From assembly GCA_964016885.1 (NCBI GenBank), contig OZ024743.1, positions 130,386,001-130,450,000 of the forward strand: a stretch of DNA of 64,000 nucleotides, in the 5' to 3' direction. The notes under the pieces were generated by a model, which had not been told where the DNA came from, did not search any database, and saw nothing but the letters and a program-made list of their open reading frames with translations. This DNA is from Eledone cirrhosa. Its lineage: Eukaryota. Of this stretch, positions 1 to 64,000 are shown one piece after another (the first letter of the stretch is position 1; each line of letters starts with the position of its first letter). The position numbers were made by a program, and so were the translations under genes.

Positions 1-1559
1 CAAAGAGCAAACACCAAGCCCCAAGCACCAATCACCAAACACCAAACACCAAACAACAAACACTAAACAACAAACACCAAACAGCAAACACCAAACACCA
101 AATAGCAAACACCAAACACCAACCAGGAAACACCAAACAGCAAACACCAAACAGCAATCGCCAAACAGCAAACACAAACACCAAACACCAAACAGCAAGC
201 ACCAAGCACCAAGCACAAAACACCAAGCACCAGGCGCCAAGTACCAAACACCAAACACCAAACACCAAACAGCAAACACCAATCACCAAACACCAGACAC
301 CAAACACCAAACAGCAAACACCAAACACCAAACAGCAAACACCAAACACCAAACACCAAACAGCAAACACCAAACAGCAAACACCAAACACCAAACACCA
401 AACACCAAGCACCAAGCACCAAACACCAAGCACCAAGCAACAAACACCAATCACCAAGCACCAAGCACTAAAAACCAAACACCCAGCACCAAGCACCAAA
501 CACCAAACACGAAGCACCATGCACCAAGCACCAAGCACCAAACACCAAGCACCAAACACCAAGCACCAAGCACCAAGCACCAAGCACCAAGCACCAAACA
601 CCAAGCACCAAGCACCCAGAACAAAGCACCAAGCACCAAACACCAAACACCAAGCTCCAAGCACCAAACACCAAACACGAAGCACCATGCACCAAGCACC
701 AAGCACCAAACACCAAACACCAAGCACCAAGCACCAAACACCAAACACCAAGCACCAATCACCATACACCAAGCACCAAGCACCAAACACCAAACACCAA
801 GCACCAATCACCATACACCTAGCACCAAGCACCAAGCACCAAACACCAAGCACCAAACACCAAGCACCATGCACCAAGCACCAAGCACCAAGCACCAAAC
901 ACCAATCACCAAGCCCCAATCACCAAACACCAAGCACCAAGCACCAAACACCAAACACCAAGCACCAAGCACCCAGAACCAAGCACCAAGCACCAAACAC
1001 CAAAAACAAAGCACCAAGCACCAAACACCAAACACCAAGCACCAAGCACCAAGCACCAAGTACCAAACACCATACACCAAGCACCAAGCACCAAACACCA
1101 AAAACCAATCACCAAGCACCAAAGAGCAAACACCAAGCCCCAAGCACCAAACAACAAACACCAAACACCAAAAAGCAAACACTAAACACAAAACACCAAA
1201 CAGCAAACACAAAACACCAAATAGCAAACACCAAACACCAACCAGGAAACACCAAACAGCAAACACCAAACAGCAAACGCCAAACAGCAAACACAAACAC
1301 CAAACACCAAACACCAAGCACCAAGCACCAAGCACAAAACACCAAGCACCAAGCGCCAAGCACCAAACACCAAACACCAAACACCAAACAGCAAACACCA
1401 ATCACCAAACACCAGACACCAAACACCAAACAGCAAACACCAAACACCAAACAGCAAACACCAAACACCAAACACCAAACAGCAAACACGAAACAGCAAA
1501 CACCAAACAGCAAACACCAAACAGCAAACAGCAAACACCAAACTCCAAACACAAAGCAC

Positions 1560-4500
1560 CAAGCACCAAACACCAAGCACCAAGCAACAAGCACCAATCA
1601 CCAAGCACCAAGCACTAAACACCAAACACCTAGCACCAAGCACCAAGCACCAAACACCAAGCACCAAGCACCAAGCACCAAACACCAAGCACCAAAGACC
1701 AAGCCCCAAATACCAAGCACCAAGCACCAAACACTAATCACCAGGGACCAAGCACCAAACACCAAGAACCAAGCACCAAGCACTAAACACCAAACACCAA
1801 GCACCAAGCACCAAACACCAAACACCAAGCACCAAGTACCAAACTCCAAACACCAAACACCAAGCACCAAGCACCAAATCCCAAGCACCAAACACCAAGC
1901 ACCAATCACCAAACACCAAACACCAAGCGCCAAGCACCAAACACCAAGCACCAAGCACGAAACACCAAGCACCAAGCACCGAGCACCAAACACCAAGTAC
2001 CAAGCACCAATCACCAAACACCAAGCACCAAGCACCAAACACCAAACAGCAAGCACCAAGCACCAAGCACCAAACATAAAACAACAAGTACCAAGCACCA
2101 AACACCAAACACCAAACACCAAACACCAAGCACAAAGCACCAAACACCAAACACCAAGCACCAAGCACCAGACACCAAGCACCAAGCACCAAGCACCAAG
2201 CACCAAAAACCAAGCACCAAGCTCCAAGGACCAAACACCAAGCACCAAACACCAAACACAAAGCACCAAGCACCAAACACCAAACACCAAGCACCAAGCA
2301 CCAAACACCATACACCAAGCACCAATCACCAAACACCAAGCACCAAGCGCCAAACACCAAACACCAAACACCTAGCACCAAGCAGCAAGCACCGAACACC
2401 AAGCACCAAACACCAAGCACCAAGCACCAAGCACCAAGCACCAAACACCAATCACCAAGCCCCAAGCACCAAACACCAAGCACCAAGACCCAAACACCAA
2501 ACACCAAGCACCATGCACCCAGAACCAAGCACCAAGCACCAAACACCAAACACCAAGCACCAAGCACCAAACACCAAACACCAAGCACCAAGCACCAAAC
2601 ACTATACACCAAGCACCAAGCACCAAACACCAAAAAACAATCACCAAGCACCAAAGAGCAAACACCAAGCCCCAAGCACCAAACACCAAACACCAAACAC
2701 CAAAAAGCAAACACTAAACACAAAACACCAAACAGCAAACACCAAACACCAAATAGCAAACACCAAACACCAACCAGGAAACAGCAAACACCAAACAGCA
2801 AACGCCAAACAGCAAACACAAACACCAAACACCAAACACCAAGCACCAAGCACCAAGCACAAAACACCAAGCACCAAGCGCCAAGCACCAAACACCAAAC
2901 ACCAAACACCAAACAGCAAACACCAATCACCAAACACCAGACACCAAACACCAAACAGCAAACACCAAACACCAAACAGCAAACACCAAACACCAAACAC
3001 CAAACAGCAAACACGAAACAGCAAACACCAAACAGCAAACACCAAACAGCAAACACCAAACAGCAAACAGCAAACACCAAACTCCAAACACAAAGCACCA
3101 AGCACCAAACACCAAGCACCAAGCAACAAGCACCAATCACCAAGCACCAAGCACTAAACACCAAACACCTAGCACCAAGCACCAAGCACCAAACACTAAT
3201 CACCAGGGACCAAGCACCAAACACCAAGAACCAAGCACCAAGCACTAAACACCAAACACCAAACACCAAACACGAAACACCAAGCACCAAATACCAAACT
3301 CCAAACACCAAACACCAAGCACCAAGCACCAAATCCCAAGCACCAAACACCAAGCACCAATCACCAAACACCAAACACCAAGCGCCAAGCACCAAACACC
3401 AAGCACCAAGCACGAAACACCAAGCACCAAGCACCGAGCACCAAACACCAAGTACCAAGCACCAATCACCAAACACCAAGCACCAAGCACCAAACACCAA
3501 ACAGCAAGCACCAAGCACCAAGCACCAAACATAAAACAACAAGTACCAAGCACCAAACACCAAACACCAAACACCAAACACCAAGCACAAAGCACCAAAC
3601 ACCAAACACCAAGCACCAAGCACCAGACACCAAGCACCAAGCACCAAGCACCAAGCACCAAAAACCAAGCACCAAGCTCCAAGGACCAAACACCAAGCAC
3701 CAAACACCAAACACAAAGCACCAAGCACCAAACACCAAACACCAAGCACCAAGCACCAAACACCAAACACCAAGCACCAATCACCAAACACCAAGCACCA
3801 AACGCCAAACACCAAACACCAAACACCTAGCACCAAGCACCAAGCACCGAACACCAAGCACCAAACACCAAGCACCAAGCACCAAACACCAAGCACCAAG
3901 ACCCAAACACCAAACACCAAGCACCATGCACCCAGAACCAAGCACCAAGCACCAAACACCAAACACCAAGCACCAAGCACCAAACACCAAACACCAAGCA
4001 CCAAGCACCAAGCACCAAGCACCAAATACCATACACCAAGTACCAAGCACCAAACACCAAAAACCAATCACCAAGCACCAAAGAGCAAACACCAAGCCCC
4101 AAGCACCAAACACCAAACACCAAACACCAAAAAGCAAACACTAAACACAAAACACCAAACAGCAAACACCAAACACCAAATAGCAAACACCAAACACCAA
4201 CCAGCAAACACCAAACAGCAAACGCCAAACAGCAAACACAAACACCAAACAACAAACACCAAGCACCAAGCACCAAGCACAAAACACCAAGCACCAAGCG
4301 CCAAGCACCAAACACCAAACACCAAACACCAAACAGCAAACACCAATCACCAAACACCAGACACCAAACACCAAACAGCAAACACCAAACACCAAACAGC
4401 AAACACCAAACACCAAACACCAAACAGCAAACACGAAACAGCAAACACCAAACAGCAAACACCAAACAGCAAACACCAAACAGCAAACAGCAAACATCAA

Positions 4501-7500
4501 ACTCCAAACACCAAGCATCAAGCACCAAACACCAAGCACCAAGCAACAAGCACCAATCACCAAGCACCAAGCACTAAACACCAAACACCTAGCACCAAGC
4601 ACCAAGCACCAAACACCAAGCACCAAGCACCAAGCACCAAACACCAAGCACCAAAGACCAAGCCCCAAATACCAAGCACCAAGCACCAAACACTAATCAC
4701 CAGGGACCAAGCACCAAACACCAAGAACCAAGCACCAAGCACTAAACACCAAACACCAAGCACCAAGCACCAAACACCAAACACCAAGCACCAAGTACCA
4801 AACTCCAAACACCAAACACCAAGCACCAAGCACCAAATCCCAAGCACCAAACACCAAGCACCAATCACCAAACACCAAACACCAAGCGCCAAGCACCAAA
4901 CACCAAGCACCAAGCACGAAACACCAAGCACCAAGCACCGAGCACCAAACACCAAGTACCAAGCACCAATCACCAAACACCAAGCACCAAGCACCAAACA
5001 CCAAACAGCAAGCACCAAGCACCAAGCACCAAACATAAAACAACAAGTACCAAGCACCAAACACCAAACACCAAACACCAAACACCAAGCACAAAGCACC
5101 AAACACCAAACACCAAGCACCAAGCACCAGACACCAAGCACCAAGCACCAAGCACCAAGCACCAAAAACCAAGCACCAAGCTCCAAGGACCAAACACCAA
5201 GCACCAAACACCAAACACAAAGCACCAAGCACCAAACACCAAACACCAAGCACCAAGCACCAAACACCATACACCAAGCACCAATCACCAAACACCAAGC
5301 ACCAAGCGCCAAACACCAAACACCAAACACCTAGCACCAAGCAGCAAGCACCGAACACCAAGCACCAAACACCAAGCACCAAGCACCAAGCACCAAGCAC
5401 CAAACACCAATCACCAAGCCCCAAGCACCAAACACCAAGCACCAAGACCCAAACACCAAACACCAAGCACCATGCACCCAGAACCAAGCACCAAGCACCA
5501 AACACCAAACACCAAGCACCAAGCACCAAACACCAAACACCAAGCACCAAGCACCAAACACTATACACCAAGCACCAAGCACCAAACACCAAAAAACAAT
5601 CACCAAGCACCAAAGAGCAAACACCAAGCCCCAAGCACCAAACACCAAACACCAAACACCAAAAAGCAAACACTAAACACAAAACACCAAACAGCAAACA
5701 CCAAACACCAAATAGCAAACACCAAACACCAACCAGGAAACAGCAAACACCAAACAGCAAACGCCAAACAGCAAACACAAACACCAAACACCAAACACCA
5801 AGCACCAAGCACCAAGCACAAAACACCAAGCACCAAGCGCCAAGCACCAAACACCAAACACCAAACACCAAACAGCAAACACCAATCACCAAACACCAGA
5901 CACCAAACACCAAACAGCAAACACCAAACACCAAACAGCAAACACCAAACACCAAACACCAAACAGCAAACACGAAACAGCAAACACCAAACAGCAAACA
6001 CCAAACAGCAAACACCAAACAGCAAACAGCAAACACCAAACTCCAAACACAAAGCACCAAGCACCAAACACCAAGCACCAAGCAACAAGCACCAATCACC
6101 AAGCACCAAGCACTAAACACCAAACACCTAGCACCAAGCACCAAGCACCAAACACTAATCACCAGGGACCAAGCACCAAACACCAAGAACCAAGCACCAA
6201 GCACTAAACACCAAACACCAAACACCAAACACGAAACACCAAGCACCAAATACCAAACTCCAAACACCAAACACCAAGCACCAAGCACCAAATCCCAAGC
6301 ACCAAACACCAAGCACCAATCACCAAACACCAAACACCAAGCGCCAAGCACCAAACACCAAGCACCAAGCACGAAACACCAAGCACCAAGCACCGAGCAC
6401 CAAACACCAAGTACCAAGCACCAATCACCAAACACCAAGCACCAAGCACCAAACACCAAACAGCAAGCACCAAGCACCAAGCACCAAACATAAAACAACA
6501 AGTACCAAGCACCAAACACCAAACACCAAACACCAAACACCAAGCACAAAGCACCAAACACCAAACACCAAGCACCAAGCACCAGACACCAAGCACCAAG
6601 CACCAAGCACCAAGCACCAAAAACCAAGCACCAAGCTCCAAGGACCAAACACCAAGCACCAAACACCAAACACAAAGCACCAAGCACCAAACACCAAACA
6701 CCAAGCACCAAGCACCAAACACCAAACACCAAGCACCAATCACCAAACACCAAGCACCAAACGCCAAACACCAAACACCAAACACCTAGCACCAAGCACC
6801 AAGCACCGAACACCAAGCACCAAACACCAAGCACCAAGCACCAAACACCAAGCACCAAGACCCAAACACCAAACACCAAGCACCATGCACCCAGAACCAA
6901 GCACCAAGCACCAAACACCAAACACCAAGCACCAAGCACCAAACACCAAACACCAAGCACCAAGCACCAAGCACCAAGCACCAAATACCATACACCAAGT
7001 ACCAAGCACCAAACACCAAAAACCAATCACCAAGCACCAAAGAGCAAACACCAAGCCCCAAGCACCAAACACCAAACACCAAACACCAAAAAGCAAACAC
7101 TAAACACAAAACACCAAACAGCAAACACCAAACACCAAATAGCAAACACCAAACACCAACCAGCAAACACCAAACAGCAAACGCCAAACAGCAAACACAA
7201 ACACCAAACAACAAACACCAAGCACCAAGCACCAAGCACAAAACACCAAGCACCAAGCGCCAAGCACCAAACACCAAACACCAAACACCAAACAGCAAAC
7301 ACCAATCACCAAACACCAGACACCAAACACCAAACAGCAAACACCAAACACCAAACAGCAAACACCAAACACCAAACACCAAACAGCAAACACGAAACAG
7401 CAAACACCAAACAGCAAACACCAAACAGCAAACACCAAACAGCAAACAGCAAACATCAAACTCCAAACACCAAGCATCAAGCACCAAACACCAAGCACCA

Positions 7501-7694
7501 AGCAACAAGCACCAATCACCAAGCACCAAGCACTAAACACCAAACACCTAGCACCAAGCACCAAGCACCAAACACCAAGCACCAAGCACCAAGCACCAAA
7601 CACCAAGCACCAAAGACCAAGCCCCAAATACCAAGCACCAAGCACCAAACACTAATCACCAGGGACCAAGCACCAAACACCAAGAACCAAGCAC
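1560..7694 (+). repeat. Near-exact tandem duplication, period 2959 bp (a dimer of 1532 + 1427 bp HORs), ~2.07 copies
   Basis: ORF-track translations recur identically at +2959 (1734..4067 = 4693..7026; 2513 = 5472; 4141..4689 = 7100..7648). Boundaries are approximate. Confidence 0.93.
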
Positions 7695-10080
7695 CAAACA
7701 CTAAACACCAAACACCAAGCACCAAGCACCAAACACCAAACACCAAGCACGAAGTACCAAACTCCAAACACCAAACACCAAGCACCAAGCACCAAATCCC
7801 AAGCACCAAACACCAAGCACCAATCACCAAACACCAAACACCAAGCGCCAAGCACCAAACACCAAGCACCAAGCACGAAACACCAAGCACCAAGCACTGA
7901 GCACCAAACACCAAGTACCAAGCACCAATCACCAAACACCAAGCACCAAGCACCAAACACCAAACAGCAAGCACCAAGCACCAAGCACCAAACATAAAAC
8001 AACAAGTACCAAGCACCAAACACCAAACACCAAACACCAAACACCAAGCACAAAGCACCAAACACCAAACACCAAGCACCAAGCACCAGACACCAAGCAC
8101 CAAGCACCAAGCACCAAGCACCAAAAACCAAGCACCAAGCTCCAAGGACCAAACACCAAGCACAAAACACCAAACACAAAGCACCAAGCACCAAACACCA
8201 AACACCAAGCACCAAGCACCAAACACCAAACACCAAGCACCAATCACCAAACACCAAGCACCAAGCGCCAAACACCAAACACCAAAAAACCTAGCACCAA
8301 GCACCAAGCACCGAACACCAAGCACCAAACACCAAGCACCAAGCACCAAGCACCAAGCACCAAGCACCAAACACCAATCACCAAGCCCCAAGCACCAAAC
8401 ACCAAGCACCAAGACCCAAACACCAGAAACCAAGCACCATGCACCCAGAACCAAGCACCAAGCACCAAACACCAAACACCAAGCACCAAGCACCAAACAC
8501 CAAACACCAAGCACCAAGCACCAAGCACCAAGCACCAAACACCATACACCAAGCACCAAGCACCAAACACCAAAAACCAATCACCAAGCACCAAAGAGCA
8601 AACACCAAGCCCCAAGCACCAATCACCAAACACCAAACACCAAACAACAAACACTAAACAACAAACACCAAACAGCAAACACCAAACACCAAATAGCAAA
8701 CACCAAACACCAACCAGGAAACACCAAACAGCAAACACCAAACAGCAATCGCCAAACAGCAAACACAAACACCAAACACCAAACAGCAAGCACCAATCAC
8801 CAAGCACCAAGCACTAAACACCAAACACCTAGCACCAAGCACCAAGCACCAAACACCAAGCACCAAGCACCAAGCACCAAACACCAAGCACCAAAGACCA
8901 AGCCCCAAATACCAAGCACCAAGCACCAAACACTAATCACCAGGGACCAAGCACCAAACACCAAGAACCAAGCACCAAACACTAAACACCAAACACCAAG
9001 CACCAAGCACCAAACACCAAACACCAAGCACGAAGTACCAAACTCCAAACACCAAACACCAAGCACCAAGCACCAAGCACCAAATCCCAAGCACCAAACA
9101 CCAAGCACCAATCACCAAACACCAAACACCAAGCGCCAAGCACCAAACACCAAGCACCAAGCACGAAACACCAAGCACCAAGCACTGAGCACCAAACACC
9201 AAGTACCAAGCACCAATCACCAAACACCAAGCACCAAGCACCAAACACCAAACAGCAAGCACCAAGCACCAAGCACCAAACATAAAACAACAAGTACCAA
9301 GCACCAAACACCAAACACCAAACACCAAACACCAAGCACAAAGCACCAAACACCAAACACCAAGCACCAAGCACCAGACACCAAGCACCAAGCACCAAGC
9401 ACCAAGCACCAAAAACCAAGCACCAAGCTCCAAGGACCAAACACCAAGCACAAAACACCAAACACAAAGCACCAAGCACCAAACACCAAACACCAAGCAC
9501 CAAGCACCAAACACCAAACACCAAGCACCAATCACCAAACACCAAGCACCAAGCGCCAAACACCAAACACCAAAAAACCTAGCACCAAGCACCAAGCACC
9601 GAACACCAAGCACCAAACACCAAGCACCAAGCACCAAGCACCAAGCACCAAGCACCAAACACCAATCACCAAGCCCCAAGCACCAAACACCAAGCACCAA
9701 GACCCAAACACCAGAAACCAAGCACCATGCACCCAGAACCAAGCACCAAGCACCAAACACCAAACACCAAGCACCAAGCACCAAACACCAAACACCAAGC
9801 ACCAAGCACCAAGCACCAAGCACCAAACACCATACACCAAGCACCAAGCACCAAACACCAAAAACCAATCACCAAGCACCAAAGAGCAAACACCAAGCCC
9901 CAAGCACCAATCACCAAACACCAAACACCAAACAACAAACACTAAACAACAAACAACAAACAGCAAACACCAAACACCAAATAGCAAACACCAAACACCA
10001 ACCAGGAAACACCAAACAGCAAACACCAAACAGCAATCGCCAAACAGCAAACACAAACACCAAACACCAAACAGCAAGCA
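7510..10080 (+). repeat. Tandem duplication, period 1281-1288 bp
   Basis: ORF pairs 7929/9217, 8378/9666 and 8439/9727 are offset by 1288, and 7652/8933 by 1281 (one extra monomer near 9065). Both copies share CACTGAG, CACGAAGTACC and CCAAAAAACCTAG. Confidence 0.88.
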
Positions 10081-10699
10081 CCAAGCACCAAGCACAAAAC
10101 ACCAAGCACCAGGCGCCAAGTACCAAACACCAAACACCAAACACCAAACAGCAAACACCAATCACCAAACATCAGACACCAAACACCAAACAGCAAACAC
10201 CAAACACCAAACAGCAAACACCAAACACCAAACACCAAACAGCAAACACCAAACAGCAAACACCAAACACCAAACACCAAACACCAAGCACCAAGCACCA
10301 AACACCAAGCACCAAGCAACAAACACCAATCACCAAGCACCAAGCACTAAAAACCAAACACCCAGCACCAAGCACCAAGTACCAAAGACCAAGCACCAAG
10401 CACCAAGCACCAAACACCAAGCACCAAAGACCAAGCCCCAAATACCAAGCACCAAGCACCAAACACCAATCACCAGGCACCAAGCACCAAACACCAAGAA
10501 CCAAGCACCAAGCACTAAACACCAAATACCAAGCACCAAGCACCAAACTCCAAACACCAAGCACCAAGTACCAAACTCCAAACACCAAACACCAAGCACC
10601 AAGCACCAAATCCCAAGCACCAAACACCAAGCACCAATCACCAAACACCAAACACCAAGCACCAAGCACCAAACACCAAAAACCAAGCACCAAGCACCA

Positions 10700-13600
10700 A
10701 GCACCAAACACCAAACGCCAATCACCGAACACCAAGTACCAAGTGCCAAACACCAAGCACCAAGCGCCAAAGACCAAACACCAGGCACCAAGCACGAAAC
10801 ACCAAGCACCAAGCACCAAACACCAAGAACCAAGCACCAAACACCAGACAGCAAGCACCAAGCACCAAACACCATGCACCCAGAACCAAGCACCAAGCAC
10901 CAAACACCAAACACCAAGCACCAAGCACCAAACACCAAACACCAAGCACCAAGCACCAAGCACCAAGCACCAAACACCATACACCAAGCACCAAGCACCA
11001 AACACCAAAAACCAATCACCAAGCACCAAAGAGCAAACACCAAGCCCCAAGCACCAAACACCAAACACCAAACACCAAACAACAAACACTAAACACCAAA
11101 CAACAAACAGCAAACACCAAACACCAAATAGCAAACACCAAACACCAACCAGGAAACACCAAACAGCAAACGCCAAACAGCAAACACAAACACCAAACAC
11201 CAAACACCAAGCACCAAGCACCAAGCACAACACACCAAGCACCAAGCGCCAAGCACCAAACACCAAACACCAAACACCAAACAGCAAACACCAATCACCA
11301 AATACCAGACACCAAACACCAAACAGCAAACACCAAACACCAAACACCAAACAGCAAACACGAAACAGCAAACACCAAACAGCAGACACCAAACAGCAAA
11401 CACCAAACAGCAAACACCAAACACCAAACACCAAACACCAAGCACCAACCACCAAACACCAAGCACCAAGCAACAAACACCAATCACCAAGCACCGAGCA
11501 CTAAAAACCAAACATCTAGCACCAAGCACCAAGCACCAAATACCAAGCACCAAGCACCAAGCACCAAACACCAAGCACCAAAGACCAAGCCCCAAATACC
11601 AAGCACCAAGCACCAAACACCAATCACCAGGCACCAAGCACCAAACACCAAGAACCAAGCACCAAGCACTAAACACCAAATACCAAGCACCAAGCACCAA
11701 ACACCAAACACCAAGCACCAAGTACCAAACTCCAAACACCAAACACCAAGCACCAAGCACCAAATCCCAAGCACCAAACACCAAGCACCAATCACCAAAC
11801 ACCAAACACCAAGCACCAAGCACCAAACACCAAAAACCAAGCACCAAGCACCAAGCACCAAACACCTAACGCCAAACACCGAAAACCAAGTACCAAGCAC
11901 CAAACACCAAGCACCAAGCGTCAAAGACCAAACACCTAGCACCAAGCACGAAACACCAAGCACCAAGCACCGAGCACCAAACACCAAGTACCAGGCACCA
12001 ATCACCAAACACCAAGAACCAAGCACCAAACACCAGACAGCAAGCACCAAGCACCAAACACCAAACTCCAAGCACCAAGCACCAAACACCAAGCACCAAG
12101 CGCCAAAGACCAAACACCAGGCACCAAGCACGAAACACCAAGCACCAAGCACCAAACACCAAGAACCAAGCACCAAACACCAGACAGCAAGCACCAAGCA
12201 CCAAACACCAAACACCAAGCACCAAGCACCAAACACCAAGCACCAAGCGCCAAACACCAAACACCAAGCACCAAGCACCAAACACCAAGCACCAACCACC
12301 AAGCACCAAACACCAAGCACCAAGCACCAAACACCAAACACCAAACACCTAGCACCAAGCACCAAGCACCAAACACCAAGCACCAAACACCAAGCACCAA
12401 GCACCAAGCACCAAGCACCAAGCACCAAACACCAATCACCAAGCCCCAAGCACCAAACACCAAGCACCCAGCACCATACACCAAACACCAAGCACCAAGC
12501 ACCCAGAACAAAGCACCAAGCACCAAACACCAAACACCAAACACCAAACACCAAGCACCAAGCACCAGACACCAAGCACCAAGCACCAAGCACCAAGCAC
12601 CAAAGACCAAGCACCAAGCTCCAAGCACCAAACACCAAGCACCAAACACCAAACACCAAGCACCAAGCACCAAACACCAAGCACCAAGCGCCAAACAGCA
12701 AACTCCAAGCACCAAGCACCAAACACCAAGCACCAACCACCAAGCACCAAACACCAAGCACCAGGCACCAAGCACCAAGCACCAAGCACCAAACACCAAG
12801 CACCAAGCACCAAACAGCAAACACCAAGCACCAAACACCAAACACCAAGCACCAAGCAACAAACACCAAACACCAAGCACCAAACACCAATCACCAAGCC
12901 CCAAGCACCAAACACCAAGCACCAAGCACCAAACACCAAGCACCAAGCACCAAGCACCATGCACCAAACACCAAGCACCAAGCACCAAACAGCAAACACC
13001 AAACAGCAAACACCAAACAGCAAACACCAAACAGCAAACGCCAAAAAGCAAACGCCAAACTCCAAACGCCAAACAGCAAATGCCAAACCCCAAACGCCAA
13101 TCAGCAAACGCCAAGCACCAAACACCAAACACCAAGCGCCAAGCACCAAACACCAAACACCAAGCACCAAGCACCAAACACCAAACACCAAGCACCAAGT
13201 ACCAAACACCAAGCACCAAGCACCAAACACCAAACAGCAAGCACCAAGCACCAAACACCAAACACCAAGTACCAAGCCCAAAGCACCAAACACCAAGCAC
13301 CTAGCAGCAAGCCCCAAACACCAAACACCAAGCACCAAGCACCAAGCACCAAGCACCAAGCACCAAGCACCAAGCACCAAACACCAATCACCAAGCCCCA
13401 AGCACCAAACACCAAACGCCAATCACCGAACACCAAGTACCAAGTGCCAAACACCAAGCACCAAGCGCCAAAGACCAAACACCAGGCACCAAGCACGAAA
13501 CACCAAGCACCAAGCACCAAACACCAAGAACCAAGCACCAAACACCAGACAGCAAGCACCAAGCACCAAACACCATGCACCCAGAACCAAGCACCAAGCA

Positions 13601-16110
13601 CCAAACACCAAACACCAAGCACCAAGCACCAAACACCAAACACCAAGCACCAAGCACCAAGCACCAAGCACCAAACACCATACACCAAGCACCAAGCACC
13701 AAACACCAAAAACCAATCACCAAGCACCAAAGAGCAAACACCAAGCCCCAAGCACCAAACACCAAACACCAAACACCAAACAACAAACACTAAACACCAA
13801 ACAACAAACAGCAAACACCAAACACCAAATAGCAAACACCAAACACCAACCAGGAAACACCAAACAGCAAACGCCAAACAGCAAACACAAACACCAAACA
13901 CCAAACACCAAGCACCAAGCACCAAGCACAACACACCAAGCACCAAGCGCCAAGCACCAAACACCAAACACCAAACACCAAACAGCAAACACCAATCACC
14001 AAATACCAGACACCAAACACCAAACAGCAAACACCAAACACCAAACACCAAACAGCAAACACGAAACAGCAAACACCAAACAGCAGACACCAAACAGCAA
14101 ACACCAAACAGCAAACACCAAACACCAAACACCAAACACCAAGCACCAACCACCAAACACCAAGCACCAAGCAACAAACACCAATCACCAAGCACCGAGC
14201 ACTAAAAACCAAACATCTAGCACCAAGCACCAAGCACCAAATACCAAGCACCAAGCACCAAGCACCAAACACCAAGCACCAAAGACCAAGCCCCAAATAC
14301 CAAGCACCAAGCACCAAACACCAATCACCAGGCACCAAGCACCAAACACCAAGAACCAAGCACCAAGCACTAAACACCAAATACCAAGCACCAAGCACCA
14401 AACACCAAACACCAAGCACCAAGTACCAAACTCCAAACACCAAACACCAAGCACCAAGCACCAAATCCCAAGCACCAAACACCAAGCACCAATCACCAAA
14501 CACCAAACACCAAGCACCAAGCACCAAACACCAAAAACCAAGCACCAAGCACCAAGCACCAAACACCTAACGCCAAACACCGAAAACCAAGTACCAAGCA
14601 CCAAACACCAAGCACCAAGCGTCAAAGACCAAACACCTAGCACCAAGCACGAAACACCAAGCACCAAGCACCGAGCACCAAACACCAAGTACCAGGCACC
14701 AATCACCAAACACCAAGAACCAAGCACCAAACACCAGACAGCAAGCACCAAGCACCAAACACCAAACTCCAAGCACCAAGCACCAAACACCAAGCACCAA
14801 GCGCCAAAGACCAAACACCAGGCACCAAGCACGAAACACCAAGCACCAAGCACCAAACACCAAGAACCAAGCACCAAACACCAGACAGCAAGCACCAAGC
14901 ACCAAACACCAAACACCAAGCACCAAGCACCAAACACCAAGCACCAAGCGCCAAACACCAAACACCAAGCACCAAGCACCAAACACCAAGCACCAACCAC
15001 CAAGCACCAAACACCAAGCACCAAGCACCAAACACCAAACACCAAACACCTAGCACCAAGCACCAAGCACCAAACACCAAGCACCAAACACCAAGCACCA
15101 AGCACCAAGCACCAAGCACCAAGCACCAAACACCAATCACCAAGCCCCAAGCACCAAACACCAAGCACCCAGCACCATACACCAAACACCAAGCACCAAG
15201 CACCCAGAACAAAGCACCAAGCACCAAACACCAAACACCAAACACCAAACACCAAGCACCAAGCACCAGACACCAAGCACCAAGCACCAAGCACCAAGCA
15301 CCAAAGACCAAGCACCAAGCTCCAAGCACCAAACACCAAGCACCAAACACCAAACACCAAGCACCAAGCACCAAACACCAAGCACCAAGCGCCAAACAGC
15401 AAACTCCAAGCACCAAGCACCAAACACCAAGCACCAACCACCAAGCACCAAACACCAAGCACCAGGCACCAAGCACCAAGCACCAAGCACCAAACACCAA
15501 GCACCAAGCACCAAACAGCAAACACCAAGCACCAAACACCAAACACCAAGCACCAAGCAACAAACACCAAACACCAAGCACCAAACACCAATCACCAAGC
15601 CCCAAGCACCAAACACCAAGCACCAAGCACCAAACACCAAGCACCAAGCACCAAGCACCATGCACCAAACACCAAGCACCAAGCACCAAACAGCAAACAC
15701 CAAACAGCAAACACCAAACAGCAAACACCAAACAGCAAACGCCAAAAAGCAAACGCCAAACTCCAAACGCCAAACAGCAAATGCCAAACCCCAAACGCCA
15801 ATCAGCAAACGCCAAGCACCAAACACCAAACACCAAGCGCCAAGCACCAAACACCAAACACCAAGCACCAAGCACCAAACACCAAACACCAAGCACCAAG
15901 TACCAAACACCAAGCACCAAGCACCAAACACCAAACAGCAAGCACCAAGCACCAAACACCAAACACCAAGTACCAAGCCCAAAGCACCAAACACCAAGCA
16001 CCTAGCAGCAAGCCCCAAACACCAAACACCAAGCACCAAGCACCAAGCACCAAGCACCAAGCACCAAGCACCAAGCACCAAACACCAATCACCAAGCCCC
16101 AAGCACCAAA
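10700..16110 (+). repeat. Near-exact tandem duplication, period 2701 bp
   Basis: ORF pairs 10743/13444, 11484/14185, 12002/14703 and 13080/15781 are all offset by 2701. The marker GCGTCAAAG is at 11918 and 14619. Confidence 0.93.
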
Positions 16111-19100
16111 CACCAAGCACCAAGCACCAAACACCAAACACCAAGCACCAAGCACCCAGAACCAAGCACCAAGCACCAAACACCAAACAACAACCACCAA
16201 GCACCAAACACCAAACACCAAGCACCAAGCACCTAGCACCAAGCACCAAACACCAAACACCAAGGACCAATCACCAAACACCAAGCACCAAGCACCAAAC
16301 ACCAAACACCAAACACCTAGCACCAAGCACCAAGCACCAAACACCAAGCACCAAACACCAAGCACCAAGCACCAAGCACCAAGCACCAAGCACCAAACAC
16401 CAAGCACCAAGCACCCAGAACAAAGCACCAAGCACCAAACACCAAACACCAAGCTCCAAGCACCAAACACCAAACACGAAGCACCATGCACCAAGCACCA
16501 AGCACCAAACACCAAACACCAAGCACCAAGCACCAAACACCAAACACCAAGCACCAATCACCATACACCAAGCACCAAGCACCAAACACCAAACACCAAG
16601 CACCAATCACCATACACCTAGCACCGAGCACCAAGCACCAAACACCAAGCACCAAACACCAAGCACCATGCACCAAGCACCAAGCACCAAGCACCAAACA
16701 CCAATCACCAAGCCCCAAGCACCAAACACCAAGCACCAAGCACCAAACACCAAACACCAAGCACCAAGCACCCAGAACCAAGCACCAAGCACCAAACACC
16801 AAACACAAAGCACCAAGCACCAAACACCAAACACCAAGCACCAAGCACCAAGCACCAAGTACCAAACACCATACACCAAGCACCAAGCACCAAACACCAA
16901 AAACCAATCACCAAGCACCAAAGAGCAAACACCAAGCCCCAAGCACCAAACAACAAACACCAAACACCAAAAAGCAAACACTAAACACAAAACACCAAAC
17001 AGCAAACACAAAACACCAAATAGCAAACACCAAACACCAACCAGGAAACACCAAACAGCAAACACCAAACAGCAAACGCCAAACAGCAAACACAAACACC
17101 AAACACCAAACACCAAGCACCAAGCACCAAGCACAAAACACCAAGCACCAAGCGCCAAGCACCAAACACCAAACACCAAACACCAAACAGCAAACACCAA
17201 TCACCAAACACCAGACACCAAACACCAAACAGCAAACACCAAACACCAAACAGCAAACACCAAACAGCAAACACCAAACAGCAAACACGAAACAGCAAAC
17301 ACCACACAGCAAACACCAAACAGCAAACACTCAAACAGCAAACAGCAAACACCAAACTCCAAACACCAAGCACCAAGCACCAAACACCAAGCACCAAGCA
17401 ACAAGCACCAATCACCAAGCACCAAGCACTAAACACCAAACACCTAGCACCAAGCACCAAGCACCAAACACCAAGCACCAAGCACCAAGCACCAAACACC
17501 AAGCACCAAAGACCAAGCCCCAAATACCAAGCACCAAGCACCAAACACTAATCACCAGGGACCAAGCACCAAACACCAAGAACCAAGCACCAAGCACTAA
17601 ACACCAAACACCAAGCACCAAGCACCAAACACCAAACACCAAGCACCAAGTACCAAACTCCAAACACCAAACACCAAGCACCAAGCACCAAATCCCAAGC
17701 ACCAAACACCAAGCACCAATCACCAAACACCAAACACCAAGCGCCAAGCACCAAACACCAAGCACCAAGCACGAAACACCAAGCACCAAGCACCGAGCAC
17801 CAAACACCAAGTACCAAGCACCAATCACCAAACATCAAGCACCAAGCACCAAACACCAAACAGCAAGCACCAAGCACCAAGCACCAAACATAAAACAACA
17901 AGTACCAAGCTCCAAACACCAAACACCAAACACCAAACACCAAGCACAAAGCACCAAACACCAAACACCAAGCACCAAGCACCAGACACCAAGCACCAAG
18001 CACCAAGCACCAAGCACCAAAAACCAAGCACCAAGCTCCAAGGACCAAACACCAATAACCAAACACCAAACACAAAGCACCAAGCACCAAACACCAAACA
18101 CCAAGCACCAAGCACCAAACACCATACACCAAGCACCAATCACCAAACACCAAGCACCAAGCGCCAAACACCAAACACCAAACACCTAGCACCAAGCACC
18201 AAGCACCGAACACCAAGCACCAAACACCAAGCACCAAGCACCAAGCACCAAGCACCAAACACCAATCACCAAGCCCCAAGCACCAAACACCAAGCACCAA
18301 GACCCAAACACCAAACACCAAGCACCATGCACCCAGAACCAAGCACCAAGCACCAAACACCAAACACCAAGCACCAAGCACCAAACACCAAACACCAAGC
18401 ACCAAGCACCAAACACTATACACCAAGCACCAAGCACCAAACACCAAAAACCAATCACCAAGCACCAAAGAGCAAACACCAAGCCCCAAGCACCAAACAC
18501 CAAACACCAAACACCAAAAAGCAAACACTAAACACAAAACACCAAACAGCAAACACCAAACACCAAATAGCAAACACCAAACACCAACCAGGAAACAGCA
18601 AACACCAAACAGCAAACGCCAAACAGCAAACACAAACACCAAACACCAAACACCAAGCACCAAGCACCAAGCACAAAACACCAAGCACCAAACGCCAAGC
18701 ACCAAACACCAAACACCAAACACCAAACAGCAAACACCAATCACCAAACACCAGACACCAAACACCAAACAGCAAACACCAAACACCAAACAGCAAACAC
18801 CAAACACCAAACACCAAACAGCAAACACGAAACAGCAAACACCAAACAGCAAACACCAAACAGCAAACACCAAACAGCAAACAGCAAACACCAAACTCCA
18901 AACACAAAGCACCAAGCACCAAACACCAAGCACCAAGCAACAAGCACCAATCACCAAGCACCAAGCACTAAACACCAAACACCTAGCACCAAGCACCAAG
19001 CACCAAACACCAAGCACCAAGCACCAAGCACCAAACACCAAGCACCAAAGACCAAGCCCCAAATACCAAGCACCAAGCACCAAACACTAATCACCAGGGA

Positions 19101-22100
19101 CCAAGCACCAAACACCAAGAACCAAGCACCAAGCACTAAACACCAAACACCAAGCACCAAACACGAAACACCAAGCACCAAATACCAAACTCCAAACACC
19201 AAACACCAAGCACCAAGCACCAAATCCCAAGCACCAAACACCAAGCACCAATCACCAAACACCAAACACCAAGCGCCAATCACCAAACACCAAGCACCAA
19301 GCACGAAACACCAAGCACCAAGCACCGAGCACCAAACACCAAGTACCAAGCACCAATCACCAAACACCAAGCACCAAGCACCAAACACCAAACAGCAAGC
19401 ACCAAGCACCAAGCACCAAACATAAAACAACAAGTACCAAGCACCAAACACCAAACACCAAACACCAAACACCAAGCACAAAGCACCAAACACCAAACAC
19501 CAAGCACCAAGCACCAGACACCAAGCACCAAGCACCAAGCACCAAGCACAAAAAACCAAGCACCAAGCTCCAAGGACCAAACACCAAGCACCAAACACCA
19601 AACACAAAGCACCAAGCACCAAACACCAAACACCAAGCACCAAGCACCAAACACCATACACCAAGCACCAATCACCAAACACCAAGCACCAAGCGCCAAA
19701 CAACAAACACCAAACACCTAGCACCAAGCACCAAGCACCGAACACCAAGCACCAAACACCAAGCACCAAGCACCAAGCACCAAGCACCAAACACCAATCA
19801 CCAAGCCCCAAGCACCAAACACCAAGCACCAAGACCCAAACACCAAACACCAAGCACCATGCACCCAGAACCAAGCACCAAGCACCAAACACCAAACACC
19901 AAGCACCAAGCACCAAACACCAAACACCAAGCACCAAGCACCAAACACTATACACCAAGCACCAAGCACCAAACACCAAAAAACAATCACCAAGCACCAA
20001 AGAGCAAACACCAAGCCCCAAGCACCAAACACCAAACACCAAACACCAAAAAGCAAACACTAAACACAAAACACCAAACAGCAAACACCAAACACCAAAT
20101 AGCAAACACCAAACACCAACCAGGAAACAGCAAACACCAAACAGCAAACGCCAAACAGCAAACACAAACACCAAACACCAAACACCAAGCACCAAGCACC
20201 AAGCACAAAACACCAAGCACCAAGCGCCAAGCACCAAACACCAAACACCAAACACCAAACAGCAAACACCAATCACCAAACACCAGACACCAAACACCAA
20301 ACAGCAAACACCAAACACCAAACAGCAAACACCAAACACCAAACACCAAACAGCAAACACGAAACAGCAAACACCAAACAGCAAACACCAAACAGCAAAC
20401 ACCAAACAGCAAACAGCAAACACCAAACTCCAAACACAAAGCACCAAGCACCAAACACCAAGCACCAAGCAACAAGCACCAATCACCAAGCACCAAGCAC
20501 TAAACACCAAACACCTAGCACCAAGCACCAAGCACCAAACACCAAGCACCAAGCACCAAGCACCAAACACCAAGCACCAAAGACCAAGCCCCAAATACCA
20601 AGCACCAAGCACCAAACACTAATCACCAGGGACCAAGCACCAAACACCAAGAACCAAGCACCAAGCACTAAACACCAAACACCAAGCACCAAACACGAAA
20701 CACCAAGCACCAAATACCAAACTCCAAACACCAAACACCAAGCACCAAGCACCAAATCCCAAGCACCAAACACCAAGCACCAATCACCAAACACCAAACA
20801 CCAAGCGCCAAGCACCAAACACCAAGCACCAAGCACGAAACACCAAGCACCAAGCACCGAGCACCAAACACCAAGTACCAAGCACCAATCACCAAACACC
20901 AAGCACCAAGCACCAAACACCAAACAGCAAGCACCAAGCACCAAGCACCAAACATAAAACAACAAGTACCAAGCACCAAACACCAAACACCAAACACCAA
21001 ACACCAAGCACAAAGCACCAAACACCAAACACCAAGCACCAAGCACCAGACACCAAGCACCAAGCACCAAGCACCAAGCACCAAAAACCAAGCACCAAGC
21101 TCCAAGGACCAAACACCAAGCACCAAACACCAAACACAAAGCACCAAGCACCAAACACCAAACACCAAGCACCAAGCACCAAACACCAAACACCAAGCAC
21201 CAATCACCAAACACCAAGCACCAAGCGCCAAACACCAAACACCAAACACCTAGCACCAAGCACCAAGCACCGAACACCAAGCACCAAACACCAAGCACCA
21301 AGCACCAAACACCAAGCACCAAGACCCAAACACCAAACACCAAGCACCATGCACCCAGAACCAAGCACCAAGCACCAAACACCAAACACCAAGCACCAAG
21401 CACCAAACACCAAACACCAAGCACCAAGCACCAAGCACCAAGCACCAAATACCATACACCAAGTACCAAGCACCAAACACCAAAAACCAATCACCAAGCA
21501 CCAAAGAGCAAACACCAAGCCCCAAGCACCAAACACCAAACACCAAACACCAAAAAGCAAACACTAAACACAAAACACCAAACAGCAAACACCAAACACC
21601 AAATAGCAAACACCAAACACCAACCAGGAAACACCAAACAGCAAACACCAAACAGCAAACGCCAAACAGCAAACACAAACACCAAACAACAAACACCAAG
21701 CACCAAGCACCAAGCACAAAACACCAAGCACCAAGCGCCAAGCACCAAACACCAAACACCAAACACCAAACAGCAAACACCAATCACCAAACACCAGACA
21801 CCAAACACCAAACAGCAAACACCAAACACCAAACAGCAAACACCAAACACCAAACACCAAACAGCAAACACGAAACAGCAAACACCAAACAGCAAACACC
21901 AAACAGCAAACACCAAACAGCAAACAGCAAACATCAAACTCCAAACACCAAGCATCAAGCACCAAACACCAAGCACCAAGCAACAAGCACCAATCACCAA
22001 GCACCAAGCACTAAACACCAAACACCTAGCACCAAGCACCAAGCACCAAACACCAAGCACCAAGCACCAAGCACCAAACACCAAGCACCAAAGACCAAGC

Positions 22101-25100
22101 CCCAAATACCAAGCACCAAGCACCAAACACTAATCACCAGGGACCAAGCACCAAACACCAAGAACCAAGCACCAAACACTAAACACCAAACACCAAGCAC
22201 CAAGCACCAAACACCAAACACCAAGCACCAAGTACCAAACTCCAAACACCAAACACCAAGCACCAAGCACCAAATCCCAAGCACCAAACACCAAGCACCA
22301 ATCACCAAACACCAAACACCAAGCGCCAAGCACCAAACACCAAGCACCAAGCACGAAACACCAAGCACCAAGCACTGAGCACCAAACACCAAGTACCAAG
22401 CACCAATCACCAAACACCAAGCACCAAGCACCAAACACCAAACAGCAAGCACCAAGCACCAAGCACCAAACATAAAACAACAAGTACCAAGCACCAAACA
22501 CCAAACACCAAACACCAAACACCAAGCACAAAGCACCAAACACCAAACACCAAGCACCAAGCACCAGACACCAAGCACCAAGCACCAAGCACCAAGCACC
22601 AAAAACCAAGCACCAAGCTCCAAGGACCAAACACCAAGCACAAAACACCAAACACAAAGCACCAAGCACCAAACACCAAACACCAAGCACCAAGCACCAA
22701 ACACCAAACACCAAGCACCAATCACCAAACACCAAGCACCAAGCACCAAACACCAAACACCAAACACCTAGCACCAAGCACCAAGCATCGAACACCAAGC
22801 ACCAAACACCAAGCACCAAGCACCAAGCACCAAGCACCAAGCACCAAACACCAATCACCAAGACCCAAACACCAAACACCAAGCACCAAGACCCAAACAC
22901 CAGAAACCAAGCACCATGCACCCAGAACCAAGCACCAAGCACCAAACACCAAACACCAAGCACCAAGCACCAAACACCAAACACCAAGCACCAAGCACCA
23001 AGCACCAAGCACCAAACACCATACACCAAGCACCAAGCACCAAACACCAAAAACCAATCACCAAGCACCAAAGAGCAAACACCAAGCCCCAAGCACCAAT
23101 CACCAAACACCAAACACCAAACAACAAACACTAAACAACAAACACCAAACAGCAAACACCAAACACCAAATAGCAAACACCAAACACCAACCAGGAAACA
23201 CCAAACAGCAAACACCAAACAGCAATCGCCAAACAGCAAACACAAACACCAAACACCAAACAGCAAGCACCAAGCACCAAGCACAAAACACCAAGCACCA
23301 GGCGCCAAGTACCAAACACCAAACACCAAACACCAAACAGCAAACACCAATCACCAAACACCAGACACCAAACACCAAACAGCAAACACCAAACACCAAA
23401 CAGCAAACACCAAACACCAAACACCAAACAGCAAACACCAAACAGCAAACACCAAACACCAAACACCAAACACCAAGCACCAAGCACCAAACACCAAGCA
23501 CCAAGCAACAAACACCAATCACCAAGCACCAAGCACTAAAAACCAAACACCCAGCACCAAGCACCAAGAACCAAAGACCAAACACCAAGCACCAAGCACC
23601 AAACACCAAGCACCAAAGACCAAGCCCCAAATACCAAGCACCAAGCACCAAACACCAATCACCAGGCACCAAGCACCAAACACCAAGAACCAAGCACCAA
23701 GCACTAAACACCAAATACCAAGCACCAAGCACCAAACTCCAAACACCAAGCACCAAGTACCAAACTCCAAACACCAAACACCAAGCACCAAGCACCAAAT
23801 CCCAAGCACCAAACACCAAGCACCAATCACCAAACACCAAACACCAAGCACCAAGCACCAAACACCAAAAACCAAGCACCAAGCACCAAGCACCAAACAC
23901 CAAACGCCAATCACCGAACACCAAGTACCAAGTGCCAAACACCAAGCACCAAGCGCCAAAGACCAAACACCAGGCACCAAGCACGAAACACCAAGCACCA
24001 AGCACCAAACACCAAGAACCAAGCACCAAACACCAGACAGCAAGCACCAAGCACCAAACACCATGCACCCAGAACCAAGCACCAAGCACCAAACACCAAA
24101 CACCAAGCACCAAGCACCAAACACCAAACACCAAGCACCAAGCACCAAGCACCAAGCACCAAACACCATACACCAAGCACCAAGCACCAAACACCAAAAA
24201 CCAATCACCAAGCACCAAAGAGCAAACACCAAGCCCCAAGCACCAAACACCAAACACCAAACACCAAACAACAAACACTAAACACCAAACAACAAACAGC
24301 AAACACCAAACACCAAATAGCAAACACCAAACACCAACCAGGAAACACCAAACAGCAAACACCAAACAGCAAACGCCAAACAGCAAACACAAACACCAAA
24401 CACCAAACACCAAGCACCAAGCACCAAGCACAAAACACCAAGCACCAAGCGCCAAGCACCAAACACCAAACACCAAACACCAAACAGCAAACACCAATCA
24501 CCAAATACCAGACACCAAACACCAAACAGCAAACACCAAACACCAAACACCAAACAGCAAACACGAAACAGCAAACACCAAACAGCAGACACCAAACAGC
24601 AAACACCAAACAGCAAACACCAAACACCAAACACCAAACACCAAGCACCAACCACCAAACACCAAGCACCAAGCAACAAACACCAATCACCAAGCACCGA
24701 GCACTAAAAACCAAACATCTAGCACCAAGCACCAAGCACCAAACACCAAGCACCAAGCACCAAGCACCAAACACCAAGCACCAAAGACCAAGCCCCAAAT
24801 ACCAAGCACCAAGCACCAAACACCAATCACCAGGCACCAAGCACCAAACACCAAGAACCAAGCACCAAGCACTAAACACCAAATACCAAGCACCAAGCAC
24901 CAAACACCAAACACCAAGCACCAAGTACCAAACTCCAAACACCAAACACCAAGCACCAAGCACCAAATCCCAAGCACCAAACACCAAGCACCAATCACCA
25001 AACACCAAACACCAAGCACCAAGCACCAAACACCAAAAACCAAGCACCAAGCACCAAGCACCAAACACCTAACGCCAAACACCGAAAACCAAGTACCAAG

Positions 25101-27779
25101 CACCAAACACCAAGCACCAAGCGTCAAAGACCAAACACCTAGCACCAAGCACAAAACACCAAGCACCAAGCACCGAGCACCAAACACCAAGTACCAGGCA
25201 CCAATCACCAAACACCAAGAACCAAGCACCAAACACCAGACAGCAAGCACCAAGCACCAAACACCAAACTCCAAGCACCAAGCACCAAACACCAAGCACC
25301 AAGCGCCAAAGACCAAACACCAGGCACCAAGCACGAAACACCAAGCACCAAGCACCAAACACCAAGAACCAAGCACCAAACACCAGACAGCAAGCACCAA
25401 GCACCAAACACCAAACACCAAGCACCAAGCACCAAACACCAAGCACCAAGCGCCAAACACCAAACACCAAGCACCAAGCACCAAACACCAAGCACCAACC
25501 ACCAAGCACCAAACACCAAGCACCAAGCACCAAACACCAAACACCAAACACCTAGCACCAAGCACCAAGCACCAAACACCAAGCACCAAACACCAAGCAC
25601 CAAGCACCAAGCACCAAGCACCAAGCACCAAACACCAATCACCAAGCCCCAAGCACCAAACACCAAGCACCCAGCACCATACACCAAACACCAAGCACCA
25701 AGCACCCACAACAAAGCACCAAGCACCAAACACCAAACACCAAACACCAAACACCAAGCACCAAGCACCAGACACCAAGCACCAAGCACCAAGCACCAAG
25801 CACCAAAGACCAAGCACCAAGCTCCAAGCACCAAACACCAAGCACCAAACACCAAACACCAAGCACCAAGCACCAAACACCAAGCACAAAGCGCCAAACA
25901 CCAAACTCCAAGCACCAAGCACCAAACACCAAGCACCAACCACCAAGCACCAAACACCAAGCACCAGGCACCAAGCACCAAGCACCAAGCACCAAACACC
26001 AAGCACCAAGCACCAAACAGCAAACACCAAGCACCAAACACCAAACACCAAGCACCAAGCAACAAACACCAAACACCAAGCACCAAACACCAATCACCAA
26101 GCCCCAAGCACCAAACACCAAGCACCAAGCACCAAACACCAAGCACCAAGCACCAAGCACCATGCACCAAACACCAAGCACCAAGCACCAAACAGCAAAC
26201 ACCAAACAGCAAACACCAAACAGCAAACACCAAACAGCAAACGCCAAAAAGCAAACGCCAAACTCCAAACGCCAAACAACAAATGCCAAACCCCAAACGC
26301 CAATCAGCAAACGCCAAGCACCAAACACCAAACACCAAGCGCCAAGCACCAAACACCAAACACCAAGCACCAAGCACCAAACACCAAACACCAAGCACCA
26401 AGTACCAAACACCAAACACCAAGCACCAAACACCAAACAGCAAACGCAAAAAAGCAAACGCCAAACCCCATACGCCAAACAGCAAATGCCAAACCCCAAA
26501 TGCCAAACAGCAAACGCCAAGCACCAAACACCAAACACCAAGCGCCAAGCGCCAAGCACCAAGCACCAAGCACCAAGCACCAAGCACCAAACACCAAACA
26601 CCAAGCACCAATCACCAAACACCAAACACCAAGCGCCAAACACCAAACACCAAACACCTAGCACCAATCACCAATCACCAAACAGCAAGCACCAAACGCC
26701 AAGCACCAAGCACCAAGCACCAAGCACCAAGCACCAAACACCAATCACCAAGCCCCAAGCACCAAACACCAAGCACCCAGCACCAAACACCAAACACCAA
26801 GCACCAAGCACCCAGAACAAAGCACCAAGCACCAAACACCAAGCACCAAGCACCAAGCACCAAGCACTAAACACCAATCACCAAGCCCCAAACACCAAAC
26901 ACCAAGCACCAAGCACCCAGAACCAAGCACCAAGCACCAAACACCAAACACCAAGCACCAAGCACCAAACACCAAACACCAAGCAGCAAGCACCAAGCAC
27001 CAAGCACCAAACACCATACACCAAGCACAAAGGACCAAACACCAAAAACCAATCACCAAGCACCAAAGAGCAAACACCAAGCCCCAAGCACCAAACACCA
27101 AACACCAAACACCAAATAGCAAACACTAAACACCAAACACCAAACAGCAAACACAAAACACCAAATAGCAAACACCAAAGAGCAAACACCAAACACCAAA
27201 CAGCAAACACCAAACACCAACCAGGAAACACCAACCAGGAAACACCAAGCACCAAGCCCCAAGCACCAAACACCAAGCACCAAGCACCAAAGACCAAGCA
27301 CCATGCACCTAGCACCATGCACCAAACACCAAGCACCAAGCACCAAACAGCAAACACCAAACAGTAAACACCAAACACCAAACACCAACCAGCAAACACC
27401 AAACACCAAACACCAAACAGCAAACACCAAACAGCAAACACCAAACAGCAAACACCAAACACCAAACACCAAACAGCAAACGCCAAAAAGCAAACGCCAA
27501 ACTCCAAACGCCAAACAGCAAACGCCAAGGACCAAACACCAAACACCAAGCGCCAAGCACCAAACACCAAACACCAAGCACCAAGTACCACACATCAAAC
27601 ACCGAGCACCAAACACCAAACACCAGGCCCAAACACCAAGCACCAATCACCAAGCACCAAGCACCAAGCAACAAACATAAAGCACCAATCACCAAGCACC
27701 GAGCACCAAGCACCAAGCACCAAGCACCAAACACCAAGCACCAAACACTAAACACCAAGCACCAAGCACCAATCACCAA

Positions 27780-30700
27780 ACACCAAGCACCAAGCACCAA
27801 ACACCAAACAGCAAGCACCAAGCACCAAACACCAAACACCAAGTACCAAGCCCAAAGCACCAAACACCAAGCACCTAGCAGCAAGCCCCAAACACCAAAC
27901 ACCAAGCACCAAGCACCAAGCACCAAGCACCAAGCACCAAGCACCAAGCACCAAACACCAATCACCAAGCCCCAAGCACCAAACACCAAGCACCAAGCAC
28001 CAAACACCAAACACCAAGCACCAAGCACCCAGAACCAAGCACCAAGCACCAAACACCAAACAACAACCACCAAGCACCAAACACCAAACACCAAGCACCA
28101 AGCACCTAGCACCAAGCACCAAACACCAAACACCAAGGACCAATCACCAAACACCAAGCACCAAGCACCAAACACCAAACACCAAACACCTAGCACCAAG
28201 CACCAAGCACCAAACACCAAGCACCAAACACCAAGCACCAAGCACCAAGCACCAAGCACCAAGCACCAAACACCAAGCACCAAGCACCCAGAACAAAGCA
28301 CCAAGCACCAAACACCAAACACCAAGCTCCAAGCACCAAACACCAAACACGAAGCACCATGCACCAAGCACCAAGCACCAAACACCAAACACCAAGCACC
28401 AAGCACCAAACACCAAACACCAAGCACCAATCACCATACACCAAGCACCAAGCACCAAACACCAAACACCAAGCACCAATCACCATACACCTAGCACCAA
28501 GCACCAAGCACCAAACACCAAGCACCAAACACCAAGCACCATGCACCAAGCACCAAGCACCAAGCACCAAACACCAATCACCAAGCCCCAAGCACCAAAC
28601 ACCAAGCACCAAGCACCAAACACCAAACACCAAGCACCAAGCACCCAGAACCAAGCACCAAGCACCAAACACCAAACACAAAGCACCAAGCACCAAACAC
28701 CAAACACCAAGCACCAAGCACCAAGCACCAAGTACCAAACACCATACACCAAGCACCAAGCACCAAACACCAAAAACCAATCACCAAGCACCAAAGAGCA
28801 AACACCAAGCCCCAAGCACCAAACAACAAACACCAAACACCAAAAAGCAAACACTAAACACAAAACACCAAACAGCAAACACAAAACACCAAATAGCAAA
28901 CACCAAACACCAACCAGGAAACACCAAACAGCAAACACCAAACAGCAAACGCCAAACAGCAAACACAAACACCAAACACCAAACACCAAGCACCAAGCAC
29001 CAAGCACAAAACACCAAGCACCAAGCGCCAAGCACCAAACACCAAACACCAAACACCAAACAGCAAACACCAATCACCAAACACCAGACACCAAACACCA
29101 AACAGCAAACACCAAACACCAAACAGCAAACACCAAACACCAAACACCAAACAGCAAACACGAAACAGCAAACACCACACAGCAAACACCAAACAGCAAA
29201 CACTCAAACAGCAAACAGCAAACACCAAACTCCAAACACCAAGCACCAAGCACCAAACACCAAGCACCAAGCAACAAGCACCAATCACCAAGCACCAAGC
29301 ACTAAACACCAAACACCTAGCACCAAGCACCAAGCACCAAACACCAAGCACCAAGCACCAAGCACCAAACACCAAGCACCAAAGACCAAGCCCCAAATAC
29401 CAAGCACCAAGCACCAAACACTAATCACCAGGGACCAAGCACCAAACACCAAGAACCAAGCACCAAGCACTAAACACCAAACACCAAGCACCAAGCACCA
29501 AACACCAAACACCAAGCACCAAGTACCAAACTCCAAACACCAAACACCAAGCACCAAGCACCAAATCCCAAGCACCAAACACCAAGCACCAATCACCAAA
29601 CACCAAACACCAAGCGCCAAGCACCAAACACCAAGCACCAAGCACGAAACACCAAGCACCAAGCACCGAGCACCAAACACCAAGTACCAAGCACCAATCA
29701 CCAAACATCAAGCACCAAGCACCAAACACCAAACAGCAATCACCAAGCACCAAGCACCAAACATAAAACAACAAGTACCAAGCACCAAACACCAAACACC
29801 AAACACCAAACACCAAGCACAAAGCACCAAACACCAAACACCAAGCACCAAGCACCAGACACCAAGCACCAAGCACCAAGCACCAAGCACCAAAAACCAA
29901 GCACCAAGCTCCAAGGACCAAACTCCAAGCACCAAACACCAAACACAAAGCACCAAGCACCAAACACCAAACACCAAGCACCAAGCACCAAACACCATAC
30001 ACCAAGCACCAATCACCAAACACCAAGCACCAAGCGCCAAACACCAAACACCAAACACCTAGCACCAAGCACCAAGCACCGAACACCAAGCACCAAACAC
30101 CAAGCACCAAGCACCAAGCACCAAGCACCAAACACCAATCACCAAGCCCCAAGCACCAAACACCAAGCACCAAGACCCAAACACCAAACACCAAGCACCA
30201 TGCACCCAGAACCAAGCACCAAGCACCAAACACCAAACACCAAGCACCAAGCACCAAACACCAAACACCAAGCACCAAGCACCAAACACTATACACCAAG
30301 CACCAAGCACCAAACACCAAAAACCAATCACCAAGCACCAAAGAGCAAACACCAAGCCCCAAGCACCAAACACCAAACACCAAACACCAAAAAGCAAACA
30401 CTAAACACAAAACACCAAACAGCAAACACCAAACACCAAATAGCAAACACCAAACACCAACCAGGAAACAGCAAACACCAAACAGCAAACGCCAAACAGC
30501 AAACACAAACACCAAACACCAAACACCAAGCACCAAGCACCAAGCACAAAACACCAAGCACCAAGCGCCAAGCACCAAACACCAAACACCAAACACCAAA
30601 CAGCAAACACCAATCACCAAACACCAGACACCAAACACCAAACAGCAAACACCAAACACCAAACAGCAAACACCAAACACCAAACACCAAACAGCAAACA

Positions 30701-31480
30701 CGAAACAGCAAACACCAAACAGCAAACACCAAACAGCAAACACCAAACAGCAAACAGCAAACACCAAACTCCAAACACAAAGCACCAAGCACCAAACACC
30801 AAGCACCAAGCAACAAGCACCAATCACCAAGCACCAAGCACTAAACACCAAACACCTAGCACCAAGCACCAAGCACCAAACACCAAGCACCAAGCACCAA
30901 GCACCAAACACCAAGCACCAAAGACCAAGCCCCAAATACCAAGCACCAAGCACCAAACACTAATCACCAGGGACCAAGCACCAAACACCAAGAACCAAGC
31001 ACCAAGCACTAAACACCAAACACCAAGCACCAAACACGAAACACCAAGCACCAAATACCAAACTCCAAACACCAAACACCAAGCACCAAGCACCAAATCC
31101 CAAGCACCAAACACCAAGCACCAATCACCAAACACCAAACACCAAGCGCCAATCACCAAACACCAAGCACCAAGCACGAAACACCAAGCACCAAGCACCG
31201 AGCACCAAACACCAAGTACCAAGCACCAATCACCAAACACCAAGCACCAAGCACCAAACACCAAACAGCAAGCACCAAGCACCAAGCACCAAACATAAAA
31301 CAACAAGTACCAAGCACCAAACACCAAACACCAAACACCAAACACCAAGCACAAAGCACCAAACACCAAACACCAAGCACCAAGCACCAGACACCAAGCA
31401 CCACGCACCAAGCACCAAGCACCAAAAACCAAGCACCAAGCTCCAAGGACCAAACACCAAGCACCAAACACCAAACACAA
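27780..31480 (+). repeat. Dispersed ~3.7-kb duplicate of ~15900-19600 (offset 11873 bp)
   Basis: Shared rare markers CCTAGCAGCAAGCCCC (16001/27874) and the 8-bp monomer CACTCAAA (17328/29201). ORF pairs 16486/28359, 17548/29421 and 18327/30200. A few substitutions distinguish the copies. Confidence 0.92.
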
Positions 31481-31640
31481 AGCACCAAGCACCAAACACC
31501 AAACACCAAGCACCAAGCACCAGACACCAAGCACCAAGCACCAAGCACCAAGCACCAAAAACCAAGCACCAAGCTCCAAGGACCAAACACCAAGCACCAA
31601 ACACCAAACACAAAGCACCAAGCACCAAACACCAAACACC
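31370..31640 (+). repeat. Local 133-bp (19-monomer) tandem duplication inside one HOR
   Basis: The block CACCAGA...AAAAACC...CTCCAAGGACC...CACAAAG occurs twice (CTCCAAGG at 31441 and 31574) but only once in sister HORs. Confidence 0.85.
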
Positions 31641-34299
31641 AAGCACCAAGCACCAAACACCAAACACCAAGCACCAATCACCAAACACGAAGCACCAAGC
31701 GCCAAACACCAAACACCAAACACCTAGCACCAAGCACCAAGCACCGAACACCAAGCACCAAACACCAAGCACCAAGCACCAAACACCAAGCACCAAGACC
31801 CAAACACCAAACACCAAGCACCATGCACCCAGAACCAAGCACCAAGCACCAAACACCAAACACCAAGCACCAAGCACCAAACACCAAACACCAAGCACCA
31901 AGCACCAAGCACCAAGCACCAAATACCATACACCAAGCACCAAGCACCAAACACCAAAAACCAATCACCAAGCACCAAAGAGCAAACACCAATCCCCAAG
32001 CACCAAACACCAAACACCAAACACCAAAAAGCAAACACTAAACACAAAACACCAAACAGCAAACACCAAACACCAAATAGCAAACACCAAGCACCAAGCG
32101 CCAAGCACCAAACACCAAACACCAAACACCAAACAGCAAACACCAATCACCAAACACCAGACACCAAACACCAAACAGCAAACACCAAACACCAAACAGC
32201 AAACACCAAACACCAAACACCAAACAGCAAACACGAAACAGCAAACACCAAACAGCAAACACCAAACAGCAAACACCAAACAGCAAACAGCAAACATCAA
32301 ACTCCAAACACCAAGCCACAAGCACCAAACACCAAGCACCAAGCAACAAGCACCAATCACCAAGCACCAAGCACTAAACACCAAACACCTAGCACCAAGC
32401 ACCAAGCACCAAACACCAAGCACCAAGCACCAAGCACCAAACACCAAGCACCAAAGACCAAGCCCCAAATACCAAGCACCAAGCACCAAACACTAATCAC
32501 CAGGGACCAAGCACCAAACACCAAGAACCAAGCACCAAACACTAAACACCAAACACAAAGCACCAAGCACCAAACACCAAACACCAAGCACCAAGTACCA
32601 AACTCCAAACACCAAACACCAAGCACCAAGCACCAAATCCCAAGCACCAAACACCAAGCACCAATCACCAAACACCAAACACCAAGCGCCAAGCACCAAA
32701 CACCAAGCACCAAGCACGAAACACCAAGCACCAAGCACTGAGCACCAAACACCAAGTACCAAGCACCCATCACCAAACACCAAGCACCAAGCACCAAACA
32801 CCAAACAGCAAGCACCAAGCACCAAGCACCAAACATAAAACAACAAGTACCAAGCACCAAACACCAAACACCAAACACCAAACACCAAGCACAAAGCACC
32901 AAACACCAAACACCAAGCACCAAGCACCAGACACCAAGCACCAAGCACCAAGCACCAAGCACCAAAAACCAAGCACCAAGATCCAAGGACCAAACACCAA
33001 GCACAAAACACCAAACACAAAGCACCAAGCACCAAACACCAAACACCAAGCACCAAGCACCAGACACCAAACACCAAGCACCAATCACCAAACACCAAGC
33101 ACCAAGCGCCAAACACCAAAGACCAAACACCTAGCACCAAGCACCAAGCACCGAACACCAAGCACCAAACACCAAGCACCAAGACCCAAACACCAGAAAC
33201 CAAGCACCATGCACCCAGAACCAAGCACCAAGCACCAAACACCAAACACCAAGCACCAAGCACCAAACACCAAACACCAAGCACCAAGCACCAAGCACCA
33301 AGCACCAAACACCATACACCAAGCACCAAGCACCAAACACCAAAAACCAATCACCAAGCACCAAAGAGCAAACACCAAGCCCCAAGCACCAAACACCAAA
33401 CACCAAACACCAAACAACAAACACTAAACAACAAACACCAAACAGCAAACACCAAACACCAAATAGCAAACACCAAACACCAACCAGGAAACACCAAACA
33501 GCAAACACCAAACAGCAATCGCCAAACAGCAAACACAAACACCAAACACCAAACAGCAAGCACCAAGCACCAAGCACAAAACACCAAGCACCAGGCGCCA
33601 AGTACCAAACACCAAACACCAAACACCAAACAGCAAACACCAATCACCAAACACCAGACACCAAACACCAAACAGCAAACACCAAACACCAAACAGCAAA
33701 CACCAAACACCAAACACCAAACAGCAAACACCAAACACCAAACACCAAACACCAAGCACCAAGCACCAAACACCAAGCACCAAGCAACAAACACCAATCA
33801 CCAAGCACCAAGCACTAAAAACCAAACACCCAGCACCAAGCACCAAGCACCAAAGACCAAGCACCAAGCACCAAGCACCAAACACCAAGCACCAAAGACC
33901 AAGCCCCAAATACCAAGCACCAAGCACCAAACACCAATCACCAGGCCCCAAGCACCAAACACCAAGAACCAAGCACCAAGCACTAAACACCAAATACCAA
34001 GCACCAAGCACCAAACTCCAAACACCAAGCACCAAGTACCAAACTCCAAACACCAAACACCAAGCACCAAGCACCAAATCCCAAGCACCAAACACCAAGC
34101 ACCAATCACCAAACACCAAACACCAAGCACCAAGCACCAAACACCAAAAACCAAGCACCAAGCACCAAGCACCAAACACCAAACGCCAAACACCGAACAC
34201 CAAGTACCAAGCACCAAACACCAAGCACCAAGCGCCAAAGACCAAACACCAGGCACCAAGCACGAAACACCAAGCACCAAGCACCAAACACCAAGAACC

Positions 34300-37200
34300 A
34301 AGCACCAAACACCAGACAGCAAGCACCAAGCACCAAACACCATGCACCCAGAACCAAGCACCAAGCACCAAACACCAAACACCAAGCACCAAGCACCAAA
34401 CACCAAACACCAAGCACCAAGCACCAAGCACCAAGCACCAAACACCATACACCAAGCACCAAGCACCAAACACCAAAAACCAATCACCAAGCACCAAAGA
34501 GCAAACACCAAGCCCCAAGCACCAAACACCAAACACCAAACACCAAACAACAAACACTAAACACCAAACAACAAACAGCAAACACCAAACACCAAATAGC
34601 AAACACCAAACACCAACCAGGAAACACCAAACAGCAAACACCAAACAGCAAACGCCAAACAGCAAACACAAACACCAAACACCAAACACCAAGCACCAAG
34701 CACCAAGCACAAAACACCAAGCACCAAGCGCCAAGCACCAAACACCAAACACCAAACACCAAACAGCAAACACCAATCACCAAATACCAGACACCAAACA
34801 CCAAACAGCAAACACCAAACACCAAACAGCAAACACCAAACACCAAACACCAACAGCAAACACGAAACAGCAAACACCAAACAGCAGACACCAAACAGCA
34901 AACACCAAACAGCAAACACTAAACACCAAACACCAAACACCAAGCACCGACCACCAAACACCAAGCACCAAGCAACAAACACCAATCACCAAGCACCGAG
35001 CACTAAAAACCAAACATCTAGCACCAAGCACCAAGCACCAAACACCAAGCACCAAGCACCAAGCACCAAACACCAAGCACCAAAGACCAAGCCCCAAATA
35101 CCAAGCACCAAGCACCAAACACCAATCACCAGGCACCAAGCACCAAACACCAAGAACCAAGCACCAAGCACTAAACACCAAATCCCAAGCACCAAACACC
35201 AAGCACCAATCACCAAACACCAAACACCAAGCACCAAGCACCAAACACCAAAAACCAAGCACCAAGCACCAAGCACCAAACACCTAACGCCAAACACCGA
35301 AAACCAAGTACCAAGCACCAAACACCAAGCACCAAGCGTCAAAGACCAAACACCTAGCACCAAGCACGAAACACCAAGCACCAAGCACCGAGCACCAAAC
35401 ACCAAGTACCAGGCACCAAGCACCAAACACCAAGAACCAAGCACCAAACACCAGACAGCAAGCACCAAGCACCAAACACCAAACACCAAGCACCAAGCAC
35501 CAAACACCAAGCACCAAGCGCCAAACACCAAACACCAAGCACCAAGCACCAAACACCAAGCACCAACCACCAAGCACCAAACACCAAGCACCAAGCACCA
35601 AACACCAAGCACCAATCACCAAACAGCAAGCACCAAGCACCAAACACCAAACACCAAGCACCAAGCACCAAACACCAAGCACCAAGCACCAAACACCAAG
35701 CACCAAGCACCAAACACCAAAAACCAATGACCAAGCACCAAAGAGCAAACACCAAGCCCCAAGCACCAAACACCAAACACCAAACACCAAATAGCAAACA
35801 CTAAACACCAAACACCAAACATCAAACACAAAACACCAAATAGCAAATACCAAACAGCAAACACCAAACACCAAACAGCAAACACCAAACACCAACCAGG
35901 AAACACCAAAGACCAAGCACCAAACACCAAGCACCAAGCCCCAAGCACCAAACACCAAGCACCAAGCACCAAACACCAAGCACCAAGCACCAAGCACCAT
36001 GCACCAAACACCAAGCACCAAGCACCAAACAGCAAACACCAAACAGCAAACACCAAACACCAAACACCAACCAGCAAACACCAAACACCAAACACCAAAC
36101 AGCAAACACCAAACAGCAAACACCAAACAGCAAACACCAAACACCAAACACGAAACACCAAACGCCAAAAAGCAAACGCCAAACCCCAAACGCCAAACAG
36201 CAAATGCCAAACCCCAAACGCCAAACAGCAAACGCCAAGCGCCAAACACCAAAGACCAAGCGCCAAGCAACAAACACCAAACACCAAGCACCAAGCACCA
36301 AACACCAAACACCAAGCACCAAGTACCAAACACCAAACACCAAGCACCAAACACCAAACAGCAAACGCCAAAAAGCAAACGCCAAACCCCAAACGCCAAA
36401 CAGCAAACGCCAAGGACCAAACACCAAACACCAAGCGCCAAGCACCAAATACCAAACACCAAGCACCAAGCACCAAACACCAAACACCAAGGACCAATCA
36501 CCAAACACCAAGCACCAAGCGCCAAACACCAAACACCATACACCTAGCACCAAGCACCAAGCACCAAACACCAAGCACCAAGCCCCAAGCACCAAATAGC
36601 AAGCACCCAGCACCATACACCAAACACCAAGCACCCAGAACAAAGCACCAACCATCAAACACCAAACACCAAGCTCCAAGCACCAAACACCAAACACCAA
36701 GCACCAAGCACCAAGCACCAAGCACCAAACACCAAACACCAAGCACCAAGCACCAAACACCAAGCACCAAGCGCCAAACACCAAACACCAAACACCTAGC
36801 ACCAAGCACCAAGCACCGAACACCAAGCACCAAACACCAAGCACCAAGCACCAAGCACCAAGCACCAAGCACCAAACACCAATCACCAAGCCCCAAGCAC
36901 CAAACACCAAGCACCAAGCACCAAACACCAAACACCAAGCACCAAGCACCCAGAACCAAGCACCAAGCACCAAACACCAAACACCAAGCACCAAGCACCA
37001 AACACCAAACACCAAGCACCAAGCACCAAGCACCAAGCACCAAACACCATACACCAAGCACCAAGCACCAAACACCAAAAACCAATCACCAAGCACCAAA
37101 GAGCAAACACCAAGCCCCAAGCACCAAACACCAAACACCAAACAGCAAACACTAAACACCAAACACCAAACAGCAAACACCAAACAGCAAATAGCAAACA

Positions 37201-40200
37201 CCAAACACCAACCAGGAAACACCAAACAGCAAACACCAAACAGCAAACGCCAAACAGCAAACACAAACACCAAACACCAAGCACCAAGCACCAAGCACAA
37301 AACACCAAGCACCAAGCGCCAAGCACCAAACACCAAACACCAAACACCAAACACCAAACACCAATCACCAGACACCAGACACCAAACACCAAACAGCAAA
37401 CACCAAACACCAAACAGCAAACACCAAACACCAAACACCATGCACCCAGAACCAAGCACCAAGCACCAAACACCAAACACCAAGCACCAAGCACCAAACA
37501 CCAAACACCAAGCACCAAGCACCAAGCACCAAGCACCAAACACCATACACCAAGCACCAAGCACCAAACACCAAAAACCAATCACCAAGCACCAAAGAGC
37601 AAACACCAAGCCCCAAGCACCAAACACCAAACACCAAACACCAAACAACAAACACTAAACACCAAACACCAAACAGCAAACACCAAACACCAAATAGCAA
37701 ACACCAAACACCAACCAGGAAACACCAAACAGCAAACACCAAACAGCAAACGCCAAACAGCAAACACAAACACCAAACACCAAACACCAAGCACCAAGCA
37801 CCAAGCACAAAACACCAAGCACCAAGCGCCAAGCACCAAACACCAAACACCAAACACCAAACAGCAAACACCAATCACCAAATACCAGACACCAAACACC
37901 AAACAGCAAACACCAAACACCAAACAGCAAACACCAAACACCAAACACCAAACAGCAAACACGAAACAGCAAACACCAAACAGCAGACACCAAACAGCAA
38001 ACACCAAACAGCAAACACCAAACACCAAACACCAAACACCAAGCACCAACCACCAAACACCAAGCACCAAGCAACAAACACCAATCACCAAGCACCGAGC
38101 ACTAAAAACCAAACATCTAGCACCAAGCACCAAGCACCAAACACCAAGCACCAAGCACCAAGCAGCAAACACCAAGCACCAAAGACCAAGCCCCAAATAC
38201 CAAGCACCAAGCACCAAACACCAATCACCAGGCACCAAGCACCAAACACCAAGAACCAAGCACCAAGCACTAAACACCAAATACCAAGCACCAAGCACCA
38301 AACACCAAACACCAAGCACCAAGTACCAAACTCCAAACACCAAACACCAAGCACCAAGCACCAAATCCCAAGCACCAAACACCAAGCACCAATCACCAAA
38401 CACCAAACACCAAGCACCAAGCACCAAACACCAAAAACCAAGCACCAAGCACCAAGCACCAAACACCTAACGCCAAACACCGAAAACCAAGTACCAAGCA
38501 CCAAACACCAAGCACCAAGCGTCAAAGACCAAACACCTAGCACCAAGCACGAAACACCAAGCACCAAGCACCGAGCACCAAACACCAAGTACCAGGCACC
38601 AATCACCAAACACCAAGAACCAAGCACCAAACACCAGACAGCAAGCACCAAGCACCAAACACCAAACTCCAAGCACCAAGCACCAAACACCAAGCACCAA
38701 GCGCCAAACACCAAACACCAAGCACCAAGCACCAAACACCAAGCACCAACCACCAAGCACCAAACACCAAGCACCAAGCACCAAACACCAAGCACCAATC
38801 ACCAAACAGCAAACACCAAGCACCAAACACCAAACACCAAGCACCAAGCACCAAACACCAAGCACCAAGCACCAAACACCAAGCACCAAGCACCAAACAC
38901 CAAAAACCAATCACCAAGCACCAAAGAGCAAACACCAAGCCCCAAGCACCAAACACAAAACACCAAATACCAAATAGCAAACACTAAACACCAAACACCA
39001 AACAGCAAACACAAAACAACAAATAGCAAATACCAAACAGCGAACACCAAACACCAAACAGCAAACACCAAACACCAACCAGGAAACACCAAAGACCAAG
39101 CACCAAACACCAAGCACCAAGCCCCAAGCACCAAACACCAAGCACCAAGCACCAAACACCAAGCACCAAGCACCAAGCACCATGCACCAAACACCAAGCA
39201 CCAAGCACCAAACAGCAAACACCAAACAGCAAACACCAAACACCAAACACCAACCAGCAAACACCAAACACCAAACACCAAACAGCAAACACCAAACAGC
39301 AAACACCAAACAGCAAACACCAAACACCAAACACCAAACACCAAACGCCAAAAAGTAAACGCCAAACCCCAAACGCCAAACAGCAAATGCCAAACCCCAA
39401 GCGCCAAACACCAAAGACCAAGCGCCAAGCAACAAACACCAAACACCAAGCACCAAGCACCAAACACCAAACACCAAGCACCAAGTACCAAACACCAAAC
39501 ACCAAGCACCAAACACCAAACAACAAACGCCAAAAAGCAAACGCCAAACCCCAAACGCCAAACAGCAAACGCCAAGGACCAAACACCAAACACCAAGCGC
39601 CAAGCACCAAATACCAAACACCAAGCACCAAGCACCAAACACCAAACACCAAGGACCAATCACCTAACACCAAGCACCAAGCGCCAAACACCAAAAACCA
39701 AACACCTAGCACCAAGCACCAAGCACCAAACACCAAGCACCAAGCCCCAAGCACCAAACAGCAAGCACCCAGCACCATACACCAAACACCAAGCACCAAG
39801 CACCCAGAACAAAGCACCAAGCACCAAACACCAAACACCAAGCTCCAAGCACCAAACACCAAACACCAAGCACCAAGCACCAAGCACCAAGCACCAAACA
39901 CCAAACACCAAGCACCAAGCACCAAACACCAAGCACCAAGCGCCAAACACCAAACACCAAACACCTAGCACCAAGCACCAAGCACCGAACACCAAGCACC
40001 AAACACCAAGCACCAAGCACCAAGCACCAAGCACCAAGCACCAAACACCAATCACCAAGCCCCAAGCACCAAACACCAAGCACCAAGCACCAAACACCAA
40101 ACACCAAGCACCAAGCACCCAGAACCAAGCACCAAGCACCAAACACCAAACACCAAGCACCAAGCACCAAACACCAAACACCAAGCACCAAGCACCAAGC

Positions 40201-40230
40201 ACCAAGCACTAAACACCATACACCAAGCAC
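34300..40230 (+). repeat. Diverged tandem duplication, period ~3.1-3.2 kb
   Basis: Offsets are 3098 (34342/37440), 3183 (35616/38799; GCGTCAAAG 35336/38519) and 3169 (36883/40052). The copies differ by indels and substitutions. Confidence 0.8.
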
Positions 40231-43200
40231 CAAGCACCAATCACTAAACACTAAACACCAAGCACCAAGCACCAAACACAAACACCAAGCACCAAGTACC
40301 AAACTCCAAACACCAAACACCAAGCACCAAGCACCAAATCCCAAGCACCAAACACCATTCACCATAAAACAAACACCAAACACCAAGCATGAAGCACCAA
40401 GCACCAAATACCAATCACCAAGCACCAAAGAGCAAACACCAAGCCCCAAGCACCAAACACCAAACACCAAACACCAAACAGCAAACACTAAACACCAAAG
40501 ACCAAAGAGCAAACACCAAACACCAAATAGCAAACACCAAACACCAACAAGGAAACACCAAACAGCAAACACCAAACAGCAAACGCCAAACAGCAAACAC
40601 AAACACCAAACACCAAACACCAAACACCAAGCACCAAGCACAAAACACCAAGCACCAAGCGCCAAGCACCAAACACCAAACACCAAACACCAAACACCAA
40701 ACACCAATCACCAAACACCAGACACCAAACACCAAACAGCAAACACCAAACACCAAACAGCAAACACCAAACACCAAACACCAAACAGCAAACACCAAAC
40801 AGCAAACACCAAACAGCAAACACCAAACAACAAACAGCAAACACCAAACACCAAACACCAAGCACCAAGCAGCAAACACCAACACCAAGCAACAAGCACC
40901 AATCACCAAGCACCAAGCACTAAACACCAAACACCTAGCACCAAGCACCAAGCACCAAACACCAAGCACCAAGCACCAAGCACCAAACACCAAGCACCAA
41001 AGACCAAGCCCCAAATACCAAGCACCAAGCACCAAACACCAATCACCAGGCACCAAGCACCTAACACCAAGAACCAAGCACCAAGCACTAAACACCAAAC
41101 ACCAAGCACCAAGCACCAAACACCAAGAACCAAGCACCAAGCGCAAACACCGAACACCAAGCACCAAGCACCAAACACCAAGCACCAACCACCAAGCACC
41201 AAACACCAAGCACCAAGCACCAATCACCAAACACCAAGCACCAAGCACCAAACACCAAACATCAAGCACCAAGCACCAAACACCAAACTACAAGCACCAA
41301 GCACCAAACACCAAATACCAAGCACCAACCACCAACCACCAAGCACCAAACACCAAGAACCAAGCACCAAGCACCAAACACCAAGCACCAAATACCAAGC
41401 ACCAGACGCGAAGCACCAAGCACCAAGCACCAAAAACCAAGCACCAAGCTCCAAGCACCAAACACCAAGCACCAAACAACAAACACCAAGCACCAAGCAC
41501 CAAACACCAAGCACCAAGCGCCAAAAACCAAACAATAAGCACCAAGCACCAAATACCAAGCACCAAGCACCAAGCACCAAGCACCAAACACCAAACACCA
41601 AACACCAAACAGCAAACAGCAAACACCAAACACCAAACACCAAACAGCAAACGCCAAACATCAAACGCCAAACACCAAACGCCAAACAGCAAACGCCAAA
41701 CACCAAACGCCAAACAGCAAGCGCCAAGCACGAAACGCCAAACACCAAGCACCAAGCACCAAACACCAAACACCAAGCACCAAGCACTAAACGCCAAACA
41801 CCAAGCGCCAAGCACCAAGCACCAAACACCAAGCACCAAGCACCGAGCACCAGTAACCAAACACCGAGCACCAAGCACCAAGCACCAAACACCAAGCCCC
41901 AAGCACCAAACACCAACCAGCAAACACCAAACACCAAACACTAAAAAGCAAACACCAAACAGCAAACACCAAACAGAAACACCAAACACCAAACACCAAA
42001 CAGCAAACGCCAAGCACCAAACGCCAAAAAGCAAATGCCAAAACCCAAACGCCAAACAGCAAACACCATACCCCAAACGCCAAGCACCAAACACCGAACA
42101 CCAAGCACCAAGCACCAAACACCAAACACCAAGCACCAATCACCAAGCACCAAACACCAATCACCAAGCCCCAAGCACCAAACACCAAGCGTCAAGCACC
42201 AAACACCAAACACCAAGCACCAAGCACCCAGAACCAAGCACCAAGCACGAAACACCAAACACCAAGCACCAAGCACCAAACACCAAATACCAAGCACCAA
42301 GCACCAATCACCAAGCACCAAACAGCATACACCAAGCACCGAGCACCAAACACCAAAAACCAATCACCAAGCACCAAAGAGCAAACACCAAGCCCCAAGC
42401 ACCAAACACCAAACACCAAACACCAAACACTAAACAGCAAACACCAACCAGCAAACACCAAACAGCAAACACCAAACAGCAAACGCCAAACAGCAAACAC
42501 AAACACCAAACACCAAACAACCAAACACCAAGCACCAAACACCAAACACCAATCACCAGGCACCAAGCACAAAACACCAAGCACCAAGCTCCAAACACCA
42601 AACACCAAGCACCAACCACCAAGCACCAAGCACAAAGCACCAAGCACCAAACACAAAACACCAAGTACCAGTCACCAAGCACCAAACACCAAACACCAAA
42701 CACCAAACACCAAACAGCAAACACTAAACACCAAACACAAAACACCAAACACCAAACAGCAAACACCAAACACCAAACAGCAAACACCAAACACCAAACA
42801 CCAAACAGCAAACACCAAACAGCAAACACCAAACAGCAAACACCAAACAGCAAACAGCAAACACCCAACACCAAACACAAAGCACCAAGCACCAAACACC
42901 AAGCACCAAGCAACAAGCACCAATCACCAAGCACCAAACCCTAAACACCAAACACCAAGCACCAAGCACCAAGCACCAAACACCAAGCACCAAGCACCAA
43001 GAACCAAACGCCAAGCACCAAGCACCAAACACCAAGAACCAAGCACCAAGCACCAAGCACCAAAAACCAAGCACTAAGGACCAAGCACCACACACCAAGG
43101 ACCAAGCACCAAACACCAAACACCAAGCACCAAGCACTAAACACCAAACACCAAGCACCAAGCACCAAACACCAAACACCAAGCACCAAGTACCAAACTC

Positions 43201-46200
43201 CGAACACCAAACACCAGGCACCAAGCACCAAGAACCAAGCAGCAAACACCAAACACCAAGCTCCAAGCACCAAACACCAAACACCAAGCACCAAGCACCA
43301 AACACCAAATACCAAGCACCAAGCACTAAACACCAAACACCAAACACCAAGCACCAAGCACTAAACACCAAACACCAAGCACCAAGCACCAAACACCAAA
43401 CACCAAGCACCAAGTACCAAACTCCGAACACCAAACACCAGGCAACATGCACCAAGAACCAAGCAGCAAACACCAAACACCAAGCACCAAGCACCAAGCA
43501 CCAAACACCAAACACCAAACACCAAGCACCAAGCACCAAACACCAAGCACCAAGCGCCAAAGACCAAACACCAAGCACCAAGCATGAAACACCAAGCACA
43601 AAGCACCGAGCACCAAACACCAAGTACCAAGCACCAATCACCAAACACCAAGAACCTAGCAGCAAACACCAAACACCAAGCACCAAGCACCAAACACCAA
43701 ACACCAAGCACCAAGCACCAAACACCAAATACCAAGCACCAAGCACTAAACACCAAACACCAAGCACCAAGCACCAAGCACCAAGCACCAAACACCAAAC
43801 ACCAAACACCAAGCACCAGACACCAAGCACCAAGCACTAAGCACCAAGCACCAAAAACCAAGCACCAAGCTCCAAGCACCAAACACCAAGCACCAAACAC
43901 CAAACACCAAGCACCAAGCACCAATCACCAAGCACCAAGCACCAAATACCAAGCACCAAGCAACAAGCACCAAACACCAAACACCAAACACCAAACACCA
44001 AACACCAAGCCCCAAGCACCAAACACAAAACACCAAGCACCAAGCACCAAACACCAAACACCAAGCACCAACCACCAAAGACCAAATACCAAGCACCAAG
44101 CACCAGGCACCAAGCACCAAACACCAAGCACCAAGCACCAAGCACCAAACACCAAGCACCAAACACCAAGCACCAGACACCAAGCACCAAGCACCAAACA
44201 CCAAACAGCAAACACCAAACAGCAAACACCAAACAGCAAACACGAAACACCAAACACCAACCAGCAAACACCAAGCACCAAGCACTAAACAGCAAACACC
44301 AAGCACCAAGCACCAAGCACCAAACACCAAGCACCAAGCACCAAGCACCAAACACCAAGCACCAAGCACCAACCACCAAGCAGCAAGCACCAAGCACCAA
44401 GCACCAAACACCAAGCACCAAGCACCAAACACCAAACACCAAGCACCAATCACCAAACACCAAACACCAAGCACCAAGCACCAAACACCAAGCACCAAGC
44501 ACCAAAGAGAAAAAAACCAAGCACCAAGCATCAAACACCAAACACCAAACACCACACAGCAAACAGCAAACAGCAAACACCAAACAGCAAACACCAAATA
44601 GCAAACACCAAACAGCAAACACCAAACACCAAACAGCAAACACTAAACACCAAACACCAAGCACCAAGCACCAAGCACCAAACAACAAGCACCAAGCACC
44701 AAGCACCAAGCACCAAACACCAAACACCAAATGCCAAACACCAAACACCAAGCATCAAGCACCAAACACCAAACACCAAGCACCAAGCACCAAGCACCAA
44801 GCACCAAACACCAAGCACCAAGCAACAATCACCAAACACCAAACACCAGGCACCAAACACCAAACAGCAAACACCAATCACCAAACACCAAACACCAAAC
44901 AGCAAACACCAATCACCAAACAACAAACACCAAACACCAAACAGTAAACACCAAACACCAAACAGCAAACACCAAACACCAAACACCAAACAGCAAACAC
45001 CAAACACCAAACACCAAACACCAAACACCAAACAAACAGCAAACAGCAAACACCAAACAGCAAACAGCAAACACCAAACACCAAACAACAAACGCCAAAC
45101 AGCAAATGCCAGCCACCAGATGCCTAACAGCAAACGCCAAACACCAAACGCCAAACAGCAAACACCAAACACCAAACAGCAAACACCAAACACCAAACAC
45201 CAAATAGCAAACACCAAACAGCAAACACCAAACAACAAACACCAAACAGCAAACACCAAACAGCAAACAGCAAACACCAAACACCAAACACCAAGCACCA
45301 AGCACCAAACACCAAGCACCAATCAACAAGCACCAATCACCAAGCACCAAGCACTAAACACCAAACACCAAGCACCAAGCACCAAGCACCAAACACCAAG
45401 CACAAAGCACCAAGCACCAAACGCCAACCAACAAGCACCAAACACCAAGCACCAAGCACCAAGCACCAAACACCAAGCACCAAAGACCAAGCACCAAATA
45501 CCAAGCACCAAGCACCAAACACCAATCACCAAGCACCAAGCACCAAACACCAAGAACCAAGCACCAATCACTAAACACTAAACACCAAGCACCAAGCACC
45601 AAACACAAACACCAAGCACCAAGTACCAAACTCCAAACACCAAACACCAAGCACCAAGCACCAAATCCCAAGCACCAAACACCATGCACCATAAAACAAA
45701 CACCAAACACCAAGCATGAAGCACCAAGCACCAAATACCAAACACCAAACACCAAGCACCACATCAAACACCAAGCACCAAGCACCAATCGCCAAGCACC
45801 AAGCACCAAGCAACAAACACAAAGCACCAAACACCAAGCACCAAGCACCAAGCACCAAACACCAAGCACCAAGCACCCAACACCAAACACCAATCACCAA
45901 GCACCAAAGAGCAAACACCAAGCCCCAAGCACCAAACACCCAACACCAAACACCAAACATCAAACACCAATTACGAATCACCAAACAGCAAACAGCAAAC
46001 ACCAAACACCAAACACCAAGCACCAAGCACCAAACACCAAACACCAAGCACTAAGCACCAAACACCAAATACCAAGCACCAAGCACTAAACACGAAACAC
46101 CAAGCACCAAGCACCAAGCACCAAGCACCAAACACCAAGCACCAAACACCAAGCACCAAACACCAAGCACCAAGCACCAAGCACCAGACACCAAGCACCA

Positions 46201-49200
46201 AGCACCAAACACCAAGCACCAAACACCAAGCACCAAGCACCAAACACCAAACATCAAGCACCAAGCACCAAACACCAAACACCAAGCACCAAGCACCAAG
46301 CACCAAGCACCAAGCACCAAACACAAAGCACCAAGCACCAAACAGCAAACACCAAGCACCAAACACCAAACACCAAGTACCAAGCACCAAACACCAAACA
46401 CCAAGCACCAAACACCAAGCACCAAGCCCCAAGCACCAAACACCAAGCACCAAGCACCAAACACCAAGCACCAAGCACCAAGCACCATACACCAAACACC
46501 AAGCACCAAGCACCAAACAGCAAACACCAAACAGCAAACACCAAACACCAAACACCAACCGGCAAACACCAAACACCAAACACCAAACAGCAAACACCAA
46601 ACAGCAAACGCCAAACAGCAAATGCCAAACCCCAAACGCCAAACAGCAAACGCCAAGCGCCAAACACCAAACACCAAGCGCCAAGCACCAAATACCAAAC
46701 ACCAAGCACCAAGCACCAAGTACCAAACACCAAGCACCAATCACCAAACACCAAGCACCAAGTGCCAAACACCAAACACCAAACACCTAGCACCAAGTAC
46801 CAAGCACCAAACACCAAGCACCAAACACCAGGCACCAAGCACCAAGCACCAAACACCAAGCACCAAACACCAAGCACCAGACACCAAGCACCAAGCTCCA
46901 AGCACCAAGCACCAAAAACCAAGCACCAAGCTCCAAGCACCAAACACCAAGCACCAAACACCAAACACCAAGCACCAAGCACCAAACACCAAGCACCAAG
47001 CGCCAAACACCAAACACCAAGCACCAAGCACCAAATACCAAGCACCAAGCACCAAGCACCAAACACCAAACACCAAACACCAAACACCAAACACCAAGCA
47101 CCAAGCACCAAACACCAAACACCAAGCACCAAGCACCAAACACCAAACACCAAGCACCAAGCACCAAACACCAAATACCAAGCACCAAACACCAAGCACC
47201 AAGCACCAAGCACCAAACACCAAGCACCAAACACCAAGCACCAGACACCAAGCACCAAGCACCAAACACCAAGCACCAAACAACAAACACTAAGCACCAA
47301 GCACCAAACACCAAGCACCAAGCGCCAAACACCACACACCAAGCACCAAATACCAAGCACTAAACACCAAACACCAAGCACCAAGCACCAAACACCAAGC
47401 ACCAAACACCAAACAGCAAAAACCAAACACCAAACACCAAACAGCAAACAGCAAACACCAAACAGCAAACACCAAACAGCAAACACCAAACACCAAACAC
47501 CAACCAGCAAATACCAAACACCAAACACCAAACGCCAAACATTAAACGCCAAACACCAAACGCCAAACAGCAAACACCAAACACCAAATGCCAACCAGCA
47601 AGCACCAAGCACCAAACACCAAGCACCAAGCACCAAACACCAAACACCAAGCACCAAGCACCAAACACCAAACACCAAGCACCAAGCACCAAGCACCAAA
47701 CACCAAACACCAAACACCAAACAGCAAACACCAAACAGCAAACACCAAACAGCAAACACCAAATAGCAAACACCAAACAGCAAACAGCAAACACAAAACA
47801 CCAAACACCAAGCACCAAGCACCAAACACCAAGCACCAAGCAACAAGCACCAATCACCAAGCACCAAGCACTAAACACCAAACACCTAGGACCAAGCACC
47901 AAGCACCAAACACCAAGCACCATGCACCAAGCACCAAACACCAAGCACCAAAGACCAAGCACCAAATACCAAGCACCAAGCACCAAACACCAATCACCAA
48001 GTACCAAGCACCAAGTCCCAAGCACCAAACACCAAGCACCAATCACCAAACACCAAACACCAAGCACCAAGCACCAAACACCAAAAATCAAGTACCAAGC
48101 ACCAAGCACCAAACACCAAACGCCAAACACAAAATACCAAGCACCAAGCACCAAACACCAAGCACCAAGCGCCAAAGACCAAACACCAAAAACCAAGCAC
48201 AAAACACCAAGCACCAAGCACCGAGCACCAAACACCAAGTACCAAGCACCAATCACCAAACACCAAGCACCAAGCACCAAACACCAAACACCAAGCACCA
48301 AGCACCAAGCACCAAGCATCAAGCACCAAGCACCAAACACCAAGCACCAAGCACGAAGCACCAAACACAAAACAACAAGTACCAAGCACCAAACACTTAA
48401 CACCAAACACCAAGCACCAAGCACCAAACACCAAACACCAAGCACCAAGCACCAGACACCAAGCACCAAGCACCAAGCACCAGACACTAAGCACCAAGCA
48501 CCAAACACCAAGCACCAAACACCAAGCACCAAGCACCAAACACCAAACACCAAGCACCAAGCACTAAACACCAAACACCAAGCACTAAGCACCAAGCACC
48601 AAGCACCAAACACAAAGCACCAAGCACCAAACAGCAAACACCAAGCACCAAACACCCAACCCCAAGCACCAAGCACCAAGCACAAAACACCAAGAACCAA
48701 ACACCAAGCACCAAGCCCCAAGCACCAAACACCAAGCACCAAGCACCAAACACCAAGCACCAAGCACCAAGCACCATACACCAAACACCAAGCACCAAGC
48801 ACCAAACAGCAAACACCAAACAGCAAACACCAAACACCAAACACCAACCAGCAAACACCAAACACCAAACACCAAACAGCAAACACCAAACAGCAAACAC
48901 CAAACAGCAAACACCAAACAGCAAACGCCAAAAAGCAAACGCCAAACCCCAAACGCCAAACAGCAAATGCCAAAACCCAAACGCCAAACAGCAAACGCCA
49001 AGCGCCAAACACCAAACACCAAGCGCCAAGCACCAAACACCAAACACCAAGCACCAAACACCAAGTACCAAACACCAAACACCAAGCACCAAACACCAAA
49101 CAGCAAACACCAAAAAGCAAACACCAAGCCCCATACGCCAAACAGCAAATGCCAAACCCCAAACGCCAAACAGCAAACGCCAATCACCAAACACCAAACA

Positions 49201-49587
49201 CCAAGCGACAAGCACCAAACACCAAACACCAAGCACCAAGCACCAAACACCAAACACCAAGCACCAATCACCAGACACCAAACACCAAGCACCAATCACC
49301 AAACACCAAGCACCAAGCGCCAAACACTAAACACCAAACACCTAGCACCAAGCACCAAGCACCAAACACCAAGCACCAAACACCAAGCACCAAGCACCAA
49401 GCACCAAACACCAAGCACCAAACACCAAGCACCAGACACCAAGCACCAAGCACCAAGCACCAAGCACCAAAAACCAAGCACCAAGCTCCAAGCACCAAAC
49501 GCCAAGCACCAAACACCAAGCAGCACCAAGCACCAAACACCAAGCACCAAGCGCCAAACACCAAACACCAAGCACCAAGCACCAAAT

Positions 49588-49627
49588 ACCAAGCACCAAG
49601 CACCAAGCTTGGTGCTTGGTGCTTGGT
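49588..49627. other. Array inversion point: spacer-less 40-bp perfect palindrome centred on AAGCTT (49605-49610)
   Basis: ACCAAG CACCAAG CACCAAG | CTTGGTG CTTGGTG CTTGGT. The axis lies between 49607 and 49608. The first non-complementary pairs are T49587/G49628 and A49586/C49629. Confidence 0.98.
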
Positions 49628-50679
49628 GCTTGGTGTTTGGTGCTTGGTGCTTGGTGCTTGGTGTTTGGTGCTTGGTGCTTGGTGCTTGCTCTTTGGTGGT
49701 TGCTGTTTGGTGCTTGGTGTTTGGTGCTTGGTGCTTGGTGCTGGGTGGTTGGTGTTTGGTGCTTGGTGCTTGGTGTTTGGTGCTTGGTGCTTGGTGCTTG
49801 TTGTTTGGTGCTTGGTGCTTGGTCTTTGGTGCCTGGTGTTTGGTGTTTGGTGATTGGTGCTTGGTGCTTGGTGCTTGGTGTTTGGTGCTTGGTGCTTGGT
49901 GATTAGTGTTTGGTGCTTGGTGCTTGGGGTTTGGTGTTTTGTGCTTAGTGCTTGGTGTTTGGTGTTTGGTGTTTGCTGTTTGGTGTCTGCTTTTCGGTAT
50001 TTGGTGTTTGCTGTATGGTGTTTGCTGTTTCGTATTTGGTGTTTGCTGTTTGGTGTTTGGTGTTTGGTGTTTGGTGCTTGGTGTTTGGTGCCTGGTGCTT
50101 GGTGCTTGGTGTTTGGTGTTTGGTGTTTGGTACTTGGTGCTTGGTGTTTGGTGTTTGGTGCTTGGTGTCTGGTGTTTGGTGCTTGGTGTTTGGTGTTTGG
50201 TGCTTGGTGCTTGGTGTTGGTGTTTGGTGTTTGGTGCTTGGTGCTTGGTGTTTTGTGTTTGGTGCTTAGTGCTTGGTGTTTGGTGTTTGGTGCTTGGTGT
50301 TTGGTGTTTGGTGTTTGATGCTTGGTTTTTGCTGCTTGGTGCTTGGTGCTTGGTGCTTGGTGTTCTGTGTTTGGTGCTTGATGCTTGGTGCCTGGTGCTT
50401 GGTGCTTGGTGCTTGTTGTTTGGTGCTTGGTGCTTGGTGATTAGTGTTTGGTGCTTGGTGCTTGGTGTTTGGTGTTTGGTGTTTCGTGCTTGGTGTCTAG
50501 TGTTTGGGTTTTGGTGTTTGGTGCTTGGTGCTTGGTGTTTGGTGTTTGGTGCTTGGTGCTTGGTGTTTGGTGATTGGTGCTTGGTGTTTGGTGCTTGGTG
50601 CTTTGTGCTTGGTGTTTGGTGCTGGGTGCTTGGTGTTTGGTGCTTGGTGCTTGGTGTTTGGTGTTTGGTGCTTGGTACT

Positions 50680-53330
50680 TGGTGTTTGGTGTGTGATGCT
50701 TGGTGTTTGATGCTTGTTGCTTGGTGCTTGGTGTTTTGTGTTTGGTGTTTGGTGCTTTGTGTATGTACTTGGTGCTTGGTGTTTGGTGCTTGGTTCTTGG
50801 TGTTTGGTGCTTGGTGCTTGGTGCTTGGTGTTTGGTGCTTGGTGCTTGGTGTTTGGTGCTTGGTGTTTGGTGTTTGGTGCTTGGTGTTTGGTGCTTGGTG
50901 CTTGGTGCTTGGTGTTAAGTGTTTGGTGCTTGGTGCTTGGTGTTTGGTGCTTCGTGCTTGGTGCTTGGTGTTTGGTGCATGGTGCTTGGTGTTTGGGGCT
51001 TGGTGCCTGGTGCTTTGTGTTTGGTGCTAGGTGCTTGGTGCTTGGTCTTTGGTGTTTGGTGCTTGGTGCTTGGTGTTTGGTGCTAGGTGTTTGGTGCTTG
51101 GTGTTCGGTGCTTGGTGCTTGGTGCTTGGTGCTTGGTGTTAGGTGTTTGGTGCTTGGTGCTTGGTGTTTGATGTTTGGTCCTTGGTGCTTGGTGTTTGGT
51201 GTTTGGTGCTTGGTGCTTGGTGTTTCGTGTTTGGTGCTTGCTGCTTGCTGCTTGGTGTTTGGTGCTTGGTGATTGGTGCTTGGTGTTTGGTGCTTGGTGC
51301 TTGGTGTTTGGTGTTTCGTGCTATGTGCTTGGTGCTTGGTGCTTGGTGTTTGGTGCTTGGTGCTTGGTGTTTGGTGTTTGGTGCTTGATGCTTGGGGCCT
51401 GGTGTTTGGTGCTTGGTGCTTGGTGCTTGGTGTTTGGTGCTTGGTGCTTGGTGCTTGGTGTTTGGTGTTTGGTGTTTGGTGCTTGGTGTTTTGTGCTTGG
51501 TGCTTGTTGCTGGGTGGTTGGTGTTTGGTGCTTGGTGCTTGGTGTTTGGTGCTTGGTGCTTGGTGCTTATTGTTTGGTGATTGGTGCTTGGTGCTTGGTG
51601 CTTGGTGTTTGGTGTTTGGTGTTTGGTGCTTGGTGTTTGGTGCTTGGTGCTTGGTGCTTGGTTATTAGTGTTTGGTGCTTGGTGCTTGGGGTTTGGTGTT
51701 TGGTGCTTGGTGTTTGGTGTTTGGTGTTTGCTGTATGGTGTTTGCTGTTTCGTGTTTGGTGTTTGCTGTTTGGTGTTTAATGCTTGGTGCTTGGTGCTTG
51801 GTGTTTGGTGCTTGGTGTTTGGTGTTTGGCGTTTGCTGTTTGCTGTTTGTTGTTTGGTGCTTGCTGTTTGGTGCTTGGTGCTTGGTGCTTGGTGTTTGGT
51901 GGTTGGTGCTTGGTGATTAGTGTTTGGTGCTTGATGCTTGGGGTTTGGTGTTTTGTGCTTAGTGCTTGGTGTTTGGTGTTTGCCGTTTGGTGTCTGCTTT
52001 TTGGTATTTGGTGTTTGCTGTATGGTGTTTGCTGTTTCGTATTAGGTGTTTGCTGTTTGGTGTTTGGTGTTTGGTGTTTGGTGCTTGGTGTTTGGTGCTT
52101 GGTGCTTGGTGTTTGGTGTTTGGTGCTTGGTGTTTGGTGTTTGGTGCTTGGTACTTGGTGTTTGGTGTGTGAAGCTTGGTGATTGATGCTTGTTGCTTGG
52201 TGCTTGGTGTTTGCTGTTTGGTGTTTGGTGCTTGGTGTATGTACTTGGTGCTTGGTGCTTGGGGTTTGGTGCTTGGTTCTTGGTGTTTGGTGCTTGGTGC
52301 TTGGTGCTTGGTGTTTGGTGCTTGGTGCTTGGTGTTTGGTGCTTGGTGTTTGGTGTTTGGTGCTTGGTGTTTGGTGCTTGGTGCCTGTTGCTTGGTGTTA
52401 AGTGTTTGGTGCTTGGTGCTTGGTGTTTGGTGCTTCGTGCTTGGTGCTTGGTGTTTGGTGCATGGTGCTTGGTGTTTGGGGCTTGGTGCCTGGTGCTTTG
52501 TGTTTGGTGCTAGGTGCTTGGTGCTTGGTCTTTGGTGTTTGGTGCTTGGTGCTTGGTGTTTGGTGCTAGGTGTTTGGTGCTTGGTGTTCGGTGCTTGGTG
52601 CTTGGTGCTTGGTGCTTGGTGTTAGGTGTTTGGTGCTTGGTGCTTGGTGTTTGATGTTTGGTCCTTGGTGCTTGGTGTTTGGTGTTTGGTGCTTGGTGCT
52701 TGGTGTTTCGTGTTTGGTGCTTGCTGCTTGCTGCTTGGTGTTTGGTGCTTGGTGATTGGTGCTTGGTGCTTGGTGCTTGGTGCTTGGTGTTTGGTGCTTG
52801 GTGCTTGGTGTTTGGTGTTTGGTGCTTGGCGCTTGGGGCTTGGTGTTTGGTGCTTGGTGTTTGGTGCTTGGTGTTTGGTGCTTGGTGCTTGGTGCTTGGT
52901 GTTTGGTGTTTGGTGTTTGGTGCTTGGTGTTTTGTGCTTGGTGCTTGTTGCTGGGTGGTTGGTGTTTGGTGCTTGTTGCTTGGTGTTTGGTGCTTGGTGC
53001 TTGGTGCTTATTGTTTGGTGATTGGTGCTTGGTGCTTGGTGCTTGGTGTTTGGTGCTTGGTGCTTGGTGCTTGGTGTTTGGTGCTTGGTGCTTGGTGCTT
53101 GGTTATTAGTGTTTGGTGCTTGGTGCTTGGGGTTTGGTGTTTGGTGCTTGGTGTTTGGTGTTTGGTGTTTGCTGTATGGTGTTTGCTGTTTCGTGTTTGG
53201 TGTTTGCTGTTTGGTGTTTAATGCTTGGTGCTTGGTGCTTGGTGTTTGGTGCTTGGTGCTTGGTGTTTGGAGTTTGCTGTTTGCTGTTTGGTGTTTGGTG
53301 CTTGCTGTTTGGTGCTTGGTGCTTGGTGCT
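50680..53330 (-). repeat. Right-arm tandem duplication, period ~1441-1483 bp
   Basis: ORF pairs 50700/52176 (1476), 51087/52570 and 51175/52658 (1483), and 51581/53022 and 51672/53113 (1441). Shared markers GTATGTACTT, GTTAAGTG, GCTTATTG and GTTATTAGTG. Confidence 0.85.
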
Positions 53331-56300
53331 GGTTGGTTGGTGTTTTGTGCTTGGTGCTTGGTGTTTGGTGCTTGGTGCTTGGTGCTTGTTGTTTGGTGCT
53401 TGGTGCTTGGTCTTTGGTGCTTGGTGTTTGGTGTTTGGTGCTTGGTGCTTGGTGCTTGGTGTTTGGTGCTTGGTGCTTGGTGCTTGGTGTTTGGTGGTTG
53501 GTGCTTGGTGATTAGTGTTTGGTGCTTGATGCTTGGGGTTTGGTGTTTTGTGCTTAGTGCTTGGTGTTTGGTGTTTGCTGTTTGGTGTCTGCTTTTTGGT
53601 ATTTGGTGTTTGCTGTAAGGTGTTTGCTGTTTCGTATTTGGTGTTTGCTGTTTGGTGTTTAGTGTTTGGTGTTTGGTGTTTGGTGCTTGGTGCTTGGTGC
53701 TTGGTGTTTAGTGTTTGGTGTTTGGTGCTTGGTGTTTGGTGCTTGGTGCTTGGTGCTGGGTGGTTGGTGTTTGGTGCTTGGTGCTTGGTGCTTGGTGTTT
53801 GGTGCTTGGTGCTTGGTGCTTGTTGTTTGGTGCTTGGTGCTTGGTGCTTGGTCTTTGGTGCTTGGAGTTTGGTGGTTGGTGCTTGGTGCTTGGTGTTTGG
53901 TGTTTGGTGTTTGCTGTTTGGTGTTTGCTGTTTGGTGTCTGCTTTTTGGTGTTTGGTGTTTGCTGTATGGTGTTTGCTGTTTCGTATTTGGTTTATGCTG
54001 TTTGGTGTTTGGTGTTTGTTGTTTGATGCTGCGTGCTTGGTGTTTGGTTTTTTGTGCTTTGTGCTTGGTGCTTGGTGCTTGGTGTTTGGCATTTGGTGCT
54101 TGGTGCTTGGTGTTTGGTGCTTGGTGCTTGGTGCTTGGTGTTTGGTGTTTGGTGCTTGGTGCCTGGTGCTTGTTGTTTGGTGTTTGGTGCTTAGTGCTTG
54201 GTGTTTGGTGTTTGGTGCTTGGTGCTTGGTGGCTGGTGGTTGGTGCTTGGTGTTTGGTGTTTGGTGTTTGGTGCTTGGTGCTTGGTGCCTGGTGTTTGGT
54301 GCCTGGTGCTTGGTGCTTGGTGCTTGGTGCTTGGTCTTTGCTGCTTGGGGTTTGGTGTTTGGTGCTTGGTGCTTGGTGTTTGGTGCCTGGTGCTTGGTGC
54401 TTGGTGTTTGGTGTTTAATGCTTGGTGCTTGGTGCTTGGTGTTTGGTACTTGGTGCTTGGTGCTTGGTGTTTGGTGTTTGGCATTTGCTGTTTGCTGTTT
54501 GGTGTTTGGTGCTTGCTGTTTGGTGTTTGGTGTTTGGTGTTTGGTGTTTGGTGCTTGCTGTTTGGTGTTTGGTACTTGGAGCTTGGTGATTAGTGTTTGG
54601 TGCATGGTCCTTGGTGTTTGTTGTTTGGTGTTTGGTGCTTGGTGTTTGGTGCTTGGTGCTTGCTGTTTGGTGGTTGGTGCTTGGTGTTTGGTGTTTGGTG
54701 TTTGGTGCTTGGTGCTTGGTGTTTGGTCCTTGGTGCTTGGTGCTTGGTCATTGCTGCTTGGGGTTTGGTGTTTGGTGCTTGGTGCTTGGTGCTTGGTGTT
54801 TGGTGCTTGGTGCTTGGTGCTTGGTGTTTGGTGTTTGGTGCTTGCTGCTTGGTGCTTGGTGCTTGGTGTTTGGTGATTGGTGCTTGGTGCTTGGTGTTTG
54901 GCGTTTGCTGTTTGCTGTTTGCTGTTTGGTGTTTGCTGTTTGGTGTTTGCTGTTTGGTGTTTGGTGCTTGGTGCTTGGTGGCTGGTGTTTGGTGCTTGGT
55001 GTTTGGATTTTGGTGCTTGGTGCTTGGTGCCTGGTGTTTCGTGCTTGGTGCTTGGTGCTTGGTGTTTGGTGTTTGGTGCTTGGTGTTTGGTGTTTGGTAC
55101 TTGGTGCTTGGTGCTTGGTGCTTGGTGTTTGGTGCTTGGTGCTTGGTGATTGGTGTTTGATGCTGCGTGTCTTGGTGTTTGGTGTTTGGTGCTTGGTGCT
55201 TGGTGTTTGGTGTTTGGAGCTTGGTGCCTGGTGCTTGTTGTTTGGTGCCTGGTGCTTGTTTTTTGGTGTTTGGTGTTTGGTGCTTGGTGTTTGGTGCTTG
55301 GTGCTTGGTGCTTGGTGTTTGGTGCTTGGTGCTTGGTGGTTGGTGCTTGGTGTTAGGTGTTTGGTGCTTGGTGCTTGGTGTTTGATGTTTGGTCCCTGGT
55401 GCTTGGTGTTTGGTGTTTGGTGCTTGGTGCTTGGTGTTTGGTGTTTGGTGCTTGCTGCTTGGTGCTTGGTGTTTTGTGTTTGGAGTTTAGTGTTGGTGTT
55501 TGGTGCTTCGGTCTTGGTGCTTGGTGTTTGGTGCTTGGTGCTTGGTGTTTGGTGCTTGGTGCCTGGTGCTTGGTGTTTGGTGCTTGGTGCTTGGTGTTTG
55601 GTGATTGGTGCTTGGTGTTTGGTGCTTGGTGCTTGGTGCTTGGTGCTTGGTGTTAGGTGTTTGGTGCTTGGTGCTTGGTGTTTGATGTTTGGTGCTTGGT
55701 GCTTGGTGTTTGGTGTTTGGTTCTTGGTGCTTGGTGTTTGGTGTTTGGTGCTTGCTGCTTGCTGCTTGGTGTTTGGTGCTTGGTGATTGGTGCTTGGTGT
55801 TTTGTGCTTGGTGCTTGGTGTTTGGTGCTTGGTGCTTGCTGTTTGGTGTTTGGTGCTTGGTGCGTTGGACTTAGTGTTTGGTGTTTGGTGCTTGGTGTTT
55901 GGTGCTTGGTGTTTGGGGCTTGGTGTTCGGTGCTTGGTGCTTGGTGCTTGAGGCTTGGTGTTTGGTGTTTGGTGCTTGGTGCTTGGTGTTTGATGTTGGG
56001 TCCTTGGTGCTTGGTGTTTGGTCTTTGGTGCTTGGTGTTTGGTGTTTGGTGCTTGGTGCTTGATGTTTGGTGTTTGGTGCTTGGTGCTTGGGGCTTGGTG
56101 TTTGGTGCTTGGTGCTTGGTGTTTGGTGTTTGGTGCTTGGTGCTTGGGGCTTGGTGTCTGGTGCTTGGTGCTTGGAGCTTGGTGTTTAGTGTTTGGTGTT
56201 TGGTGCTTGGTGTTTGGTGCTTGGTGCTTGGTGCTGGGTGGTTGGTGTTTGGTGCTTGGTGCTTGGTGTTTGGTGCTTGGTGCTTGGTGCTTGTTGTTTG

Positions 56301-58989
56301 GTGCTTGGTGCTTGGTGCTTGGTCTTTGGTGCTTGGAGTTTGGTGGTTGGTGCTTGGTGCTTGGTGTTTGGTGTTTGGTGTTTGGTGTTTGCTGTTTGGT
56401 GTTTGGTGCTTGGTGCTTGGTGGCTGGTGTTTGGTGCTTGGTGTTTGGATTTTGGTGCTTGGTGCTTGGTGCCTGGTGTTTCGTGCTTGGTGCTTGGTGC
56501 TTGGTGTTTGGTGTTTGGTGCTTGGTGTTTGGTGTTTGGTACTTGGTGCTTGGTGCTTGGTGCTTGGTGTTTGGTGCTTGGTGCTTGGTGATTGGTGTTT
56601 GATGCTGCGTGTCTTGGTGTTTGGTGTTTGGTGCTTGGTGCTTGGTGTTTGGTGTTTGGAGCTTGGTGCCTGGTGTTTGCTGTTTGGTGTCTGCTTTTTG
56701 GTGTTTGGTGTTTGCTGTATGGTGTTTGCTGTTTCGTATTTGGTTTTTGCTGTTTGGTGTTTGGTGTTTGCTGTTTGGTGTTTGGTGTTTGGTGCTTGGT
56801 GCTTGGTCTTTGGTGCTTGGGGTTTGGTGTTTGGTGCTTGGTGCTTGGTGTTTGGTGCCTGGTGCTTGGTGCTTGGTTCTTGGCGTTTGCTGTTTGCTGT
56901 TTGCTGTTTGGTGCTTGCTGTTTGGTGTTTGGTGTTTGGTGTTTGGTGTTTGGTGCTTGCTGTTTGGTGTTTGGTGCTTGGTGCTTGGTGATTAGTGTTT
57001 GGTGCATGGTCCTTGGTGTTTGTTGTTTGGTGCTTGGTGCTTGGTGTTTGGTGCTTGGTGCTTGCTGTTTGGTGCTTGGTGCTTGGTGTTTGGTGTTTGA
57101 TGTTTGGTGCTTGGTGCTTGGTGTTTGGTGCTTGGTGCTTGGTGCTGGGTGTTTGGTGCTTGGTGCTTGGTGTTTGGTGCTTTGTGCTTGGTGCTTGGTG
57201 CTTGGTGTTTGGTCCTTGGTGCTTGGTGCTTGGTCTTTGGTGCTTGGGGTTTGGTGTTTGGTGCTTGGTGCTTGGTGTTTGGTGCTTGGTGCTAGGTGCT
57301 TGGTGCTTGGTGCTTGGTGTTTGGTGTTTGGTGCTTACTGCTTGGTGCTTGGTGTTTGGTGCTTGGTGCTTGCTGTTTGGTGTTTGGTGTTTGGTGCTTG
57401 GTGCTTGGTGTTTGGTGTTTGGTGTTTGGTGATTGGTGTTTGGTGCTTGGTGCTTGGTGTTTGGTGCTTGGTGCTTGGTGCTTGTTGTTTGGTGTTTGGT
57501 GCTTGGTGCCTGGTGCTTGTTGTTTGGTGTTTGGTGCTTAGTGCTTGGTGTTTGGTGTTTGGTGCTTGGTGCTTGGTGGATGGTGTTTGGTGCTTGGTGT
57601 TTGGTGTTTGGTGCTTGGTGCTTGGTGCCTGGTGTTTGGTGCCTGGTGCTTGGTGCATGGTGTTTGGTGTTTGGCGCTTGGTGTTTGGTGTTTGGTACTT
57701 GGTGCTTGGTGCTTGGTGCTTGGTGTTTGGTGCTTGGTGCTTGGTGCTGGGTGATTAGTGTTTGGTGCTTGGTGCTTGGGGTTTGCTGTTTGGTGCTTGG
57801 TGCTTGGTGTTTGGTGCTTGGTGTTTTGTGTTTGGTGTTTGGTGCTTGGTGTATGTACTTGGTGCTTGGTGCTTGGTGTTTGGTGCTTGGTGCTTGGTGT
57901 TTTGTGTTTGGTGTTTGGTGCTTGGTGTATGTACTTGGTGCTTGGTGTTTGGTGTTTGGTGCATGGTGCTTGATGTTTGGGGCTTGGTGCCTGGTGCTTG
58001 GTGTTTGGTGCTTGGTGCTTGGTGCTTGGTGTTTGGTGTTTGGTGCTTGGTGCTTGGTGTTTGGTGCTTGGTGTTTGGTGCTTGGTGTTCGGTGCTTGGT
58101 GCTTGGTGCTTGGTACTTGGTGTTAGGTTTTTGGTGCTTGGTGCTCGGTGTTTGATGTTTGGTCCTTGGTGCTTGGTGTTTGGTGTTTGGTGCTTGGTGC
58201 TTGGTGTTTCGTGTTTGGTGCTTGCTGCTTGCTGCTTGGTGTTTGGTGCTTGGTGATTGGTGCTTGGTGTTTGGTGCTTGGTGCTTGGTGCTTGGTGTTT
58301 GGTGTTTGGTGCTAGGTGCTTGGTGCTTGGTGCTTGGTGTTTGGTGCTTGGTGCTTGGTGTTTGGTGTTTGGTGCTTGGTGCTTGGGGCTTGGTGTTTGG
58401 TGCTTGGTGCTTGCTGTTTGGTGCTTGGTGCTTGGTGCTTTGTGCTTGGTGCTTGGTGTTAGGTGCTTGGTGCTTGGTGCTGGGTGGTTGATGTTTGGTG
58501 CTTGGTGCTTGGTGTTTGGTGCTTGGTGCTTTGTGCTTATTGTTTGGTGCTTGGTGCTTGGTGCTTGGTCTTTGGTGCTTGGTGTTTGGTGTTTGTGCTT
58601 GGTGCTTGGTGCTTGGTGTTTGGTGCTAGGTGCTTGACGCTTGGTGTTTGGTGCTTGGTGCTTGGTGCTTGGTGATTAGTGTTCGGTGCTTGGGGTTTGG
58701 TGTTCGGTGTTTGCTGTTTGGTGTTTGCTGTTTGGTGTCTGCTGTTTGGTGTTTGGTGTTTGCTGTATGGTGTTTGTTGTTTTGTGTTTCGTGTTTGCTG
58801 TTTGGTATTGGGTGCTTGGTGCTTGGTGCTTGGTGCTTGGTGCTTGGTGGCTGGTGTTTGGTGCTTGGTGTTTGGATTTTGGTGCTTGGTGCTTGGTGCC
58901 TGGTGTTTCGTGCTTGGTGCTTGGTGCTTGGTGTTTGGTGTTTGGTGCTTGGTGTTTGGTGTTTGGTACTTGGTGCTTGGTGCTTGGTG

Positions 58990-61540
58990 CTTGGTGTTTG
59001 GTGTTTGGTGCTTGGTGCTTGGGGCTTGGTGTTTGGTGCTTGGTGCTTGGTGCTTGGTGTTTAGTGTTTGGTGTTTGGTGCTTGGTGTTTGGTGCTTGGT
59101 GCTTGGTGCTGGGTGGTTGGTGTTTGGTGCTTGGTGCTTGGTGTTTGGTGCTTGGTGCTTGGTGCTTGTTGTTTGGTGCTTGGTGCTTGGTGCTTGGTCT
59201 TTGGTGCTTGGAGTTTGGTTGTTGGTGCTTGGTGCTTGGTGTTTGGGGTTTGGTGTTTGCTGTTTGGTGTTTGCTGTTTGGTGTCTGCTTTTTGGTGTTT
59301 GGTGTTTGCTGTATGGTGTTTGCTGTTTCGTATTTGGCTTTTGCTGTTTGGTGTTTGGTGTTTGCTGTTTGGTGTATGGTGTTTGGTGTTTGGTGCTTTG
59401 TGCTTGGTGCTTGGTGTTTGGCATTTGGTGCTTGGTGCTTGGTGTTTGGTGCTTGGTGCTTGGTGCTTGGTGTTTGGTGTTTGGTGCTTGGTGCCTGGTG
59501 CTTGTTGTTTGGTGTTTGGTGCTTAGTGCTTGGTGTTTGGTGTTTGGTGCTTGGTGCTTGGTGGCTGGTGTTTGGTGCTTGGTGTTTGGTGGTTGGTGCT
59601 TGGTGCTTGGTGCCTGGTGTTTGGTGCCTGGTGCTTGGTGCTTGGTGTTTGGTATTTGGTGCTTGGTGTTTGGTGTTTGGTCCTTGGTGCTTGGTGCTTG
59701 GTCTTTGCTGCTTGGGGTTTGGTGTTTGGTGCTTGGTGCTTGGTGTTTGGTGCCTGGTGCTTGGTGCTTGGTGTTTGGTGTTTAATGCTTGGTGCTTGGT
59801 GCTTGGTGTTTGGTGCTTGGTGCTTGGTGCTTGGTGTTTGGCGTTTGCTGTTTGCTGTTTGCTGTTTGGTGCTTGCTGTTTGGTGTTTGGTGTTTGGTGT
59901 TTGGTGTTTGGTGCTTGCTGTTTGGTGTTTGGTGCTTGGTGCTTGGTGATTAATGTTTGGTGCATGGTCCTTGGTGTTTGTTGTTTGGTGCTTGGTGCTT
60001 GGTGTTTGGTGCTTGGTGCTTGCTGTTTGGTGGTTGGTGCTTGGTGTTTGGTGTTTGGTGTTTGGTGCTTGGTGCTTGGTGTTTGGTGTTTGGTGCTTGC
60101 TGCTTGGTGCTTGGTGCTTGGTGTTTGGTGCTTGGTGCTTGGTGCTTGGTGTTTGGCGTTTGCTGTTTGCTGTTTGGTGTTTGGTGTTTGCTGTTTGGTG
60201 TTTGCTGTTTGGTGTTTGGTGCTTGGTGCTTGGTGGCTGGTGTTTGGTGCTTGGTGTTTGGATTTTGGTTCTTGGTGCTTGGTGCCTGGTGTTTCGTGCT
60301 TGGTGCTTGGTGCTTGGTGTTTGGTGTTTTGTGCTTGGTGTTTGGTGTTTGGTACTTGGTGCTTGGTGCTTGGTGCTTGGTGGTTGGTGCTTGGTGCTTG
60401 GTGTTTGGTGTTTGGAGCTTGGTGCCTGGTGCTTGTTGTTTGGTGCCTGGTGCTTGTTGTTTGGTGCTTGGTGCTTGGTGGTTGGTGCTTGGTGTTAGGT
60501 GTTTGGTGCTTGGTGCTTGGTGTTTGATGTTTGGTCCCTGGTGCTTGGTGTTTGGTGTTTGGTGCTTGGTGCTTGGTGTTTGGTGTTTGGTGCTTGCTGC
60601 TTGGTGCTTGGTGTTTTGTGTTTGGAGTTTGGTGCTTGGTGTTTGGTGCTTCGGTCTTGGTGCTTGGTGTTTTGTGCTTGGTGCTTGGTGTTTGGTGCTT
60701 GGTGCCTGGTGCTTGGTGTTTGGTGCTTGGTGCTTGGTGTTTGGTGATTGGTGCTTGGTGTTTGGTGCTTGGTGCTTGGTGCTTGGTGCTTGGTGTTAGG
60801 TGTTTGGTGCTTGGTGCTTGGTGTTTGATGTTTGGTGCTTGGTGCTTGGTGTTTGGTGTTTGGTGCTTGGTGCTTGGTGTTAGGTGTTTGGTGCTTGCTG
60901 CTTGCTGCTTGGTGTTTGGTGCTTGGTGATTGGTGCTTGGCGTTTTGTGCTTGGTGCTTGGTGTTTGGTGTTCGGTGCTAGGGGCTTGGTGCTTGGTGCT
61001 TGGTGTTTGGTGCTTGGTGCTTGCTGTTTGGTGTTTGGTGCTTGGTGCGTGGGACTTAGTGTTTGGTGTTTGGTGCTTGGTGTTTGGTGATTGGTGTTTG
61101 GGGCTTGGTGTTCGGTGCTTGGTGCTTGGTGCTTGGGGCTTGGTGTTTGGTGTTTGGTGCTTGGTGCTTGGTGTTTGATGTTGGGTCCTTGGTGCTTGGT
61201 GTTTGGTCTTTGGTGCTTGGTATTTGGTGTTTGGTGCTTGGTGCTTGATGTTTGGTGTTTGGTGCTTGGTGCTTGGGGCTTGGTGTTTGGTGCCTGGGGC
61301 TTGGTGTTTGGTGTTTGGTGCTTGGTGCTTGGGGCTTGGTGTCTGGTGCTTGGTGCTTGGTGCTTGGTGTTTAGTGTTTGGTGTTTGGTGCTTGGTGTTT
61401 GGTGCTTGGTGCTTGGTGCTGGGTGGTTGGTGTTTGGTGCTTGGTGCTTGGTGTTTGGTGCTTGGTGCTTGGTGCTTGTTGTTTGGTGCTTGGTGCTTGG
61501 TGCTTGGTCTTTGGTGCTTGGAGTTTGGTGGTTGGTGCTT
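58990..61540 (-). repeat. Right-arm duplicate of ~53650-56360 (offset ~5.14-5.36 kb)
   Basis: ORF pairs 53715/59068, 54597/59957, 55357/60499, 56018/61203 and 56193/61378. Shared markers GGTCCCTGG, GCTTCGGTCTTGG and GATGTTGGGTCC. Confidence 0.8.
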
Positions 61541-62179
61541 GGTGCTTGGTGTTTGGTGCCTGGTGCTTGGTGCTTCGTGTTTGGCGTTTGCTGTTTGCTG
61601 TTTGCTGTTTGGTGCTTGCTGTTTGGTGTTTGGTGTTTGGTGTTTGGTGTTTGGTGTTTGCTGTTTGCTGTATGGTGTTTGCTGTTTCGTATTTGGTTTT
61701 TGCTGTTTGGTGTTTGGTGTTTGCTGTTTGGTGTTTAGTGTTTGGTGCATGGTCCTTGGTGTTTGTTGTTTGGTGCTTGGTGCTTGGTGTTTGGTGCTTG
61801 GTGCTTGCTGTTTGGTGCTTGGTGCTTGGTGTTTGGTGTTTGGTGTTTGGTGCCTGGTGCTTGGTGTTTGGTGCTTGGTGCTTGGTGCTGGGTGTTTGTT
61901 GCTTGGTGCTTGGTGTTTGGTGCTTGGTGCTTGGTGCTTGGTGCTTGGTGCTTGGTGTTTGGTCCTTGGTGCTTGGTGCTTGGTCTTTGGTGCTTGGGGT
62001 TTGGTGTTTGGTTATTGGTGCTTGGTGTTTGGTGGTTGGTGTTTGGTGCTTGCTGCTTGGTGCTTGGTGTTTGATGCTTGGTGCTTGGTGTTTGGTGTTT
62101 GGTGCTTGGTGCGTGGGACTTGGTGTTTGGTGCTTGGTGTTTGGTGCTTGGTGTTTGGTGCTTGGTGCTTGGTGCTTGG

Positions 62180-63080
62180 TGTTTGGTGTTTGATGCTTGC
62201 TGCCTGGTGCTTGGTGTTTTGTGTTTGGAGCTTGGTGCTTGGTGTTTGGTGCTTCGGTCTTGGTGCTTGGTGTTTGGTGCTTGGTGCTTGGTGTTTGGTG
62301 CTTGGTGCCTGGTGCTTGGTGTTTGGTGCTTGGTGCTTGGTGTTTGGTGATTGGTGCTTGGTGTTTGGTGCTTGGTGCTTGGTGCTTGGTGCTTGGTGTT
62401 AGGTGTTTGGTGGTTGATGCTTGGTGTTTGTTGTTTGGTCCTTGGTGCTTGGTGTTTGGTGCTTGGTGCTTGGTGATTGGTGTTTGGTGTTTGGTGCTTG
62501 CTGCTTGCTGCTTGGTGTTTGGTGCTTGGTGATTGGTGCTTGGTGTTTTGTGCTTGGTGCTTGGTGTTTGGTGTTTGGTGCTAGGGGCTTGGTGCTTGGT
62601 GCTTGGTGTTTGGTGCTTGGTGCTTGCTGTTTGTTGTTTGGTGCTTGGTGCGTGGGACTTAGTGTTTGATGTTTGGTGCTTGGTGTTTGGTGCTTGGTGT
62701 TTGGGGCTTGGTGTTCGGTGCTTGGTGCTTGGTGCTTGGGGCTTGGTGTTTGGTGTTTGGTGCTAGGTGCTTGGTGTTTGATGTTGGGTCCTTGGTGCTT
62801 GGTGTTTGGTGTTTGGTGCTTGGTTTTTGGTGTTTGGTGCTTGGTGCTTGATGTTTGGTGTTTGGTGCTTGGTGCTTGGGGCTTGGTGTTTGGTGCTTGG
62901 TGCTTGGTGTTTGGTGTTTGGTACTTGGTGCTTGGGGCTTGGTGTTTGGTGCTTGGTGCTTGGTGCTTGGTGTTTAGTGTTTGGTGTTTGGTGCTTGGTG
63001 TTTGGTGCTTGGTGCTTGGTGCTGGGTGGTTGGTGTTTGGTGCTTGGTGCTTGGTGTTTGGTGCTTGGTGCTTGGTGCTT
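62180..63080 (-). repeat. Right-arm duplicate of ~60580-61480 (offset 1603 bp)
   Basis: ORF pairs 60930/62533, 61063/62666, 61203/62806 and 61378/62981 are all offset by 1603. Shared markers GCTAGGGGC and GCGTGGGACTTAG. Confidence 0.85.
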
Positions 63081-64000
63081 GGTCTTTGGTGCTTGGAGTA
63101 TGGTGGTTGGTGCTTGGTGCTTGGTGTTTGGTGTTTGGTGTTTGCTGTTTGGTGTTTGCTGTTTGGTGTCTGCTTTTTGGTGTTTGGTGTTTGCTGTATG
63201 GTGTTTGCTGTTTCGTATTTGGTTTTTGCTGTTTGGTGTTTGGTGTTTGCTGTTTGGTGTTTGGTGTTTGGTGTTTGGTGCTTTGTGCTTGGTGCTTGGT
63301 GTTTGGCATTTGGTGCTTGGTGCTTGGTGTTTGGTGCTTGGTGCTTGGTGTTTGGTGTTTGGTGCTTGGTGCCTGGTGCTTGTTGTATGCTGTTTGGTGC
63401 TTGGTGCTTGGTGTTTGGTGTTTGCTGCTTGGTGTCTGGTGTTTGGTGCTTGGTGTTTGGTGTTTGGTGCTTGGTGCTTGGTGCTTGGTATTTGGTGTTT
63501 GATGCTTGGTGCTTGGTGATTGTTGTTTGGTGCTGGGTGCTTGGAGTTTGGTGCTTGGTGCTTGGTGCTTAGTGCTTGGTGTTTGGTGTTTGGTGCTTGG
63601 TGTTGGGTTTTTGCTGTTTGATGCTTGGTGTGTGCTGCTTGGTGCTTGGTGCTTGGTGTTTTGTGTTTGGTGCTTGGTGCTTGGTGCCTGGTGCTTGGTG
63701 CTTGGTGCTTGTTGTTTGGTGCTTGGTGCTTGGTGATTAGTGTTTGGTGCTTGGTGCTTGGGGTTTGCTGTTTGGTGCTTGGTGCTTGGTGTTTGGTGCT
63801 TGGTGCTTGGTGTTTGGTGTTTGGTGCTTGGTGCTTGGTGTTTGGGTTTTGGTGCTTGGTGCTTGGTGTTTGGTGTTTGGTGCTTGGTGTTTGGTGCTTG
63901 GTGTTTGGTGCTGAGTGCTTGGTGTTTGGTGTTTGACGCTTGGTGTTTGATGCTTGTTGCTTGGTGCTTGGTGTTTTGTGTTTGGTGTTTGGTGCTTGGT

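What the first reader, a model, noticed from the sequence alone, without database searches (positions are those of the whole stretch)
49588..49627. Spacer-less strand inversion of the satellite creates a giant quasi-palindrome
Seen: the array flips orientation exactly at a monomer boundary with no inserted base (CACCAAG|CTTGGTG). The central GC (49607-49608) can be read as part of either arm and is the only self-complementary dinucleotide in the consensus repeat. At least 14.4 kb on each side are mutually complementary in almost any 7-bp register. Known analogues are the inversion point in the 177-bp repeat palindrome of Trypanosoma brucei minichromosomes and strand switches inside centromeric satellite arrays. 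Inference: the junction arose by 2-nt microhomology fold-back, template switching or end-joining. It could extrude a cruciform, act as a fragile site, or form the symmetry centre of a repeat-only chromosome domain.
Basis: partly seen in the sequence, partly recalled or inferred. Interest (0 to 1): 0.75.

Follow-up and report, generated by a model that had tools for sequence, protein, structure and literature searches.

The report
Copied inversion scar in giant satellite
The spot where this repeat DNA reverses direction is real, but the same junction sits eleven times in one 14.6-million-base repeat array, so it is likely one old break-and-rejoin scar that was carried along by megabase-sized duplications, an ordinary feature rather than a unique chromosome landmark.

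Summary
In detail: a 7-bp satellite flips strand at 49607|49608 with no insert and a perfect 40-bp palindrome. The interpretation mostly fails.

The arms are not mirror copies (about 85% alike, no shared 80-mer), so this is not a fold-back. The window lies in a 14.6-Mb array (G000:C4:128.82-143.42 Mb) in which I mapped 31 strand switches. Ten carry this junction with the same flanks (8 forward, 2 inverted). An eleventh has lost about 730 bp across the centre. Ten of the eleven pair with one shared opposite-type junction 105-256 kb away.

The copies differ pairwise by 0.25-1.5%, which argues against a library or assembly artefact. The centre is no more conserved than its flanks, and no copy has swapped an arm at the centre. 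Best reading: one end-joining or template-switch event, then passive copying in roughly 0.4-1.9 Mb tandem and inverted duplications. It is not a symmetry centre. Raw reads, cruciform formation and centromere status were not tested.

Closest known cases: conserved inversion sites in Tribolium satellites and strand switches in human HSat3 and beta-satellite. An earlier scan note on another copy in this array reached the same view.

The parts
8..49608 (+). Forward arm: distal 49.6 kb of a 226-kb forward block of 7-bp satellite (CACCAAG/CACCAAA, about 1.5-kb higher-order repeat). The block begins at the partner tail junction at C4:130.209 Mb, outside the window.
49588..49627 (.). Perfect 40-bp palindrome (20-bp arms, no spacer) at the strand switch. 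This is junction type H0, present in 10 intact copies and 1 centre-deleted copy in the array.
49607..49608 (.). Central GC. It is a 2-nt overlap if the right-hand donor monomer was G-type and a blunt join if it was A-type.
49605..49610 (.). HindIII site created by the junction; lost in 2 of 11 copies (one point change, one deletion)
49607..64000 (-). Reverse arm: start of a reverse block of about 1.0 Mb of the same satellite, from a different sub-array than the forward arm
52172..52177 (.). Second HindIII site, a point variant inside the reverse arm, found at 1.6-3.3 kb from the centre in most copies

Best explanation
The strand switch is real and recurs with the same flanks at eleven places in one 14.6-Mb satellite array; it is likely the scar of a single old end-joining or template-switch event between two different sub-arrays, likely multiplied passively by megabase-scale tandem and inverted duplications, with no function of its own. 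Shown: the junction, its ten intact copies and one centre-deleted copy, the shared partner junction at the other end of a 105-256 kb block, and the repeating order of sub-array classes along the array. Inferred: a single origin, a repair-type mechanism with 0-2 nt overlap, the duplication mechanism (unequal exchange or break-induced replication), and neutrality.
For: Same junction and flanks at 10 sites on C4, 8 forward and 2 inverted, plus a derivative lacking about 80 bp left and about 650 bp right. One tail-type junction with shared flanks at 10 sites, pairing with 10 of 11 head copies at a median 186 kb. All 55 copy pairs differ, by 0.25-1.5%. Arms are colinear between copies over tens of kb (25.3 kb and 13.9 kb of chained exact matches) with no 200-bp match between the two arms of the window. 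Sub-array classes recur in the same order, and three probe pairs show a roughly 1.5-Mb inverted copy of the window's region at about 134.5-136 Mb. The centre differs from the majority at 1 of 400 letters, against 0.11-0.59% in the flanks. Overlap of 1-2 nt at 4 of 6 resolved junction types, P=0.009. In human HSat3 and beta-satellite, switch number scales with array length (10.64898/2026.07.22.740206, passage).
Against: Distance matrices of the head and tail copies are not congruent (Mantel r=-0.06, p=0.52), so strict co-duplication as one unit is not shown by phylogeny; the copies are star-like and power is low. Head and tail junctions are not clean reciprocal breakpoints, so a simple balanced inversion is not shown. 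The conservation test has few sites (400 letters). One of 11 copies did lose the centre asymmetrically, which is also what cruciform processing gives. Raw reads were not examined. Only about 1.0 Mb of the 14.6-Mb array was read, and two junction copies escaped the pattern searches, so further pairs of switches may be hidden.
Confidence: 0.8

Rival explanations
1. The spacerless palindrome extrudes a cruciform in vivo, breaks, and so seeds the megabase duplications that multiply it (a self-spreading fragile site).
For: Predicted single-strand hairpin of -58 kcal/mol for +/-50 nt, against -23 to -51 for the other junction types and -2.6 for plain array. It is the most frequent junction type, with 11 of 31 switches. 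One copy carries an asymmetric central deletion, as PATRR alleles do (PMC3197554, passages).
Against: Nine of 11 copies keep the perfect centre, and none has a new partner arm joined at the centre. Deletion cover at the centre (1 of 10) is within the local background (mean 0.46 of 10). The weakly pairing tail junction was multiplied just as often (10 copies). The centre is about 50% GC, unlike the AT-rich PATRRs (general knowledge). The centre-deleted copy still folds to -152 kcal/mol over +/-150 nt.
Confidence: 0.08
2. The junctions are selected structural landmarks (macro-dyad symmetries) of a centromeric or pericentromeric domain, as proposed for Tribolium.
For: Large interstitial satellite block at 34-38% of a 379-Mb contig. 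Conserved, repeated inversion sites resemble those of Tribolium madens (PMC13081366, abstract and passages).
Against: No excess conservation of the centre. Irregular spacing of 0.43-1.85 Mb. One switch per about 470 kb, against thousands of sites in Tribolium. All junction hits are on one contig. No centromere data.
Confidence: 0.06
3. The junction or its multiplicity is a library or assembly artefact (fold-back chimeric reads, collapsed or duplicated haplotypes).
For: Raw reads were not examined. The array has at least one 200-N gap, so long-range order may be partly wrong. Three runs of one sample hold 64-69% of the sampled words of the 2-kb junction region, but they may be the source sample and the share does not isolate the junction.
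Against: A fold-back chimera gives exact mirror arms, whereas here the longest arm-to-arm match within 2.9 kb is 68 bp. Eleven copies with private substitutions and indels in both orientations exceed two haplotypes. No N lies in the stretches fetched around the copies.
Confidence: 0.04
4. The same junction formed independently many times because GC is the only possible microhomology in the repeat.
For: GC overlap also occurs at junction type H1. Random head joins recreate the central hexamer in 3% of draws.
Against: All copies share rare flanking variants on both sides for hundreds to thousands of bases, which independent joins would not.
Confidence: 0.02

Closest known systems
Conserved inversion sites and macro-dyad symmetries in Tribolium madens TmSat1/TmSat2 (PMC13081366; abstract and passages) and T. 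freemani TfSat01/TfSat03 (PMC12581902; passages)
   Same: Satellite sub-arrays in opposite orientation joined at a few junction types that recur with 98-99% identity; hairpin potential predicted, function untested.
   Different: There: thousands of sites on all chromosomes, blocks of kb to 75 kb, and a diverged subunit at the inversion point. Here: 31 mapped switches in one array, blocks of 14 kb to 1.3 Mb, a spacerless join of ordinary monomers, and copies traceable to megabase duplications.
Strand switches in human HSat3B5 (chr9) and beta-satellite arrays; 1.7-Mb inversion in the chr1 alpha-satellite array (10.1101/2021.07.12.452052, passages; 10.64898/2026.07.22.740206, passages)
   Same: Multi-megabase simple-sequence satellite with many strand switches, read by the authors as by-products of array expansion (switch number correlates with array length, r=0.90).
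   Different: Unrelated sequence and far lower switch density. The passages I read do not give junction sequences or copy relationships.
Trypanosoma brucei minichromosome 177-bp repeat palindrome (as described in PMC3978658, passages; the original paper was not held)
   Same: Tandem repeat with an inversion point.
   Different: There, one central inversion point organises a 50-150 kb chromosome. Here, one of many switches, off-centre, inside a 379-Mb contig with non-satellite flanks.
Palindromic AT-rich repeats PATRR11/22 (PMC3197554, passages)
   Same: Spacerless palindrome with a centre-deleted, asymmetric allele.
   Different: PATRR11 is a near-perfect AT-rich palindrome of about 450 bp with measured translocation rates. 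Here the perfect part is 40 bp at about 50% GC and most copies are intact.

Membership tests
Satellite strand switch amplified with its array | Orientation change between arrays of one satellite | tested here: met
Satellite strand switch amplified with its array | Same junction recurs with shared flanks and private changes | tested here: met
   11 copies, pairwise 0.25-1.5%
Satellite strand switch amplified with its array | Present in raw reads of independent individuals | not tested
   No reads were laid; one search lists runs only
Fold-back inversion (breakage-fusion-bridge or hairpin type) | Arms are mirror copies of the same sequence | tested here: not met
   No shared 80-mer; longest match 75 bp in the window, 68 bp within 2.9 kb
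Balanced simple inversion (head and tail junction reciprocal) | Rejoining the four arms restores two native repeat contexts | tested here: not met
   Paralogous predecessors of the tail-junction arms do not match the head-junction arm ends; later turnover or loss at the breaks could hide reciprocity
Microhomology-mediated join | Short overlap shared by both donors | tested here: inconclusive
   This junction: 2 or 0 nt. Other types: 1, 2, 2, 1, 0, 0 nt and one unresolved; enriched over random
Tribolium-type centromeric macro-dyad | Inversion site conserved across many copies | tested here: met
   but no more conserved than its flanks
Tribolium-type centromeric macro-dyad | Thousands of sites in (peri)centromeric regions of all chromosomes | tested here: not met
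   All junction hits on C4 only
Tribolium-type centromeric macro-dyad | Centromeric location | not testable with these tools
   No CENP-A, methylation or cytology data
T. brucei minichromosome palindrome | Single central inversion point of a repeat-built small chromosome | tested here: not met
   31 switches, 379-Mb contig, non-satellite flanks
Cruciform fragile site (PATRR-like) | Long near-perfect AT-rich palindrome | tested here: not met
   20-bp perfect arms, about 50% GC
Cruciform fragile site (PATRR-like) | Excess breakage or central deletion | tested here: inconclusive
   1 of 11 copies; local background 0.46 of 10 copies per base

The most novel reading that the evidence does not exclude
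The spacerless GC-centred palindrome is an active cruciform that breaks and launches megabase-long copy-and-paste events, so the junction drives the growth and inverted architecture of its own 14.6-Mb array; the centre-deleted copy is a defused product of that process.
Probability: 0.08. Interest if true: 0.65.

Novelty: new member of a known kind. Interest (0 to 1): 0.25.

Why it matters
As a landmark it does not matter: it is a passenger. Its use is as a marker. A few unique junctions in otherwise featureless repeat show that this array grew by duplications of 0.4-1.9 Mb, some inverted and placed megabases away. They also show that a spacerless quasi-palindrome with arms of hundreds of kb can persist through about ten duplications with the centre intact in 9 of 11 copies. 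That is a useful counter-case when repeated, conserved inversion sites are read as evidence of function, as has been suggested for Tribolium. If cruciform-driven breakage were shown, it would link a DNA structure to satellite growth.

Tried and rejected
1. Fold-back origin: rejected, because the arms are not mirror copies.

2. My first idea that the 94-kb stretch between the copies at 134.43 and 134.53 Mb is a local fold-back: rejected. The 134.53 copy is the sister of the window copy (0.25% apart, three shared indels) and belongs to an inverted copy of about 1.5 Mb.

3. Exact reciprocity of head and tail junctions: not found. An un-inverted ancestral state near 129.63 Mb was sought and not found.

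4. Congruence of head and tail copy distances: none.

5. The first tail-junction pattern found 0; looser patterns were needed, and two copies were found only by bisection.

6. The binomial values assumed 6 of 8 overlaps. I dropped them after and used only the 6 resolved types, leaving out H0 and T1.

7. In one search, one of two reference choices mis-aligned the deleted copy; the figure quoted uses the 134.43 reference, and one search supports the deletion with three other references.

8. Small word shares (0.13-0.28) in other organisms and marine metagenomes are not evidence of anything.

9. Literature: 'satellite'+'CACCAAG' gave 780 papers, and none of the 20 listed concerned this repeat. 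The five-term search gave 0. These two searches do not show that the satellite is undescribed. Searches were seen as listings only, apart from the papers cited. No supplements were read; those of the human centromere papers may hold junction-level analyses like this one.

10. Whether the satellite occurs on other contigs is open. A sub-array marker gave 803 hits, of which the 100 listed are all on C4.

Full report
Observation. The whole window is one 7-bp satellite (CACCAAG/CACCAAA, about 83% matches). It runs forward over 8-49608 and reverse over 49607-64000, and skews flip there. The switch has no inserted base, creates a HindIII site at 49605, and gives an exact palindrome with 20-bp arms, the only one with arms of 4 bp or more in the window. 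The second HindIII site at 52172 is real.

The arms are not mirror images. In strict mirror register 10% of the first 50 and 38% of the first 200 positions mismatch. With gaps, five 1-kb blocks are 84-87% identical. Both arms have a higher-order repeat near 1.5 kb. 68% of the forward arm's 80-mers recur within that arm, but none of the reverse arm's 80-mers occurs in it. Two different sub-arrays were therefore joined. This excludes a fold-back read chimera and a hairpin fold-back origin. A 20-bp perfect stem arises in 4.3% of random joins at this register, so it is mildly long, not extraordinary.

The junction is not unique. The window is G000:C4:130,386,001-130,450,000, in a 3.0-Gb assembly with C4 at 378.8 Mb. 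The 28-nt junction motif occurs at 9 places, and a looser pattern adds a tenth; all lie on C4 between 130.44 and 142.89 Mb. All ten share flanking variants on both sides, 8 in the window's orientation and 2 inverted. An eleventh site, at 131.69 Mb, has the same outer flanks but lacks about 80 bp on the left and about 650 bp on the right of the centre. All 55 pairs differ, by 0.25-1.5% in aligned blocks within 1.5 kb, the higher values partly from repeat-unit turnover. That is too many distinct versions for two haplotypes or a sequencing error.

Array map. The satellite spans 128.823-143.422 Mb, with non-satellite DNA outside. Pattern searches and bisection gave 31 strand switches in strict head/tail alternation. 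They are: this junction 10 times plus its deleted form, one tail junction 10 times, a second head junction 3 times, a second tail junction twice, three single tail junctions, and two switches at a different 22-bp repeat (one a 100-kb island, one at a 200-N gap). About 4.7 Mb is forward and 9.8 Mb reverse. The map may miss pairs of switches: about 1.0 Mb of satellite was read, and two copies escaped the patterns.

Megabase duplication. Ten of the 11 head copies have the common tail junction 105-256 kb away (median 186 kb), and same-orientation copies are 0.43-1.85 Mb apart. Arms are colinear between copies over tens of kb. The window's forward arm chains 25.3 kb of exact matches of 200 bp or more with the 134.53 copy and 13.9 kb with the 136.17 copy, and none with its own opposite arm (reverse arms). 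Shared 70-mers among 48 probes show the same order of sub-array classes recurring along the array. Probes at 129.0/135.8, 129.62/135.35 and 130.02/134.97 Mb match best in opposite orientation (0.39-0.43), which marks an inverted copy of about 1.5 Mb that includes the window's junction. Two results run against the simplest picture. Head and tail distance matrices are not congruent (Mantel r -0.06, p 0.52). The two junctions are not clean reciprocal ends of one balanced inversion. The block between them may be an inversion with loss at the breaks, or an inverted insertion.

How the join was made. Using paralogous repeat copies as stand-ins for the donors, six junction types resolve to overlaps of 1, 2, 2, 1, 0 and 0 nt, with no inserted bases. 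Random opposite-strand joins give 1 nt or more in 16.6% and 2 nt or more in 2.5% of draws. Four of 6 and 2 of 6 each have P about 0.009 (small sample, donors inferred). This favours end-joining or template switching with minimal overlap. One further type was unresolved; both were left out of the count.

Function or fragility. A single strand folds into a long hairpin (-58 kcal/mol for 100 nt, against -2.6 for plain array), as any head-to-head join of this repeat will to some degree (-23 to -51 for the other types). Among the 10 intact copies the central 40 bp differ from the majority at 1 of 400 letters. The flanks differ at 0.11-0.59%, so there is no sign of extra conservation or decay, with low power. 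One of 10 compared copies has the centre deleted, against a local mean of 0.46. No copy has a different arm joined at the centre. The deleted copy resembles centre-deleted PATRR alleles (PMC3197554, passages), but one case does not show a hotspot. Centromere status, cruciform extrusion and read support were not tested. Three runs of one sample hold 64-69% of the sampled words of the region, which does not isolate the junction.

Comparison. Strand switches inside satellite arrays are known. There are over 200 in human HSat3B5 and beta-satellite arrays (10.1101/2021.07.12.452052, passages), and their number scales with array length and is read as a by-product of expansion (10.64898/2026.07.22.740206, passages). 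Tribolium madens and T. freemani have thousands of inversion sites of a few conserved types, for which function and passive spread are both proposed (PMC13081366, abstract and passages; PMC12581902, passages). The T. brucei minichromosome has one central inversion point (PMC3978658, passages), which does not describe this case. An unreviewed scan note on the copy at 134.53 Mb reached the same conclusion. I saw it after forming my reading, and it is not independent evidence.

Verdict. A real feature and an ordinary kind: one old junction copied eleven times as the array grew by megabase duplications (confidence 0.8). Interest 0.25; new member of a known kind. The boldest open reading is that the palindrome itself triggers the duplications (probability 0.08).

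Noticed in passing
L137:1313-7037 (G000:C4 about 128.816-128.822 Mb): Six tRNA-Arg genes or pseudogenes (five TCG, one GCG) in tandem end about 0.2 kb before the left end of the satellite array.
   Followed up: partly
L109-L111, L080, L123, L124 (G000:C4:140.036-140.137 Mb): A 100-kb island inside the array: an AT-rich unit repeating about every 6.1 kb, followed by a repeat of about 22 bp. The same 22-bp-repeat border recurs at 137.41 Mb beside a 200-N gap, where a second island is probably collapsed.
   Followed up: partly
L057 (G000:C4:131.693 Mb): Copy of the junction with an asymmetric deletion of about 730 bp across the palindrome centre, rejoined with a 1-nt overlap.
   Followed up: yes
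G000:C4 about 134.47-136.0 Mb versus 128.9-130.5 Mb: An inverted duplicate of about 1.5 Mb of the window's region lies 4-7 Mb away inside the same array.
   Followed up: partly
L054-L055 (G000:C4:129.212-129.226 Mb): A 14-kb reverse block, the shortest in the array. Its head junction recurs at 130.017 and 134.981 Mb.
   Followed up: partly
window 1-49607: The forward arm has long stop-free frames on the + strand as a by-product of the 7-bp unit (frames of 300-720 codons seen in L109 and L137); no evidence that they are genes.
   Followed up: no
L043:1568+ (G000:C4 about 145.0 Mb) and L136:1344+: A 1204-codon open frame and a 230-codon open frame in flanking DNA, probably retroelement-derived; not searched.
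   Followed up: no
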